Assembly (NCBI GenBank): GCA_051294375.1 | Contig: CM119265.1 | Location: 9,370,772-9,434,771 of the forward strand | Length of the DNA: 64,000 nucleotides | From: Paraspadella gotoi | Taxonomy: Eukaryota > Animalia > Chaetognatha | Direction of reading: 5' to 3' | Position numbers and translations under genes: made by a program | Notes under the pieces: generated by a model | Databases searched by the model: none | What the model was told of the DNA's origin: nothing | What the model saw: only the letters and a program-made list of their open reading frames with translations | Shown: in pieces, positions 1 through 64,000 of the stretch | Position numbering within the stretch: the first letter of the stretch is position 1 | Layout of the letters: every line of letters starts with the position of its first letter

Positions 1-3000
1 CATTGCAACTAACGGTGCAGCCAATTCTGGAGTTGAGCGAGTTGAGCAACCGCCAGTCCACAACAACAACGACGACGTCAAAAGGTTCGATGTTGTCCGT
101 TCCCGACGGAGGCGGCGGCGACGCCGTCCGGCGAACCGGGACGCTACAGAGGACGAGCAGCTTTAGGTAAAAATGTCGCCGACCTTTGATGATTAAAAAA
201 TAAACCTCGACGTTCGTTCGATGATTTTACATTTTTTTCTCTCCCACCCTTAAAAAAAAGAAATAAACCCGGATTCAAATCGGAATCCGAGTCTCAAGCG
301 GACAAAAACTTTGCCGCCCAGAACCGCGTGTGGCTCGTTCACGCCGCCGGCTTCACCGCCGCCACTCGACTTGACTCCGGCGCCTCTGACGCCGCCGCCG
401 TCTCTCTCCGTCTCGACGTCGGCGGTCAAACGCTCGAAGTCGAAGACGAAGACGTGGAGAAAATGAATGCGCCGTCGTTAGATCGCGTCGAGAACGTCGC
501 CCTCCTACCCTTCCTCAACGAATCCTCCTTCATGCACACTCTGCGCCAGCGCTACGGCTCCAATCTGGTGCACACTTTCGCCGGCCCGCACCTTCTCGTC
601 GTCAACCCCATGCACAGCCTTTCGGTCTACGCGGAGAAGGTGATGCAGCTGTTTCGCGGTTGCCGCAAGGAAGACCTGCCGCCGCACATCTACGCCACCG
701 CGCAATCAGCTTACCGAGCGCTGTTGAAAACGAGGAAAGAACAGGTTGGTTGACGTGTAAGTTCTTTACCTCATATGTTTTTAGTAAATTTAAAATTTAA
801 TTTCAATAATTTTCATTTTTATTTCTTATCAGTAATATTTTACCTAGCATACTTAATTTTCTAACTTTATTTTAAACGAATTACGTCAAACACTTCTTCT
901 CTAGTCTATCGTCCTCCTCGGGCGTTCTGGATCGGGCAAGACCTCGTCCGCGCGTCACGTGATCCACTTTCTCACCGCCGTCGCCGGCGCCGTCAACAAC
1001 GTCCTCAACGTCGAGAAGCTCAACGCGTTGTCGACTTTGCTCGAGGCGTTCGGCAACACTCGCACCACCATGAACACCAACGCCACTCGGTTCTCACAAC
1101 TCACCACGCTGGAGTTTGACTACAGGTGCAAAATTCTTTGTGCGTTTCGTTATGAACCTTCTTTGTTATGTTTTTTTATTTTATATTATCTATCTCTCCA
1201 TGTTTTCTTCCCGTCATTTTCAGCGGCCAAGTCGTAGGCGCTTCCATCCAAATCTTCCTCCTAGAAAAGTCTAGAGTCTGTCGTCGACCGGATGGAGAAC
1301 CCACTTTCCACGTCTTCTATCATCTACTTGCCGGTTGCGATCCCGAAGTGCGCGCCGAACTGCAGTTGCAGAATCTAAGCGAACCTAATCTGTTTATGAC
1401 GTCGCCGCAAAAGCCGGAGGATAAGCAGGTTCGAAAAAGGGTTCTATTGTGTACTTGTATATTGTATATGTGTATATGTGTATAACACATAAGATTTAAC
1501 TTAAGTTTTCGTGTACAAAGCAGAGAGTTTTAATTTTTAAGGTAACCGACTTTTTGTCGTCATTTTTTAGAGGGCTTCAACTATTTGGGAGCGAATCACG
1601 AAAGCCATGGAAACGTTGGGCATCAAAAAGGAAGAGGCGCGCGCCATCTGGTGCGTATTGGGTGCCATCTATCATCTCGGTTGTGCCGGCGCCACCAAAG
1701 GCACAAGCGCTGGTTCCAATCGGCCTCAATTTGCTAAACCGGCGCCGGCTCAGCGCGCAGCCGCTCTGTTAGGCACATCAATCGACGACCTGGGTCGCGC
1801 CATTTTCGCGCCGCACACGCACCACGCCTCCGCCAACAACTCCCTCTCCCCTCGTTCCCCGGCCTCGCTCTCTCGTTCCTTGACTCCATCTCACTCGCCT
1901 TCGGGCACGCTTGACCGCGGATCACAGATGCAGGCAAATACCTCCTCGGCGGCGATGGAGATGCTAGAGGGGTTCGTCATAGGGTTGTATGCTGAGGCCT
2001 TCGCGGCGCTGGTGTCGCTCATCAACCGGAACCTCTCATCGACGGGAACTCATCGCGCCATGTCGACTATAGGAGTGCTCGACTGTCCGGGAATTCAAAC
2101 GCCGAAGCCGTCGGGTGGGAAAGGGCCTAAAGGTCAGTTGATTGGCAACTGATTGACTGTTGATTGAAAGTTTAACTGATGCGGGAGGTGAAAATTATGT
2201 ATTTTAAAAAATATTATCAACTTTTCAGGCGCTTTCTTCGAAGACCTTTGCCACAACTACCTCCAGGAGCGCCTCCTCAGCGTTTTCAACGACCAGGCAT
2301 TCACCATTCCGCTAGAGCGCTACGCCCAAGAGAGCATCGGCGTGACGGACTCTGCCTCCAGCGCCACCTCCGCTTCGTCCTCAAGGGCGTCGAGCGTCTC
2401 GAACGGCAGCCTCGGAGATCTGAGGGAAGAGTTCGGCGTCGACGGCTCAACCTCCGTCAACGCCGAGATGATGGCCATCATAGATAAGCCCTCGCAGCAC
2501 GGGAGAGTCGCTGGAAGGTAGGAGAGCGTGGGAGGTGCTGTTGTGTTAAGAATGTTTTGCAGTCTGTTAGAGGGAGTGAAAGAGAGGGTATTAGAAAGAT
2601 TTAACAGTGGCTATAAAATTTTTGATCCGCTTTTACTAAATCCAGAACGAGTATGGACTTTTCCGGTGGCGCCGACAAAATGGGTCTCTTTTGGCTCCTC
2701 GATGAAGAGTCCATCTTCCCGGGATCAACGGACGAGAGCTTCGTCGATCGACTCTTTGTTCACCACCACAGGTGGGTCATTTTGGTGGACAGGAACGAAA
2801 GTTTTCTCGTAATTCTTTCTTCATTTAACATAAAATTAAGTTTTTCTAATGCATATTACTACATAGCTCTTTTGAACGCTAGTCAAGCATAAACATTAAT
2901 GATTAATCCTGTTATCTCTCGACTTTCAGCGATCCCGGGGATTTGCGCGGCCAATTCCAAACTCCGCTGTTGACTCGACCGTCCGCTGAAACCGCAACGG

Positions 3001-6000
3001 GCACCGACCCCGCCCTCCCTTCGCCGCCCTCATCCTCCTCTGATCCCGACCTTCGTTTTACCCTCCACCACCTCAACGGCACCTGCCCTGTAACCTACCA
3101 CGCCAAGGGGTGGCTCAAGGCCGCGCGGGAACACCAGTCGGCCAAGATGGCCACCGTGGTGCTGCAAGACTCGAGTCGGGAAAATGTGGGGTCGCTCTTC
3201 ATTGCAATGAGAGGACCGATTCCGTCCACGCTGAGTGGCTCGATGGCAGGTGCGTTGTGGGCAGGTGGCGAACATCGGAGAATTTTGAATTAATCATAAA
3301 TTTAGTTTCTCAAGTTTAATGTTTAAACATGTTTTTAAACATTGTTCTCTTTTTATTCTCTTAACATTTTTCTCTTCCTTTTATTTACAATTTCTTACCT
3401 TTTCATTTTGATTTCATTTCATTGCTTTTTCATTTTTTTTTTTCATTTTATATCAATTTAATTTCCTCTCGGTCTTCCTCTTTGATATTTTTTCCCCTTC
3501 TTAACGTCCTTTTGAGTTTTTTATATGAAGAAGCTCGCCTAAAACTAATTAATTAAATAATTAATAATAATAATAATAATTAATAATTAATTAACTAATT
3601 AATTAATTAAACTAATTAAGTTTGCTCTTTTTGATTCTTTCTCCAGGTCTTGTCGATTCGACGCCTTCGTCTTCCCTCCGACGAGCCGCTTCGGTCCGTC
3701 GCTCCTTCACCTCTTCTGCTTCCCCTGGCATCAAGAGAAAAACGTTTTGCCTTCAAATCAAGTTTCAAGTAAAGTTCTGATTTCTCTTTTATTTTTATTA
3801 TTCTAAGAATGATCGTCAATTTTCCGCCGCGCGTTTCAATTCAAGGCGGACTCGTTGACGGACTCGCTCCGTCGCTCCCAGTGCCACTTCGTCCACTGCC
3901 TTCTCCCGAAACGCGACGCCGGATTGTGCGACCTGAAGCCGACAAACGAGTTGAAGGCGGCGGGTCTGTCGAACGGCGACGCGTCTCCTTCGCCGGTCAC
4001 GTCTCCCGTCGCCGCCGCCGACAACTGCCTCGACGTCCCCTTGCTCAGGGAACAGCTCAGGGGGTACAAGGTCAGTTTGTGGGATGATAAGTGAAAATTA
4101 AGAAAAGAGCATGAACTAGTAGTACTATGTTATTAAAACATTTAAACAGTACAGGAGAGAGAGAGAGAGAGAGAATGTTTGTGTGAGTCATCAGTCATAA
4201 ATTTTCTTATCTCATTTTCCTTTTAGATTTTAGAAGCCGTCCGCCTTCACCGTCAGGGATTCCCCGACCACATGCTCTGCTCCGAGTTTCGTCGCAGCTT
4301 TGAGATTCTCGCCCCGTCGGACAAGCGGTCGACGGTGGCGCCGCTCGATGAGGTCAAAGCCGTCGAGGAGCTCGCCCTCAAACACCTCGAGCTCGACAAG
4401 AATCTCTTCAAGCTCGGTCTCAGCAGAATCTTCTTTCGAGCCGGTAATGAATGGGCTTTAGTGGAATTGTTAACGAACATTTTTTTTCTGCGAAAGTAAA
4501 TCTAAAATAATGACTTCTTTTTAAGACTAACAACAATAATATTCTCTACAGGGGCACTGGCACAACTGGAAGACAAGCGAGATTCGCGCGTGGCCTCCAC
4601 GTTGACTGCCTTCCAAGCCAGATGCCGAGGATTCTTGGTCCGTAGAAATCTCAAAAAGCTCCAGGTTCAGGACCTGGCCATTAGATGCATACAGAAGAAC
4701 CTTCGCAAGTATTACGCTGTTAAGCAATGGCCCTGGTGGTCCCTCTACACAAAAGGTGAGTTTGTATAGCCTATAGCCAACAGGATGTAAGTTTAGCATA
4801 TATTAAAGTACCAGGGGTATAACTCCTTTCTCTTTTCCGTCAGTTTTACCTTTACTGAACGTTCATCGAACCGAGGAGGAATTAACCGCAGCAAACGAAG
4901 AACTGGAGTCTTTGCGGCAGAAGATGCAGAAGGTTGAAAAAGAGAAGAACGCGATGCAGCAAAGAAATACGTTCCTTGAGTCTCGACTCACGGAACTAAC
5001 GTCAGACTTGCAGGTTAAATTTAGTTTGTTTGTATCTTAAGTTTGCTTTGCATCCCAGATTCCCTTACTTAGATCAAAATTTTGTTTCTTAGGAGGAGCA
5101 AACTTCGGCTTCCCACGCGTCGGAAATGCTCGACACCGAAGTCGCCGAAAGAATTCGGCTCGACAGAGACTTGAAGGAGTTGACCTCGCGAAATTCGGCG
5201 TTGCAAAAGAAGGTGGACAATTTGGAGATGGAGCTCTACGAGTCGCGGGCCATCAACGCTCACGTCGACCAAACGCTGGAGGACGACGAGGATTTGGACG
5301 CCTCCTTCTTCAAACAGAAACTTGACAGGTCTGTTTAAGAAATTGGAAAATCAATTGCGTAATTCTGTCAGCATGTCCCATCCTTGTAGAACCGTTCGTG
5401 AGCTGGAACTATTTAAGAAGAAGGCCTCGCAGCAAGACGAGGAAAACGAGGAAAAGTTGGAACAAATGAAGAAGCTCATGGAGCGGCGCGTCAATGAGAC
5501 CAACCTTGAGACGGACGAGATGCAGCGACAGATGCAGCACTGGAAACGGAACTCGCAGCGCATCAACAGCGAGATGCAGGACCTGAAACTAATCATGGAA
5601 GAGCAGCAGAGCCGCAACGCCGAGTTGGAAAAAAAGCAGCGACGCTTCGATGCGGAGCTTAACAGAGAAAAGCAGGAGGCGCAGGAATATCGCGAGGAGA
5701 AGGAAAAACTCCAGAGAGAGAAAGAACAGACGATGGCGGACAAGTTCGCACTGGACGCCGAGCTCTCCCAAGTCAAGGGTGATCTGGAGATAAGCGAAGC
5801 CAAGGTCGAACGAATTGAGCACGAGCTTAAAGACATCACCACGACGACCATCGGGGGTGATCAAGAGGTTCTACGGCTCAAGAGGGTCAAGCACGAGTTG
5901 GAGATGAAGCTCAAGGAGCAAGAGGAGGAGTTGGACGAGCAGGCGGGAACTATTCAGCAGCTTGAGCAGGCTAAGCTCAAGTTGGAAATGCAGAGTTCAA

Positions 6001-7499
6001 AGAGCAGCATTCAGTACCAAAAGGACTTGGACAGCAAAGAAGAGGAGTTGGAGCAGGCGCGGTTCGCCACGCAGAAGCGCATCAAGACATTGGAACTGCA
6101 GTTGGAGGACGAACACGAGGAGAAGTCGACACTTTTAAGAGAAAAGCGCACTTTGGAGAAACAACTCCGCGAGGCGCTGGAGCGCAGCCCCAAGAGGGAC
6201 AAGGGGGCCGAAAAGCGTTTGCGCGGAAAATTGAAACGAACCGACGCGTTGCTGCGCGACGCTCAGATGGCCTTGGAAAAATTGCCCGACAGCGGAGCCA
6301 ACATCAAGTCGTTAAGGAATCAACTGGAGGATTCGGAATTCGCCAAGCAGTCGGCGATAAAAGCCAAAACCTCGCTTGAGACAGATTTGAGCGAAGTTCA
6401 GGCGCAGTTGGAGGACGTCAGGCTTTCCAAACAGGTTAGACTTCATGTCTTTTCAAGATCCAGCAAATCATATTTGAATCCGACGCTTCGTCATCGAGTA
6501 TTTTAGGCTATTTTATAAATCTAATTCTCTCGTAGAAGTCAGCAATAACTACATACGTACAGAAGGGGTGTTGAATTTGGAGTTATTCGTTTTTGTTTTC
6601 CCCAGGATGCGGAGCGAAAGGCGATCGACGCCGCTCGCGCCAACAACGACTTCCAATCTCAGCTCGACGAAGTGAACGAAGAGCTGGCAGAAGTCATGAA
6701 AAAGTACAAAGCGTCCGTTCAACAGGCCTCCGTCGACCACATCACCATCAACGACCTCCTCAACCAGATCGGCGATCTCGAGCGCGAAAAAGAGTCGCAG
6801 GCCGAGCAGCTGGCGACTCTGCAAGCCAAGGCCGCTTACCTCGAAGGAAGCTGCGTAGAAAAGACAGAACTGACCCGACTTGAGGCCAAGTGTCGCGATT
6901 TGGAGTCGCGACTCGACCTGGAATCTTCGCAGAAGCAGCGGATGGAATCCCAACTCGCCCGACTCAAGGACGCCAATGACAAGATATCCGTCGAATTCGA
7001 TGATCAGAAGGTCGCCGCCGAACGAGAGCGGGAGACCGCGCGTCGGGCCGTAAAGGCGTCCAAAGACATGCAGGAGGAAATGGCGGAGTTGCAGCGGAAG
7101 GAAACGGAGTTCTCTATGCGAAAGTCGGAGCTAGAGACGCAGGCGTCGACGGCGGAGGAGGCGCTGGAAGCTGCGCAGACTGACCTCAAACTTGCCTTTA
7201 AACGCATCAACGATCTTCAGGCAGCGTTGGAGGATCCCGGGGACTCAGACTCGGACCTCACGGATTCGGAAGATGACGACGAATCGGACTTAGACGACGA
7301 CGATGACGACAACTTCTTGCAAAATCCCCGACTGCGGCCGCAGAATAGATCGAGCGGTTTAGGTTCGGCCGCATCATCGACGCACTCTCTTCAGAGTCTT
7401 GAAGACTCCTCGGCGCGGTTATCTGCCCGGAGGCTGGATTCTTTGGCTGGAGCGCCCACCTACAGTAATGCCTCGCACGAGGATAACGATGATCTTTGA
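1..7499 (+). CDS. MYO18A: Unconventional myosin XVIII (multi-exon, 5' end outside window): motor domain, IQ region, long coiled-coil tail
   Basis: Spliced ORFs give [25 protein letters not shown]-loop [50 protein letters not shown], coiled-coil ORFs 5322-6506 and 6672-7499 with [18 protein letters not shown] typical of MYO18; GT-AG introns between exons; stop at 7497-7499. Confidence 0.92.
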
Positions 7500-8402
7500 C
7501 CAGAGGGATTGAATGGGATCGTAACTTTAGATCCATATCAACGATCATAGCAACTTTCGTGTTAAATCGAGGCAAATTTAAAAAAAAAACAAAAGACGTT
7601 CAAACTTCGGTGGAAGTTTTGTTTGGGAAAAGGGAACTTTGGTTTTCGGTTAAATTCTTCTTTCATAATCGTCTGGAAGTGAAAGTACAGAAAACTCAAG
7701 TCTATTAATCTGTAAAACACCTATTATGTTTATGGTGGTTTTGACAACTCCCTCGTTGGTTCTTGGTATTTTTGTTACTCTGGAGCCATATGCTATGCCA
7801 TATTAAAATTTTAATAATTACAAATCTCGATTTTTGTGTAAGGTGGTTAAAATCATCTATAATTATTGTGCCAATCTGGTCGGCTTATGCTCTCACTTTT
7901 TGCTACTACACTGTCAGGGTGATTTTGATATTTTTTTAGACGGAATAGTTTTATTTTTTTACCATAGTTTTTCTCTTTATTATCTGATCAGAAAATATTA
8001 TTTTATATATCTATAGTCGCCCATGTAATCACACGGCGTATTAAAAATTTATTATTCACCCACACCATCGTATCCTGATTTCGAAACTAAATGAAGATAA
8101 TCAAATCTGATTCTCCAAATAGATATTATACAATATATACATCTCACTGTTTATTTACTGATGATATGTATGAGGTTCCAAGAATTTTTTTATTCTTTCC
8201 CGCTTTGCTTCGCGTCTATGGTCGCTTTATTTTTTATTTGTATAGAGCCCTTGAAAGATGCGGGGCTTTCGAAGTGGTTGAAATAAGCCGTTCAAAAATG
8301 GGAACTGAACTTACGACTAAAAAAACAACGAAAAACAGATCCAGAGAAACAAACTTATAAATAAAATTGACTTTACGCGATCGTAAATTAGACGGGGGAA
8401 AA

Positions 8403-11400
8403 ATGTCTCATCTTTCCGGAAGCATGGTGACTTTGGCAGGCACGCAGGCCCCGAAGCCAAAGGCCGTAGCGAGGCTCGAGATTGAGATCAACAAGATTCG
8501 CTCGGAATGCAACTGGAGGCGAGGGATGGACCTCACCCAGCAGCAGGTGGGATAAGGGTTGGTGATTCATTCGAGGTATTTTAAACTCCGAACTCGCCCT
8601 TGTTTTTAATTTAAGGCATATAACAAAACAAAATTTAAAAAGATTAAATTAGGAACGTTTAGAAGTGAGACTTTTATCTTTACCCTTTGCTCCCAGTTAC
8701 CCCCCGCCGTACTCCGTGCTCCCGGAGTAGAACCTTTGCTCGAGCTTCTCCGTTGCGAATCCATGCTCGAACCCTACCTCCGCGAAAACCCGCCCACCGA
8801 AGCCAATATTAACAGAGCGAAGGGACATTTGAGACAAGCGCAGACGGATCTGACCAAACTCGTCCGGGTGAGTGAGGAAAACTTGAAGAGACCATGGAGC
8901 GAGACTTCGACCTCTTACTTCTGCCGTTCCCCAAGGCCGACCACCCTATCGAGATTGCCAAAGAGAGTCGCCTCCTTCTGGCCAAAGTTTTCTACGCCAT
9001 TGGTCAATTCGACGAGGCTCTCAACCTCTACCAACAGACAAACCTCGACAACTTCCTCGTGGAGACTCCCACCTCTCACCTGGTCAGAATGCTCGCCGAA
9101 GCCTATGCCATTTACGGCATGTGTTTGGAGAAGATCTTGCCCCCCCAGGCCAACGGTCATGGCCTGGCCAAAAGAGAAGTGAGACATTGGCAAATGTCAA
9201 GTTTTTGAAAAAAAGGGCCCCCAAAAATAAAGTTTAACCGACATTTAACGTTTTCTAGGACTCTCCTCCGCCCCTGTCTCCCATGTCTGAAGACATGGAC
9301 TGCGACCCGGAAAAGGCTGTCGTAAAATGCTTTGAGCGTTCGGGCGACCTCTCCCTTCTCTACCTCCAAGAGTGCGACAAGATGGGCCAGGCTCTGCCAA
9401 CCTATCAGACATACCTCGAAAGCGGCCAGGTTGTTTCGGTGTCTCTCGAATAGCGGAGTTTATTAACAAATTTGAATTTACTAATTAACCTCTTTTCGGC
9501 CCTTCCAATCTTAGCTACTGACCATGGGTCAGAACGCCGGTCCCGTGCTGGACTCAGCCCTGCGCCGATCTCCGCTACTTCATCTCAAGTCGGGTGACCT
9601 GGGCGCCGCTGTCGGTCGATTTCGAACCATGCTGCAGGCGGTAGAGGCGCGGTCAACCCGCCAGCTGCGACAGACGCTTGCCCGGCAATTGGCCGAAGTA
9701 TTGCTTCGGGGTCAGTTATAGCCATTGTTTGATGTTTTAAATTATATAGTGTAGTATCCGGCGANNNNNNNNNNTTTTTCTCTTTCTAAGGCGTCTCGGA
9801 AGCATCCTACCGCCGCATTCACACTCCTGCTGATGTGCCCTTTCGCGGCCCCGCCACGCCCTCCAACGTTGAGCCTCGTTTCCACAGCGGCGAGGGCGTC
9901 TTCTGTCCGGCCAATCACCACGAGGAAACACTGCTCTTGCTGCTCATCAGCGAATGCCTGGCGACGCAGGAGGCCGTTTTGAATCGATCTTCGGAGCACG
10001 AAGAAGCTCGTGTGGCCTCCGTAGCCGAAACCACCTCCGTCTACGACCTTCTCACCCTATGCCTCGTTCGTTGGGCGCAGTTCAACCTCCTCGCCGACTC
10101 TTTCGAACGCGCCATGAAGTTTTCGTACGAGGACTTTCACGTTTGGTCAGTTACGGCAACTCTTTTTCGGGCCGATCAACATTGAAATCTTTTGTTTGTT
10201 TTTTTGTTTTTTTGCTTAGGTATCAGTTCGGTCTCTCCCTTATCTGCACGGGGAAATTCGCGAGGGCGCTGCTTGTTCTGGACGAGTGCGCGAGAATACG
10301 ACCCACCAACTACCAGGCGCGTTAAAAGAAACTAAAAAGCTTAATGAAAAATGGGAATGACTAAATTTTCTTCAGGTGCGGCTGCTGGCAGCGCGCGTCT
10401 GTATCGAGCGACTGAACAAATTCGACGCGGCGATTCAGTATGCCGAGGAAGCCATCGATGCCGCCGTCGAAGAAAACGACTCCATCAACGCAGCCAAGGG
10501 TCATCTTTGTCTGGTTAGTTGTGATGGGTAATGATTGCATGATGATAATCATTAAAAAAATACATTAGCAAAATTTTAAATTATAACTTATGTAGTTACA
10601 AAAGATATTATTTAGATTCAGCTAGCCCTTCAAATATAAAAATGCTTAAACAACCTTTGGCAGGGTCTGTCTTATGCCTTCAAGTCAGAACTGGCGCGCC
10701 TCCACGCAGATCGGCAGACCCTGCACAAATCGGCCATCGACAGTCTCGTCAAAGCCGCCAACCTGGATCCTTACGATCATCTGTCACGGTTTCACCTTGC
10801 GTATTTAATGGCCAGCAATCGACAAATTGGGGCCGCATTGTCTCAGGTTCGTTTCCATGTTTTTCTCGCTTTTCATGCGAAATAATGAACTCGAATTCAC
10901 CTGATCCCAGGTTCGTAAAGCGTTGGAACTTCGTCCCGACCATCTCCACTCCCTCCACCTCCTCGCCCTCCTCTTCACTTCTCAACGCAAGTACGACGAT
11001 GCCTCGACGCTGTTGACGACCGCCTTGAGCGAATACCCCGATAATCTCAGTCTAATTCTCACCCGATCGAGGATCGAGGAGGAGATCGGGTAAGACGAGC
11101 AGAATTGGCCGATTCCACTATTATAATGGGAAAAGGGTCATTTTCACTGTCTCGATCATCAATAGTGCCGTTGACGAGTCGCTGACGTCAGTTAAGCAAG
11201 CTTTAAAAATTTGGCGCGAGACGCAAGAGGCCGAACTGCAATCGCAATCCGCGGCAGCCGAAACGGAGACCAACAGGGGGACTGGTGAGAAAATTTGCTC
11301 TTTAAAATATATATTGGTAAAAAATAATAAGTAATAATAAATTATAAATTAATAATAAATAAAAAATACTAAAAATTATATTGGTTGTACCAATTTCATT

Positions 11401-12304
11401 GAAGATCGACGACGAGAAACATTGCGCTTTAAATCGCTATTTTCTCAGGCCTCATCGATCGCGTGACAAATGACAAGCGACACATGGTGCAGATTCAGAT
11501 CTCGGAATTGTCGGACCGGGATTCTGGCGGCGGAGCTTCCCTGACGACGCCCTCGTTAGCGACCACCTCCAGGGTGGATCAAACCATTTCCGACGCCGCA
11601 TCGTCCTGGAGTCTTAGTTATTCGCAACTCAAATCCGGTGAGTAGGACATTTTGTTTTGGAGTTATGACATATTTTTTCAAGGGCCGAATAAACGAGCCT
11701 GAGGTTGTTCTCATTGGCGAGCGCTCAATCTTACTAGGTCCTCGTTCCATGTGGGAGTTACAAGTGCAACTGTGGTTGCACCTGGCCGATCACTACTTGC
11801 GCCACGAAAGAGTGACGGACGCCCAAGCAGCAGTCCTCGAGGCCGTGGCCATTGGCCAAGGACTGGCCTGCGGACCGCAAGTTATCTACATGCGCGGCCG
11901 TGTCCACGAAGCTGCCCTTGAGTTCGAGTCGGCGCGAAGATGCTATGCAGACACAATCGCCATCGTTCCCAACCATCTCGACGCCACGATTCATTTCGGT
12001 TCGTTCCTTGTTGTTTTGTTGTTTTGTTTAAAGTTGTTTTGGTTGAAGCAGTTTTAGTCACGATCCCTCTTCGCCTTCAGGACGCGTGACTCTCTTCCTC
12101 GGCTCGCCTCGTTTGGCGGAAAAGATTCTCCGCGACGCCGTCCGTCTGGACCCGCGCAGCGAGACGGCCTGGCGATCACTCGGCGAAGTGTTGGAGACTT
12201 TAAAGGAGCACGCCGAGGCGGCGTCCTGCTTCGTCACGGCGCTTGACCTCGAGAGCACGGCGCCCGTGCTTCCCTTCGATGTTATTCCGAAGGCGTTGTT
12301 GTGA
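8403..12304 (+). CDS. TTC7: Tetratricopeptide repeat protein 7 (PI4KA complex scaffold), multi-exon
   Basis: RLEIEINKIRSECNW start, FERSGDLSLLYLQE, RQTLARQLAEVLLRG, FCPANHHEETLLLLLISE, FERAMKF, C-terminal LAEKILRDAVRLDP...ALDLESTAPVLPFDVIPKAL; 10-N gap at 9764-9773 lies in an intron. Confidence 0.9.
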
Positions 12305-12659
12305 GATTGATGGTGGACTTTCCTGGGTTTTCGCTACATCACCGATTCTGTATTGTTCCAAGCTTACGCAGTTATTACTTATTAATATACACCGATTCAT
12401 CATTAGTATCCTTACAAGATCTCATCTTCCAGCTAGTCAAAACAAATTACCGAATCTACCAACCATAAAAAATATTACTTTTAGTGGTATAACAGTGATT
12501 TGTGTCTGTCTTGATACTAGTTTTTACGCATTCTCTCTGTTTTAATTAAACCGAAACCTCTTTATCTTCAATCTAAAAAAAAAAAGAAGGAATTGGGTTT
12601 TAAGGACAGGCCGAACATTTAGAAAATATTAATGGCTTTCATTGATAATTAAGAGGACA

Positions 12660-15600
12660 ATGAAGACTCCCACGAAACCGGTGGCGTTGCCCGAACGACG
12701 CCGCCGGCTGAGTAGCCGTTCTGAGGCGCCTCAATCCGCCGTCGTCGTGACGCCGCGCCTGGAAGACGCCGAGACGCTTTTTCAGAAGTTGACCATCGCC
12801 GAGATTCAGGAGAAGCGGAAGGAGTTTTACGGAGGAATCGAGACGAAGCGGCAGGAGTTGAGGCTCTTGGTGGGGAAGAGGTGAGGATCTGGAAATTGCT
12901 CTTCTCGCCTTATGTTCAAATTTCAGGGCGAATAAGAAACTCATTTCAGAATTTGTTAAAATTGCATATGTAAAAATACATACCAGAAAAAACCCAAAAT
13001 TCTATCGCGTTTTAATTTTACTTTTAGATATGCTGGCCTCATCGAAGTCGCCGACGGCATCACGGAGATGAAATCCTGCGCCGAGAGCGTCACGTCTTCC
13101 GTTTCCGGTCTTCAACAGATTTGTCAACAATTAAAAAAGCAACAGAAGAGCGGCGCCGTTATTTCGCCAGCGGGCGACGCCTTGCCCGACAGGTAGAAAC
13201 GAGACTTGGAAATATCTGACGAAATCGCGTTCCTTTTCGTTTTACTTATCATTTATTTTTTTGACAGCCAGCGCGAGTTTTATTCAATCACGTCGCAGAT
13301 CAAGCTGCTCGTCACGGTGGCGCCCAAGATGTTCGCTCGTTTAGACGAGAAATCCTATTCGGACGCCGCCGTTCTCTTTTTGCTCGCCAAGCATTTGCAT
13401 CAGGGGCTGAGGCTGGACACTACTGCACACAACGCCACTGCGGTTTTGCCGTTTTTTCCCGGTGAGTATTGAGTACCGATTAGAATCCATTGTAATCTCG
13501 CTTCAATTGATGAATATGATTTCCTTAGTCATTTCCCGTCACTGGCCGGCCATCGCCCGATTTCGTCAGCTGATCGTGGCTTCGTCGCGGACTCAACTTT
13601 CGTCTCCGACGCTGACCGCCGATGCGGCCGTGGACGCCCTGTTGGCGCTTGTGGCTTTGGAGGGCGTTACAGTCCGTCAGGTCTTTGCCGACTTTCTCTT
13701 GGCCCGGACCGAAGCTCTGAATCAGGCAAGCCTAAGACAGCATCTTTCAATTCATGTCATATCCTAAATGTTGAATTGTTTCTTAGGTTTTAGGTTCATC
13801 TTCGGCGACTTTGAGCGTCAAGGATCAACTTCTCCAGGGAATTTCCATCCTCATTCTCTCGTTGAAGCTAGTCTTTGAAATATTCACTTCGCGCGAAAAT
13901 CAAGGTTCGAAATATTAAACTTCTCATTTTATGAATTTTGTTGCCAAGGAAGCGAGCTAAAAACTTAGTAACATTTCGGTCCGCCCCCCTCCATTCCCAA
14001 GAGCCTCGCGAAAACTCGCTCATTTCCCGCCTCGCCCTTCTGTCGTCGTCCACTTCCGCCGTCCTTCGCGCCGACGTCGTTTCCTGTTGCGGCTCCGTCG
14101 TCGCCTCCCATCTTCCCTCGTCGGCGCTGGAATTCAAACCGGCTCTTCGCGGCCAATCGACGCCGATGCCGGAGGAACAGATGCAGGACAGATGTAAAAA
14201 ATGGTTCGAGGTGAGGAAAAATACAATAGGCTATAATACTATGCCAAAGCCGGGTTGCCTGTGATCCCCATTGGGATGGGGCGTCTCACTGTTGGCTTTG
14301 GTGACTTTCAACCCTCAGTGACGCCACCTGTCACTGGCGCAGTTACCCAAGTCTAGGGCCTAGGACGGTCAACGCAGAGGGATTGGCTGAATGAAGCAGT
14401 ATGTAAGGCGGTGTGAATATACCGCCACAATACAATCAAATTAAAAAATGAACCCATTTTATTTTTCGCTGTACAAACGACAGTTCTCACTCTCAACCCT
14501 CCGATCGTCGCTCTCAACCCAATTGGCTTTTGTCTCTTCCGTTATGGGCCTTGCTCACATCCGGGATGTCGCCTTCGACGCTCTGACAGACTCGGATGTC
14601 GTCGGCGACTGGGACCGTGCATCCGAGGAGCTGCTTGGGCGTCGAGTCTGCGTCTGGCGGGAGGCGGTGCGACCACTGGTGGTGGTCAGGTTGGAGGAGT
14701 TGGTGCGAGATGGGATGAGGAATGTGGTTAAGGGGCTAGTGGATGGAATGAAAGTTGCCGGAGGTATGTGAGGATATTGTTTAAGAAATATTTATTATTC
14801 AGTTTTCTTAAACTTACTATTTTCCGTTTTAAAACGACCTACTAGCCACGCCATCTGACGACATTATCTCCTTCATGTGGAGCGAGTCATCAACCGACAT
14901 CCCACGCATCAATTTCGGCGACGGACAAAAGAAAGACGCTGGGGACGACGATGACGACGAATCTCAGCTAACGATGAAGACTAAAGGACGGACGTCCAAA
15001 GTGCAGCAGTTATGCCAGAAGGCGGACGCAGCGTTGAAGGAAGTGCTGCTCGACGCACAACACTTCGCCATCGTGAAGGCCAAAGGTCTTTTAATGAAGT
15101 TTTTGTTTTGTAATGTTTTGTTAAAATACTTTTCAACTCTGGTTTAGACGATGGAGCCACTTTCGACGTCGAAGAGGATGTCTCTCAAGCCTCTATCTTA
15201 ATTACTCGCTGCTGTCATGAAGTTTTTCAGGATCTCTTCTCCTTTCTGGACGAAGAATTGGCGCCTCCCGCACATTCCTCCTCTCGGCCTCATCCTCGTG
15301 CCGCTCGCCTCGTCTTCTTCGGCCGCATCTGCGAGGCTCTCTCCGATCAAGCGCCACACCTTTTTGCAGCTTTAGTGCCATCTGCAGCTTTGGTTGTCGA
15401 CTTACCCCAGCCATCCGTCGCCGATTCATCGCTTAAATCCTCCCTCCGTCGCTCTCTCCATTTCACCATGCGTTCTTCTTCGACGCTCTCTCGATCCAAT
15501 TCGATCGGGCCGGGCGCCCATCATCATAGCGACCAAACCCTCTTCGCCGACGTCAAGGAGGATCTGCTCAAGCGGTTCTGGCTGGCGTGGGAGGCGTGGC

Positions 15601-16763
15601 GGCGCGAGGTCGTCGACGCTTCATTGGAAGAGGCACGAGGGACGACGACGAACGCATCGATGACGAGCGTATTGACTTCGTTGAGGCTTACGGCGTGGGA
15701 TGTGGTGGAGATCAAGGATGAGGAAGGAGAGAGCGAAGCCGAGGAATTTCGAGCCTTTCGCGGCGGCGACGACGAAGAGGACATCGACGAAACGCCAGTC
15801 TCTTCTACTTCTTCTTTGCGGGTACCCTCCCAATCTTCTCCAGGCCTTCACCGTCTTCTTCATCGACTTTGTCTGCGACTTAACGAGTTTGGCGGATATG
15901 TCGTGCCAAAGTCCGTCGTCAACTCTTTGGTCGAGGACTTCTTGGTGGGGGTGGTTGATGTGTTTAAAAAACTGACTACGCCGCGCTCAGAAGGTGCAGA
16001 GGATGAAGAAGATAACTTTGTTCCGATGAATCAAAATCTGGCTACCCAACTCGTCTTTGATTTGAGATATTTGCAGGTAAAAAAAAGATGTGCTCATAAC
16101 TGTTAAAGTTCACATAAGGAAATGGCTTAACTATTAATAACTAACCCATATTTAAATTTTTTTTTCCAGCAACTCCTCACCCACCGCGGCACAACCGATT
16201 CCACCCGCCGCCGCGTCGACGTCTTCGTCTCAGACTTAGAATCCTCCTTCATCGACCCCTTCGATTTAGATCTGCTTTCGTCCCATCTTGCCGCGCGCAT
16301 TAGTCGCCACGTGGAAAGGACCGCTGGCCTATACGGACTCTTGACGACCGCCGGGGCCCGAGGCGGCGGTTCACGTGGCGCGGGTTCAACTGTGATGTCG
16401 CACGAGCGCGCTATGGCTTTGCTTCTCTGCGGCGGATCGGCCTCCATCGGCGCCAGGTTTCAAACGATCCCCATGGCGGCTTCTGGAGGCGTCAAAGAAT
16501 CGGGACGCCGCGGGGCGTCGTCTCTGTCGCCGTCGTCCAGTCGCGGCCGAAAATCGATCGATGCTCGCGGAAAGGAAACGTCGCCGTCTTCTTTCGCCTC
16601 TTCCATTCCCAAGGCGAGCACCTGGTCGGCGGGGTTATCCAAGCTCGCGGCAAGGGAAGGATCTAACTCTCCCTCTGACTTTTTCAAATCTGGTGCGGCG
16701 TTGTACGCCAGCTGGTTTGGTAGTGCCGGAGGTGCTGTCGTCGCTGGTGGCCAAGATAGTTGA
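12660..16763 (+). CDS. COG1: Conserved oligomeric Golgi complex subunit 1, multi-exon
   Basis: LFQKLTIAEIQ...IETKRQELRLLVGKRYAGLIEVADGITEMK (Vps51-like N-terminus), QIKLLV, LRVPSQSS, QLVFDLRYL, IDPFDLDL, RTAGLYGLL. Confidence 0.88.
14240..14429 (-). mobile_element. Solo LTR of the TRIM family, internally deleted
   Basis: Homologous to 54110-54363; TSD ATAC at 14236-14239 and 14430-14433; in a COG1 intron. Confidence 0.88.
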
Positions 16764-17200
16764 CTGGTGCCTTTTTGTTATAATCAAATTATTATACAAG
16801 TCTAGTCTTGATTTATCTTAATGTTATTTTAAGAATAAAAATAATACTGTTATTGTATAGGAGACTACTGGGCCTACTGATTCTTTATTGATTTATCGTT
16901 TTGTGATAAATTATTAGCTGTGACACCTAATTGTATGTAATCAAACGTAGTCCTGTAAAAGAACGCTTCTCCTCATAATGAGAGTTGAAAAAACCGAAAT
17001 TATTTACATATATTACTTACAATATTAAGATAATTTAGCGATTTAAATGTGAGTTTACATTGTGCTGTTTAACATAGTGCCAGATACCAGCTAGCTAAAA
17101 TTTATTTTGGTTTACAAATAGGAATAGGTAAATACAACAGAGGCATTTAAGTGACGAGGCTTTTTTGCTTGCCACTTGAGTTAATTGCGTTCAAAAAAGC

Positions 17201-20200
17201 TTAAGATCTCATGCGACTCGACGCCGCTCCATCAAAGCTAGCTTGATCTCTGACCAACTCGTCGTAGGCTCCTTTGATCCTTAAGTTGTTGGGGTCAAAA
17301 GGAGATTTAGAGTGAAATGTCGCGGGAAATTGCTTGCCCTTGATCTCGACGCAGTATTCGCCTTCTTTAAGCCACGCCGGCGTTACGAGTTCGCCGTCTG
17401 GTCGCCGAACGTAACCGTAGCCGACGCTCCGGTCCAAGTAATGGGCATATTCCGCCCTGAAAAGAAGGGAAGCGTTTTCAAAAAAGGTATATTAGGCATT
17501 TTGATCTTAATTTAGAAATTCATAATTAAAACTTTAGAATTACGGAGATCCAATTTTGAAACAACTTTTATCAAGCGGATAGTACTAAATATGGAACGTT
17601 AAAAATTAGGGTAATGCGGGATTATTCGGAACACTGACACATAAAATTATATAAAAAAAATTTGTACTAAAATTTTATAATTTTTAACCGGATCGGCTCA
17701 GAGCAGATTTCGGCTCTATAATTCACTTTGTCGGTCTGTCGGTCGCCACCCATTATCTTGTCGGTAAGTCATTTATATTATCTCAGAACATCGAATTATA
17801 GAAAATTATGTAAAAAAAAATGTCCGTCCGTCCCCCCCTTAGCTTTGAACGCCAATTACTCTTAATAGGATGGGGCAATTGACTTCAAATTGTGTATGTG
17901 GGATTTTTGTGGGTAGGAAAGTGTGTGAATGAGCAGGAAATCAAGTTTCGATAGAATCGTCCAGGTGGAAATGAGTTTAAAAAAAAAAAAAGCATAAGGA
18001 TCGTCGCAATCGCATAAGAAAAATCTAGATTGACGACAAATTTTGATATTAAAAAAATCTAATTTTAAAAAAGAAAATTAATTTATAAACAGAAATAAAA
18101 AGAAGAAAAGAATAAATAGAAAGAAAGAATAGAAAGGAAATAAAGAATAGAAAAGAAAGAATGGAAAGAAAGAATAGAAAGGAAAGAAAGAAAAATAAAG
18201 AAAGTGACGAGAAGAAAGAACGAAATAAAAACCCGATGTTGCGATATCAAAATGATAACATGCATGAATGCGATGCCTAATTTTACGAGTAAATCAGCGG
18301 ACGAATCAGCAGAAGCAACAGGAGAAAAGAAAGAAAGCCCCTGCAAAGCCCAAGGAATCAGCTACTGAGGAAAAGAGAAAGAGAGAGCTACATATAATTA
18401 AAAGAGAAAAGAGAGAGAGGAGACATAAAATAAAAATAGAGGAAATTTGTTTTTGATAAAACGTAAACAAAACATTTAATAACTGTCCTCACCCAATTTC
18501 AAGGACCTCGATGATGAGAAGCTGTATATAAATTTTCAGCTTCATACACCCAAATTTAATCATCAAAAAGGCGATCGATAAGTTGGAACGCCGACGACGA
18601 CAACAACGACGACGACCCCACTTATGTGCAAAAGCGTCATTATTTAATTATGCTTTTCTTTATATTAAATGTAAATTCAAGCTGTATTAATTAATTATTA
18701 ATAAATTAGTAATTAATTAATAATTATTTTGTAATTAATTTATTTATTAATTTTGTGATAGTCTCGCCTTTCAATCACAAAACAATCTCAAAGTGGAAAA
18801 CGATTTTGACGCGAATAAAAAAACTTAATCTGATCAGCTGCTTACCGCTAATGATTGTGGGCAGATCCGGCATAGTTTGCTCAAACTTGTTTTTAGTGCA
18901 TTAAATATTTCACCAACTTGACTTTCCATTATAAAACTTAAAGCTACAGTATTCTGCTGCAGCTGCAGCAGTAATTTCAAAACTGCTAGTCAATTTTCGT
19001 TTTTGAGTAGTCATTTTCAAGCCTCTGTCATCTTTGACTTATTATGACTAAATTGACTATGGAATGTTAATATGAAATTGGTACAACCAATATATAGACG
19101 AATATATAGACGAAACTTATAATTTTGAATTATTGTATTATTTTTTACATTGCTAGATTTAAAACGGAACACCTGTTATGTAAGTCTTCTCTGCTACCTC
19201 AAATGCTTTTTACAACCTGTTAGTGATAATTTACTAAGTAAAAATTACAGTGAGCAACATTTGTTAAATAATTAGGCAAAAAAAAAATTTGCTATTCATA
19301 TTACAGTAAAAAAAATATTTTTGGCAATAAAAAATGTACAAAAGTTTAGAATGGAATTTAACGTCTAAATAAGGTGAAAAAATTAGTTTGAGACAAAATT
19401 AAGATGAAATTAACATAAAAATAATATGAATAAAAATATTTGGAAAAGGAAATAAAATTTAAAAGGGTTAAATAAAAATGATAAAGAAAAAGAAAAAAAA
19501 TAACATTGGAAATTAAAAAAATGGGCCGAAAACCAATATTATTATTAATCGTAAAGGAAGATGGGGACGAAATGCAGGAATGGAAGGAAATAGAAAATTG
19601 TGTCAAAAATTCTATAAATTAAAAAAAAATATACAAATTTTGTATCTATTGTAATTGAATAATTTTTTTTAAATGGAGAAAATGGTATTAAAAATCATTT
19701 TAAAATCATTTTCAACCAGTAGCGGGGACACTTTCCTAGATATATCGCCATAATTTTTTTTTTTTCAAAATATATTTGCTACCCGAAAAATTTGATTACT
19801 CACAAAAGTGTTCCGAATTACCCCGCACTAACCTATATTACTTGAATAGTAGGACATAATAGTTTTAACAATTACAAAAACTTGCCTTCTCAGATATCCA
19901 ACAACTTGACCATCTCGCCAGATAGCTTCGTTGCCAAGGACGTGAACGTGATCGTCAATTGTGAAGCAAGCTAGTCTTTTGTTGACCCCAGTTTCCTTTT
20001 GTCGCTCTACCGCCTCCCGGCCCAAGAAGGGTTTCTCTGTCTTTAGTTTACAAGTGAACAAAAGGCCAGCCTCTTGGGGAGTGTCATCCGGCCGAACGTC
20101 CGCGTGCCAATGCCGGTATCCTGTGGGTCGAATGACATTTAAAAAGTTTAATGTAAAAATTTAAAAAATAAGCAAAAACAACAGTTGACCAAGTCAGTAA

Positions 20201-23200
20201 ATGTAACTCCAATTATGATTAGTCTCTTTATCTCTCTCTCTCTCTCTCTATGTGACCTCATTGTTTTTTTCACCTTTCTCCACCGACAGAGAATCGATCG
20301 CCCTGTATCCGGCATTAACGAGACCAAAATCGGCGCCGGCGCTCATGATCTTCTGATAGACGTCGACCATCGACTCGAAGGGGAGGTGGAGTTCCCAGCC
20401 CAGTTCACCGACGAAGGTGAGGCGGAGTGCGCGGACCTCGTGACCGCCCACCTTTTGAAAAAGATGTTGAGGGTGGGGATTAAATCTGGTTTAACTCATT
20501 TTGATTTAACTCACGTTGATCATTTTCGAAGTAGAGAAGGGAAAGGCGTCGTCGCTGAGGTCTTCGTCCGTCAGTCGTTGAAGAATCCCTCGGCTGTTGG
20601 GGCCCTGCAGACTCAAGAGTCCCATGCTGTCGGTCGAATCGACGATCGACACGTTAAAACGTTTGTCCTCTATGACCTAAATAATGATAAAAATATAGAT
20701 AAAGAACATTGGCATTATGGCTGCCAATCACCCCGCTCTGCTAAACCTTTTTCATGTGTTCCAGGCCCTGTTGGGCCGCCCCTCCCCCTACGGCCACATA
20801 GAATCCTCTGTCTCCGTCGAACATCGGGTCGTGAGGTCGACCCTTGCCCGGCGCCACAACCGTCACGGTCAAGTCGCCCTCGACGCCGCCGCGAGAGTTA
20901 AGCATGCACGTGTAGACGACGGATCCGGGCGGTTTGTCCACGTCAGCGCTGAAGATCCAGTTGGCCGCCTGAACGGCGTCCGGACCTATTAATTTCCATT
21001 TGGTTTTCAAATCCAATGAATCCGTCGCGTTTTTTCCTCAAAATTTAACGAACTTACCCGTGAGGAAGTACTGGCCAAAGTAAGACATGTCGAACAAGGC
21101 GGCGGCTTCGCGACAACCGCGGCACTCGTCGGCGATCAATTCGTGATTTTCGGGAAATTCGTAAGTGTAGTCTTTCTTTAACAACTCGCGATAGAGATAA
21201 TCTTCGTGGACGTCGTTTCCGTAGGCGCCGTAAAAATCGTAAGGTCTGAGTTGAGCGACGCCGTTGGGGTTAAACCAGCCCGGCCGTTCCCAGCCCAGTT
21301 TCTCTTCGAATACGCAGCCCGCCGCTTCGAGTAGAGGGTGTAGAGGATCGAGTCGTTGGTTTCGGGCGGCTGTAACGAGGGCGCTAGTGTGATGACTATT
21401 ATAACGACAACAACAACAAATCCTTAAACTCACCCAATGCTTGATCGTGAGGAAAGACCATGGCGTAGTTTTTGGCGTAGGATTCGTGGCTTCTTTCGTT
21501 GACCCAAGATGCGTTACCTGCGAGACGCGGGTAGTAGCGTCGAATGTCGTAGCCATACATGTCGAGGGAAGGGCGACCGTGGACGATCCACTCGGCTAAC
21601 TGCCAGCCGCAACCGCCTCCAAACATCATACCTGTTTTTTGAAAATGGGCAGGTTATTTTTTCTTACTGTTATATTTTGGTTTTTTTTTTTTTTTTTTCC
21701 ATAATACGAATCTTGCTTGCTTTCTCTTTTACCTCCGCTGTTGAAACCGCAGCAGTGATAAAAGCCTCTCGCTTCGTGAGCTTCTCCGAGAAGCGGTTTG
21801 TGATCGGGCGTGAACGACTCTGGACCACATACTGTGGACTTTATTCCCGTTGTCTCCACCACCGGAATTCTGCAGGGGGAGGGGTGAGTGATGGTAACCC
21901 CAGTGTCAAAATTTATTCGCCATCATGCGTTGTTAACCTGTTTATCGCGCCCTCTATGTGCACGGAAAATACGTCCCAGTCCAACTCAAAGAGCCCGAAG
22001 GCAAAGTCTTTTTGAACCTTTTCCCAAAATATAGGGTTGTTTTCGTAGCCGCCGATACTGAGCCCGTCGCCCTGAAGCTTCAAGTAGACGGAGGCGTCGT
22101 GATCGCGAGTGTTGGGCATGTTTTGAATTCCTTTTCCAAGTAAAGGCGCAAAGGGTTTGTTTTTTGTTTTCTTTTTCACTTTGATTGACTCTCATCTATG
22201 TATATCTTTGTATACCTTCTATTCGCTCGGTAACAATGTACGAATGATGCATGGCGACAAGAGGGACTTCTACTCCCGCCATGGCGCCAATGTAAGGCGC
22301 CCACACGCCTGTCGCGTTGACCACGCAGTCGGTTTTAATGCGACCCGCGCTAGTCTCCACAAATTTCACGCGGTTGACGCCAAAGTCGTCCTTTTCCGTT
22401 CCGATTCCCGTCACGGAACATTTTTCGATGATTTTCGCTCCGAGCATGCGCGCCCCTCTCGTAAGAGCCGTACAGGCACCTGTTAAAATATTTTTTAAAT
22501 GTAAATGCAGAGGACAGTTTTAATTTTGATCAACAAAAATAGGCATGGTTTATTTTTTGCTCTATCTAAACCCAGATATATGAATAAAAGTACGGATTTA
22601 AATTTTTCGTATTGACAAAGAACAATTGCGTCTTTCGAACCTGCCGGATCGATGCTACCATCTCCGGGACTGTATAAAGTGCCGTAGACATCGTCTACGT
22701 TCATCAAAGGGTAAAGTTTTTTCGTTTCTTCGGAACCAAGTACGAAAGATTCCACGCCGAAGTGTCGCCCGAGAGTCTGGAGGCGTTTGTATTCGTCGAG
22801 ACGTTCCTTGGTTGAGGCAATAAACAACCCTCCGTTTTCTATCCACCCTGTACGTAAATAGATCAAAAATCATTCGAGTAAAGAGCGGAGCATCTCTATA
22901 AGTCACTTTTCGGTCGGTCGGTCTGTCCCACTTGCATAAAAAAATTATATAATTTGCCTATAGTTGTATATTTGTTAAGACAGGAAAAAACTTCAATCTA
23001 AGTGATTGCGAGCGCCGCCTTCAGGAAATGCACAGGCTAAGAAAGTTATTGTCATGTCATAAAAAATACACGTGATAAGGCAGTCACTGCGGGGCAACAC
23101 ATTAGAATTACCGTTCTTGTTTTTTAAGAGTGGTTTACCTGCATGAACCGAGGTCTCCTCTTCCAAACTCTTGTACAAGTTTCTCGAGTGGCCGAGCAAT

Positions 23201-23622
23201 TGAACGTCGGTATCAGAAGGTCGCAAACGCCAGAGCATTCCCGCCGTGTGCCAAGTCGTTCCCGCCGTCAAGTTGTCCTTCTCCAGAAGCACAACGTTGG
23301 TCAAGCCAAGTTTGGTTAGGTGATAAAGAGTGCTGCATCCTATATGAGCCAAAGGACGTTAGTATCGCGTTCTCTGTCAGGACCACAATAGAAATTTACC
23401 GGCTATCCCTCCGCCTATTACAACGACCTCGGCTTGGCTGGGAACCTCAGTCGCGGCCGTCTGATTCGGATCCTGGAGCGTCTCATATGGAACGCCACAC
23501 CCGGCGACCGACGCGCATCCTCTTACCCGTTCCAGGGGATCGAGGTGGGGCTTAGTATTGTGTGATGAGGGTCGGCGAGAACACGTTTTTAGAAAAATTC
23601 TCAGCATTTTCGGAGACGCCAT
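17201..23622 (-). CDS. SARDH: Sarcosine dehydrogenase, mitochondrial, multi-exon
   Basis: [13 protein letters not shown] motif, [17 protein letters not shown] (covalent-FAD His context of SARDH type), [34 protein letters not shown], GcvT-like C-terminus; Arg/Ser-rich N-terminal presequence. Confidence 0.92.
17606..19835. mobile_element. Non-autonomous TIR DNA element filling most of the large SARDH intron
   Basis: TAGGGTAATGCGGGATTATTCGGAACACT versus the reverse complement of AGTGTTCCGAATTACCCCGCACTAACCTA (25/29 identical), TA-flanked. Confidence 0.6.
17686..18890 (+). mobile_element. Helentron-associated (HINE/DINE-1-like) element, nested
   Basis: T-rich flanks, subterminal inverted repeat CCGGATC/GATCCGG, GTCG/GTCC microsatellite, 3' hairpin AGTTTG-CT-CAAACT; 5' part recurs at 54478-54600. 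Confidence 0.5.
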
Positions 23623-23839
23623 TAGTTTTTCAATGGTTAAGTTGCGCGTTAAAATTTCATTGACGTGAGGCCTATTCACATTTCATCTGTTCGGTTTTAT
23701 TTCGTTCGTGAGTTAAAAATGGATCGAAAAAGATTTTCGTTTTGCCAGGGGAAACTAAATGTTCTACTGGTAAATCCTATTCGAATTTATATTTAGAACG
23801 ACTAATGTATAAAAGTGCAATAAGTTTATTCATGTCATA

Positions 23840-23982
23840 ATTAATGAATATATTTTGTCTTTAAACAAATTAGTTATTTTCAATTGAATAAAACTAACCA
23901 CGGAATGACTGAATTAATGAATATATTTTGTCTTTAAACAAATTAGTTATTTTCAATTGAATAAAACTAACCACGGAATGAC
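23840..23982. repeat. Tandem duplication of about 72 bp upstream of SARDH
   Basis: AATTAATGAATATATTTTGTC...CCACGGAATGAC occurs twice. Confidence 0.9.
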
Positions 23983-24504
23983 CGAACATAACCGGAGCAA
24001 ACCGGTTTGTTCCTGAAAAAATATCCGAGAAAGATATTGTCCGATATCTGGGAGTGAATAAACAAGACTGTATGAGATTCTTGATTGAAAGCTTGCAGGG
24101 ACCTGCTATGTCATTATCTTGTAAGAGTGATGGAGGCCTGAAACCACCAAAGCCTGTCCAAAGTCAGGGGCAAGATAGCTTGTTTATTAAATGAATGGAT
24201 AATTTTTATATTGGTTTACGAAAAGGATGTAGCATGTTTTTATTTTGCCAGACGGGATAAGGCCGCCTTGGGTGATTTTTTTTTTTTTTTAAAGAATGTA
24301 ACTATCATTAAATAAAAAAATTAATAATATAATATCTATAACTTTCATCATTTCATTAATCATTATATCAATAATTTATTTCGATTAAATCATTATTATA
24401 TTAATTTTATATTAGTATAAAATATAATTATCATTATAGTATTAAATCATTCTCTTCTGCTTCTTTATGCCGTTATTGTCGTCGTCATCGTCACGCTTTT
24501 TTTA

Positions 24505-24862
24505 CAATTGGAAATTGTAAAAGTGTGTAATCATAGGAAGTTAAAAATCTAGATATAACTTTTCAACATCAAGATCTTTTAAAATCACACGTTTCATATC
24601 GATTCAAGTATATTTTGGTTGAATTTCTTTTTCATTATGATTTACTGCAATATGCAAATTAGTATAGTACTATATTCTAATTTGCATATTGCAATAAATC
24701 ATAATGAAGAGGAAATTTATATAAAAAATATTTGAATCGATATGACAGATGTGATTTTAAAATATCTTGATGAGAAGCTATATCTAATTTTTTTTATATA
24801 TAAAAATATATATTTTTATAACTTCCAATTTTAAACAATTTCAACAATTTCTAATTGTAAAC
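24505..24862. repeat. Long imperfect palindrome (foldback) centred near 24668
   Basis: TATGATTTACTGCAATATGCAAATTAG / CTAATTTGCATATTGCAATAAATCATA, with symmetry extending about 170 bp each side. Confidence 0.75.
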
Positions 24863-25475
24863 AATTTTTTTTTGTTTTTTTTTTTCTTTAAAATATATAT
24901 CTCTCTCGGTCTCTCTTTTTCAGTCAAAAAACTTTTTATATATTAAATATAGTATTTTTAACCCACTTAATAAAATAATTTTTATAAATATAGCCTACTG
25001 CGAAAATTAAAAAACAAAATTTTTTTTTTTACAAATTAATGTTCACTGATGGTATGTTGTTCATAATTGACATTTAGAATTTTCGTACGTAACTTTCACT
25101 ACGCTCTATATTGTAAACAGTCTGAAAAAGTGTCATCAAAATTGGAATCACTTTTTCCTAATTGCATTTTGAGACTGATTTTGAAGTCTGCTATATTCAA
25201 CTGCCTGAACCAATTCAAATTTTTCTTGCACCCCTCGATAGCTCTTTAAAAGAGCTATACTTTTCAGTGTATATATATGCCAAAACCGAGGTTATGTCAT
25301 TATCCCTGATCTCATAGTAATCGGCTGCCCTAATGATGAAAAACTATAAAGCAATAATTGTAATTGTTCACATTTCGCAACATTAATTCATACAAATAAA
25401 AACTTTTCATACGTTCATGATTGGGATGCATATATGCATAAAAAAATTAAAGAAAATCGCCCTAAACTTTTTAAA

Positions 25476-27287
25476 CTAAACTGCAGCCAGTTTTTTAGCG
25501 TTTTCCAAAGTATTTTTAAGTAGAAGAGCAACTGTCATAGGTCCGACGCCGCCGGGAACCGGTGTTAGAAATGACGCTACGTTCTTAGCCTCATCGAAAG
25601 CCACGTCGCCGACAAGACGTTGGCCAGATCGTTTTGAAGAGTCGGATATGGCGTTGATCCCACAATCGATAACCACAGCACCGGGCTTTATCCAATCGCC
25701 TTATTTAAAGATTCAATTTGTTTTAAAATAGCGCTTATATTACGAAAAACTTCATCTTTAAGAATATTTTGTCATTTAAGTTACAAAGTTGTAGAAATTT
25801 GATTTTCATTAAACAACTAGTTTACAATTAGTATTAGTATCTTTAGCGCGTTTGACAAATGTGAAAAATTATTAACAAAATAATGAGTGAGAGAGAGTGT
25901 GTGTGTTAGGTTAAAAGTTGCCAATTTGAGGATCAATGGTCAAATGCTGTTCCAAAGAAAAAATTCTGCTTCTTCAGAAATTTACTCTGAGGAAAATCAC
26001 TCTTGATTGAAGTCCCTGTATATTGATTCAAAGGCTTTTTTAACATTTCTAAAATATGTTATAATTGTTTGGCATGTAAATTGTTAATTATAGTGAGTTT
26101 ACCTTTGATCATTTCTGCCCTGCCAATTGCGGCTATGAGAATATCAGCCTCTCGACAGACTTCCTTCAAACTTCGGGTTTTGGAATGACATTTGGTGACC
26201 GTAGCGTGATGCCAAACCAGCAAATCCGCCATGGGACTTCCCACAATTTTGCTCCTATCGAAGAAAAGTAGCTTAACCTTTGTTTACCATAAAAAAGTCG
26301 CACACCTTACCTGCCGAGCACCACCGCGGAAGCTCCGCTAATTTCCTTGTCCGACCTCTTAATGAGATCGAGACAACCCAGCGGAGTGCATGGAATAATG
26401 CAGTCCAAATCCCCTCGTGCTTAAATATGATCGAAAAACATATGTTTCTTCTCTGGGTTAAGTTAATCGGAGAATGTTGCTCTTCTCTCACCCAGCTTTC
26501 CCGCGTTGACGTCGGTGAGACCGTCGACGTCTTTGCTCGCTGCGATGACGTTCGTAGCAGCGTGGGCGTCTAGAGGATGGTCCGATTCGGGAGGGAGTTG
26601 AAGGATTATTCCGTGAACCGCGGGATCGGCATTAAGGCTTTCGAGCGAGGATATAAGTTGTGATTGAGTGGTAGTCCTGTCGAAAAAAAAAACGATGTGC
26701 ATGTTACAATTATATTGGGACATTCGATTTACAATTTCGTCATATTTCATTGAGTTTCAAAAGATTTTTTCGAACACAGTATGTTCAATTTGTTCATTGT
26801 GAAATGAAATTAGGACAAATGACAATTATCCAATGAACAACTGTGATTGTGGAAAGAAAAGTCGAGTCATATCCCTAACAGACAAAGGATATCGAAGTAT
26901 GGGAATTGTAACAAATATGTTATGTAAGATCGAACAATAATTTAATAAACTTTATATTTCTCACCTTGGGAGCCGCAAGTGCTGAGTGTAGATCCCGACG
27001 TCCTTGGCATTTTTCATTTTCATCCTGATGTAAACGTTTGAGTCCTCTCGACTTCCCACTTGTACAATTGCGAGTCCTGGGAGAAATCCTGGGTCGTCTT
27101 TTCTGATTCGACCGATCTCTTCCTTGATTCCGACTCGAATCTCGCCCGCTGACACATTGCCGTCCAAGAGCTGTGCGCCACTCGTCGCCCTGTCACTGCC
27201 CTGTCTAGCTCCGCTGCGCTTAAAGATGTTAGGGCAGAGCGCCAAGGGGGAACGTTTTCCGAGAAAAGAGACGACGCGAACGGCCAT
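25476..27287 (-). CDS. Methylenetetrahydrofolate dehydrogenase/cyclohydrolase (FolD-like, MTHFD1-type DC domain only) with putative mitochondrial presequence
   Basis: [21 protein letters not shown] (YxxxK), [61 protein letters not shown] followed by stop; six exons. Confidence 0.9.
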
Positions 27288-29220
27288 TTTGTTATTTAAA
27301 GTTTAATGAGATTACTCAAACCCTGTCGTTTCGAATGCAGTGTCACAAGACGAGGATTTTAACTCGACGAACTCTACGTAATATCCTGAGGTCGGAGACC
27401 ACTTTCGTCCTCTTCATCGTATTTTGAGGAGGAAGGCTGTTCGTGCGACCGTTAACTGGTCTGGTTCGGTTCGATCTCGCTCCTCAACATTTATCTTTTC
27501 GAATGATTCAACTTTTTAAGATTGGCAGTTAATAATTTTGGAATGACTAAAATATCCATTTAAATCTCTTGCAATATCTTGATCGATCTCTGAAGGTCGT
27601 GGACAAAAGAGATATTTTAAGACTTAGTGTTCAATTGTGAGAGACCTAACCAAAGGAGCGCGGCACTACCTAACAGAGAGAAAGAGATACAGTATCTGAC
27701 CTATCTCGCGAATGCAAAAAGTGATCATTGATAACTGATCAATGCACAGTAGAGCGTAGTGAAAGTTACGTATGAAAATTTAAAATGTCATTTATAAAGA
27801 ACGTACCATCAGTAAACAATAATTGGTTAATTAATTTAAAAAAATGATTTTGTGTATTTTATGTATTTAAAATTTCGCAGTAGTTCATATTTATTTAGAG
27901 TGCTATCCTTATAAAATATTAAAATATCAAAATAGGCTTTTCTTGACACAAGTTGATGAAAGAAAATATATATTATTTTTTAAAAAAATTTCATTAAATG
28001 GGTTAAAAATTTAAAAACTATGTTCAACTTATGAATATTTAATTTTCAGCTTAAAATATAAGTTTTTTAATTTTTGACCAACTTAATGAAAGAACTTTTT
28101 TAAAAAAGTTATTTTTTAAAAAAAAAATTACTGACGAATCCATATCTGTAAAAGAAATCTTACAAAAAAACATTTTGTATATTTTTATATATTAATTTTT
28201 ATTAGTACAAGGTTGTTCATTCCTCAGTTTTAGAATTTTAATTGAAGTTAAATTTATAATTTTTACTACGCTTCACTGAACAGTGAACACTGGCTCTTAC
28301 CTTAGATTTACTGTTTCTACGGTTAGTGTTGAACGTGTCATTAAGCTTACTAAAAAATCTGCTTGTATTTCACAGTATCAACCATCACTATAAATTTAGT
28401 TTTTTATTAACAGCTCATATACAATACTATAAATACAAAACGCTACAAAAATATTAAACTTACGGGGGCCGACTGTTATACATGGACGATTGACTACCAT
28501 TAACTGGGAAATAAAGACATTAATGATATGCAAAGTGCAAAAGTTTTAGTTCATCTCAATCTTTCGGCGTTTTTCTCCCCTTCGCGCCTTTTCCACTCGA
28601 CTTTGTGCTTACGCGCGAGTCCGGACGCTTGGCACTTTTCTCTTGGCGAGACCCTTTGCGAAGCTGTGTGAACGTAAGATAAACTATTAATGAAGATTTA
28701 TTATTTCATTGTGAGATGTGTTTCTCCTATTCGTTTTCTGAGTAGTAACTAACGCCAAGCTAGTAGCCTATTGGGTGCCAATAAAGGCGTGTGCGCGGCA
28801 GGCAACCGCTATTACTTGTCGAAAAATTAAGGATTGGAGCAAATAGTTATTTAATCTAAAGGATTTGATAGTGATAGAGCTTTCTGGTTTAATTGTGTGT
28901 TGTCTAGAGCAATCTGCACTTACTGTTTTACACTTACCGGATTATCGACAATATTATTCTTTTCCTTGATTACACAAATTATTGAAAAAGAAAAGACATG
29001 CAGTAGTTAAAGGCGAGTAGTTAAAAAATGGCATTGATGTGGCAATATGTTATGTTTTTTTCATCGATTTTATAGTGTCGGGCGTGAGTTTAATCGTAAA
29101 GTGTCGCCCGTGTTGTTTAAAACTTAGTCGGTCAAAGCATTGTTTTGTTGGTGGTTTTTGCTTTGTGAAAGAAGCAGATGTGATTATTACAAGAGGAGGA
29201 ATGAGTCGCTTAACCTTTAT

Positions 29221-31837
29221 TCATCTTTTAGACTTTTTCCCAGCTTTCCCTCTGGCCTGTCCCTTCACAGCTTTTGACTTTGATTTGGAAGACTGTGATG
29301 AAAGGCCTACATTTCTTTTCATTTGATAGGTAGTTGCATTCTAGTCATCAAAACGTTAATTATGTTGCAGTTGTATAAGAAAGAAAAATCAATGTTTCTT
29401 TAAGTCGATAAGCATTAGTTCTGTACATATATTTTGAAATCGTAGCGTTACGTTACTTACCTCTAAGGAAAGCATGAATACGAAAAAAATAAGAGTTACG
29501 GCCAATTTTAATCATAAATACAGCTGGCATAAAATCCCTGACAAACCAATACTTACGTGCATCATTTAGTTTCATCCAAATCGGAGACAGCGTATCATCT
29601 AGTTGACTTTTCATGGTTATATATTCCATGGTAGATGCCTGAGGATTCTGTTCCAGCCAGCTTTCCTTTTCATTGCATGCTCCATTACAGTAAATCTGAA
29701 AATTTTTTCAAGTTGGTCTACTGTTGTCATTTTCACTAACATTGGTTTTCTCACCTTATCCTCTTTACTGAGCCTTCCTTGAACTTTTTCTGGATCTTGA
29801 AGGGTATCTCTCATATTTTTGATGCTGTCAACCAGGGCCTGCTTAGCCTCTGAGCCATATAATTGACATAAAAAGAATTGTCATTAGTTGTAATTTATTT
29901 ACAAATAAAAAAATTATCCTATACTATAGAAACTTCAAATTTAAATTTTGATCAACTTTTAATTTATGTTAATAATAAAAATACATCGCAGATTATATCA
30001 AAAACATAACATCTCATTTTTTAGGTTTCACATTCGCCGGTCCTTTTGTAGCTTGATTTTCTGTTAAAGTAAGAATTAATTTCTGTAAAATGTTTTCTTT
30101 GATTTGATGTTCTTCATACCTGCCCATTCTAAATATTCTGTGACTTCGTTTTGTTGGTATCGTATGGCTATCTCCCTCGGTCTCTCTCCGTGCGCCGTTC
30201 TCAGTTGCATGTCAGCGTTGCCTTCTACTAACAACTTTATGACGTCCAACTTGCCCCAGGCCGCGGCGTGGTGCATCGCGGTATAGCCTGATTTATTTAA
30301 AACCCCATAAAAATATCCATTTAATCCTGTTCAGTTTCCTTTAATTTTTAAATTAGTTATTTGTAATGTAATATAACTTTATATGCTAAATTAGGGTGAT
30401 TTACAGTATTATTTTTCTCGTTCGTTACATTTCCAGTGGAGATATCTCAGAATCACTTCACTGAAGAGACTTAAATTGTGCCCCATTTTGTATCCCACCG
30501 TCTAGCATTTCCGACGATATCAATTTTTACATAATTGTCTTTGTTATTAATTTCTCTGCCCCAATGAAGTCTTCGAATTTGTGAATCAACTAAGATTTCT
30601 TTACAGTTTACCTTATAATGTTTCACGAATTCACAATCAATTAAAATTTAGTTAAATTTTATTTTAAAAGTATAGTTATAGTTTTATATATAGTTTAAAT
30701 TTAAATTTTAGTTTAAGTTTAGTTAAAAAGTATAGCATGTAAAATGTAGCATTTTGTCTGCTCTAAAAAGTGGTATAGATTATATATTTGTTTAATGCTT
30801 AAGGTACTTTGTAACTTCTCAAACTAATAAGGAAAATATTTTTAAAACGTCTGTTGATTTTATAATTGTTTTTTAATTTGAAAGATTCACAGTTGATATA
30901 ATTCTTTAATATTTTTAATGAATGGCTATAACAAAATGGCTATAACAAAATCTTTTTTTCATGCTTTAAAACTTGTACAGGTTTTATTTTAATGCATTGA
31001 AACATAATATAACTAATCCCTAACTACATTTATAATTATCCCGATAAACCTTTTGTGACTGTCAGTGGTAATTAATTTAAGTAAATCGAATCGATAAAGA
31101 TTCAAATTTGACATTGTGGTGAATCCTAAATATGCCTCCCGTATAGCTTAGTGAAACTCAGCTTGGACAGCTCGTTCACCAACCGTGAGTTCCGGGTTCA
31201 ATCCCCTCACGGTCACACTGGTTAAAGTGTGATGGTGTCGTTATAAACACGCCAATGACATGGGGTGGTCATTGCAGATCCAAAGCATTTAATAAATAAG
31301 CTACCGTTCCCCTGACTTTGGAGGTTTAAGACCTATATTATACGTCATAGAAAATACCAAACAGAGACTTTCAAAACCGGCTAAACTCGAAAAAAATTAT
31401 GCTCTCCAATTATATTTACTTTTGTCCACTAAGTTTAAATATCTATTCCAAAGTATTAGAAATCTCAATTATATCACCATAAACAAAATGGTAACCATTT
31501 TTCTCTTCATTTCTCAACCTTTGGCAGAGGCGGCGTTGAGATTAACTTCTTTGGCGACGAGATACTCGACGATCTCCGTCCTTCCGAGGATCGCTGCCGT
31601 ATCGAGGGAACTTTTCCCATCCCACGGGTCGCGTGTCTCCAGCACCGACCGAAGCTCCTCCTCTGTCATTTCAGGTGGCGGGACTTCCGCAGCCGGGTCT
31701 TCGCCGAAAAGGTACTATCGCCAAAAAATATTGACATTTACCAGCATATGAAACTAAAACTAATACACCTTAGTAAGGCTAAGCCAAAGCCTAAATCACT
31801 CAATGAATAGGAATTTTATATTTTGTAAAAATAACAT

Positions 31838-31877
<40 letters not shown>

Positions 31878-33984
31878 ACATTATACATTAAGCTTATTTA
31901 TTAAATGAATGGATAATTTTTATATTGGTTGTACCAATTTCATTTATATTAGATATTGTGGCGGTATATTCAAACCGCCTCACATCCACCATCCTTCAGC
32001 CAAATCCATTGGCTCAGAGGGGGAACACACCATCCCAGGCGTAGTGTTCCATCCACAGTCCTAACGACTTCCCTCTGTGTTGGAAAAGCGAGACCGTCCT
32101 GGGGTTACCGCGCCAGTGACTGAGGGGGTCACTGAGGGTCGGAGGCCCCCAAGGCCAACAGTGAGATGCCCCATCCCAATGGGCATCACAGGCAACCTGG
32201 CTGTTGCCACAAGTGGTGAGCCCTACTTTCGAACACGCAACCTTCTCAGGGTACGTTACGACAAATGCCTATACCCTGCCGACTTCGGGTACGCTACGAC
32301 AAACGCTATGCCCCTGGGGTACGCTACGACAAACGCCTATGCCCCTACAACTCGCGCTCTCTCTCCCACTATGGTAACAGTCTTGTCAGACACCTCTCAG
32401 GCTTGAGGAACCTGAGTGATGTCTTGGCCCGGGGATCCTGTGGCGGTATATTCACACCGCCTCACGTCCACCATCCTTCAGCCAAATCCATTGGCTCAGA
32501 GGGGAACACACCATCCCAGGCGTAGTGTTCCATCCACAGTAGAGCGTTGAAAATAACAAAATATAACAAATCAAGTGAGTTACATAGCTATTTTAGTGTA
32601 ATGTAGTTTGTAGAATTCGATGGTGATGACCATTTTTTTATATAATTTTATCTTTCTTGTCGAAATGACGGTTTTTAATGTATATAAAATTGTTATAAAA
32701 TAGCAAAACCATTATAAGTTATGATAAATCAAATTATTAAAATTTTATAAATTTATATGAGCTTTTGAAATATAAAAATAAAGACTTATAAAATATTTGG
32801 TAAGTTTATTTCTAAATTTTATGTTTTATAAAAAGTTAGTTAACTATATTTATTAATAATTATGAGTAAAAATTAGGTTAAAGTTAAAAAATAATAATTT
32901 CAAAATTTTTCATGGATTTGCATTCTTTGCAAAAGTTGATATAAGAAAATATAATTTTTATATCAAAATTATGTCATTAAGTTAGTCAAAATTCAGAAAA
33001 CTATAATTTTAAGCCAAAAATTGAAAAATTAAACAAAATAATAGTTTTTAATATTTTTAACCTACTTAATGAAAGAATTTTTTAAAATAAATTATACTTT
33101 CTTATATCAATTTTTTGTAAGGAATTCAAATCCGGTTTTAAAATTTAATTTTTTTTATTTTTTCACTTTAGCTTATTTTTTATTATTATTTGTTATTATA
33201 TAAATATAGTACTAATGCAATAAGTCTATATCAAAATAACTAATTAATTAAATATTATAATATTTTGAAAATGTAAACTTAGCACAAATATTATATATTA
33301 TCTTTATTTTGAGTCTTTATTTTTATATTATGTAAGTTAAATATGGCTTTTATAAAATCTTAATAATTGAGTTTCTTATACTCTACAATGTTTGCTCCAT
33401 TTTAATAGCACTTTATATGCTGCAAAAATCGCATTTCCGACAAAGAAGATGAGACTATACCAAAAAATGGTTATCATCATCGAATCTACAGACTTTATTA
33501 CACTAAAATAGCTATATACCTCACTTGATTTGTTTTATTTCGTTATTTTTCAACGCCTAACGACTTCCCTCTGCGTTGGCAAAGCGAGACCGTCCTGGGG
33601 TAACCGCGCCAGTGACTGGAGGCGTCACTGAGGGTCGGAGGCCCCCAAGGCCAACAGTGAGATGCCCCATCCCAATGGGCATCACAGGCAACCTGGCTGT
33701 TGCCATAATATCTTTATAGTGAATCCAATATCATTTTAAAAATTAATATTATTTCAAATTTGTTGTTTTTAATTTGTAACCCTGACCAGTGACTAATCAT
33801 CACTTGTTTTATAGACCAAATAAAATATTGTTCAAGTTTTAAACTCTTTTCTGAAATTTCCTTCCAGTTGATGCACCTGAAGCTTGCTCAGTTCATTGTT
33901 GACGACGGCCTCGAGAACAAACTCGTGATCGACGGCGAATGCTGTACTTGCGCTTTCAGACACTGAAACCGAAACCTCGGACAT
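29221..33984 (-). CDS. Ankyrin repeat protein, ANKRD45-like, multi-exon
   Basis: Exon 1 33984-33877 (MSEVS...LSKLQ), exon 2 from 31714 (GKSSLDTAAILGRTEIVEYLV), exon 3 GYTAMHHAAAWGKLDVIKLLV...GERPREIAIRY, then DTLQDPEKVQGRLSKEDK; last exon uncertain (stop at 29221 or 28556). Confidence 0.72.
31134..31335 (+). mobile_element. SINE-like element: tRNA-like head, partial twister motif, and tail from another repeat family
   Basis: A-box-like TAGCTTAGTG at 31144, B-box GGTTCAATCC at 31195, then GTGT GA TGG...T^AA ACAC GC CAATGAC..GTCATTG CAGA TCCA AA GC. Confidence 0.65.
32541..33555. mobile_element. AT-rich foldback/MITE-like element with long imperfect terminal inverted repeats
   Basis: GCGTTGAAAATAACAAAATATAACAAATCAAGTGAG...GACCATTTTTT is mirrored by AAAAAATGGTT...CTCACTTGATTTGTTTTATTTCGTTATTTTTCAACGC (about 100 bp or more). 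Confidence 0.8.
33575..33655 (+). ncRNA. Twister ribozyme motif, type P5 (L4 variant TCGG-AG-GC)
   Basis: Same architecture with intact TAA cleavage site; its partner in the 5' LTR (32079-32159) has TAA changed to TTA. Confidence 0.65.
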
Positions 33985-34357
33985 TTTTCCCGCGGGGATT
34001 AATCTTCATCTGAAGATTCTATTTCGTTCATTTATTACAACTTTATTCTCATCGTCACTTTTAATTTCTATCCCATTTTGCATTAATTCTTGACCTCCAG
34101 CCGTATCTAAATTGCTTTGATTTTTATTGCTGGCGTCTCGTTTCCATGACAGTCCTGCTACCGAGGCCGTCAGTCGAATTCTTAGCTCAGCAGCTGCCGC
34201 TACTGAAACCGCAGAGCGTTAATGCTTTGTGCCGCCATCTACGTCGTCAGCTCCATTGCTTGACGTGTTGCACGTTTTTAAATTAACAACAAAAGATGAT
34301 TAAAGCCTCCTAATTTTTTTTATTCTTTTCTTATCCTGGCGCCAATCTGAACAGAAA

Positions 34358-35058
34358 ATGATTGACGTCACCGATTTACAAAGTAATTATATCCATTTTA
34401 CAATCAAATGCCGTGGTTTAAGTTGCTAATGGAACGTTTATTTTAGAAATTGGCATCGGTCTCACCGGCTTCGGCATCGCATTTCTGACGCTGGGTGTGC
34501 TTTTCCTCTTTGACAAGGGTCTTTTGGCGATCGGAAACGTATGTGAATAAGGGCGTTCATTAAGTTCAAGAAATGTTTTCGCTGGAGTCTGGACAATTTC
34601 AATTTGCCCGCAGATCCTTTTTCTCAGCGGAGTGGCCTTCATCATTGGGTTGGAAAGAACTTTCAGATTCTTCTTTCAAAGACACAAGTTAAAAGCTACG
34701 GGGTTTTTCATCGGTGGCATTTTCACGGTGCTGTTAGGTTGGCCCATGGTCGGAATGATCGTCGAATTGTATGGATTCTATCATCTTTTCAGGTAAACTA
34801 AATAATATATATAAAATAAATGATCGCATGAAATAATACTAAGTAACTAACAAAATGTTTCTAGTGGGTTTTTTCCCGTTGTCATTAATTTCCTACGTCG
34901 CCTTCCCGTCGTTGGTCTCCTACTGAATCTCCCTGGAATTAGCGTGGTAAGCTTCTTACAATCAATCTTGCACAATTTGCTAAATGTTAACAAGGTTCTA
35001 CTTTGCTTGATTCCAGGTGGCCGACAAACTCAGTAACGATTCTCGATCGATGGTGTGA
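34358..35058 (+). CDS. GOLT1B: Golgi transport protein Got1/GOLT1, five exons
   Basis: MIDVTDLQKIGIGLTGFGIAFLTLGVLFLFDKGLLAIGN, FFQRHKLKATGFFIGG, SGFFPVVINFLRRLPVVG, ends SRSMV-stop. Confidence 0.92.
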
Positions 35059-35485
35059 ATTTCGTCCATATTGCGTCATTTTCGTCATGCATCTTTTTTA
35101 TCATCGTTGAACAGTCGTATTTATCGTTTAAAAACCTCCCTCATGTTGTACGTCTAAAAAATTGACGCCGTTTTGCTGTAAATAAATTAAATTTTATTTC
35201 ACAGATGAATGTACAGAAAATTTATTTAAAATGAACTTGCCAAAAACGATCAAAATAAATTGTTACTAGGTCGAATCAAGTTGTAAAATGTATTAGACTC
35301 GTTCATTGCACCTACAAGAGATTATCTCTGTAGACTAGGTGAAGGCATAAATTTATTCGGATGTATGTAAATGGAGGGTCAGTCGCCAAATGACTTGAAA
35401 AGAAAAAGGAACTTCTGATGCGCAGCAAGAAAGTGAGAACATTGAACACGCACAATTTCTAGGGAATAAAGAAATCTTGGGCAGA

Positions 35486-38400
35486 TCACAATTCGTCGTC
35501 TGGGTCGTGAGTCTTTTTCGCTTCGTCTCCGCTTGGCTCCCCAGTACTCGAGGGTTCCGTCGGAGGCTGTTCCGCCGGAGGAGGCTCGGATGTTGGCTCC
35601 CCCGATGAAGGCGAATCGGGGGAGGGCGCCTCTGGAGCCTCGGGAGACTGTCGATCGGCGGCAGGAGCCTCGGTCGCCTCGTCCTTTCCAGTTCCCTCTT
35701 CGGATACCGGCGATTCGGTCGGGGGAATGACTTTCTCTTCATTCTTCTTCGCCTCTTCTTCCTTCGCGGGTTCCTTTTTCGGTTTGGGCTTGTGGAACTT
35801 GGCTTTGTTGATGAGATATTTGATCTCTCGGTCCAGCGCCGCCAGCTTGGCCTCGACTTCAGACACGGTAAAAGCCGGCTTCTCGAAGTCTTTCTTCGTT
35901 TTCTGTTTCTCGACAACGACGTCCATCCAAGTTTGGGTCTCCACGTTAAGCTTGGCGAGAGTGTCGAGTTCGACCTCGGTGAAAATCGGATCGTCCGGAG
36001 TAGAATCGCTCAGGTTCTTGCTCATGACTAATATGAGATAAAGGTCAATTGTCGTTTAAGAAATTAAGAGAATGAGCCTTAGTTGTCGCTTCCCTTTATA
36101 CTCACCGTAAAAGTTGTGAGACGTGTTCAGGTGGCTGACAAGCGACTCAATGGCTTTGGGGCGGTTTTCTTTTTCGTTTAGTCGACCAAAGAACTCGGCG
36201 AATTCTTTCTTCAGCTCAGAAAGTTTATCCTTATAAGTTTTGGTTGGGACCTCGGGCCCTTGGTCGAACAACCAGTCGTCGGCCTTATTGAGGGAAGCCA
36301 GGAACGTCTCCCGCTCTTCTTCTAAAAATTTTAATTGAAAAATATTAATTTTTTTTTAAATATAAAAAAAAGCGGCGAAGTCGTTACCCGTCGCGCAAGA
36401 AGCCGTCTCATCCAAGTTCATCTTGTCCTTTGCGTCGTAAATAAAACCCTCGAGTGCGTTTTGAGCCGCCTCGCGCGCCACTCTCTCCGCGTCGGCGTCG
36501 TCCATCCTTTTGAGCGTCTCCCGAGCGAGCTTTAACTCATCAACCGTCATTTCCCTGGTGTCCTCGTAATGAAGCTCGGACGATATAGGTTCCTTTATCG
36601 TAACCAACTTCGGCACCACTTTTTTCGGCTTTTCCTCTTTCGCTTTATCTTTTTTCTCGTCTTTTTCTGTCTTGTTAGCGCCTTCCTTCACTTTTTCTTC
36701 TTTCTTTTGGTCTTTCGCTTCTTCTTTATTTTCTTCCTCTTTTTTGATTTCCGGATTTTCTTCTTTCGTTTTTTCCCCTTTTTGGTTTTCTTGACCACTT
36801 TTAGTTTGTGCTTGACCAGTTTCCTCCTTCGTCGTTTCCTTCTCATTTTCTTTCTTTTCATCATCTTTTCCCTGTTGCTCCTCTTCCTCTTTCTTTTCGC
36901 CAAACATGTTGGAGAAAGCGTCTTTGATCTGGTCAAGCGTTGAAGGTGACGCCTCCGACGCGGCTTCTTCCTCTTTAATCGTCTTCTCGAACAAAGACTC
37001 CACTTTCTCCAGCTGAAGAATTCCACTTTCGTCCATGCGAAAATGAGCTTTCACTCCTGGAAAAATATTTTTCTTTTGCCAATTTTTTAAACATTCATGA
37101 GTAAATATTTGCAAACAGTAAATAGATAAACAAAATTAAACTAATCCCTTTTATACCTTTCGCCTCGACGTCTTCACCACTGTGTTTATCTAAAGCCTTG
37201 TCAACGCCCGCAAGCGCGACCGTCTTTAACTCCCTCCCTCCGAACATGGCCTGATGTTCACCGTCGAGGAACGAGACGTCTCCATAATTTACGCGGACTC
37301 CGAAATCCTTTCGGTGTTTAGGAAAAGTGAGAACTTTGCGTTGCGGGTATGGGTTGTTTCGCGTGAAAAGCACGCGTTTAACTATCTTTCCCGGGGCTTC
37401 AGTGGAATCGGGCGCCGACTCGGACGGAGCGGCCAAGGCGCGTTCGAATTCAACCTAATTTAAATGCTTGAAAATTAAAGTCTTTTCCCGCCCTAGCCTT
37501 CGGTCCCACCCGACCCTTTACCTCGATAGGATAAACGTTAGAGTCTTTGACCAAAAATTTTTTAACTCTAAATCCTTTGCTTAAATGAGCGGCCTGATAA
37601 ACGGCACCCATGGCAGCGGACTCGTCCGTGTTTAAACTCATTCCTAGTTGATCGTGCCCCTTCGCAACCTCGAGGACGTTTTCGCGAACTTTAGGTATGC
37701 GCGTCCCGCCACCGAAGAGAAGAACTTGACTAACGGGGAAAAATAAAAGTTGAGCCGAACAAAATGACTTATTGCATAAGGTATGCGGGAAATAATTTGT
37801 TTTTTCTTTACTTTATCTCTCCCCACGTCATCTCCGATGATTTCATGGCCTCCTCCACCGGCTTCGCGACTCGGGCGAGCAAATCCTGGCACATGCCAAG
37901 AAATTCGTCTCTCGTGACTTTTTGGCGAAAATCTTTTTCCTCTAAAAGTCCCTCGATCTGAGCGTAAGCTTCCTTGTTTGCGCTGAGGATGAGCTTGACT
38001 CTTTCCGCTTCCTTGAGCAGTTTGCTCATTGCCTTTGAATTGGCCGTCACGTCTTGCTTGACTAGCTTCTTCTCGTTGAAAGCCTGGGAGAAGCGAAAAA
38101 GTTTACGGCACGTTTTAGACTAATGGAGTCAATTGCACGAAAAAGTGAGCGACCTTGGCCAAATGATTTCTGAGCCTGAGAGTAAATTCGAGTCCGCCCA
38201 GCGTTCGATCGAAGCCGACGGATTTAATCGTGACTTGAGGATTCGTTTCCGCGAATCCGTTTTCCTTCGTCTGCACCAATTGATAACTGGCGATGGAGGC
38301 GACGGTTGATCGCGCCCCCATGTCGAAGATGAGAAAGTTTTGCGCCGTCGCGTTGAATTCTTTACGTCTGGGAGTGAAAGCGGTTTTTGAAACGAGGAAC

Positions 38401-39595
38401 ATTCAGAACTCGAAGTTGAAAGAAAAAAAATCACTGCAAAGCAACCTGAACTTCACAAATCACTAAAAACATAACTCACCCCTGCCCAAGAAAACTGAAA
38501 AGAAAATAGAACTCGATCTAGATTAGGTCCTGATTGAGTACTATTATGGCAACGGGAGGATAGCCTGTGATACCCGGGGCGCGGGGTATCTCACTAACTG
38601 GCGTAGGGGCTGCGGACCCTCAGTGACCGCCTCCTGTCACTGGCATGTTTATACCGGCACCGTCACATTTAAGCCAGAACCGGGATACCCAGGGATTGAA
38701 CCCGGGACGCACGGATGGAATGAGATGATTTAGCCTGCTCAGCCATTGAGACGAGGCTGAGGACGGACAGCAGTGAGGCAGCTTTAAGTCTTGCTGCCAC
38801 ACTATTCGAATATTATCGACACGTCTCACCTGAAGACGCCATAATTGAGCGCGACGGCGGCGTCGTCGGTCATGAGTTGCAAGAGTTTAATTCCTGCCAA
38901 ATCGCAAGCGGCAGCGACGGCGCGCCTTTCGGCTTGGGAAAAGTAGGCGGGGACGGTGACGACGGCGCCGGCGATGGGCTGCTCCGCGAAGTTTGACGCC
39001 GTATCTTGAGCCTTGTTCAGAATCATCGCCAGAAGCTCCTCGGGACTTAACAAAAAAAGTTTGTCATGGTTCCCATGCATCTTTCAAAAAAAAAAGCCAC
39101 CATAATGAATACCTGAAATCTTCATTGTCGCTTTTCTTTAAAGTAACAGTGCCTCGCCCTTTCTTCTCGCCAAGGGCGATGTGAGGATAGGTCCTACGGT
39201 AATTGTCTACGAGGGGATGGTCCAACGTCTTGGCCAGGAGATCGTTGAGAAACCGAAACGCAGTCGGCGGTCTTTTCATCGAAGCTAAGAATAGAAAAGA
39301 ATAGGAATTTTGTGATTATTTGAATAATTTCGTGCAACAGATTGGTTTCTCTGAGCTCACCCGCCAAAGCGGCGTCCCCGAAGGATCGCTCCCCATCTTT
39401 GAACGCCACGATGTTGGCAGTTTTACGTCGGCCCTCTTTGTTGAGCGCGATTTCCATGGGAACGCCCGGCTTGACGATGGCGATTTTGAGGAACTCGCTT
39501 CCCAAGTCTACCGACATAACGGCCAAGGGCGACACTACCGTCGCCCAGTTACACAGCAAGAGTGATACCGTCGCCGCGAACCAACACCCCCGCAT
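35486..39595 (-). CDS. HYOU1: Hypoxia up-regulated protein 1 (GRP170, ER Hsp70-family nucleotide exchange factor), multi-exon
   Basis: Signal peptide then AVMSVDLGSEFLKIAIVKPGVPMEIALNKE, VTVPAYFSQAERRA, ALNYGVFR, DRTLGG, acidic/Lys-rich insert, C-terminal DDEL ER-retrieval signal. Confidence 0.95.
38545..38801 (-). mobile_element. Solo LTR of a divergent sister family
   Basis: Termini TGTGGC...GTTGCCATA, 257 bp, TSD CTAT on both sides, same series of hairpins with compensatory changes; in a HYOU1 intron. Confidence 0.88.
38598..38677 (-). ncRNA. Twister ribozyme motif, type P5 (divergent family; P2-P5, T1 and T2 fully paired, P1 minimal)
   Basis: CTGGC TTAA ATGT GA CGG TGCCGGTA T^AA ACAT GC CAGTGAC..GTCACTG AGGG TCCG CA GC CCCT AC GCCAG. 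Confidence 0.87.
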
Positions 39596-39878
39596 TTTGG
39601 TTATAGTTCACAATGTAGGCGAGAGACGATTCGAGATCTTATATCATAAGCGCAACCGGATTCTAAAGAGTACACGTGTTTTTTATCGAAACTCAGAATA
39701 AAAGAAAAATAATTGTATCTCCGAATACTATCCGGTTAATCCCTCGAAAGAAAATGGTATTGAGTTAGTCGACGTGTCTTTGGCAACGCGAACGGAAATA
39801 CGAACAAGTGGGATTCGTAGGGAAAGCCGGCGACGCGAGGAGCGACGTAATGGAGAGAACGTGCAAACAGCTGTGACT

Positions 39879-39897
39879 CGTGGAGGATGACGATTGG
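39879..39897 (-). promoter_or_regulatory. ER stress response element (ERSE) upstream of HYOU1
   Basis: Minus strand reads CCAAT-CGTCATCCT-CCACG, an exact CCAAT-N9-CCACG match, 284 bp upstream of the HYOU1 ATG. Confidence 0.75.
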
Positions 39898-40441
39898 TCC
39901 AAGTCATCTCTCCCGGCCGCGCCAAAGCTGCCACCCCAGCAGCCTACCGCCCCCGCAGCACCGCGGCACCGCTTCCTCTCCCGCCGCCGCTGCAGATGCT
40001 CTTTTCTTTTTCTCCCGTTAATTTATGCAGCCTCGTTGTCGAAAGCAGATGGCGCCTTAAGTTTGTGCTAAAGCCATTGCTGTTTGTTAAAAATTTCGTC
40101 GTGAATGATTTTTTTATGTTATTGTGTTTATTTAATAAATTTCTTTGGTCTTAAAAGAAGGATAATGCTGCAATCATTGTAATTAAGTAAATGACCTTAA
40201 CATTTTTTTATTTTTGTCTCGTAACTCGTCCACATTGCTAAGACATTGCACAATTTTGCATATTTGCAAAGAAATGTCTACTGTATTCGGTTATGCGCTA
40301 GTTTTTGTCAAACATTCAATGAGTTTCACTTTATAGGGTTCGATACTGGATATCTTCACCTTAATCCTTTGAAATATTTCTTAAAGTATTTGCTCTTCGT
40401 TTTTTAGCGACAAAGATGTGACTCTCAAGGTCTCTCAGCCT

Positions 40442-43400
40442 ATGGGGGCCAGATTCACTCTTGAAAGCCTCGATCTACGGAATTCTTCATCCCTCGTTCC
40501 CTCTTTCGACGAGGTCACCTTCCATAGACTTTCTCCGGCTCACCTGGTGCCGCCTTTGTTCTCAGGGACCGCGACCGCGACCGACTCTCGCGATGTTTCG
40601 CCGGACGTTGATTCCCCGATAACGTCAACGACAACGGCCTCTTCCAGCGCGCCTTCATTCTACGACCTCTGTCGACAGATTTTGGCGATCGTCCAACAGG
40701 TCGCCGCTCGTTTGCCGCTCGACGCGACGACTCCGTCGAGGGAGTCGACGACGATGTCCGGGCGGCCCGACGGCCAACCCGCGAGAGACGAGGAAGACGC
40801 CTTCGACGACGATATAGCTGACGCGGACGCCGTAGCGGGAAGCGACTCCGCAGCCGGAGCTGCAGAAAACGAGCAGCGTCGAGAATCGGACTCTGACTCG
40901 AGTCAGGTCGACCTCGCCAGAATCCTCCGCTTCCTCCTTCGCACCGGTCAAGTCAGATTCATGGCCGGTCAACCTTGGATCGATGGCACCAGCAGAGTAG
41001 GTGAGTACTTTCTTCTTTAATTAATATACTAATATTGTACAAGGTGACACACGAAAACCCGCCCCAAGGAAAAAATCGTCATTTGCAAAGCTGTTAATAT
41101 TTTTTTAATCTGAAATATTTTTTCTTTAGTAAAAACCAAAATCATTTATATATTCAAATTTCATATTGAGTGGTTATGATTTGACTTAGCAATGAGCGGG
41201 AAAAAATTGCTTTAAAGTCGTCTTTGATTTAAAAATTTGTTTTTTTATTTTTATTTTTTTCAATTTTTTTATTTAATTTCCTGAACATTTTTTAAAAAAC
41301 TTTTTTTAAGGCTCTTGGAAATTTGAAGAAAATTACATATTTAAGAATATTGTAAATGAAAATAAGTTTAACCACCTTTAGTTAAATAAAGTTTATCAAA
41401 AAATTTTCACAAGTTTGAAAATGATAATTTTTTTCTAGCGGCGGGTTGTCGTGTGTCACCTTGTAAAGACCTGATTAATACCAGTACCTCCACAACTTCA
41501 ACCTGATTGTCTCTGTCTTATGATATTAGTTAAAGTACAGGGACTTCAATCTGGAGCGTTACAAAAAGAATTGATTAAACTCGTAATTCTTTCACAGTAT
41601 ACTATTTTTATAACATTTTTTAGTTAATGAAAATTTTATTTTCAATAGATTTTAAAAGGAACATTTAATGATTATTAAGTATTATTAATGTTATAAAATA
41701 TTTTTGTTATTCTTTTGTGATACATGCATACGGTATATTCACACCGCCTCACATCCACCATCGTTTAACCAATCCCATTGGCTCAGAGGGGGAACGCACC
41801 ATCCCAGGCTTTGCGATCCATCCACAGTCCTAACGACTTCCCTCTGCGTTGGCAAAGCGAGACCGTCCTAGGGTAACCGCGCCAGTTACAGAAGGCGTCA
41901 CTGAGGGTCGGAAGCCAACAGTGAGATGCCCCATCCCAATGGGCATCACAGGCAACCCGGCTGTTGCCATAGTAACAGATTGAAGTCCCTGTATGTAATT
42001 TTACTTTCGCCGACCGGGGTTAGTGTGGTGAAGGGTTAATGGTGGTTTAGGGATAGTTTAGGGTTAAGAGGGGTTAGGATAATTAGGTAATATTTTTTTT
42101 AATAAATATTTTTAAATAGTTTTTTAAAAGACGCCAAAACCACGGTCGGCGAAAGTAAAATTTTGCCGAAACGGCTCCTTTCATGCGCAGAATTCCAAAT
42201 GATCACTAGCAAGAGAGACGATGAGGTGTAAGTCAATATCTTGTTTGTCAGGGAAGAAAAAGAGCTTCGATGAATTCGATTTATTTTACAGAAAAATGGC
42301 GGTCGAATAGAATTACTGAATTATTTTTCATGCCCCTTAAATTGATGCGAATCAGTTAGTCACGGAGACCTTATCAATCTGAAAAACTTTTTTGAAACTT
42401 ATTGATTGGCAGACATGAATTACGAAGAGGGCATCGGATACGGCGACGATGATGACGATTCTGATTACGTCGCGTCCGACGACGCCAATGATTCCGACTC
42501 GGACGACAATCGCGTCGTTCATCAGCCTGAGCCTGACCCCGCCCCGGATCTGCAACGTTTACAATCCTCGGATCTCATGCAGGTTTTCGCCTTGGATTTT
42601 CTCTCCTGAACTTTTAATCCTACCAATTAATTCAATTGTTTTCCCATTCTAGGAAATCCTTCAAAATTCTGGCCGAGGTCCCCTCTCCAACATCTCCACT
42701 TGCTGCATCCCGAAGCCGAGCCTCCGCTGTCTCGCCGGCAACTACCTCGTTTCCACGCGCACCATGTCGGCGGCCAATTCGGCCCAAGACATTCCCCGTC
42801 AGTCTTCTTCGACCGATCTTGCCTTCGATCCGAGCGACGCCGCCGAGGGTGATGCCTCCGGCACCCGGGCCGTCGGGTGCGTGCCCACGTGCTTCGGACG
42901 CTTCCGAAAGCGAGCGCAGGCCGCCAAGCGGGAAGAGGAAGAAGCGGAAAGATCGAAGAGAGAATTAGCCTTGAAAAGACAAGGCCTGCAAGGAAGGTAT
43001 GAATCACGTCTCAGGCTCGTTGGCGAAGGGAGTTTTCTCAAAACATGTTTATTGCAATTTCTTTTCACTCAGCGTGGGCTTTCGGAATCGTCCATTCCCT
43101 GTTGTGTTGCGGGATCGCGAGCTTGGTCTCCGTGGGGCTCGATGCAAGACGTCGCGCGGCATTTGGATGCTGGGCGATTGCAGTGCCATCTCCTCCATGT
43201 TTTTGCCCAACAAACCTTCGAGGGTTGCCGAGTTTGGGCGGTAAGTTTGATATTTATACGTTGTATTTTGACTTTCTTTTTGCTAATTAAAATAGTTTAG
43301 AGATGAAACGAAAAATTCGTTGGAATAGCACTTGCTGATGAAGACTCGTACCACTAAGAGACGAAACATGTACAATATTAAAAATAAATTGCTATTCCAA

Positions 43401-45321
43401 CGAATTTTTCGTTTCGTCTCTAAAGATATTTATACGTAAATTTACGTATTTGCTTTCAAATTTGTTTACTTTTAGGAAAGCATTTTGCGGAAGTTACTCG
43501 ACTGACGGTTGCACTTTCCTGAGCGCTTGTCAGGACAATTATATTCGCGCCTACGATTGTCGCAACGGACATTTCAAGGAGTTCAAAAAGATTCAGGCTC
43601 GTGATGTGGGATGGTCCGTGCTGGACACCGCCTTCTCTCCCGATGGTGAGAATTTTTATAAAAACTATTAAGTTGTACGTTGTACGTTGTACGTAAACAA
43701 ACAATTCATTTTCCACCTCAAACAAATAACGCAACGAAATGAAAGAAAACTATTTTTATGTTACATTTTTTAAACGGTTAACATTTAGGTTAAGGGTGGT
43801 TAAGGATTAGGGGTAGTTGGGGATTAGTGGTGGTTAGGGATAAATGATAGGGAGGTTTCAAAATAAAATTTGTAATTAAGTTTTTCTACCCTTACCAATG
43901 GCAATGTCTTTTTTTTATTTTTCCGGTAGCTCTTAAGAATCGAAACACCGAAAAATCCCGGTAGTCAAATGTAAAAATAATCCTAAGATTTTATTGATCT
44001 TACACTTCTTAATCCGGTCAGGCCTGTATTTTATATACTCCTCCTGGTCGCCCTCTGTCCATATTTGCAACATCTACGGCGACAGTCCCACTCAGATCGC
44101 GCTCGACATGCGCCCGGGAGAGCATCGCTTTGCCTGTTTCTCCATTCGATTTTCTATGGACAACCGAGAAATTATGGCCGGCGCCAACGACGGCGCCATT
44201 TATATTTATGACCGGGAAGCCTCAATGCGGACGCTCTGCATTCACGTGAGTTGTGGTGACGTTGGATCTGCTGTTTAAATCTATTATGTTGAATCACATA
44301 TGTTCCACCCCCTCCGAAAATCTTGAACCTTGGATTCCGCTCTCGAAGGCTCACGAGGACGACGTCAACACTGTCTCCTTCGCTGACGCCACCTCGCAGA
44401 TACTTTTTAGCGGCGGAGACGATGGGCTCGTAAAAGTGTGGGACAGACGCATGCTCGATGACGAACGGGCCAAACCAGTCGGCGTCTTGACTGGACATAC
44501 AGATGGCGTGACGTTCGTAGACTCCAAGGTTAAGAGAGTGGTTGGGTTTTAGGACCTCTGTTCATTTTTGTTTGAAGTTAATATACCTGGATTATTCTCA
44601 TCGTCTCTTTTGTTTTTCGCCAGGGCGACGGACGCTACCTCATTTCCAACGGAAAAGACCAGTGCGTGAAACTGTGGGATATTCGCAGGTTCGGAACACA
44701 GGATGGGGTTGACCAAGTGAGGAAGGCAGTGTCTAAGCAGAACTGGGACTACCGATGGCAGCCTGTCCCTAAGAAAAACATGAAACGCGTCAAGATCAAC
44801 GGCGACGTTTCCGTCATGACCTATAGAGGTCACGGAGTCTTGAGCACGTTGATAAGGTGAGATTGAAGTGTGGAGAAAGTTTTGACTTCGATCAAATCGT
44901 TATGGTTAAATCCTCCAAGTTAAAATAGTTTTCAGTTTAATTTCAATGTTCGTTTTCAAATATTTCTTTTTCCCCTCGTAGGTGTTACTTTTCCCCGGAA
45001 TTCACGACAGGGCAGCGATTCATTTACTCTGGATGTTCCACGGGCCGCGTTGTTATTTGGGACATCCTGACGGGACGCATCGCGAAGCGGCTTCATTCCC
45101 ATCGCCAATGCGTCCGCGACGTCAGCTGGCATCCTTACGAAAACAAGATCGTCTCTACTTCGTGGGACGGCTCCCTCTGCCAGTGGGAGTACGCCGGCGA
45201 CGACGATGACGAAATTGTTGGGAATCGGGATAAGCCCGGTCGGGACAAGGGCAACAAGTACAGTCTAAGGAGCAGGGAAGGTTCAAATAGGAACGCCGTT
45301 CAAGTTCGCGTCATGTACTGA
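40442..45321 (+). CDS. DCAF11: DDB1- and CUL4-associated factor 11 (WDR23), WD40 protein, multi-exon
   Basis: KAFCGSYSTDG, ARDVGWSVLDTAFSPDG, YSSWS, HEDDVNTVSFAD, GHTDGVTFVDSKGDGRYLISNGKDQ, WDYRWQ, MTYRGHGVLSTLIRCYFSP, VRDVSWHPYE; start codon and N-terminal exons less certain. Confidence 0.9.
41040..41463. mobile_element. Tc1/mariner-type MITE
   Basis: TIR CAAGGTGACACACGA(A/C)AACCCGCC at both ends, flanked by TA. Confidence 0.85.
41538..41991. mobile_element. TA-flanked MITE carrying a nested solo LTR
   Basis: Perfect TIR CAGGGACTTCAATCTG / CAGATTGAAGTCCCTG; the same end recurs at 26005-26020. Confidence 0.8.
41731..41971 (+). mobile_element. Solo LTR of the TRIM family nested in a TIR element
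   Basis: Homologous to the LTR consensus, 5' end eroded, 9-nt deletion after GGTCGGAAGCC. Confidence 0.85.
41997..42162. mobile_element. Short inverted-repeat element with degenerate TTAGGG-like core
   Basis: AATTTTACTTTCGCCGACCG / CGGTCGGCGAAAGTAAAATT perfect 20-bp inverted repeat. Confidence 0.7.
43296..43424. mobile_element. Small hairpin MITE
   Basis: TTTAGAGATGAAACGAAAAATTCGTTGGAATAGCA mirrored at 43390-43424. Confidence 0.7.
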
Positions 45322-46105
45322 AACTCGTTCGCCTTTTCTCGGTTTCCCGTTCAGGCGGCGGCTTAATTTGGGATCGCGGTATTTAGAGGTCGCAGTATCC
45401 TGATGCTAATGATGAAGGTGTTAGCCTGTCGCTAAGCAACATTTGAATAACATGTATTGGCAGATATTTTAACCTTCATTGTTTTCGTTGCGCGTGCTCC
45501 CACCTACTGCGGGATTTCAATTCACTATCACTTGTTATCTGTGATCCTTATAGTTTATAGGCTCGTATTTGGCGAGCTCGCCACCTTTTCTGTTGTTTTA
45601 TGGTTCATCGAAACCCCCTTCAGTTATTTATGTATTATTATTAGCCTTATTACAATCCGTATTTTTGATTCACGTTTAGATGAGACGGCCGTTATTGTCT
45701 CAATCACTCAACTTTACCCCGGATCAAAATCCCGGCAATAGGATTTCGGATAATTCCGAATTCCCATGAACTTTAACATCCGTATCGCCCGTCCCCTTTC
45801 TTTTTATTATCATTAGATTAGTTGTTTTGATACGTCCAATATGTTCTCGATTGTATAATGAGGGAAATCCAGAATAAAAGCTTACCGATGGGTACTAATT
45901 TAGAAGTTTGCTCATTTATTTCCCAGATGCCTTGAATGAAAATTGTTGTTCAAGTTGTACAAAAATGGATGAAAACTTTGCATTACCCAAAATAAGTGGT
46001 ATCAGTCGAGACTTGGCGATGACCGACAGAAACACGTGAGCGGTCGCCACAATCCTCGATATCTAATTGACTTCCGTCTCTCCGTCCTTGGCGTTCGTTT
46101 TTCGA

Positions 46106-49100
46106 ATGTATCGTCCCTCGCCCCATGAAGTCGTTGGGTTCCCGCCACCTCCTTGCCGTCCGTCCAGCATTCCCGCGTCCCGCCTCGCCTTTCCGGCTCG
46201 CCCCGGGTTCCGCGCGGGGCGTAAAAAGGTCCCATACGTGGCCCCGCCCCGGGCAATGGGACGCGAGAGCGAAGGAGAGTGGGTAAACGTTCGCGGCGAC
46301 GCCGACATCGGCGCTGATGGCGGCGGCAGAGCGGAAGAAACGGCGGTGAAAGAGATGGAGCCGACTAAGGACGCCGCCGTGGAGTTTGTGAAGAGCATGG
46401 AAAAGTGCCTGAAGGTATTTTTCCTGCGGTTTGTATCGTAATTAAGTTTTTTTTTATCTCGCCAGACGGGCTTAAAAGTGTGATATCATCGGAAGCTAAA
46501 AATTTAGATATGGCTTCTCATCATCGAGATCTTTGAAATGGTCATGTTCCATATCAATACTCGGATTTGTTTGTTTTATTTACAAAACAATACTACAAAT
46601 TACATTTTGTTTCTCTCTTTTTCTCCGTCGCTGTTTCTTATTCGTCTAAAAACGAGGTCAGCTCTGCAGCGGCTGGAGTTCTCTCTCTCATTCATACACG
46701 CATTTGTTTGTTTTATTTACAATGAATGACTATCATCGCGTCAATGAATGACTATCATCGCGTCAATGAATGACTATCATCGCGTCAATGAATGACTATC
46801 ATCGCGTCAATGAATGACTATCATCGCGTCAATGAATGACTATCATCACGTCAATGAATGACTATCATCGCGTCAATGAATGACTATCATCGCATCAGTG
46901 AATGAACTATCATTGAATAAATAATTGGTTATCATCTTGTCAATAATCAATTATTATTACATTAATAATCTATTATTATTACATTAATAATCTATTATTA
47001 TTACATTAATAATCTATTATTATTACATTAATAATCTATTACTATTACATTAATAATCTATTACTATTACATTAATAATCTATTACTATTACATCAATCA
47101 TTCGTTTTTTTTTCCGGATTTTTTAATTTTTTTTCTTTGATAGTAGCGAGATCAATATATTTTTGAGATTTGTTTTTATTTTGATTTTGCTTCCACTTCA
47201 AAGGATTTCTACGTCTTCTTCGGCGAAAGCGATTCGGAAGAGTCGGACTTCTCGGGATTCGACGACGAAGAAGTTGATCGTTCAGAGAGAGACGCCGACG
47301 ACTCCTACGTCAAAACCCTCGACGACGTCACCGTCGAAATCGATAAGCAGCGACGCGGCGAACTTGATGAAGACGAACACTATGAAGAATCTCCATCCGA
47401 GCTGCCCAAAGGCGACCGCGTCCAAAAGAACGCTTCTCGGTCCCACGATCACATACCACGCACGCTCGGTCGTGACACTTCCGTTCGTTCCTCCAAACAA
47501 TCCAAGTTCTCGAAGCGACCTTCTCCAGCCCTCATATCGACAACCTCGACCAAGCGGCGTTGCTCCGATCGTCACGCTTGTCTCGACGAGCAGTCGGCAT
47601 CTTCCGACAGTCGTCGCTCGGATCGGCTCGCGGGGGCCACGCCCGTCGCAGATAGAGACGACGCGCCGACTTCAAGAAAGAAAAGGGTTTCCGGAGCAAA
47701 TACGATGCTGGACGCTAAAATGTCTCCAACCGCTCGGACTGATTTTCCGCCGACGACGCCAGTCGCTCCCTTCCGCGGCCGATTGAAGAGCAGAACGACT
47801 TCCGTTTCTAGTGACTCGGCGCCGGATTCCTCGGAGGCCACCCCCGCTCGCACCGGCGACTCCGCCGCGTCCACCGAAAGCCCGGCGCCGCTTTCTTCCC
47901 CGGGCACGCCGCTTATTGTTAGCGGAAAGCGGGAGAGAAAACCCTCGATGAAGATAAAGATGATCGCTGCCGACCACACCGGACGAGCTGCTGGAGAGAA
48001 GATGAAGAAGTTAGGAAAGATGAACGAGTGCCACGGCTCAGGTGGTCATAAAGCGATGACCAATGGGTTTAAGAAATTGTCAACCGAAGAATCAATTTTT
48101 AAGCCCGCTGGGAAAAGACCAAAGATGGAGCCTGTTGACGAGAATACGCTTTTAGGCGTGGCTGAATCTGCTGGACCTCTGCCGCAAACAGCTGAAGACC
48201 CTTCCGAAATGTCCGACGTTCTCGATTCAATCAATGACCTAAGTAGCAAATTCTCGGAAGTCGTCGTTGGCAGACTGAAGAGCGTTTTGGCCGCCAATGC
48301 TTACCCCAACGCGTCGGAACGAGCCGATTTAGCGGCGGAGTTGGGCTTGCAGCCTAAGCAGGTTCGAAAACGGAAATTTCTGAAATCTCGAGACAAGGAA
48401 GAAACGAGTTTGTCTTATAGTGTTGCAAATTACTTATTTCAGGTCAAAAATTGGTTCGAACGTCAACGCAAGAAACTAAAGAAAATATCCCCAGATTTGG
48501 TTCTGGCCAGTTCCCCCCAACCTCACAAGCCAAAAAGCGAGCGACGCCCCTCCATGTCTCCGCCCTTGAAAGCCTCGACGACCGACTCCAATGATTTTCC
48601 GGACGACGACGACGACGCGTTAGGCGAGTTGAAAATCGATCTCGACGCTCTGCCCGACGAAGAGGGCGTGGACGAAACTTATCAATCTCTCTTGAAACTC
48701 CCATCCCGCCCGCCTCCTTCGCCCGTCGGCCTCTCTGACAATCGAATACTTCCAAGTGCCTCCGCCTCGTCCCCGGCCGTCGTCAAGAAGAAAAGGGGCG
48801 AGTTGTTCCCGCGTCCCGCGTTGATAAAACTGTGGGAGATGCTTATTCGTCACAAGGATCATCCTTTCCCTTCGCTCGAAGAAAAACAGCGCGTGGCCAA
48901 AGAGGCGGGGCTTGCCCTCAATCAAGTCTCCAAGTGGGTATTCTTCGCGCGGCAGAGAAAATATCTCCAGATGCACGACAGGATCGAAGGCTTGGAGAAT
49001 TTTATAGAAAAGAAATATTTCAGGTAGGTTTTTGAAAACGCGAGAAAGTCTTCGACAGAACCATATATCAAGGCTCAAGTTAGTTCCTTTAACCCCGGAA

Positions 49101-52100
49101 CTTCTTTTCTCTCTTTTCTATCTTCTGTCTTTCTATCTTTCTCTTTTATATATTTTTTTTCATATTTTCGTTTCAAAAGTCAATTTTTGCCAATTTTCAA
49201 AATTCCATCGCGATTTTCCATCTATGCTTCTTCTTTTTCCTCTTCCTCCTTTTTGCTTCTTTCTCATTGGAAATGAGCTACGTAGCCCAATGATTCTTTT
49301 TCTTTTTTTTCCTTGGATTTACGAAAATACGTGATTTAGATATTTCGTAGTACTTTTCTTTAGAAAGATGAAATTTATATAATGAAATGGTTACAAACAA
49401 TATAAAAATTTTCCATTCATTTAATAAATAAGCTATCTTGCCCCTGACTTTGGACAGGCTTTGGTGGTTTAAGGCCTACATCACTCTTACAAGATAAAAA
49501 CAATCAAGACTTTCTCACAGTCTTGTTTATTCACTCCCAGAGAAACTGGCTTTCCGATCAATGAAGTGGTATTTTTACCGACAGACAGACTAACAGATCA
49601 TAAAGTGAGAGTCACGACTGTAGCCGTGTCTAAAAATATGTGTACTTAATACTTATCTAGAACCTGTCAAATATGTACTGACGGGAGTAAAAACGATTTT
49701 CATATGGTAGAAGAACCAGTATCAACCTCTGGTAAAAACTGGTTATTCATAGTAGGTTTCAAATTTTGAAAATATTTTTTTACAGTATGATTTTTTTCGT
49801 TTGTAACAGCCCAAGACAGCATATTCTATGCAACTGTAAACTCTATAGTAGAGAGTTAAATGATAGTCGGTTTTGAAGGTTGTGGCAACAACAACACGTG
49901 GCCTTACCAGATCAAGCGATCACTATACTTTTAAGATTTTTTAAAGCTGTACTGATTCACTGTATTCATTTGTAAAGTGATAGTACGCTTGAGAAACTCT
50001 GTATAATATAGCATATATGCAATGAGTCTTCTTTATTTGGTGACTGATTATTAAGAGGTTGTCGAGTTTGAAACTTTGATTCAATTTTTCAATTTGTGAT
50101 TATTAAAAAGTAGTTAAAATATAACAAAAAATAATTTATAAAATTAAATAAAATTTTTTTGAGGACGAGAAGTTAACATCCCTCCTAACTGCAAGGCTTA
50201 ACTGCTAGAAACCGGGACCTTTGGGTTGGGAGGCGAAGGCCTTACCTCCTGCACCAATGGCCACTGATGAACAGTTGGTGGATCTTAGTCCACCATAATA
50301 TATATATATATATATAAAATTGAAACATTCTTTGAAACATTATACCACTTCATTGATAGGGAAGCCAGGTACTCTGGGATTGAATAAACATGACTGTGAG
50401 AGTGTCGTGATTGAAAGCTTGCAGGGATGTGCTATGTCATTATTTTGTAAGAGTGATGGAGGCCTTAAACCACCAAAGCCTGTCCAAAGTCAGGGGCAAG
50501 ATAGCTTGTTTATTAAATTAATGGATAATTTTTATATTGGTTGTACCAATTTTATATTCATAAATGCCCGACGACGAGCTACAAAATGATCCACAATTTA
50601 GATCTCTTGGGTGAATGGATTCTGAGATATCTTCACTGGAAATGTTACAAACAAGAAAAATCATACTGTATTATCCATAAATTTTCAATTAATAAATCAT
50701 CTTCCAGGAAAGCCTCGACCACTCCTAATTTACGCGTTCGCAAATCTAAATCCGTCCCTTTACCCGCGATGGTGGAGAAGAGACTCCGGCCAGAATCGAC
50801 GAGCGTGCTGAAAACTTGGCTCCTCTACCGCAAAGACAGTCCGATCCCTAGTCACGACGAACTGTCTACCATCGCTTCCAAAGCCGAAGTTCCTCTTCAC
50901 GAACTAGAAACCTGGTTCAAGATGCGCTACGAGGACGGCTGGACGGGCGACTTCGACGTCGTCAGGCTCAGCTCCTTCCAAGACCTCGACCGAAAAGAAG
51001 AGCCCGCGAAGAGGAGTGTCGTAAAAAGCAAAGTTTGTTATTGAGTAATTTGGTTGATTGCTCTCCGTTAATTAATTCCAATGCTCTTTCGTCTGTGTTA
51101 AGGAGCAACGGGTCAAAAAATTAAGATTGAGAAGAGCGCAGGGCGACGTTCTCCGCTCGTGGCTCTACCGGAACCGCGCCCATCCCGAACTCACTGAAGA
51201 CGACTTTCGCGAGTTAGAGGCGGCCACGTCGTTGAACGCCGACGAGATCCAGAGATGGGTCGACTTCGCCGTCAAAAAAGGAGTTCCTCGTCGACTCACC
51301 ACCGTCTGGAAGAAAAAAGGAGAGGCTTTCACGGACAGGGTCAGTGATAAAGTTTTTATTTTCGAATCCTTGATTAAATAATAAATATGTTACGATGTTA
51401 TTCATTTTTCTATCCATAGTTTTTACCAGCCAAATCCGTGAATATCCTCAAAAGATATTTGCTTCGAAATCCGCATGTCATTCAACCAAATTGGGAAGAC
51501 AAGCAAAAGCTGTGGAAGAAGACGGGTTTGACAATGAAACAGGCGAGTAATAGCAAACTCTGCTATTAGGAATGAACGCTCCATTTTTTACGACGAACAT
51601 TTTTTTTAAATGATTTTTCAGATTCAGATATGGTTCGCAAAAGCGAATCAGCGGGACTTGCGGTCGCGCATCTTCGCCCAACGCGCGGTGTCGGGGATCA
51701 AGAGGCTCGAATGGGAGGACGAAGAGGATCCTCCGACGGAGGACGAGAGTCGGTCGGAGATCGTCGTTGAGTCGGGAGAGTCCAAGTCGAAGGTGACTGA
51801 GGTTAGTTAGTAGGTTAAGAGGGAGTCGTTTTGTTAGTGTTTTAAACATAGAATTATTAGAACCATTCCCATTGAACATTGTAATCTTATATTCGATTTC
51901 GTTCGCTCTTTCACAGATCTCCCGTCGCCCCGTCTCCATCCGATCTCCGCGCTTCTGTTTCTCAGACGACGACGTTGCTTCCATCTCCTTAACTTCGACC
52001 TCTTCATCGTCTTCTTCTCTCATTCCTGCTTCGGCCTCTCGCCACCTCCTCCTCTCCCTTTACCGTCGTCGAACTCACCCTTTCGTCGACGCGAGGGAGA

Positions 52101-54766
52101 AGCTCCGCCTCTCCCGCGTCACCAACCTTCCTCCACGCCGAATTCTCCGATGGTTCCAGGAGGCGCGCGCCAAAAAGTGGGCCCGGAAGTTGAGATTGAC
52201 GCTGAAAGATGGAGTCGTCGTCGCCGCGGAAGAAGACGGTGGCGTCGGTGACAAGACGGCGACGAAAAAGAAACGCGACGATGTGGACGAAGCGATCGAA
52301 GACGCCATTTCTCTCATTCCGACGTTGCGTACGGCCGTCGCTAAACTAACGCCCAAATCTCCCGACGTAAGCAGTGACGCGGGTGGCGTGACCGCCGACG
52401 ATGTGCTTGAAGAAGACCTCGACCTCAGCTCGTCTTCCTGTTCGTCGAATCGCTCCAACGATGCCTTAGATAAGAACGACCTAGCGATGTTGCAAAACGG
52501 ATCTCTGACTGGAGCGTTGAGGACCGCGATGCGGACCAACGGAGATCACGGCGGCGTCGGCGGCGAAGGTGGCGAAGCGGAAGATGAAGAGTTTGTGGAG
52601 GAGGCTGACGATGACAACGACGACGCCTTCGAAACCGATTCGCCTTCCCTTTATCCGCCGCCAGAATATTTTCACTCCGTCGTCCCTCAGACGGACGGCA
52701 TCACAGAGGATCAGCTTGTCCGTCTCTCGATGATGCTCTTTAACCACAGGGGAGAGGCCTTCCCTGATCCATCCGCGAAGGAGTTGGAGGAGGCGTCGGC
52801 GGAGACAGGATTGAAAGAGGAGTTCGTGAGAGACTGGTTCGAGAAGTGTGTCTCTGACGGCATTCACGCCAACATGGAGAGGTGAGGAAGGAAGATAGAA
52901 ATTCAATAGAGATGAGTCTTGAAATGTTGAGAAAATAATGAAACTAATTCTATTGTTTTCCTTTGTTTTGTTTTTCAGCGTCAGTAATAAAAATTTGCGA
53001 CTTCCACCTCGCGATTTGGACCGCAACTCAAACCGAACGGCGCCCTTGCCAGTGGTGCCACATCGTCGTGCTCGTTACCCCGTCCATGTCACCAACGCCC
53101 TTAAAACATTTCTGCTCGAGCGACGAGTGCTTTTCCCCACGGCGGCAGACCTCCTCGCCCTCACGTCGACCACGGGACTGTCGACGAAGCGATTGCGAAA
53201 CTGGTTTGGACAGGCGCGAAGCAAGCATCTCCTACACCAGCTCATCGCCGAGAAATGGAAACCAGAAGACGACGATGGAGGCGAGGGGATCGCCGGAGGG
53301 AAAGATCTCAGTTTTGTCGACGACGGTGGCGACAGCATCGGCGGTAACGGCGATGATGCTCCCTTTTCTCCCAGCTCCGTCGACGACAAAACTACGAGCC
53401 GGTCAAAACGGGTCATCAAGCCGGCAAAGCGCTTCATCGAAGAGCACGAAGCTATGCTGTCCAGCGCCAAAGCGAAGCGGCGCGATTCGACGCCTTCCTT
53501 TGTGACGGAGGAGACGGGCACCAACAACAACGACAAAGAGACGAGGTTGACGCTGGAAGAGATTCAGGAGAGGGTGCTTAATTTGCCCAATTCGTTGCAA
53601 GGTAGGTTAATACATCGTAGTATGGCAACAGCCGGGTTGCCTGTGATGCCCATTGGGATGGGGCATCTCACTGTTGGCTCTGGGGGCTTCCGACCCTCAG
53701 TGACGCCTCCAGTCACTGGCGCGGTTACCCTAGGACGGTCTCGCTTTGCCAACGCAGAGGGAAGTCGTTAGGACTGTGGATGGAACACTACGCCTGGGAT
53801 GGTGTGTTCCCCCTCTGAGCCAATGGATTTGGCTGACGGATGGTGGACGTGAGGCGGTGTGAATATACCACCACAGGATCCCCGGGCCAAGACATCACTC
53901 AGGTTCCTCAAGCCTGAGAGGTGTCTGACAAAACTGTTACCATAGTGGGAGAGAGAGAGAGAGCGCGAGTTGTGGGGGCATAGGCGTTTGTCGTAGCGTA
54001 CCCCAGGGGCATAGGCGTTTGTCGTAGCGTACCCAAAGTCGGCAGGGCATAGGCGTTTGTCGTAGCGTACCCTGAGAAGGTTGCGTGTTCGATAGTAGGG
54101 CTCACCACTTATGGCAACAGCCGGGTTGCCTGTGATGCCCATTGGGATGGGGCATCTCACTGTTGGCTTTGGGGGCTTCCGACCCTCAGTGACGCCTCCA
54201 GTCACTGGCGCGGTTACCCTAGGACGGTCTCGCTTTGCCAACGCAGAGGGAAGTCGTTAGGACTGTGGATGGAACACTACGCCTGGGATGGTGTGTTCCC
54301 CTCTGAGCCAATGGATTTGGCTGACGGATGGTGGACGTGAGGCGGTGTGAATATACCGCCACAGTAGCCAAATTTAATGCTGTTAACGTGGTGTATGTTA
54401 AGGTTGTTAAAACTTACCTTTTTTAAAATTTTCTTTCGTTATTTTTCTTTCTTTCATCTTTGTTTCGTCCTTATTTTTTAATCGGATCAGCTTATCAGCA
54501 CATCCCGACTCTATAATTCACTTTGTCGGTCCGCCCCCTCAATCTTGTCGGGCATTCACTTATATCATGTCAGAACATCGAATTATGATAAATTATCTGT
54601 AATTCCATTCAGAAAAACAAATTTTTGATTTTCACAATGAATTTATTTAATTATGAGCAGACATCTTTCGAACATTGTTCTGTTCTTCATCAGTGCAATA
54701 TTTCAGTTTGAATTACAAAATTTTGGTAAGTTAAAAGTGAGAGAGGAAGAGGGAGACAGAGAGTGA

Positions 54767-54803
<37 letters not shown>

Positions 54804-57800
54804 TCAGAGAGATAAAAGAAACTGTAATATTGCACTGATAAAGAACAGAACAATATTCAAAACATGTCTGCTAATAACTAAATAAATTCGTTTTTCTAAA
54901 TTTTTACCAACGAAACGAAACGAAAACCAACAAAATGTAATAAGGTCTGAAGAATTCGACGATGATAACCATTATTCATTGTAAGAACACATTCCTAATT
55001 TATTCATTTTCTTTCCACACTCCCCATTCTCAATTTCCTCAGTGATGTTTTCCTTCCGCCAACACGATATCCTCTGCGAATGGCTCCACGCCCACCAACG
55101 TCATCCTGTCCCTTCCGAGTCTCAGCGACGCCAACTCTCTCGTTCGACTTCGCTTCCTCCGTCTCAGGTTGCTAATTGGCTAACCCACGCTCGGCGACGG
55201 ATCCTGGCGGACGACGGCGCCGATGGAGACGCGCCACCCCAAGCATCGTCCCCCGCGAGGGACACAGCGCTTCCGGGCGCCAACCTTTTGGTCACACAGC
55301 CTTCCAAACAAAATTGCGACGTCTGCGAATCCGAGTGGAAACTTTTGGGTGAGTTTTCTCTTTTCCAAAAGTCATCCTAAGTAACAATCAGTTTTGTCAA
55401 TAAATGATATTAAAGTGATACTATCTTTGTTGGAGAACAATACCTATTGAGAAAATTCCTATCAAATGTCCTGAATCTTTAATTCTCTCATAAATCTGTG
55501 TTCTCAATTCAACAATGGAAAGCCTGAGTTTATTGTTCTTTCGGCTTTCCCGCTTTTCGGTCTTTTTCTGAATTCTTTTGAGAGAGAGCAGAGAGAGAGA
55601 GAGAGAGAGAGAAATCGCACAATCCAATGATAAATTGAGGGTTATTTGTTAAGGGAGAACCAAAAATAAAGCGAATTCTGTTATACTTTGTTTGGTATGT
55701 TAAAAATAAACCTAAAATTTCGCCAAGTTCGAAAAATCCTTAGTTTCAAAGCCAAAGACCGTCATTACGAGAACATAAATAAATTTTAATTCATGTCGTA
55801 GGTAGTTGTGGAGCACTCGAACAAAAAAATTATTTGAATGATCGAACAAGGATATTTAAATGTAAGATAGTATAATTAATTAGTATAAAAAATATTTTGT
55901 TTATATTATTTCGGGAACAGAAATTTTAAAAATATATATATATTTTTTAAAAATTTTAATAAAGATTGGAATTTTTTATAAAAAGTCGATTTAAATATAC
56001 ATATATATTTTTTTGTAATAAAAACATATATGTTAAATGTTTGTCATTTTTTGCAATCTAAACATTAAAATATCATATAATATATTTTATAAAAGTTTTT
56101 AAATCAAAATCTGTTTTTAAAAATAAAAAAAAATTTAAATGATTTAAAATTTGTTCATTACATATCCATAAGCAGCAAAAAAAAATGTTTAATCGCTCAA
56201 TCTTTTCATCACTCCACCCTAGTATGTAGCTTAATAGTTTAATACATTGAAAATGGTGACATAATTATAAAAAATTGCGTCAGCGGGGAATCGAACCCCG
56301 ATCAACTGCTTGGAAGGCAACTATGCTAACCATTACACCACTGACGCCCCTTCTTGAGAAGATAGTTAAAGTCACGTTTTGATCCATTCTCTTCTGCTCT
56401 CCACCTCGAAACGCACGGCTGCTGCTTTTGTACGGCGCCTCGCAGCCGTTCTCGTTCAGCCGCAGCAGCCGTCGCCCCTGCGGTCGCAGCGGATATTCAC
56501 AACAAAAGTCGACACTGCCTTATTTGTAGCTGCTCTTTCTCTTTCCTCTTTGCGAAGTGACGGTAGAGCGAACCACGCGTCGGTGGTGGCGGCGGTGCGC
56601 TGAATGTCGAAGCTTCGAATTCGAAATCGAGCCGTTTTGTGTCAGAGGCTGTGAATGAATGAGGGCGTTTGGATTTCGAAGAACCCAACGAACGAAAGAA
56701 AGAGAACGAGAGAGAGAGAGAGAGAGAAAAAAAAACCACGCATATTATAATCTCTTCGGAATGAGTTATCATGCTGGCGGGCGAGCTGCACATTATCTCC
56801 TGTCACTCCTTCGATACGTAAGACTCTCTGAATTTTTCCTCCCAGCGATATTTTTTCGGTGTCTGTTTTTTTCCGGAATAGTCGCGATTGGAAAACTAAG
56901 AAAAGAACGGAAAAAAAATCGAAAAATAATGTTTATAATATATTTTTAAGTAAACATGATTTTTTTTACAATCGATCTAAAAATAAGAATTTATTTATTA
57001 AGTAGGTTATCTTGCTTTCCTAAATGTAATCCATGCTACAAATATTATAATGTCGTGTGGTGCTGTACTAATATAATACAATACACGTTACATATTAGTG
57101 ACTAACTTTATAATATATTTTTCCTTTGAACCTCTTCAAAACTGAATTAATTTAAAAAAATATTAAATTTAAATCCAAAATCCCATCCGCGCGTTCCGCC
57201 CGCTCCACGTGATTCGGTCTTTGTCTCGTTTCGATCATTGACGACTTAGAATCTCTTTTCCCCCACGCGCGTCCATCTTTATTTTTCTTCTTCGCTTCCA
57301 AGGTTACGCGTCCGACGAGGGCGCCGGCGCGACGATATGCGAGTCTTGCAAGATCTTCTACCAGACGGCGATGAGCCGAGGTCTCGTCTTCGAATGCGTC
57401 GACGGCGGACTCGGCTGCGGTCGCGTGGGAAAGGCGCTGCTCGACTGCGAGGCCTGTCGCCTCCTCTCCTGTCAGGACGTTTTGAGGTAAGAATGAACGG
57501 TAGGGGTTGGGAAGAAGTAGCTAACTTTAACTTGTTACAACTATGCCAACTATGGTCATCTCATTAAATAGAATCAAGCCCCGCGTCCGTCCACCAAAGA
57601 CAACCGCCACTGGCCGCTCCTTCGCCAACGGCGGTGGCGACGCCCCTAGTCCCCGGATCGGAAGCAACGACGTCGAGGCTTCCCCGCAACGCAAGGGACC
57701 CAGAATTAAATACGTGTGTCGCAAGGCGGCGCTCGCTCAAAGTCAGTGCCATTTCGTTTTACAGTTGTGGCAGTTCCGACATTTGTCACTCCGATCCATC

Positions 57801-59163
57801 ACTATTTTCTGCTTTACTTCTCCTCCAGGTCAAGGAGTACCGGCGCTATTTCCCACTAACGCCGCCTCGCCCTCTCACCCGTCTTTGCCGACGCCGCCTC
57901 CCCGGTTCAATGGCGACGACGCCGGAGTTCCGACCGGAAGTGACGCCGACGTCAACGCCAACCAAAGCGTTGTGAGAAAGGGTCCGAGGTGAGTCTGGTT
58001 GACGCAATAAAACTGTATTTTTATTGATATATTGAATATTTGTAATTATTCTTTCTCCTCAGAATAAAACACGTTTGTCGCAAAGCGGCGGTTGCTCTTG
58101 GACAAGGAAAGCCCGCACTTTTCGGCCAGGCCGGTTCGATCCTCAGCCCCCGGATGTCGTTACGTGACGACGACGAGGAAGAGGAGGAAGAAGAAGAGGA
58201 GGATCGAGCGCCCATGTCGCCCGCCGGACGGGGAAAAGGAAAAAATCTCTACGTCGCCTCTCCCGTCGCCGGGGTCGAAGGGTGAGACCTTATCTTTGGC
58301 TTTTCTCAAAGAGATAATAATAAAGATTTGGGTCGAAGCTCGACTGCAGATAGTTTTCAATTCCCGATCGAAACACTTCAGTTGATGTTGTTTAAAGGGA
58401 TTATATTCTACGTGCGTTTTCGATTTGTTATCGAGAAATCATTCGAACACTGTTTTTTGTATTTGATTTATAATTACTTTCGGTTTTTTTAATTTGAAAC
58501 GATGTCCCGAACTACCCATTCGAGGTCGCACTACGAATCACTCGACGCTCCGGACCGCGGAGACGCGACGCGCGCGGATTCGACGCGGAGTCTCGACGGC
58601 GCCTCGCGCGAGAAGGAGTTCCGGTTGTCGGCTCTCCCGGTCGAGGAAAAGGAGAGGCTTTACGAGGTCAGGAAAGCTTTCTTACGTTTTAATTCTTGTT
58701 TAATTTAATACCCGATGTAGTTGAAATATTTTTGATTCGCTTCCAGGCGGAAAAGTCCCTCGATCCCGACCCTGACGACCTCCCGATCGAAGAGTTGATC
58801 GAGCGCGCCGAAGCCATCGCGACAGGAAGCTTCGTCGTCGACGTCGCTTTGGACGGCGCCCCACGACACGCCTCCGGAAAGGGAGTGGGCACCGGTGGGA
58901 AAGGAAAAGGCGCGTCGGGTGGAAAAGGCACCGGAAATCGCCACGGCGCCGGAGGATTAGGAAAAAGTTCTTTCTCGGCTGGGAAGGACAAAGAACGGCG
59001 TCGGAAAGTGCGGTGCAAAGTCTGCAAAGGATGCACCTCGGAGGACTGCGATGCCTGCGTATATTGCATGGACAAACCAAAGAATGGGGGCTTCAATACC
59101 ATCCGTCAGGCCTGCGTCAAGCGGCGCTGCCTTAATCCCCAATATTCGACCGCTTACGATTGA
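46106..59163 (+). CDS. MLL/trithorax (KMT2A/B)-related protein, N-terminal half only: menin-binding motif, LEDGF-binding FxGF motif, about nine homeodomains, C4 zinc finger, two RIKHVCR motifs, CXXC finger
   Basis: FPARPG in exon 1; FFGESDSEESDFSGFDDEE from 47204; helix-3 WF/WL/WV homeodomain motifs between 48240 and 55205; CDVC...CESC...C...C...CEAC...C; GPRIKHVCRKAAVALG; LSALPVEEKERL; CKVCKGCTSEDCDACVYCMDKPKNGGFNTIRQACVKRRC then stop. Joining all exons into one gene is inferred from in-phase splice sites. Confidence 0.75.
46721..46912. repeat. Minisatellite, 22-bp unit AATGAATGACTATCATCGCGTC, about 8 copies
   Basis: Direct head-to-tail repeats with no spacers. Confidence 0.95.
46942..47095. 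repeat. Minisatellite, 22-bp unit ATTAATAATCTATTA(T/C)TATTAC, about 6-7 copies
   Basis: Direct head-to-tail repeats. Confidence 0.92.
50161..50262 (-). mobile_element. tRNA-derived SINE remnant
   Basis: Minus strand GGCCATTGGTGCAGGAGGTAAGGCCTTCGCCTCCCAACCCAAAGGTCCCGGTTTC resembles a tRNA D-arm, anticodon arm and start of the T-arm, but no acceptor stem. Confidence 0.45.
50374..50552. repeat. Dispersed ~180-bp repeat family (also 24048-24215, 49381-49541 inverted; fragments near 11375, 19072, 31287, 31893)
   Basis: Shared GTAAGAGTGATGGAGGCC...AAACCACCAAAGCCTGTCCAAAGTCAGGGGCAAGATAGCTTGTTTATTAAAT...ATTGGTTGTACCAATTT. Confidence 0.85.
53673..53753 (-). ncRNA. Twister ribozyme motif, type P5 (3' LTR copy)
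   Basis: Same core as 54162-54242, offset by 489 nt. Confidence 0.8.
54162..54242 (-). ncRNA. Twister ribozyme motif, type P5 permutation (5' LTR copy)
   Basis: GTTGGC(P5) AAA GCGA(P2) GA CCG(T1) TCCTAGGG(P1) T^AA CCGC(P2) GC(T2) CAGTGAC..GTCACTG(P3) AGGG TCGG AA GC CCC(P4/L4) CAAA GCCAAC(P5). Confidence 0.8.
54639..54890. repeat. Foldback element with a (GA)n core
   Basis: GAATTTATTTA...TGTTCTGTTCTTCATCAGTGCAATATT mirrored by AATATTGCACTGATAAGAACAGAACA...TAAATAAATTC. Confidence 0.7.
56276..56347 (-). tRNA. tRNA-Gly (TCC)
   Basis: GCGTCAGTGGTGTAATGGTTAGCATAGTTGCCTTCCAAGCAGTTGATCGGGGTTCGATTCCCCGCTGACGCA folds as a 72-nt cloverleaf, with a T6 Pol III terminator immediately downstream; intronic and antisense to the MLL-like gene. 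Confidence 0.96.
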
Positions 59164-60112
59164 CATTCGTAGATTGGGGAAAGATTGTGGTGCAAAGACG
59201 AGAGAGACAGAGATTGTCAATCTTCGTTTCATCATTTGTCATTTTCATTCTTTATTCTTAATTTTTTGTTTCAACTTTAGTTTTTTTGTTTTTTTTTTTT
59301 GGGGGGGGGGTAAGAGAGAAGTATTACTCGACGAGGTCTCGTCGTGAAAGTTTTATTATTAAATGGATTAATTCGAATCAGGGCTATCCTCTTCTTGTTA
59401 GTATAGGAAAAAGACTTTCATTATAACGCTACTTAAAATTGAGAACATTTAGGAAGTTATACACTTATCGTCATTTTTGTGTGCGAAACATTTTTATTTC
59501 AGTCTGTATTTTTTAGGCATTTCTTTTTATTAGCTATTTTTTTATTTTGCAAATATATTTTTTTTTAATTATAACTATGTATCCTATGCATTCATTCTTA
59601 TTCCTTTTTGTTAAGGCAAGCGGATAGTTCAGCACTTCTAATATGTTTAAGAATTTTTTTGTTTCGTTTTTTTTGTTTATTTAATCCTAATAAAAAATTT
59701 TTTCGCGACTCAAACATCAGAGCGAATCCCATTTGAATGTGGGCCCCACAATTAACTTAGATTCTCGATCTCATTTGTGATTCACTTTTCGCTTCCATTT
59801 TTTTTTTTTTTTTTTTTGATTTTATAACACCAAAATTAAAAAAAAAACTCAGTTTTAAGCGTTTAATTTTTTCTATCGGTAAAAGAAGGCCCAGCGCCGT
59901 CTTTTAAATTTCGATTGGTTTTTAAATTTTCTTCTCGGTTGTGAAATCGCCACCATTCTTGTGTACATGTATAAAGCAATTTTATTTTATGTTGTCAGGT
60001 GATATATATAAACAAGGTTTTGAAAATCCACTTTGAATAAATCGAGATTTTGGGACCAAAAACCAATATTTATAAAAAGCAAATACCAAAATACAACAAC
60101 AACCCAAAAAAA

Positions 60113-60864
60113 ATGTCTTGCCAAGCGTCTTCGGGAATGCGAGTTTCGGACGAGTGCGTCGCTCTGTTCGAATTGATGAAGAATAAGACGAAATACACGG
60201 CCGTCGTTTTTAAGTGAGTACGATATTCTTGGCGTTCTCTGGATAAGATTTTGATATTTAAATATTAATATTAAATTAAATTCGTTGATGAAGCAAAATT
60301 CAAACTTTTTCTAAATCTATAAACTCAACGAAAAAGAAAGGAATAATACAATGGCTACTGATATTTAAATATTAATATAAACGTATTTGTTCAGAATTAA
60401 CGACTGCAAAACGGAGATCGTGGTCGACCGCGTCTTCGATCCCATCGACGGCTGCGATGACGGAGATGATGAGTACAAACTCTTCTTCGATTACATGAAA
60501 GACATGGAGAACCAAGGACAGTGTCGCTACGCCGCCTACGACTTCAAGTGAGTAGAAGTTATGAAGTTTTTAATGTTGTAAGTCGACTTATACTTAGTTA
60601 TGCACTCTTATAACCTTTGTTACCTCCTCCCCCCCTCCCTCAAACAGATACACGATCAGCGACGGGTCGAGACGCAAAAAGCTCATCTTCATTAACTTTT
60701 GCCCGGACACTTGCACGGTCAAGCCCAAGATGCTGTACTCTTCTTCAAAAGATGCCCTCAAGGCCAGTCTCAGGGGCTGCATGCCCTTCCAGGCCAACGG
60801 GATCGAAGATTTGGAGAAGTGCGAGGTTGCCTGCAAGTGTAAAGAAAATACCACCTACGGTTGA
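60113..60864 (+). CDS. ADF/cofilin family actin-depolymerizing factor, three exons
   Basis: MSCQASSGMRVSDECVALFELMK...VVFK/INDCKTEIVVD...CRYAAYDFK/YT...KLIFINFCPDTCTVKPKMLYSSSKDALK. Confidence 0.9.
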
Positions 60865-62505
60865 AAAAAAAGTATTATGAGTATCGATCGGCCTCCTTTT
60901 TCTTACTCATTCTCTCCCCCCGTCCCTCATGGGGACGAACTTTCGCGGAAAGTCTCTGCGGGGAGGGAATGGGTAGGGGGGTTTTTCTAAATATCGATCG
61001 GCTTCTGAAAGTGTCTATACACGGCACTTCCCCCTCGCTTGCGTTATTTTAGAGAACAAAATGATTATCGTTACTATTATTATTATTATTATTATTTTCT
61101 GTATTCGCGTTCCCATCGTGTTTTTGGTTTCAGACTTTCCGTTTACTCTTTTTTTTTTTGAGATTTTTTTTTCAGACTTTCGGTTTTATAAGTAAATTAT
61201 CGCTTAGAACGCTTCCTTTTTTGTGTACACCAAAGTTTTATATTATTATTTAATTTTATAAAGATTCGACATTCCGTTTTTTTTTTAACCAAAAAAGTTC
61301 TTCCACTTATGTAATTTGTATTTTTTTTATTTTTTATTTTTGGTTCTAAGAATCATTTTTAATGCATTGGAGATTCGGTTTACGTAGGTGGGGGGTATAT
61401 GTGATTATTCGGTAAACCAAATATGCTAATGCCCAATAGTAAAAATAATTCCAATCCTTATTTTTTCCTTGCGTTCTCGTAATGGTTTGTTATGATAATT
61501 AAATAAAAAGATGCGTCCAAATTGAAATTTGTTCAATTCTCTTTATTTTTATTGCTGTCCTAATCTAGCCAGTTAGTCAGAAGTTTGTCAATAAGGTTAG
61601 AAAAATATAGTCACGTGTGTCATCATCATCAACGCAAGATGTGTAAACTAAGTATCATATCTTTCTCGCTGTTCACGATACAGCGTGTTTTGGACCGTAG
61701 ACCCAAATGGGCCAACTTCTCCATCGAATTATGAAAAAAATAACTTCTCAGTCACGATTTTCTTTGGTCTCAATTTTTTCCTCCCTTAACTCGGAATCTC
61801 CGTTCATTCATCCATTCACATTCGCGCCGTCCTCTTTCGATATAAACTTCATCATTCATGATCAACCTCTTTCTTTCTCTCTCCGCGCGACGCTGCCCCT
61901 TCGACGAGATGAGGAGCGGAGCGTCATCCAACGGGAGGAGGAAGCGGACCACGCGTCGTCGCCCCTCGATTCGTGTCACCGCCCGTCGCGCTCGTCAAAA
62001 AAAAAAAAAGAAAACTGATGGAGAAAGAAAGAATTTGAGGCGTAGGAAACTTGAGCTGCTTGAAATTTTTTTTTTTAAAAAAAGTGGAGGAAAAGCCATC
62101 GTCTAAAAAGTGGAAACTGTGCACGTTGCGCGGGATCGCGTGCGACGAATTGTCGCGTAGGCGCGCACATGCGACGTTGATAAGGATCGTCGCTTTTTTT
62201 TTCGTGCCCTAACCGAAGGGACATCTGCTCTTAAAATACATGGATTTCTGTCGTTGCAAGAACGGAACTCGGTGTCAACCAACTTCCCTTTTCGTGGGCA
62301 ATTTTTGCTTCGAAGCTTTGGCGCGATTTACGATTAGACCGACGAAAGGCGCGGTCTGGTTTGGTGACGTTTATTTTTAGGGGAACGTTCCTGAAAAAAT
62401 ATTTTTACATCTTGACTGACCAAACATCATTCTCGACATATCAGAATATGCATTAATTATCCTCTTCTAATTCAGAGGGGCTTACCGGACCTGAATTCAA
62501 AGCAT

Positions 62506-62767
62506 TGTGACAGTACATTCACACCGCCTCACGACCATAATCGTTCAGCCAATCCCATTGGCTCAGAGGGGGAACACACCATCCCAGGCGTAGTGTTCTC
62601 TCCGCAGTTCTAACGACTTCCTTCTGCGTTGGCAAAGCGAGACCGTCCTAGGGTAACTGCGTCGGCGACTGGAGACGTCATTGAGGGTCGGAACTTGGAA
62701 GCCCCCAAAGCCACCATTGATATGACCCATCCCAATGGGCATCACAGGCAACCCTACTGTTACCATA
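62506..62767 (+). mobile_element. Diverged solo LTR of the TRIM family
   Basis: TGTGACAG...TACCATA, homologous along its length; imperfect TSD GCAT/CCAT. Confidence 0.85.
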
Positions 62768-63258
62768 CCATATTTCGATAGGAGTTGAATCAGATGCATT
62801 GTCTTCAGTTAATAAAATTGATAAGCGTTTTGGATGATTAATAGTTGTCATCGTATTTATCAACTCATTTTTCTCCTCTTCCGTCTCCCCTTCTCGCGCT
62901 TTTCGCCGCAAGGAAAAACCGACAAAGAGGCGCGAATGACTTATTCATTTCAACGCATCGAAATCTCGCAGAGTTCGGGACGAAGCAAAGTTTTTTTTTC
63001 TCTCCGCGCGAAGTGAATCACCCGCGTTCCGATCGTCTCTCTCTCGCGCGCGCTCCCGTAAAGTCGCGTGAGCAGGCGGCTTTAAAAAAAAAAAAAGTTT
63101 TCGCGCGATTATAAGGCATATCCTTTGGAGAGTAATTTATAATACATATGTAAATAATAAAGTTTTCTAGCACTTTTGTAAAAAAAAATTTTCTTTCAAA
63201 TCTTGACACAGAAACTATTTTTTCCGGAATATTTTTTTGACCCCCCACCGACGCGATA

Positions 63259-63352
63259 ATGGGGAACGACCGCGGTTGGATTCCCGCCTTCATCGCGCTC
63301 CTCTCGATTTTCGATCCTCTTGTCAACGCGGTTTACCTCGACGGAACCCTGG
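63259..63352 (+). CDS. Probable first coding exon (signal peptide) of a secreted or membrane protein continuing beyond the window
   Basis: MGNDRGWIPAFIALLSIFDPLVNAVYLDGTL followed by a consensus phase-1 donor G|GTAAGT. Confidence 0.45.
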
Positions 63353-64000
63353 GTAAGTCGATAGGTGTTAATATCGATTAACGATCAATCTAAATATTCG
63401 TAATATCTCGTCAATTTTTAAATTATACGCCAGTAGTGGCCATTTCTACCATCCTGTGGCTGATCAGCTTCATCCGTGATTTGCAATACGCCGGCCTTTG
63501 TTTAAAATTAGAATACTGACAAAGTTTAATAATAAAGTGGCGGAAAAGGAGAAAACATGCATTGCAATCGCTGTAGCGACTGCAGCGTAGAAAGTCGGAT
63601 GTTTAAAACAAATAATTATCCACCGTAATATCGATTTTATTATCTGCGTCGTTCCACGCGTCATTTCACGTTATATCATCCATTAATTAGTCAAAAATCA
63701 TTAACCGAATGCCCAAACCAAGAAAAAGGCTTTTTTTAAGAAATGGAAAGCGTTAAATTCACGTGATTTGCTCCTCTTAACGATCCCCGCCACGCCTCAC
63801 CCAACGTTCGATCTCATTCACGAATTCCTCGCGGAGTGAGTCACTTCCACCTCGATTCACATTTCTCACACGATTCCTTTTCTCTCTTTTTTTTTCCTCT
63901 AATGATCAGGTCCATTTCCGTTTCTCAGAAATCACGCGACCTTTCGTTTCTTTCTTTCGACGCGGCGAAGGATGTGACTTCTCAAGGCCGTTTGCCGTGA

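Follow-up and report, generated by a model that had tools for sequence, protein, structure and literature searches.

The window analysed here, a stretch of 64,000 nt from the chaetognath Paraspadella gotoi, is animal DNA in which the introns are short. It includes part of a myosin XVIII, which is 42-47% identical to its three best named animal matches. On the reverse strand lies a gene of the Hsp70 family. When the exons flanking its intron at 38368-38829 were joined, they gave an open frame that matches Pfam HSP70, the best match being Hsp105; the gene is presumably the orthologue of HYOU1. The intron carries a small LTR in the sense orientation, and the ribozyme cut predicted for this LTR falls 179 nt past the 5' splice site. 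The preliminary description had read the insertion as a solo LTR with the target-site duplication (TSD) CTAT, and we agree: the duplication is perfect over 4 bp, and all the motifs quoted there were found in place. Since the TSD is exact and the motifs are intact, the data suggest a fairly young insertion from a separate active lineage (lineage B) and not a decayed copy of lineage A, the most abundant one in the window.

Elsewhere in the window we noted a tRNA-Gly(TCC) gene (56276-56347, reverse strand), two neighbouring 22-nt tandem arrays (46720-47134), and a second dispersed AT-rich repeat family, unrelated to the LTRs (24047-24216, 31891-31943, 49382-49572 and 50342-50670). Several homeobox-like ORFs are clustered at 47147-53620 (forward strand), recognised by eye except for the last one (52923-53620), which matches Homeobox_KN with an E-value of 1.6e-4, below the cut-off. 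A full element of lineage A is inserted antisense to this last ORF, a few codons ahead of its apparent stop (52923-53620 / 54364-54375), the frame being extended into the LTR by the insertion.

Table. Positions of the LTR family and its parts in the window
Feature	Positions	Strand	Remarks
Solo LTR, lineage B	38545..38801	-	257 nt, TG...TA ends
TSD CTAT	38541..38544	+	3' side of lineage-B LTR
TSD CTAT	38802..38805	+	5' side of lineage-B LTR
5' hairpin H1	38777..38798	-	two compensated pairs relative to lineage A
Hairpin H2	38738..38761	-	its 3' arm is the A box
tRNA-type Pol III A box	38734..38745	-	TGGCTGAGCAGG
tRNA-type Pol III B box	38692..38702	-	GGTTCAATCCC, in a T-arm-like hairpin, 43 nt past the A box
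Predicted type-P5 twister ribozyme	38598..38677	-	
P5	38677-38673/38602-38598	-	
P2	38668-38665/38648-38645	-	
GA	38664-38663	-	
T1	38662-38660/38615-38613	-	
P1 hairpin	38659-38652	-	2 bp
U^AA	38651-38649	-	
T2	38644-38643/38610-38609	-	
P3	38642-38621	-	
P4	38620-38617/38608-38605	-	
Predicted cleavage site U^A	38650..38651	-	from the twister consensus
3' hairpin H3	38569..38590	-	one compensated pair
Terminal hairpin H4	38548..38565	-	one mismatch in the lineage-B copy
Host intron, Hsp70-family gene	38368..38829	-	GT..AG, 462 nt; contains the lineage-B LTR
Full lineage-A element	53621..54363	-	743 nt, TSD CTAC
PBS-like sequence	54098..54107	-	TGGTGAGCCC, 2 nt past the 5' LTR of the full lineage-A element
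Second full lineage-A element	31957..33707	+	TSD ATAT, PBS 32214-32223
Lineage-C LTR	31115..31286	+	3'-truncated; A box 31144, B box 31195-31205
Decayed lineage-A solo LTR	41726..41971	+	
Decayed lineage-A solo LTR	62506..62767	+	
Decayed lineage-A solo LTR	14240..14429	-	with a deletion; TSD GTAT

Using BLAST and a covariance model, we identified nine related cores in the window, seven of lineage A, one of lineage B and one of a third lineage, C. The family had been called old and diversified, and the second term is borne out by at least three lineages within the window; these three lineages from one window are the evidence base of this study. The lineage-B LTR is identical to the lineage-A copy at 54110-54363 in 160 of 261 columns (61%). 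Full-element anatomy (two LTRs and an internal part) was seen in lineage A, lineage B being a solo LTR. The element at 53621-54363 consists of an LTR (54363-54110), a 234-nt non-coding internal part and a second LTR (53875-53621); the two LTRs differ at 3 of 255 positions, and no ORF was found in the element. Both LTRs have the predicted ribozyme at the matching place, with cuts expected after 54216 and 53727, 489 nt apart. The sequence TGGTGAGCCC stands two bases past the 5' LTR in both full copies, and agrees at 9 of 10 positions with the tRNA-Trp PBS given for the bee in the Helenus supplement. The polypurine tract is poor, consisting of GGGGA alone, 3 nt ahead of the 3' LTR. At 53950-54090 (reverse strand), the internal part also has three imperfect repeats of the type GGGTACGCTACGAC, along with a short stretch of (CT)n.

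In the second full copy, the 5' ribozyme reads UUA instead of UAA and is likely dead, and an insert of 1015 nt (32541-33555) interrupts the 3' LTR. This insert is AT-rich and MITE-like, with long terminal inverted repeats. Across the family, the 4-bp TSD is exact at four of seven loci, retains three of four bases at one, and could not be assigned in two damaged copies. The TSDs ATAG, CTAC, GTAT and ATAT and the one-sided CCAT and ACAT, from six copies, have a pyrimidine followed by A in the middle, hinting at a possible N-Y-A-N target preference. No autonomous partner element was found within the window.

The twister topology was taken from the Rfam consensus. Read 5' to 3', lineage B has P5 (5 bp), P2', GA, T1', a 2-bp P1 hairpin, U^AA, P2, GC, a 7-bp P3, P4, U-CCG-CA-GC, P4' and P5'; judged from the sequence, this predicted fold is the Rfam twister-P1 consensus opened at P5, that is, the type-P5 permutation. 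The U^AA loop, with the general-acid A, and the GA ahead of T1, with the general-base G, are the same in lineages A, B and C. The cut proposed earlier, between 38651 and 38650, is correctly placed within U^AA. The catalytic GA, U^AA and GC/GC had been described as invariant; this applies among intact copies, but not to the damaged ones, with UUA in the 31957 copy, GG in the 14240 copy and an altered T2 in the 62506 and 14240 copies. P2 and P4 of lineage B have four of four pairs each, lineage C being truncated before P4 can be scored. T1 (3 bp) and T2 (GC/GC), with the L4 loop U-NNN-NA-GC, are 100% paired in all six rows of the core alignment described below. P1, two base pairs closed by a tetraloop, retains its pairing in all three lineages, and P5, in which the ends lie, has 5 bp in lineage B and 6 bp in lineage A, with one compensated pair. 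Natural type-P1 twisters are reported to tolerate flaws in P1, P2 and P4, with P1 dispensable, but not flaws in the pseudoknots or catalytic bases (10.1101/2024.07.11.603121); as far as these could be mapped, lineage B appears free of any flaw of the harmful kind. We regard 38598-38677 as a putative type-P5 twister with every catalytic feature, for which cleavage is predicted.

A strict twister descriptor matched the window at three places (38651, 53727 and 54216), and with P4 left free also at 31244 and 41874. By chance, the strict descriptor matched in none of 100 block shuffles of the window (0.04 with P4 free) and none of 20,000 shuffles of the lineage-B LTR. At gathering level, Rfam gave the tRNA-Gly alone over the window and no twister. 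Rfam scans at E-value level of 31500-42500, the LTR and the full element gave no significant twister match, and none across the whole LTR; the partial twister-P1 matches scored 13.6 bits (E 1.7) and 15.2 bits (E 4.5), for a twister-P1 threshold of 67.2, and no twister-P5 match was listed. Computed without pseudoknot terms, the nested twister fold has -19.5 kcal/mol, 6.5 above the minimum of -26.0. The lineage-B LTR folds no better than its shuffles (z -1.07), and lineage A has a z of -3.06.

The preliminary description held that paired positions change together. We scored 53 proposed pairs, of which 50 are standard in the lineage-A copy at 54110-54363. Thirteen of these 50 are changed in lineage B, nine on both sides (eight still paired) and four on one side (two still paired). 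The eight compensated pairs are distributed over P2 (two), T1, P1 and P5 (one each), the 5' hairpin (two) and the 3' hairpin (one), and the T1 change between lineages A and B, C-G to G-C, takes two transversions. A null model in which 22 substitutions were placed at random (200,000 simulations, three transition rates) gave on average 1.0-1.9 double compensations (P <= 1e-5), against the observed 8 of 13 changed pairs compensated on both sides. Pairing was kept in 10 of the 13 changed pairs but not throughout, being lost in the outer pair of P5, one pair of H2 and one of the terminal hairpin. Three pairs mismatched in lineage A are all paired in lineage B. For P2, the double changes behind CCGC/GCGA to ACAT/ATGT are real, but lineage-A P2 consists of three pairs and a C.A mismatch; likewise P5 retains its pairing with one compensated pair, but its register is shifted by one base and the outer pair is broken.

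Lineage C extends this pattern. T1 is CCG/CGG in lineage A, CGG/CCG in lineage B and UGG/CCA in lineage C, giving the pairings C-G/C-G, C-G/G-C and U-A/G-C. P2, P1 and P3 likewise covary in lineage C, whose core has GUGU/ACAC in P2 and A-U for G-C in P3, with a cut predicted after 31244. As a control, six decayed lineage-A copies have 26 one-sided changes (six still paired) and two two-sided changes (neither paired), so compensation is 0 of 28 in the decayed copies versus 8 of 13 in lineage B (Fisher P=1.3e-5). We also built a six-row alignment of the core, leaving out the three most decayed cores and, because its register shifts, P5. In this alignment 93.8% of the cells are paired, and 6 of 22 pairs show a both-sided change, two of them in T1; none of 500 shuffles reached six such pairs, and slid controls were 28-44% paired. 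The same alignment was not above its shuffles in further pair types (304 of 500). All these covariation P values are optimistic, because related rows were compared and the sequences were known when the helices were selected; the contrast with the decayed copies is independent of helix choice. Selection on the RNA structure, as claimed in the preliminary description, appears the best reading, because the double changes fall in the crossing T1 and the long-range P5 and P2, outside DNA hairpin repair, because neutral decay gives no compensation, and because lineage C and the X11 contig, which stems from a different sample (below), agree.

Upstream of the twister, tRNA-type A and B boxes stand in lineages B and C, with a spacing of 43 and 51 nt, respectively; published consensus forms are TRGCY..YGG for the A box and GGTTC for the Helenus B box (PMC10886601). 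The A+B pair occurs in the window only in these two lineages, in none of 100 shuffles of the window and in 3 of 20,000 shuffles of the lineage-B LTR. Within the window, B boxes occur only in lineage B, lineage C and the real tRNA-Gly. Neither these boxes nor lineage C, nor the link to Helenus and retrozymes, figured in the preliminary description. In lineage A, the A box is at the same place, followed 34 nt on by a weak, degenerate B box. ARAGORN called no tRNA in the LTR. No LTR of the family has a T4 run; this would fit Pol III read-through, although such an absence is not improbable on its own. The full copy has one T4 run in its internal part, at 53932; it is private to that copy, since all contigs of three sequencing runs read C there and the second full copy lacks it.

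We searched for the element in other samples. The full element was found in part in 13 of 15 runs among the matches listed, from six studies, none of them recorded as RNA; the comparison of contigs covered four runs. The 645 contigs of run X9 carry 28 different flanks at one LTR end and 21 at another, and the family therefore occupies many loci. Depth in X9, a sum over contigs and not a measure of expression, was 10,000-90,000 on the element and ~80 and <1 on the flanks. One X9 contig joins two LTR starts head to head on opposite strands (53876 / 54363), which is either a genomic pair or a library artefact.

Run X11, from a biofilm, gave one 506-nt contig that passes from the internal part through one LTR and back into the internal part, a circular path. 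The contig has 23 differences, 14 in LTR positions 1-109 and nine in the internal part, and none in the 139 positions that comprise the ribozyme stems, the core and the 3' end (P=6e-6), loop L3 alone being replaced. Within LTR positions 1-109, the stems are not significantly spared (3/38 vs 11/71, P=0.37). In the 5' hairpin, X11 and lineage B have one double change in common, G-C to A-U, with a G.U intermediate in run X13, and the A and B boxes of X11 are unaltered although adjacent loop bases differ. The circular path is ambiguous: an RNA circle would give it, but so would a one-LTR DNA circle or a low-coverage assembly in which two LTRs had collapsed.

With its two LTRs, tRNA-type boxes, tRNA-Trp-like PBS, 4-bp TSD and no ORF, the element is a Pol III TRIM of the Helenus type, and it probably functions as a twister-bearing LTR retrozyme. 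Helenus/TRIMp3 elements (PMC10886601) share a size below 1 kb, A and B boxes in the LTR, a 4-bp TSD (in animals), a PBS for a tRNA 3' end and, by inference, a Gypsy helper, and the 743 nt of the full lineage-A element fall within the Helenus size range of ~0.3-1.3 kb. In the available text of that paper, "twister" and "self-cleav" do not occur and "ribozyme" occurs once, in a reference title, and the accessible supplement has no shared P3 motif. In most animal Helenus LTRs, the B box is followed within ~20-70 nt by the LTR end, often preceded by a T run, and a ribozyme would not fit (PMC10886601 supplement). Helenus-2_SyJa and Helenus-2_SyUm, from Synergus gall wasps, resemble our element in having the boxes in the 5' half, a long 3' part, a tRNA-Trp PBS and a 4-bp TSD; by eye, after the boxes their LTRs (277 nt; PMC10886601 Data S1) have GUC, a 7-bp helix I and CUGAUGA. 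These LTRs continue with helix II, GAAAC and helix III, and there is an 11-base match between loop I and loop II, again by eye. On these core motifs, we take this to be an apparent type-III hammerhead. It is unmentioned in the available text of PMC10886601. That another ribozyme occupies the corresponding place in elements sharing the primer and the TSD length is, beyond our own data, the strongest hint that self-cleavage is needed there.

Plant LTR retrozymes (PMC4918200, PMC7761336, PMC9695139) share with the element the non-coding LTR-internal-LTR layout, one ribozyme per LTR, a 4-bp TSD, a PBS, solo LTRs, a GC content of ~58% and, by inference, a Gypsy-type helper. They differ in carrying a type-III hammerhead and a tRNA-Met PBS, whereas our element has an animal host, a twister, a tRNA-Trp-like PBS, A and B boxes in the LTR, a smaller size (LTR 255, unit 489 nt) and a weak polypurine tract. 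Owing to the twister, the animal host and the Trp-like PBS, we call the element retrozyme-like in its working and not a member of that class as defined. The putative ribozyme shares with type-P5 twisters (PMC5408937; Rfam clan CL00120) the UAA loop, P2, P3, P4, the U-NNN-NA-GC loop, GA, both pseudoknots and the ends in P5; it differs in having a 2-bp tetraloop hairpin for P1, a T1 that departs from the usual GGG/CCC, and a score below Rfam gathering. The twister T-variants of Perere-3 RTE (PMC8501958) also process the RNA of an animal retroelement, but Perere-3 is a coding non-LTR element without PBS or LTR, with a single type-P1 motif at its 5' end. Animal non-LTR retrozymes (PMC7229834; 10.64898/2026.07.22.740005) are likewise small non-coding retroelements with ribozyme repeats, processed into RtcB circles, but they have tandem type-I hammerheads, are Penelope-derived and lack LTRs, a PBS and a 4-bp TSD. 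A Penelope-like pseudo-LTR or non-LTR retrozyme was ruled out by the TG ends, PBS, 4-bp TSDs and dispersed copies.

LTR retrozymes have been described in plants, with type-III hammerheads (PMC7761336, PMC9695139, PMC11722881, PMC6765202), and are said to occur "primarily" there (10.64898/2026.07.22.740005); unpublished insect elements with type-III hammerheads are mentioned in PMC7761336, and twisters are known from viroid-like circles and RNA viruses (10.1101/2022.07.19.500677, PMC13725137). In the literature covered, which was mostly open-access, we found no LTR element with a twister and no animal LTR retrozyme; an earlier notice is possible. The element thus joins four lines of work, on plant hammerhead LTR retrozymes, animal non-LTR retrozymes, RTE twisters and ribozyme-free Helenus; it would give the twister a role in an LTR element and suggests that one class of ribozyme can replace another in the LTR. 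It may belong to an unrecognised group, and we give about even odds to the existence of animal LTR retrozymes that are Pol III-driven, Gypsy-dependent and tRNA-Trp-primed, with a fixed ribozyme slot and small circular RNAs. If so, the slot past the tRNA-derived promoter could be filled by different ribozymes, a type-P5 twister here and a type-III hammerhead in gall wasps. Because Rfam misses natural variants like these, in which P1 has 2 bp and T1 occurs in three pairings, such elements may hide in many invertebrate genomes.

Our main reading, which we hold at roughly 60%, is that the element is a non-coding LTR retroelement transcribed by Pol III, cut by a twister in each LTR and circularised, with a Gypsy-type partner that reverse-transcribes and integrates it. 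From the anatomy, boxes, fold and covariation we infer as likely the further steps of transcription, cleavage, circle formation and replication. Pol III would start just upstream of the A box in the 5' LTR and, because there is no T4 terminator inside the element, would read through into the flank. In lineage A, twister cuts after 54216 and 53727 would then release a 489-nt unit without an R repeat, which an RtcB-type tRNA ligase may close into a circle, by analogy with retrozymes. Such a circle would be 58% paired (z -2.0), below the >70% given for retrozymes. A tRNA-Trp could prime at the PBS, copying round the circle would rebuild both LTRs, and a Gypsy integrase that makes 4-bp TSDs would insert full or solo copies. 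The plant retrozyme model also has no R region, circularisation letting reverse transcription rebuild both LTRs (PMC4918200). In animals, RtcB closes retrozyme RNA into circles, and circles also form from tandem twisters in mammalian cells (PMC7229834); Gypsy elements of the CsRn1 clade, with a tRNA-Trp PBS and a 4-bp TSD (PMC2582038), offer a lead to the partner. The scheme would answer how a Pol III TRIM without terminator or R region sets its RNA ends. The engineered circular-RNA system with tandem twisters uses a Pol III promoter, and the element, if the scheme is right, would be its natural counterpart. The lineage-B solo copy would make no circle alone, but its intact ribozyme would cut the intron of the host pre-mRNA, and this Hsp70-family intron is a natural case in which to see if splicing suffers when an intron is cleaved.

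The main rival, which we consider rather unlikely, keeps an active twister that makes the 3' end of a linear RNA, no circle being needed: the copy in the 3' LTR alone would cut well, the Pol III start in the 5' LTR would survive, and the ~100 nt between start and cut would serve as the R repeat for strand transfer. Cassandra does use a short R made by Pol III (PMC10886601), competing folds could gate the twister by context, and our LTR lacks T4, whereas most published animal Helenus LTRs stop soon after the B box, often at a T run. Yet both LTRs have an identical, self-contained 80-nt motif, the primary transcript of a plant retrozyme is reported to have been fully cut at the 5' LTR (PMC9695139), and the circular X11 contig, if RNA, also speaks for the circle. 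Less probable still is a real ribozyme in an element driven by Pol II or host read-through, its tRNA-like part being a relic or a structural module. Copies inserted within an intron and at the end of an ORF, the at least 21 upstream flanks in X9, and the weak B box and short A-B spacing of lineage A would fit such transcription, but lineages B and C keep good boxes at tRNA spacing despite strong divergence elsewhere, and in X11 the boxes stayed unaltered where adjacent loop bases changed. We find it very improbable that the motif is non-cleaving and that the paired changes come from DNA inverted-repeat repair or from selection for hairpins in ssDNA or packaging. In favour of that reading, H1, H3 and P3 are short-loop hairpins open to repair, the helices were selected after both sequences had been seen, and the Rfam scores are weak. 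Against it, T1 is a 3-bp crossing helix of arms 45 nt apart with two different double changes, the G.U pairs fit the predicted RNA strand, the unpaired catalytic bases are retained, and decayed copies of the same genome show no such repair (0/28).

Beyond the element itself, a covariance model built from six window copies recovered the nine known cores and nothing else below E 0.4. Relatives were absent from the viral contigs (0 and 0) and prokaryote genomes (0) searched. A P3-L4 pattern drawn from the three lineages led to 13 metagenome loci, none of which is the same element and 12 of which lack the upstream core as judged by script; matches of the covariance model in these loci are circular, because the same pattern had picked them. 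Rfam was run on one of the 13 (L005), and gave twister-P1 with 54 bits (E 3.4e-11). This motif (679-746, reverse strand) is a type-P1 twister below the Rfam gathering score, lies on an AT-rich contig, and has P3 arms identical to those of lineage C.

Follow-up and report, generated by a model that had tools for sequence, protein, structure and literature searches.

Predicted twister ribozymes behind tRNA-type Pol III boxes in the LTRs of a high-copy TRIM family of the chaetognath Paraspadella gotoi

We describe a high-copy, non-coding TRIM family in an animal genome, whose LTRs carry tRNA-type boxes followed by a predicted twister ribozyme. The family was analysed in a 64 kb window, the stretch of 64,000 nucleotides of Paraspadella gotoi contig CM119265.1 to which all positions refer, and three LTR subfamilies, here called main, divergent and 31115 type, were compared (Table 1). 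The promoter part alone makes the element a member of Helenus/TRIMp3; the novelty is the twister in both LTRs of an animal TRIM. Judged by sequence, the divergent type clearly has the predicted promoter; for the 31115 type it is likely, and for the main type doubtful. As the best overall explanation we slightly favour an RNA that would be made by Pol III, cut by its own twisters, probably circular, and copied by a CsRn1-type Gypsy partner. Sequence data were the assembled contigs of DNA run X1, possibly the source of the window's DNA, and of runs X9, X10, X11 and X13; X9 was taken to be RNA by guess, and one host intron is spliced out in an X9 contig.

The main subfamily has a non-coding two-LTR TRIM structure and the divergent type is seen only as a solo LTR; neither a full two-LTR divergent copy nor an autonomous partner was seen in the window. 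In the main copy at 54363-53621, LTRs of 254 and 255 bp (98.8% identical) with TGT...ATA ends enclose an internal region of 234 bp. Target-site duplications are of 4 bp, perfect in four of six copies, with three of four letters in one and none in one. The primer-binding site is present in both full copies and matches the tRNA-Trp site of the CsRn1 clade; a literature search with its letters gave no match. The polypurine tract is poor, with five purines ending 3 nt before the 3′ LTR. The stem at the LTR 5′ end forms a hairpin in the main LTR fold and is absent from the minimum-energy fold of the divergent LTR. At about 31286 the 31115 LTR is cut short by part of another repeat. We also observed three copies of a ~28-nt repeat in the internal region (53975-54072, minus strand), each a small hairpin and together a possible packaging signal. 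The 1015-bp insertion at 32541-33555 is AT-rich with imperfect inverted ends and likely a non-autonomous DNA transposon. On the plus strand, a homeobox-like ORF (52923-53771; PF05920, under the curated cut-off) runs into the antisense 3′ LTR; the TRIM at 53621-54363 seems to have been inserted a few codons before the old stop of this ORF, adding ~50 residues.

Table 1. Positions in the window of the TRIM copies, their predicted signals and their setting
Feature	Position	Strand	Remarks
Divergent solo LTR, 257 bp, TGT...ATA ends	38545..38801	-	Duplication ATAG
Stem at divergent LTR 5′ end, 6 bp	38777..38798	-	Pairs differ from the main family's, pairing kept
Hairpin, 7 bp, with A-box as 3′ arm	38738..38761	-	38761-38755 with 38744-38738
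Divergent A-box TGGCTGAGCAGG	38734..38745	-	Full match to tRNA consensus
T-arm, 5-bp stem and 7-nt loop	38689..38705	-	Holds B-box GGTTCAATCCC (38702-38692)
Divergent B-box GGTTCAATCC	38693..38702	-	
Type-P5 twister, divergent LTR	38598..38677	-	Core 38668-38605; predicted cut 38651 (U) / 38650 (A)
Hairpin in LTR 3′ part	38569..38590	-	Kept with changed pairs in main family
Host intron holding divergent solo LTR	38368..38829	-	X9 contig splice joint 38367-38830
Full-length main TRIM, 743 bp	53621..54363	-	Duplication CTAC; LTRs 54363-54110 and 53875-53621
Main A-box TGGCTCAGAGGG	54299..54310	-	Full consensus match
Main B-like motif GTTCCATCC in 3-bp stem-loop	54267..54275	-	One core mismatch, short spacing
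Twister core, main 5′ LTR	54171..54233	-	Predicted cut after 54216
Primer-binding site TGGTGAGCCC	54098..54107	-	2 nt behind 5′ LTR
T4 run private to this copy	53930..53933	-	Within the 54363-53621 copy
Twister core, main 3′ LTR	53682..53744	-	Predicted cut after 53727
Predicted unit-length RNA, 489 nt	53727..54215	-	Between the two cuts
Second full main copy	31957..33707	+	Duplication ATAT; 3′ LTR interrupted by insertion
Main solo LTR, decayed	62506..62767	+	Duplication 3/4
Main solo LTR, altered 5′ end	41726..41971	+	Deletion in twister
Main solo LTR, both boxes deleted	14240..14429	-	Duplication GTAT
5′ fragment, third LTR type	31115..31286	+	A-like box 31144, B-box 31195, twister from 31227
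tRNA-Gly(TCC) gene	56276-56347	-	Internal reference for A-to-B box spacing

Internal promoters of tRNA type consist of an A-box (TRGYNNARNNG) and a B-box (GGTTCRANNCC), 30-60 nt apart. Both boxes of the divergent LTR have exactly the letters and positions that the preliminary description had given them (38745-38734 and 38702-38693). Perfect A+B pairs occur three times in the window, two in tRNA-Gly (56347-56276) and one in the divergent LTR, where the A-to-B distance of 43 nt equals that of tRNA-Gly. Markov shuffles of the window contained no such pair (0 in each of 10), nor did any of 3000 shuffles of the 5′ half of the divergent LTR, and a strict B-box appeared behind the fixed divergent A-box in 8 of 5000. 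The number of strict B-boxes is not unusual by itself, because shuffles give 0-4 and the whole window holds three (in tRNA-Gly, at 38702 and at 31195); both of those outside the tRNA are located 22-24 nt upstream of a twister. The boxes of the divergent LTR are real and beyond chance. The stem of the surrounding T-arm has a probability of 0.73-0.78 in folding, and the arm is identical to that of the window's tRNA-Gly at 12 of 17 positions without gaps. By eye, 19 of 20 letters agree with a stretch in the LTR of the nemertean Helenus-1_LiLo. The tRNA likeness is limited to boxes and T-arm: the 72-nt box stretch gave no cloverleaf fold, and neither ARAGORN nor Rfam called a tRNA on it. An Rfam scan found no 5S match in the LTRs, the boxes being of tRNA type. 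A tRNA-type promoter with a twister behind it, as first proposed for this LTR, is well supported by sequence (perfect pair, 43-nt distance, T-arm and twister descriptor), and the divergent subfamily probably has a working Pol III promoter.

The main family contrasted with this profile. Its boxes had been placed at equivalent positions, and for the A-box this is correct: it is homologous and fully matched, at LTR position 54 (57 in the divergent LTR) and 95-96 nt from the cleavage site (95 in the divergent LTR). The B-like motif GTTCCATCC is another matter, as it carries C at R57 and lies 8-9 nt closer to the A-box than the divergent B-box (A-to-G53 distance of 35-36 nt versus 44), and an equally good match behind a fixed A-box was obtained in 569 of 5000 shuffles, that is, at chance level. 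An unforced main/divergent alignment did not set the motif on the divergent B-box (5/11), and forcing it there costs 1 point (91 versus 92). Pol III transcription of this commoner subfamily is doubtful because its B-box is at chance level, and a working Pol III promoter would be a rather questionable assignment here.

In the 31115 element, an A-like box with one mismatch precedes the B-box by 51 nt, at a place not homologous to that of the divergent A-box. The B-box itself is identical in 11 of 11 positions between the divergent and 31115 LTRs, versus 18/31 and 13/23 in the adjoining parts. What had been reported as a 31134 element does have the motifs at 31144 and 31195; the element starts at 31115, however, and is a broken 5′ LTR fragment. 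Conservation of the boxes across copies, suggested earlier as a check, gave no variable site within them, yet this decides nothing: none of the 7 variable sites of the divergent LTR (at least 3% in X1) falls within 23 box positions (P 0.51, not significant) and, among the variable sites listed for the main LTR, none of 18 falls within 21 box positions (P 0.20, not significant). Restriction to the 5′ half, chosen afterwards, gave P 0.07.

These observations bear on whether the boxes act as a promoter at all. The element could be a promoterless retrozyme, its boxes relics or RNA structure and its unit RNA cut by the twisters from host read-through or intron transcripts. The B-box has decayed in the most abundant subfamily, and the A-box is a hairpin arm in both subfamilies (7 bp, with a 6-bp counterpart in the main family), a rival reason for its conservation. 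In addition, a changed pair preserves a 3-bp stem around the T-loop in the main family, and in the divergent family the single T-arm variant replaces a G.U by a G-C pair (position 38691, 8.3% of X1 depth); both hint at RNA-level selection. The available part of a review likewise describes retrozymes as seemingly without promoters and using read-through (PMC7761336). Against this, the divergent LTR has lost the D, anticodon and acceptor stems of a tRNA and yet retains perfect boxes with the spacing of a tRNA, and the 31115 LTR keeps its B-box letter for letter while 2 of 5 T-arm stem pairs are lost. We regard a promoterless element as unlikely overall, although this reading may apply to the main subfamily even where Pol III transcription holds for the divergent one.

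The twister was identified with a descriptor that follows the twister consensus and the Rfam line: a cleavage loop with UAA, a GA that includes the general-base G, pseudoknots T1 and T2, and stems P2 and P4 in the order of type P5. The LTRs show the type-P5 anatomy of this descriptor, and the self-cleaving motif is found in both LTRs of the main copy, with activity predicted. Four matches were obtained in the window, all in LTRs of this element, and none in 20 shuffles; a looser descriptor was unspecific (10 matches versus 0-13 in shuffles). Across six aligned copies, cells that pair make up 92.4%, and double-sided changes occur in 7 of the 22 pairs, with two of the three pairs of pseudoknot T1 among them. 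No shuffle out of 500 scored as high, but this control overstates the case, because the rows represent three subfamilies and the structure was read off the same sequences. A model built from the six copies recovered all nine LTR twister regions of the window. It also scored a type-P1 twister in metagenome contig L004 at E 2.5e-11, a match that is not fully independent because the contig was fetched with a pattern from the same motif. Descriptor and covariation confirm the predicted type-P5 twister, and we consider it very probable that the element is a TRIM with an active ribozyme.

The Rfam twister model RF02684 gave no match on these LTRs at E up to 1, and the Rfam scan found no hammerhead in the LTRs of the window. 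The predicted ribozymes have flaws, with a P1 of only 2 bp and one P2 mismatch in the main family, and their pseudoknots are intact; natural twisters tolerate flaws in P1, P2 and most of P4 but not in the pseudoknots, according to the accessible text of PMC11662667. The twister stems do not appear when the divergent LTR is folded without pseudoknots (P5 0.0-0.01; z -1.07). The 31957 copy has TTA in place of TAA in its 5′ twister, and the 31115 twister, its last strand replaced by another repeat, is probably impaired. A search for viral and metagenome relatives with the twister pattern was discarded: it gave no viral contig and four metagenome loci, of which three look like chance and one is an unrelated type-P1. 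The last (1188-1250 of L004, minus strand) is a canonical-looking twister in an AT-rich contig, and its P3 arms are the same as in the 31115 element.

A second AT-rich repeat family is present at 50340-50550 (+), 49572-49373 (-) and 24047-24216 (+), with fragments at 31891-31943 and 31287-31322; a reversed fragment of this repeat replaces the 3′ end of the 31115 LTR. It has its own type-P5 twister-like motif at 50452-50494, with a weak Rfam match (E 0.32), in which both pseudoknots pair and AC/GT replaces GC/GC. Neither A/B boxes nor duplications were seen in this family. Elsewhere, a tandem array with a 22-nt unit occupies 46720-47134.

Termination signals were also considered. The preliminary description had seen no T4 run on the minus strand of 54363-53621, and in this copy there is one, TTTT at 53933-53930; the claim is right for nearly all other copies. 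At 53932, 589,766 of 592,769 summed X1 depth (99.5%) and all X9 depth read another base, and the 31957 copy has TCTT at the equivalent position. Main and divergent LTRs contain neither T4 nor AATAAA. Lack of T4 is also expected by chance (2099/3000 and 2829/3000 shuffles), so that it permits read-through by Pol III without supporting it, and it was rejected as an argument. In the five copies checked, the distance from the LTR end to the first T4 of the flank is 27-213 nt.

That the twister trims the leader, as proposed earlier, is half of the story, since the same twister stands in the 3′ LTR. With no T4 or AATAAA in these LTRs, the twister would also define the 3′ end. The predicted unit RNA between the two cuts folds at -168.7 kcal/mol (z -1.74; 4 of 100 shuffles as stable). 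As both cuts are at the same LTR position, this RNA would lack a terminal repeat. That suggests a circular intermediate of retrozyme type, and by analogy such a circle seems reasonably probable.

The explanation that we favour would proceed as follows. TFIIIC would bind the boxes and Pol III would start roughly 7-20 nt before the A-box, then read through both LTRs to the first T4 of the flank; the positions of the T-runs are observed, their use is presumed. Both twisters are predicted to cut at U|A. This would take off the flank tail as well as some 100 nt of leader, and the remaining 489-nt RNA would carry 5′-OH and 2′,3′-cyclic phosphate. A host ligase, as in plant retrozymes, would close this RNA; closure is proposed because the RNA offers no terminal repeat for strand transfer. 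Primed by tRNA-Trp, reverse transcription would then travel round the circle and yield a two-LTR cDNA longer than one unit, and a CsRn1-clade integrase would insert this cDNA with 4-bp duplications. We tentatively put forward the element as the first LTR retrozyme of an animal, and also as the first to carry a twister. In this three-part chimera a tRNA-derived Pol III promoter, twin twisters replacing terminator and R repeat, and a tRNA-Trp-primed circle copied by a CsRn1 Gypsy element would act together.

Pol III could instead produce a linear RNA that undergoes canonical strand transfer, only the 3′ twister cutting, as a terminator, and the ~100 nt from start to cut serving as R repeat, as in Cassandra. 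Folding of the main element gives P5 and P3 probabilities of 0.30 and 0.40 in the 5′ LTR context versus 0.61 and 0.61 in the 3′ context, and the Cassandra RNA is described as bearing short terminal duplications in the available text of PMC10886601. The nascent 5′ transcript ending behind the twister, on the other hand, forms P5 and P3 at 1.0 and 0.99, making co-transcriptional cutting likely; moreover, both twisters have the same core and the folding ignores pseudoknots. The folding speaks both ways, and a linear intermediate of this kind appears distinctly improbable. An ordinary Pol II LTR with incidental boxes and with TATAAA as promoter is highly improbable, even though two of three LTR types have this motif (the divergent type at LTR position 149, the 31115 type at 128) and LTR promoter activity was reported for a plant retrozyme (PMC9695139, in the part available), given that TATAAA, which the main family lacks, belongs to the twister as its cleavage motif, that no LTR has AATAAA, that a start behind TATAAA would fall inside the ribozyme and that the perfect A+B pair is left unexplained.

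The copies were also examined through the sequencing runs. X1 gave 1713 contigs on the divergent LTR versus 9784 on the main stretch, which makes main the commoner subfamily. Loose ends of X1 contigs cluster at 38542-38545 and 38801-38802 and lead into flanks that differ from each other, as expected of many independent insertions; on the main stretch they likewise cluster at the LTR borders, again with differing flanks. On the LTRs the summed depth exceeds that of the flanks by a factor of thousands and suggests thousands of copies, depth itself being no copy number. At 54077-54118, contigs of X1, X9, X10 and X11 share the LTR end and primer region and continue into a different internal sequence. 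Among X11 contigs, some lead from the internal region into another LTR start (53899) and some connect the primer region with another LTR end. These alternative joins possibly represent other subfamilies or an autonomous partner; a 15-nt motif of the second internal region is absent from the window.

Summed X9 depth is about 5,000-14,000 on the divergent LTR versus 220 on host exons. The X9/X1 ratio is 0.030-0.070 at 54103-54207, behind the predicted cut, versus 0.014-0.018 at 54313-54375, the LTR 5′ end. Neither was retained as transcript evidence: the bin 54292-54312 is high too (0.041), and the pattern is missing from the divergent LTR. X9 depth was not counted because contigs show no level, start or end, and slight DNA carry-over would suffice. 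Minor variants are rarer in X9 than in X1, and the samples differ. For X10, X11 and X13 each stretch had 1-6 contigs, and with so few a relative cannot be distinguished from carry-over.

The divergent solo LTR lies on the sense strand of a host intron, so that its predicted twister could cut the pre-mRNA. In a Pfam scan the exons flanking this intron (38368-38829) match PF00012, which places them in an Hsp70-family gene that we take to be HYOU1-like; a separate Pfam scan of one exon gave no match. The intron (minus strand) is still spliced in run X9. The window also contains a myosin-XVIII exon, whose best named matches are in molluscs (47-50% identity), which makes a spiralian host likely. 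A sigma-70 promoter scan was set aside as not applicable to animal DNA.

Among known systems, the Cassandra-like logic proposed earlier holds in that a Pol III-type promoter lies in a TRIM LTR, but Helenus is closer, the boxes being of tRNA and not of 5S type. Cassandra and Ajax (5S-type TRIMp3) share an internal Pol III promoter in the LTR; they differ by 5S-derived A/IE/C boxes, and the available text mentions no ribozyme in them (PMC10886601). Helenus TRIMs (TRIMp3; Kojima 2024) carry tRNA-derived LTR boxes, from which Pol III use was inferred (PMC10886601). As far as the accessible text goes, they resemble the present element in that they measure less than 1.3 kb, carry A/B boxes in the LTR and a tRNA primer site, and in animals make 4-bp duplications and have a Gypsy partner. 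That text mentions no ribozyme in Helenus, the word occurring only in a reference (PMC10886601), and a motif search of the available Helenus supplement sequences did not find the primer site TGGTGAGCCC. Most Helenus LTRs compared, among those available, retain more of a tRNA-like body and stop shortly behind the T-arm, in many cases with a T-rich run, whereas here only boxes and T-arm remain, followed by the twister and about 150 nt without T4. The LTR of the ctenophore Helenus-1_MLe differs in that a long tail follows its B-box.

The second half of the plan resembles plant LTR retrozymes, described in the parts available of PMC4918200 (Cervera 2016) and PMC7761336 as non-coding, with a ribozyme per LTR, a primer site, 4-bp duplications, a Gypsy partner and a unit RNA. 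They use type III hammerheads (hammerheads also in PMC9695139) and tRNA-Met, in contrast to the type-P5 twister, tRNA-Trp site, animal host and Pol III-type boxes found here. The same review, in its accessible text, has plant retrozymes circularising, with a tRNA-primed Gypsy reverse transcriptase making more-than-unit cDNA, and animal retrozymes lacking LTR, PBS and PPT, with no promoter evident (PMC7761336). Schistosoma SINE-like hammerhead repeats likewise combine, in an animal, a Pol III promoter with a self-cleaving ribozyme behind it, but are described, in the part available, as non-LTR tandem repeats with a hammerhead, without primer site and in need of tandem copies (PMC6765202). Similarly, Perere-3 variants have a twister with weak or variable P1 in an animal retrotransposon; theirs, in the text available, is of type P1 at the 5′ end of an autonomous non-LTR element transcribed from host promoters (PMC8501958). 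The CsRn1 clade (PwRn1, AgCR) shares TGT...ATA ends, a tRNA-Trp primer site and 4-bp duplications and differs in being made of autonomous 5-kb elements with gag-pol (accessible part of PMC2582038); a CsRn1-clade Gypsy element is the likely partner. The available text of a plant survey reports type-P1 twisters enriched in Copia and Gypsy elements and does not place them in LTRs (PMC11933835), and in the part available a 2026 paper on sugar beet refers to Helenus and to retrozymes without linking the two (PMC13570524). No twister inside an LTR and no animal LTR retrozyme was found in the open-licence papers and preprints searched, among which uncompared Helenus sequences could hide a case.

Taken together, the preliminary observation is largely correct and its reading plausible. 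The element joins the predicted Helenus-type promoter and the LTR retrozyme plan in one animal element, with a third ribozyme class. The twister gains a candidate role in LTR retrotransposition, the ties found so far in the literature being to non-LTR elements only, and copies on the sense strand of host introns could cut pre-mRNA. A single 743-bp construct would open up both Pol III recruitment by tRNA-type TRIM promoters and LTR replication without a terminal repeat. If the proposed retrozyme scheme is true, the main subfamily, whose B-box has decayed and whose copies are more numerous, would show that an element with twin ribozymes can shed its promoter.

What the first reader, a model, noticed from the sequence alone, without database searches (positions are those of the whole stretch)
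46106..59163. MLL/trithorax homolog that ends after CXXC, with no PHD, bromo, FYR or SET domains
Seen in MLL1 order: FPARPG (cf. MLL1 menin-binding RWRFPARP), FFGESDSEESDFSGFDDEE (cf. LEDGF-binding FGES...EQFLGF), a nuclear-receptor-like C4 finger (present in Drosophila Trx), GPRIKHVCRKAAVALG, LSALPVEEKERL (cf. LSALPWEEREK) and a CXXC finger, then YSTAYD-stop, AT-rich 3' sequence and the cofilin gene. Established: the menin/LEDGF-to-CXXC segment is the part retained in leukaemic MLL fusions. Inference: a natural catalytic-less targeting half, either a split trithorax gene or a paralog recruiting menin/LEDGF without H3K4 methylation.
Basis: partly seen in the sequence, partly recalled or inferred. 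Interest (0 to 1): 0.82.

Follow-up and report, generated by a model that had tools for sequence, protein, structure and literature searches.

The report
Truncated trithorax carrying nine homeodomains
An invertebrate animal expresses a trithorax/MLL1-type gene that stops right after its CpG-binding finger, so it lacks the histone-methylating half, and that carries nine inserted TALE-like homeodomains not seen in any relative examined; it likely acts as a non-catalytic chromatin-tethering scaffold.

Summary
Observation confirmed and extended. 46106-59163 is one open 16-exon frame of 2032 aa. It holds the KMT2A/B (trithorax) N-terminal motifs: menin- and LEDGF-binding motifs, C4 finger, PRIKHVC, LSALP, CXXC (7 of 7 profiles hit, 0 of 200 shuffles each). 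Post-CXXC halves of 6 longer orthologues find nothing in the window. Spliced contigs of one probable RNA run read through the stop into at least 623 nt of unspliced 3' sequence, so the stop is real in the main transcript. None of 63 fetched KMT2A/B-type proteins has one. Truncation alone is less rare: similar short models are annotated in horseshoe crab, sea spider and scorpions, though some may be annotation breaks. Whether a PHD-SET half or a full-length paralogue exists elsewhere could not be tested (no genome). Best reading: a SET-less menin/LEDGF-recruiting scaffold, most likely from gene fission; function is inferred.

The parts
46106..59163 (+). 16-exon gene, 2032 aa. Exons 46106-46414, 47204-48361, 48443-49023, 50708-51032, 51103-51339, 51420-51542, 51622-51801, 51917-52881, 52979-53601, 55043-55348, 57303-57486, 57572-57741, 57829-57988, 58063-58281, 58525-58666, 58747-59163
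   Evidence: Open frame, 14 GT-AG and 1 GC-AG introns; spliced contigs of run X1
46175..46210 (+). Menin-binding-motif homologue (aa 24-35)
   Evidence: Profile E 1e-4, 0 of 200 shuffles; same motif at the start of named mollusc and chelicerate KMT2A/B
46388..47275 (+). LEDGF/IBD-binding-motif homologue (aa 95-127, spans intron 1): helix with two Phe four apart, then acidic FxGF
   Evidence: Profile E 3e-8; alignment by eye; consensus in PMC8022399
47909..47962 (+). Conserved RKPS basic motif (aa 339-356)
   Evidence: Profile E 8e-11
48230..48490 (+). HD1, 60-residue type homeodomain, phase-0 intron after codon 44
   Evidence: Pfam Homeodomain; leave-one-out 30.0 bits
48785..48973 (+). HD2, TALE-like
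   Evidence: Pfam Homeobox_KN; model pLDDT 78; best fold match Exd, Z 10.4, rmsd 1.2, 58 aligned, tied within 1 Z with MATalpha2, CRX, Meis2
50763..50951 (+). HD3, TALE-like, no Pfam homeodomain hit
   Evidence: Leave-one-out 27.6 bits; low-confidence model (pLDDT 52) whose top Foldseek rows are PBX1/Exd/TGIF1 at E about 0.1-0.2
51106..51294 (+). HD4, TALE-like
   Evidence: Pfam KN E 0.031, below cut-off; leave-one-out 40.6 bits
51322..51669 (+). HD5, TALE-like, spans exons 5-7; GC-AG phase-0 intron after codon 44, same position as in HD1
   Evidence: Leave-one-out 36.6 bits; RNA joints
52001..52189 (+). HD6, TALE-like
   Evidence: Pfam; 39.3 bits
52685..52873 (+). HD7, TALE-like
   Evidence: Second Pfam stretch of exon 8; 24.6 bits
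53052..53240 (+). HD8, TALE-like
   Evidence: Pfam KN E 2e-4, below cut-off; 37.9 bits
53397..53444 (+). Conserved RFIEE motif (aa 1433-1448), out of its usual order
   Evidence: Profile E 4.5e-9; order
53586..55215 (+). HD9, TALE-like (nearly all in exon 10)
   Evidence: Pfam KN 46.5 bits; 43.8 bits
55315..57475 (+). Nuclear-receptor-like C4 zinc finger (aa 1592-1660, spans intron 10)
   Evidence: Pfam zf-C4; PDB; aligned to 7 invertebrate homologues
57693..58105 (+). Two copies of the PRIK(H/Y)VC motif (aa 1705-1722, 1771-1788)
   Evidence: Profile E 2e-9 and 6e-14
58616..58660 (+). LSALP motif (aa 1878-1892)
   Evidence: Profile E 3e-7
58993..59136 (+). CXXC finger, eight Cys, IRQ tripeptide kept, KNGG in place of KFGG
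   Evidence: Pfam; PDB best KMT2A 44 bits, KDM2A 41.5; PMC3685328
59164..59786 (+). Transcribed, unspliced 3' sequence after the stop (at least this far); AATAAA at 59689, ATTAAA at 59358 and 59835
   Evidence: Record 4 of run X1, depth 84
60114..60864 (+). Cofilin gene, next gene downstream on the same strand (boundary marker)
   Evidence: Pfam Cofilin_ADF; spliced joints at depth 822

Best explanation
This is an expressed trithorax/KMT2A-B N-terminal gene that ends after its CXXC finger and carries nine homeodomains, and it likely works as a non-catalytic chromatin tether that would bind menin and a LEDGF-type reader at its N-terminus and unmethylated CpG DNA at its C-terminus. Shown: gene model, transcript, stop, motif homology, homeodomain fold, absence of PHD/bromo/FYR/SET in the window. 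Inferred: menin and IBD binding (motifs match); CpG binding (IRQ tripeptide kept; window CpG o/e 1.31 suggests little CpG methylation, so CXXC alone would give little selectivity). Inferred: the homeodomains, all lacking Asn51, act as a multivalent DNA-backbone/nucleosome or protein-contact array rather than classical TAAT/TGAC readers, adding the avidity that PHD3 supplies in full-length MLL1. Origin, inferred: a TALE homeobox entered the low-complexity N-terminal region and was duplicated long ago (13-30% pairwise identity; two units share an intron position), and the gene was cut between CXXC and PHD1. I put about 0.4 on fission with the PHD-SET half encoded elsewhere, 0.3 on a paralogue beside a full-length gene, 0.2 on loss of the SET half, 0.1 on a longer isoform.
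For: Open 2032-aa frame. Run X1: record 2 covers exon 2 and, by length, exons 1 and 3; record 3 is shown over exons 4-9, and its 3409 nt end at 58195 if the model is followed, 30 nt into record 4, which starts at 58166, the overlap expected of adjacent 31-mer graph nodes; record 4 joins exons 14-16 and runs unspliced to 59786. Depths 64, 81, 84. Motifs 7 of 7. Homeodomains: 9 of 9 leave-one-out 24.6-48.8 bits, 0 of 500 shuffles each; profile best PKNOX1 E 4e-17, Meis1/2, TGIF. Asn51 absent in 9 of 9, Trp48 kept in 9, Arg53 in 5, Asn present in the solved TALE domains. P0002, an unnamed 133-aa relative at 69% identity, also ends a few residues after the finger and has KNGG. Fission precedents: Lpt/Trr in planarian and fly (PMC6128892), possible two-ORF Trx in Parhyale (bioRxiv 10.1101/2022.03.27.485719).
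Against: No binding was tested. One run only, kept as contigs, its RNA status a tool guess (it is spliced); 45 joints were not shown, so a minor longer isoform is not excluded. The exon 3-4 junction is not bridged by any displayed record. The IBM2-like motif has Ser at one acidic consensus position. KFGG is KNGG (40 of 44 references KFGG). A cut between CXXC and PHD1 leaves FYRN and FYRC both on the other half, so no known interface would rejoin the halves; in MLL1 both CXXC and PHD regions were needed for HoxA9 recruitment (PMC6647185). P0002 comes from contigs of at most 749 nt, so its end may be a contig end. No relative with the homeodomain array was found, so conservation of the array is unshown.
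Confidence: 0.55

Rival explanations
1. A duplicate beside an intact full-length trithorax: the short protein competes for menin/LEDGF and CpG sites and acts as a decoy or repressor, the CXXC region of MLL1 being a known repression domain.
For: Short MBM-to-CXXC models occur in Tachypleus and, without CXXC, in two Centruroides genomes, while spiders have long forms. Long branch of the query. MLL CXXC region binds BMI-1, HPC2, CtBP, HDAC1 (PMC6647185 passages). Gain of nine domains fits a freed copy.
Against: No second copy is known for this animal; no genome to search. The query does not group with the chelicerate short forms (weak).
Confidence: 0.3
2. The only trithorax remnant: the PHD-SET half was lost, H3K4 methylation is left to Set1 and Trr, and the N-terminal half became a stand-alone transcription factor.
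For: Nothing of the C-terminal half in 64 kb. The C-terminus is neat (6-8 residues after the finger) and a relative appears to end alike.
Against: SET-bearing KMT2A/B is kept in the molluscs, spider and annelids examined or reported. Absence from a window says nothing of the genome.
Confidence: 0.2
3. The homeodomains are sequence-specific readers with altered specificity, making this a self-targeting trithorax.
For: Fold and hydrophobic core kept; Arg53 in 5 of 9; HD3-5 are closely spaced (72-91 aa); Gln or His at position 51 in HD8 and HD9.
Against: Asn51 lost in 9 of 9; helix-3 residues differ in every unit. That Asn51 makes the key adenine contact is recalled; my paper search for it returned nothing.
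Confidence: 0.25
4. A short isoform of a longer gene whose PHD-SET exons lie beyond the window, with cofilin nested in an intron.
For: Contigs drop rare forms and 45 joints were hidden. Short database models of fish KMT2B are plainly fragments of longer genes (2 of 4 fish tails match a full-length one), so truncated models can mislead.
Against: Main contig reads through the stop for 623 nt or more; no consensus donor between 58747 and the stop in a simple pattern scan; cofilin lies on the same strand; CXXC-to-PHD1 is only 164-321 aa in 6 references and no such exon lies in the next 4.8 kb; this gene's introns are at most 2 kb.
Confidence: 0.08
5. Two adjacent genes, broken at intron 3: one with MBM, IBM, HD1-2 and one with HD3-9, C4 and CXXC.
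For: Records 2 and 3 end and begin at this junction and no bridging record is displayed; the unspliced frame stops at 49027.
Against: Canonical GT-AG, frame kept; record 3 starts exactly on the three bases shared by exon 3's end and the acceptor, with no own 5' leader; the only contig laid at 49022 is an intron-entering variant of depth 3.5 that explains the graph break; similar depths. Even if true, each piece would still join trithorax motifs to homeodomains.
Confidence: 0.05

Closest known systems
Invertebrate KMT2A/B-trithorax (Haliotis XP_046572748.1, Argiope KAF8774197.1, Sinanodonta KAL3885750.1, Argopecten XP_069115617.1) and vertebrate KMT2A/KMT2B
   Same: MBM, IBM, RKPS, RFIEE, C4 finger (invertebrates), PRIKHVC, LSALP and CXXC
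   Different: No PHD, bromo, FYR or SET; nine homeodomains; MBM-to-PRIK span 1744 aa against 477-1216 in 34 references; RKPS before RFIEE, reversed in 8 of 8 references holding both; KNGG
Short annotated trithorax N-halves: Tachypleus XP_076305289.1 (1273 aa), Nymphon KAG1664681-3 (976-1034 aa), Centruroides XP_067129301.1 / XP_023210131.1 (995 aa, no CXXC), mite C4+CXXC proteins, unnamed P0141 (716 aa)
   Same: End after CXXC or earlier, no PHD/SET by Pfam; Tachypleus also doubles the PRIK motif
   Different: No homeodomains; not verified as real ends (the Tachypleus tail ends in a stretch that by eye resembles the pre-PHD1 motif); do not group with the query
MLL1 moiety (1 to about 1400) of leukaemic fusion proteins (PMC8022399, passages)
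   Same: Break falls between CXXC and PHD1; keeps menin, LEDGF and CXXC modules
   Different: No fusion partner at the C-terminus, no AT-hook core, extra C4 finger and homeodomains inside
Split COMPASS-like genes: Lpt plus Trr (MLL3/4) in fly and planarian (PMC6128892, passages); possible two-ORF Trx of Parhyale (bioRxiv 10.1101/2022.03.27.485719, passages)
   Same: A SET-less N-terminal gene product of a KMT2 gene
   Different: Lpt is MLL3/4 and PHD-rich; the Parhyale break lies between FYRN and FYRC; here it is between CXXC and PHD1 and the partner half is not shown
TALE homeodomain proteins (PKNOX, Meis, TGIF); two-homeodomain spiralian TALE-IV genes (PMC6118893, passages); multi-homeodomain ZHX, ZFHX, DUX
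   Same: Fold, three-residue loop extension in eight units, best profile matches
   Different: Nine copies, none with Asn51, embedded in a trithorax protein; PMC6118893 reports two as the first multi-homeobox state in TALE genes

Membership tests
KMT2A/B-trithorax (by descent) | N-terminal menin-binding motif | tested here: met
   Profile E 1e-4, 0 of 200 shuffles
KMT2A/B-trithorax (by descent) | LEDGF/IBD-binding motifs (Phe pair, acidic FxGF) | tested here: met
   Profile E 3e-8; one acidic consensus position is Ser
KMT2A/B-trithorax (by descent) | PRIKHVC and LSALP motifs before a type-1 CXXC finger | tested here: met
   eight Cys and IRQ kept, KFGG is KNGG
KMT2A/B-trithorax (by descent) | CXXC domain groups with KMT2A/B in a tree | tested here: inconclusive
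   245-domain tree: query with P0002 (0.91), four unlabelled short proteins (0.87), then four mollusc KMT2A/B (0.84); KMT2A/B not one clade
KMT2A/B-trithorax (by descent) | C4 nuclear-receptor-like finger (invertebrate members) | tested here: met
KMT2A/B as an H3K4 methyltransferase | PHD1-4, bromodomain, FYRN, FYRC, SET in the same protein | tested here: not met
   0 of 6 post-CXXC halves hit the window; transcript reads through the stop
KMT2A (vertebrate type) | AT-hooks | tested here: not met
   No GRP core by pattern; most invertebrate references lack them too
KMT2A/B | Binds menin, LEDGF and unmethylated CpG | not testable with these tools
   No partner sequence from this animal; bench test needed
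Split KMT2 gene (Lpt/Trr type) | Complementary C-terminal half encoded as a separate gene and no full-length copy | not testable with these tools
   No genome held
TALE homeodomain | Three-helix fold with three extra residues between helices 1 and 2 | tested here: met
   HD2-HD9; HD1 lacks the extension
TALE homeodomain transcription factor | Recognition helix with Asn51 | tested here: not met
   0 of 9 against Asn in PKNOX1 and Meis

The most novel reading that the evidence does not exclude
In this lineage trithorax was cut at the same CXXC/PHD boundary as in MLL leukaemias and rebuilt: the N-terminal half captured a TALE homeobox, amplified it ninefold, and now works as a free, self-targeting menin/LEDGF scaffold that replaces full-length trithorax, either rejoining a separate PHD-SET protein through a new interface or working with no methyltransferase at all.
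Probability: 0.35. Interest if true: 0.9.

Novelty: new variant of a known kind. Interest (0 to 1): 0.8.

Why it matters
How MLL1/trithorax finds its target genes, and how much of its work needs the SET domain, are open questions (PMC6647185, passages). Here evolution appears to have made the separation: an expressed, intact targeting half without the enzyme, cut where leukaemic translocations cut. The nine homeodomains are an architecture I found in none of 63 fetched relatives nor in ten paper searches, and the one paper seen on multi-homeobox TALE genes reports two domains as exceptional. If the animal has no full-length copy, it is a natural test of SET-independent trithorax function and of targeting by an in-built DNA-contact array.

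Tried and rejected
Whole genome not held, so no search for a PHD-SET gene. Run search listed no holder on record as RNA; one guessed-RNA run held 0.56 of the words, two others none; only X1 was laid, over 44900-61900. Word-index protein searches with the CXXC exon (243-2000 aa) and exon 3 (106-338 aa) found nothing; the Tachypleus region (700-2228 aa) gave 43 proteins, none with a homeodomain. Two metagenome scans found no locus. Atlas searches gave only homeodomain clusters at 0.75-0.80, leads at best. PDB searches with exon 1 and the start of exon 2 did not find the MLL1 peptides; the PRDM16 and CBC1 hits were set aside as unexplained weak matches. Earlier scan notes: nothing on this genome or gene; eight unrelated notes. 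Taxon not resolved: a 365-column tree of 24 proteins leaves the query on a long branch outside molluscs (96), chelicerates (92) and vertebrates, with no annelid, echinoderm or other references. Considered and rejected: assembly chimera (no N in the region; RNA links homeodomains to trithorax motifs at both ends); recent DNA duplication of the units (at most 43% DNA identity); foreign origin by GC3 (0.62, 0.65, 0.67); homeodomains replacing AT-hooks (most invertebrate references lack AT-hooks too); KDM2/CFP1/DNMT1 identity (flanking motifs are KMT2A/B). No complex prediction was run: no partner sequence was at hand. Paper searches listed no description of a homeodomain-bearing or CXXC-terminated trithorax; the library lacks most subscription papers, and the Parhyale preprint's supplement was not seen.


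Full report
Gene model. Reading the sequence and fixing splice sites by hand gives 16 exons from 46106 to 59163, 6099 nt, one open frame of 2032 aa, with 14 GT-AG introns and one GC-AG intron. The window's only N run lies at 9765-9774. Neighbours are animal genes by my reading of the frames (names recalled, only cofilin tested). No genome is held.

Transcript. One run, X1, holds 0.56 of the sampled words; its RNA status is the tool's guess. Laid on 44900-61900 its contigs are spliced. Record 2 (2143 nt, depth 64) is shown over exon 2; its other 582 and 403 letters fit exon 3 and exon 1 plus leader. Record 3 (3409 nt, depth 81) is shown over exons 4, 5, 6, 8 and 9 up to 53599; following my model it ends at 58195, and record 4 begins at 58166, a 30-nt overlap inside a purine repeat, as expected for adjacent 31-mer graph nodes (an arithmetic check, the middle pieces were not displayed). 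Record 4 (1332 nt, depth 84) joins exons 14-15-16 and runs unspliced from 58745 to 59786, 623 nt past the stop; its last 35 letters would fall in a T run. Limits: one study, contigs only, 15 of 60 joints shown, and no displayed record bridges exons 3 and 4.

Trithorax identity. A phmmer scan of 1.84 billion representatives with the last exon returned 150 listed proteins, among them long proteins named from Haliotis, Sinanodonta, Argopecten, Stegodyphus and Argiope; Haliotis and Argiope carry PHD, FYRN, FYRC and SET by Pfam. They share the query's menin-type motif, the acidic FxGF motif, two basic motifs, the C4 finger, PRIKHVC, LSALP and CXXC. Profiles made without the query hit 7 of 7 blocks, E 1e-4 to 1e-23, 0 of 200 shuffles each. 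The CXXC finger alone is less decisive: KMT2A 44 bits against KDM2A 41.5 in the PDB, and an unresolved tree, although the seven best pairwise scores after P0002 are KMT2A/B. It keeps eight Cys and the IRQ tripeptide that contacts CpG in CFP1; KFGG, not a base contact, is KNGG (PMC3685328, passages; 40 of 44 references KFGG).

Truncation. The post-CXXC halves of six longer references give no tblastn hit in the 64 kb at E<=0.05; all six N-terminal halves hit. In six references PHD1 follows CXXC within 164-321 aa. The next gene, cofilin, is on the same strand. P0002, an unnamed 133-aa protein 69% identical to the last exon, also has KNGG and ends a few residues after the finger, but comes from contigs of at most 749 nt. 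Truncation is not unique: short models are annotated in Tachypleus (two isoforms), Nymphon (three), two Centruroides species, three mites (C4 plus CXXC, no menin motif found) and unnamed P0141. These are unverified; 2 of 4 short fish models tested are clear fragments, while the tails long enough to test of the short arthropod-type models matched no long reference, a weak test in a poorly conserved region.

Pfam finds homeodomains above cut-off in the exon 2-3 frame, exon 8 and exon 10, and below cut-off in exons 5 and 9. Anchoring on the helix-3 Trp gives nine units at aa 446-1558; each scores 24.6-48.8 bits against a profile of the other eight, 0 of 500 shuffles reaching it, and a full profile finds nine and no more (my anchoring favours the real units somewhat). 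The profile's best solved matches are PKNOX1 (E 4e-17), Meis1/2 and TGIF. HD2 folds as three helices (pLDDT 78), best match Exd, Z 10.4, rmsd 1.2, 58 aligned, with other homeodomains tied. HD3, without a Pfam hit, gives a weak model whose top rows are TALE domains. HD1 lacks the three-residue extension. Units are 13-30% identical, so the array is old; HD1 and HD5 have a phase-0 intron after codon 44, which suggests a genomic, intron-bearing donor. None keeps Asn51; five keep Arg53. Of 243 fetched proteins, 63 carry a KMT2A/B motif and none has a homeodomain; the three with one lack those motifs, two of them from protists. The menin-motif-to-PRIK span is 1744 aa against 477-1216 in 34 references. 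The RKPS motif precedes the RFIEE motif, the reverse of 8 of 8 references with both, so the history was more than a plain insertion; this is unexplained.

Mechanism. In MLL1 the first 1400 residues find chromatin through menin-LEDGF, AT-hooks and CXXC (PMC8022399), and stable binding seems to need CXXC together with PHD3 (PMC6647185, passages). This protein has lost PHD3 and has no AT-hook core, and the window's CpG o/e of 1.31 suggests a genome with little CpG methylation, where CXXC would select little. I infer that the homeodomain array and C4 finger supply the missing avidity, as a multivalent non-specific or protein-mediated contact rather than classical base reading, and that the protein tethers menin, an IBD-PWWP reader and CXXC-region partners without methylating H3K4 itself. 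None of these steps was tested. For origin I favour fission (about 0.4) over paralogue (0.3), loss of the SET half (0.2) and longer isoform (0.1); fission has precedents in Lpt/Trr (PMC6128892, passages) and perhaps Parhyale Trx (bioRxiv 10.1101/2022.03.27.485719, passages; supplement not seen), but a cut here leaves no known rejoining surface.

Novelty. Ten paper searches (listings and abstract starts) showed no homeodomain-bearing or CXXC-terminated trithorax; PMC12153100 and PMC4928265 (passages) added nothing on it. PMC6118893 (passages) calls two homeodomains the first multi-homeobox state among TALE genes. The taxon is unresolved and no relative with the array was found, so it rests on one genome and one transcriptome. 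Verdict: real, expressed, a new variant of trithorax; not to be filed as an H3K4 methyltransferase; interest 0.8.

Noticed in passing
window 56276-56347 (-): tRNA-Gly(TCC) gene inside intron 10, on the opposite strand, splitting the C4 finger's exons.
   Followed up: partly
window 53619-53900 and 54110-54364; further copies near 14240, 31957-32540, 33556, 38545, 41732, 62513: A dispersed repeat of about 250-280 bp, 10 blastn rows in the window at 77-100% identity; two direct copies in intron 9 flank a 31-bp tandem repeat; summed contig depth there is 13,650-24,187. Looks like a SINE or MITE family; no Rfam match at gathering score.
   Followed up: partly
window 48362-48442 and 57742-57828: Introns 2 (81 nt) and 12 (87 nt) are in frame and free of stops; retention of intron 2 would put 27 residues into helix 3 of HD1. 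Contig lengths fit the spliced forms.
   Followed up: partly
window 51543-51621: GC-AG intron at the same homeodomain position as intron 2, supported by an RNA joint.
   Followed up: yes
window 46720-47098: Two adjacent 22-bp minisatellites (8.8 and 7.1 copies, 97% matches) in intron 1.
   Followed up: no
whole window: CpG observed/expected 1.31 (1.01-1.54 in 4-kb bins), unusually high for an animal; suggests little CpG methylation.
   Followed up: partly
proteins P0072, P0085, P0098 (unnamed): Proteins that by eye have a KDM4-like Jumonji region joined to a C-terminal CXXC with K(P)RNGG/KNGG, an unusual pairing; not run through Pfam.
   Followed up: no
proteins P0011 (Ancoracysta), P0062 (Thalassiosira), P0128 (unnamed): A single homeodomain together with CXXC (and PHD in the first two) outside the KMT2A/B set: homeodomain-CXXC coupling has arisen elsewhere.
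   Followed up: partly
proteins P0092, P0181, P0217 (mites), P0203, P0214 (scorpions), P0187 (sea spider), P0077 (horseshoe crab): Recurrent short trithorax N-terminal models across chelicerates; may mark a widespread, undescribed SET-less paralogue or repeated annotation breaks.
   Followed up: partly
window 63260-63331 (+): Start of a further same-strand frame with a signal-peptide-like hydrophobic stretch; no Pfam hit on these 24 aa.
   Followed up: no

Follow-up and report, generated by a model that had tools for sequence, protein, structure and literature searches.

The stretch of Paraspadella gotoi DNA analyzed here (64,000 bases, hereafter the window) contains a real, young, abundant and high-copy non-coding LTR retroelement (a TRIM) in which each long terminal repeat carries a twister ribozyme fold downstream of sequences that resemble the A and B boxes of a Pol III promoter. 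The joining of an animal LTR element with a twister is a pairing that we have not found in print, and the element is otherwise of a known kind. We give a probability of about 45% to the reading that this TRIM, with its A and B boxes and its twister, works as a retrozyme, in which a Pol III transcript would undergo paired cuts, yield a 489-nt circle and be copied by Gypsy-type machinery. The original prediction was of a retrozyme design built with a twister in an animal. Its description of a non-autonomous LTR element in an animal, each LTR of which contains a twister fold, stands, whereas the chassis that it left unnamed proves to be of a known class, Helenus.

Element A lies on the minus strand and totals 743 nt, under 1 kb, with two LTRs. 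Its 5' LTR (254 nt; 54110..54363) starts with TGTGGC and ends with GCCATA, its interior (234 nt) runs from 54109 to 53876, and its 3' LTR (255 nt) occupies 53621..53875. The target-site duplication (TSD) GTAG adjoins the 5' LTR at 54364..54367 and the 3' LTR at 53617..53620, and a primer-binding-site (PBS)-like stretch, TGGTGAGCCC, begins at 54107, two bases past the 5' LTR. These measurements bear out what had been predicted, namely near-identical direct repeats of ~255 bp around a 234-bp interior, a 4-bp GTAG duplication at both element ends and a PBS-like stretch. Two substitutions and one indel separate the two LTRs, and this low divergence points to a recent insertion. The interior also holds three 29-nt repeats on the minus strand (53975-54003, 54006-54034 and 54044-54072, with a span of 53975..54072), each of which is predicted to form a hairpin. 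In the window, the element displays the features of a TRIM: two LTRs and no mobilization protein, together with a short TSD, solo LTRs, a PBS and a polypurine tract (PPT). The only long open frame, of 162 aa and spanning one unit, is attributed to chance, since it has no Pfam match and is not kept in copy B, whose unit of ~481 nt is not a multiple of three. An origin of the repeats as Penelope pseudo-LTRs is rejected on account of the TG start, the 4-bp TSDs, the PBS and the solo LTRs with TSDs. We regard the identity of element A as an LTR element as practically certain.

Six loci in the window, which together occupy 2,434 of its 64,000 bases, belong to this group; two are full elements (A and B) and four are solo LTRs (C, D, E and F). 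Copy B (31957..33707, plus strand) has the TSD ATAT and an interior of 227 nt. Its 5' LTR reads UUA at the cut site, and its 3' LTR is interrupted by a 1015-nt insertion that leaves the twister core intact. Among the solo LTRs, copy C (41726..41971, plus strand) has an eroded 5' end and an unreadable TSD and has lost part of L4/P4, copy D (62506..62767, plus strand; TSD GCAT/CCAT) carries a 7-nt insertion in L4, and copy E (14240..14429, minus strand; TSD ATAC) has an internal deletion and a disrupted ribozyme. Copy F (38545..38801, minus strand; TSD CTAT) represents a diverged sister family and lies in an intron of a HYOU1-like gene; its twister has compensatory changes, with a predicted cut at 38651/38650, and its A and B boxes are canonical. 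The 4-bp TSDs are perfect at four of the five loci at which both ends can be read (A, B, E and F) and match at three of four positions at D. Family F has the same termini as family A, and in run X11 an F-like contig leads on into the primer site and the interior end that A has. In the DNA run X1, 10,401 contigs fall on element A and 1,713 on the F region, and the summed depth on the elements, which is not a copy number, is about three orders above that of single-copy flanks. The window additionally encodes myosin XVIII-like, TTC7-like, TALE homeobox and CXXC proteins. For the HYOU1 exon, the nearest named relatives are from molluscs, at 60-64%.

The twister fold of the 5' LTR spans 54162..54242 on the minus strand and has the P5 order. 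The P5 stem (54242-54237/54167-54162) encloses P2' (54233-54230), the GA (54229-54228), T1' (54227-54225), the 8-mer that closes P1 (54224-54217), the predicted cut U54216^A54215, P2 (54213-54210), a GC (54209-54208), P3 (54207-54187) and P4/L4 (54185-54172). The 3' LTR repeats the fold at 53673..53753 on the same strand, with a predicted cut at U53727^A53726. Every element named in the original prediction is found in both LTRs in P5 order, and the deviations that it reported, one C-A mismatch in P2 and a very short P1, are real. The predicted cut-site U likewise sits where it was placed, at 54216 and at 53727, so that the predicted unit from cut to cut is 489 nt.

The Rfam search that had been proposed as a check was run, and it returned no twister family at gathering score. 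Where the cut-off is 67.2 bits, twister-P1 scored 15.2 bits on family A (E 5.7 for a 1-kb stretch and 0.6 for the core alone) and 18.4 bits on the core of family F (E 0.09), and neither twister-P5 nor twister-P3 was listed even at E<=10. Twister-P1 was nevertheless the top Rfam family for the A core and for the F core when each was scanned alone, and no hammerhead family appeared in the Rfam scans of the element. We also used a descriptor, written after the sequence had been seen, in which the Rfam twister-P1 consensus is rearranged to P5 order. It matched four times in the 128 kb of both window strands, and all four matches (A5, A3, B3 and F) are inside LTRs. Among 20,000 dinucleotide shuffles of each LTR it matched none for A and 10 for F (relaxed loop rule), and shuffled windows gave 0-0.07 matches per window over 15 shuffles. 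A chance origin of the twister motif is excluded. A pseudoknot-free folding prediction prefers a competing structure, with pair probabilities of <=0.02 for P1, P2 and P4. A twister-core pattern scan of viral contigs gave 10 raw pattern matches.

Comparison among copies indicates what has been kept. The full twister core is present in four of the eight LTR copies of the window, the cores of B5, C, D and E being broken. The conserved letters U^AA, GC, the L4 U..A.GC and GA are all found in A5, A3 and B3, and F has all except the L4 A; the catalytic core (UAA, GA and both GC) is identical in families A and F. In family F of this organism, a C replaces the L4 adenine in ~99% of contig depth, and family A deviates by the C-A mismatch in P2, beside the predicted cut site. 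Across five aligned LTRs, 97% of cells are paired, with P2, P4 and the pseudoknots T1 and T2 covered and with P5 excluded from the pair count, as it is out of register in the alignment. Two-sided changes affect 6 of 30 pairs in these five LTRs versus 0-1 in slid controls; two are in P2, one in the T1 pseudoknot, two in the P1 8-mer and one in a downstream hairpin. These six do not amount to six independent events, because all of them stem from the single contrast of A with F. Contigs of run X11, from another study, extend the comparison. An A-like contig is 94% identical to element A, and all 23 of its substitutions lie in 340 nt outside the ribozyme and LTR 3' part, of which the covered 142 nt have 0 substitutions (Fisher p 5.5e-4). 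The difference table for the F-like contig of the same run records a P1 8-mer that is a different perfect palindrome, a canonical L4 A, a P2 that is kept via wobble, a downstream C-G pair that has become U-A, and a textbook A box. We conclude that the twister fold is very probably under selection and that the family quite probably cleaves its RNA.

The 8-mer that closes P1 is self-complementary over its full length in A, B3, F and an X11 variant, with different letters each time. As a hairpin it would supply 2 bp at a predicted 0 kcal/mol, and as a duplex between two copies it would supply 8 bp at a predicted -9.4 to -11 kcal/mol. The P1 of a twister usually comprises two or more pairs, in the absence of which cutting is poor, and a weak P1 permits partial cleavage (PMC8501958). 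In the axolotl, hammerheads whose weak helix is palindromic are efficient cutters only in dimeric form (PMC7229834). Because P1 is weak as a hairpin and the 8-mer is self-complementary, the two LTR copies of one precursor could pair with each other, and we infer from the modeled energies that they may form a double twister. A natural twister that acts only as a dimer was not found in our literature search.

The LTRs also carry candidate Pol III promoter elements upstream of the ribozyme. In the 5' LTR, an A box at 54299..54310 (minus strand) begins at LTR position 54 and recurs at the corresponding position in every intact copy and in family F, and a B-box-like motif at 54267..54275 (minus strand) has one mismatch to the consensus in family A and is canonical in F; a promoter function is suggested for both by their sequence. 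The corresponding positions in the 3' LTR are 53822-53811 and 53786-53778. An A box is found in A, B, C, D and F, and in intact LTRs it lies at position 54-57 with the B box 35-44 nt further on. Only 8-11 of 20,000 shuffles contain A and B boxes at tRNA spacing, and the boxes of copy F are colinear with the tRNA-Gly of the window in an alignment. ARAGORN called no tRNA on the LTRs at -ps90 or -ps80; at -ps70 it produced six noisy models, one on the boxes of F and the others on the ribozyme, and these are set aside as proof. The A LTR contains neither AATAAA nor a T-run, so a Pol III transcript would be expected to read through both LTRs. A T4 run at 53930..53933 (minus strand) is private to copy A, with nearly all contigs differing at 53932, and could halt Pol III early in this copy. 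On this evidence the Pol III promoter is probably used; Pol III transcription of the published Helenus elements is unproven as well (PMC10886601).

The primer-binding site has two parts on the minus strand. The first (54098..54107) matches the 3' end of a tRNA-Trp, CCA included, by complementarity over 10 nt, and its best match, tRNA-Trp L027, is from a metagenome bin and is not a tRNA of the host itself. The second (54075..54092), which the sister family has in common, is complementary over 18 nt to tRNA-Trp in its variable loop and T arm. A T-arm pattern occurred at 24 loci in a collection of genome contigs, of which five are tRNA-Trp, six are other tRNAs (four Arg, one Thr and one Gly) and 13 have no tRNA call, and the alignment of tRNAs to the primer site took in only the five Trp loci; in a further scan the same pattern hit one locus, which has no tRNA. 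Rfam gave no tRNA match on the primer region. At the opposite interior end, a short and weak polypurine-tract-like stretch, GGGGATCC (53876..53883, minus strand), is likewise common to the sister family, and the PPT is more purine-rich in the F-like X11 contig than in A. A Trp primer combined with a 4-bp TSD is a mark of the CsRn1 lineage of Gypsy (PMC3630058), and by this analogy a CsRn1-like Gypsy may be the helper, which we offer as a lead. The 64-kb window contains no Gypsy helper. A pattern of LTR end plus PBS had 0 matches in viral contigs and two in metagenome contigs, both within bacterial coding sequence and due to chance.

The element is represented in run X9, which is RNA, since one of its contigs splices four HYOU1 introns and the intron bins are empty. 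Over element A, 639 X9 contigs cover 29 of 30 bins, and F is also covered; contigs of this kind carry no information on strand, ends or level, and their depths rank neither expression nor element parts. The RNA could derive from intronic copies within host pre-mRNA. The 489-nt unit is predicted to be 58% paired, and its stability (z -1.74) is matched by 4 of 100 dinucleotide shuffles, whereas more than 70% pairing is reported for retrozyme RNAs (PMC4918200). A contig of run X11 whose path leads from the interior through an LTR back into the PBS was considered as a circle and rejected, as a collapsed assembly graph of two like LTRs at low host coverage gives the same result.

Among described elements, the chassis is that of Helenus (TRIMp3), TRIMs with tRNA-derived Pol III promoter boxes, a 4-bp TSD in animals and a presumed Gypsy helper (Kojima 2024, PMC10886601); animal TRIMs are also treated in PMC6934838. 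Element A resembles Helenus as a TRIM under 1 kb with A and B boxes in the LTR, a PBS, a PPT, a 4-bp TSD and solo LTRs, and it resembles the animal families of Helenus in the 4-bp TSD and in priming by a tRNA 3' end. The closest members, Helenus-2_SyJa and Helenus-2_SyUm from Synergus wasps, also use tRNA-Trp and have a TGTGG start. In contrast to Helenus, the boxes of element A occupy the 5' half of its LTR and what comes after them is a twister instead of a T-run, the LTR ends in TA and not CA, and the primer site is two-part. The text of PMC10886601 does not contain the word 'twister', uses 'ribozyme' once, in a reference, and mentions no ribozyme in Helenus. The twister loop motif was not seen in the LTRs of the accessible part of its Data S1, where line breaks can hide matches. 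The LTRs of Helenus-2_SyJa and Helenus-2_SyUm, which have Trp primer sites, appear by eye to contain a type III hammerhead after the tRNA boxes, unremarked in the accessible print; the wasp elements would thus have a hammerhead at the place that matches the twister here.

Plant LTR retrozymes offer the second comparison. Like element A they are non-coding, with one ribozyme per LTR, a 4-bp TSD and a cut-to-cut unit that could circularize (Cervera, Urbina, de la Pena 2016, PMC4918200), and they have PBS and PPT in common with Ty3-gypsy elements (PMC4918200). They differ in having type III hammerheads (also in PMC6765202), tRNA-Met priming, LTRs of 300-400 nt and proven circles, whereas element A has a P5-order twister, a Trp site and Pol III boxes. 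The element is built like an LTR retrozyme and may work like one, but it is not a member as defined, because its motif is a twister and not a hammerhead and its circle is a predicted one. Animal retrozymes are described as non-LTR (PMC7761336; 10.64898/2026.07.22.740005; PMC7936874). They are likewise small, and each of their units carries a ribozyme (Cervera and de la Pena 2020, PMC7229834; Li et al. 2026, 10.64898/2026.07.22.740005); some of them need dimers owing to a palindromic weak helix (PMC7229834). Unlike element A they have type I hammerheads in tandem arrays, are linked to Penelope-like elements and have no LTR, PBS or PPT.

Twisters themselves are known on an animal retroelement of another kind. 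In Perere-3 of Schistosoma mansoni, a non-LTR RTE element, one P1-order ribozyme among the twister T-variants trims the 5' end (Liu et al. 2021, PMC8501958). Its twisters share the weak P1 with element A, and it differs in having no LTRs, PBS or paired cuts. Twisters on RTE non-LTR elements are also reported in PMC13725137, and others occur in viroid-like circles (10.1101/2022.07.19.500677). The structure of twisters is treated in PMC6154101, and their permutations, type P5 included, in PMC6765202 and PMC6154101. With type-P5 twisters, element A shares all conserved letters, both pseudoknots and the P5 order (F being without the L4 A); it differs from them in falling below the Rfam model threshold, in the self-complementary P1 8-mer and, in family A, in the C-A mismatch of P2. 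The type-P5 twister ribozyme class reportedly goes back to Roth et al. 2014. The original prediction knew of no description of an animal LTR element with a twister, and none was found in the open-licence literature; the supplements of Roth et al. 2014 and Repbase could hold unremarked cases of twister-bearing LTR elements. Since PMC7761336 and PMC7936874 cite type III hammerheads of insects as in preparation, related unpublished work may exist.

The data establish the anatomy of the DNA, the pattern of conservation and the occurrence of the element in RNA. Taken as a retrozyme, the element would be propagated as follows. Pol III would start near LTR position 47 (~54317) and produce a precursor that contains both LTRs. 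In this precursor the two LTR 8-mers would swap strands and allow cutting as a double twister, and the product, which has a single copy, would stay stable. Cleavage at 54216/54215 and 53727/53726 followed by ligation would give the 489-nt circle, on which tRNA-Trp would prime at the two-part site. The reverse transcriptase would then go round the circle and thereby restore the two LTRs in the absence of an R repeat. Insertion of the copy would fall to a Gypsy integrase (CsRn1-like in view of the Trp primer and 4-bp TSD). If the RNA is cleaved, we lean toward the circle as the copied intermediate.

That last step is where a strong rival departs, one that we consider possible though less likely than the retrozyme reading. 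It accepts an active twister and makes of it a 3'-end former: the Pol III transcript would be cut only in the 3' LTR and copied by the linear LTR route, with circles as rare by-products. A 3'-only cut leaves a terminal repeat of ~100 nt, so ordinary linear LTR copying would need no circle. Most published animal Helenus LTRs have, judged by eye, a T-run soon after the B box, and the LTR of element A and the two hammerhead-bearing wasp LTRs (the wasps again by eye) have a ribozyme there and no T-run. A 489-nt unit that is not unusually self-paired fits this account, as does the partial cleavage that a weak P1 is described as permitting (PMC8501958). Set against it are the two LTR cores, which are identical, so that neither cut site is visibly favored. 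Moreover, the same layout in plant retrozymes leads to abundant circles (PMC4918200), and tandem twisters yield circles in animal cells (cited in PMC7229834).

Two further explanations were considered. The twister fold could have been captured as a module, with a Penelope-like or RTE element as a conceivable source, by an ordinary Helenus TRIM, in which it no longer cuts and persists as a structural or packaging signal. The sub-threshold Rfam scores, the C-A mismatch in A, the L4 A-to-C change that is fixed in family F, the competing fold in the prediction and the fact that most Helenus families do without a ribozyme, as far as published, all speak for such a module. We nonetheless hold it to be improbable, as both families and the X11 variants retain the unpaired catalytic letters (UAA, GA and the L4 U) next to stems that change compensatorily, and a structural signal alone would not need catalytic letters. 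Alternatively, element A could be a plant-style retrozyme made as a Pol II transcript, either from the TATA-like TATATT near LTR position 9 or by read-through from host genes, with the A and B boxes as relics. The mismatch in the B box of family A favors this view, and copies do lie in introns and are seen in a run that contains mRNA; there is, on the other side, no poly(A) signal, family F has no such TATA-like word and its A and B boxes, at the corresponding position, are canonical, and in the X11 variants the boxes are either unaltered or improved, all of which makes a Pol II origin quite improbable.

The retrozyme reading would bear on how these elements are classified. Papers from 2020, 2021 and 2026 recognize, in their accessible text, two sorts of retrozyme, namely LTR elements of plants that carry type III hammerheads and non-LTR tandem repeats of animals that carry type I hammerheads, and the same literature ties twisters to non-LTR RTE elements only. 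Element A breaks this split on both counts, being an animal LTR element and bearing a twister. It would give the twister a second job, that of making paired cuts in an LTR element, it would show ribozyme classes to be interchangeable in the retrozyme design, and it would join two classes that have been described separately, Helenus and the retrozymes. A broader and more tentative proposal, which we rate as doubtful, is that animals own LTR retrozymes: a Trp-primed Pol III lineage of Helenus in which ribozymes have been swapped (a hammerhead in Synergus and a twister here), with a double twister that needs both LTRs in one transcript and a stable circle as the true intermediate. A natural twister that works only as a dimer would, if true, be new ribozyme biochemistry.

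A type III hammerhead that looks complete by eye is present in two published wasp LTRs, Helenus-2_SyJa-LTR and Helenus-2_SyUm-LTR (PMC10886601, Data S1, part 9), which belong to a group of TRIMs with tRNA-derived boxes in the LTR. In both Synergus families this motif is located downstream of the tRNA boxes and, also by eye, combines the core CUGAUGA/GAAAC with three helices and a loop-loop pseudoknot of 12 bp. PMC10886601 makes no mention of a hammerhead in these LTRs. Helenus-2_SyJa and Helenus-2_SyUm look like unrecognised animal LTR retrozymes.

In element A, the full LTR element with a predicted twister in each LTR, alignment with a metagenome-derived tRNA-Trp places a 6-nt complement of the D arm within each of three 29-nt predicted interior hairpins (53975-54072). 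These complements may be due to chance or may provide additional primer contacts. The TSDs of element A (GTAG), the second full element B (ATAT), solo LTRs D (GCAT/CCAT) and E (ATAC), and F, a solo LTR of a sister family (CTAT), have A as third base at all five loci and mostly T as second, hinting, from five sites only, at a target preference.

A cluster of TALE-type homeobox frames spans 47147-53771, and element A is probably inside an intron of one of these genes, because it lies antisense 19 nt beyond a donor-like GTAGGT at about 53602. Other genes in the window include tRNA-Gly(TCC) (56276-56347, minus strand) and a HYOU1-like Hsp70 gene (36356-39560, minus strand), four introns of which are spliced out in run X9; its nearest named relatives are from molluscs (60-64% identity), with other relatives at 73-76%, which marks the host as an invertebrate whose introns are short.

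The 3' LTR of copy B is interrupted by a 1015-nt AT-rich insertion (32541-33555) that has a GC content of 19% and is bounded by terminal inverted repeats. This insertion is probably a non-autonomous DNA transposon, and a similar end adjoins an F-type LTR in run X13. A likely MITE occupies 54636-54892, where inverted 74-nt arms (89% complementary) flank a GA-rich core. The assembly has a gap of ten N at 9765-9774.
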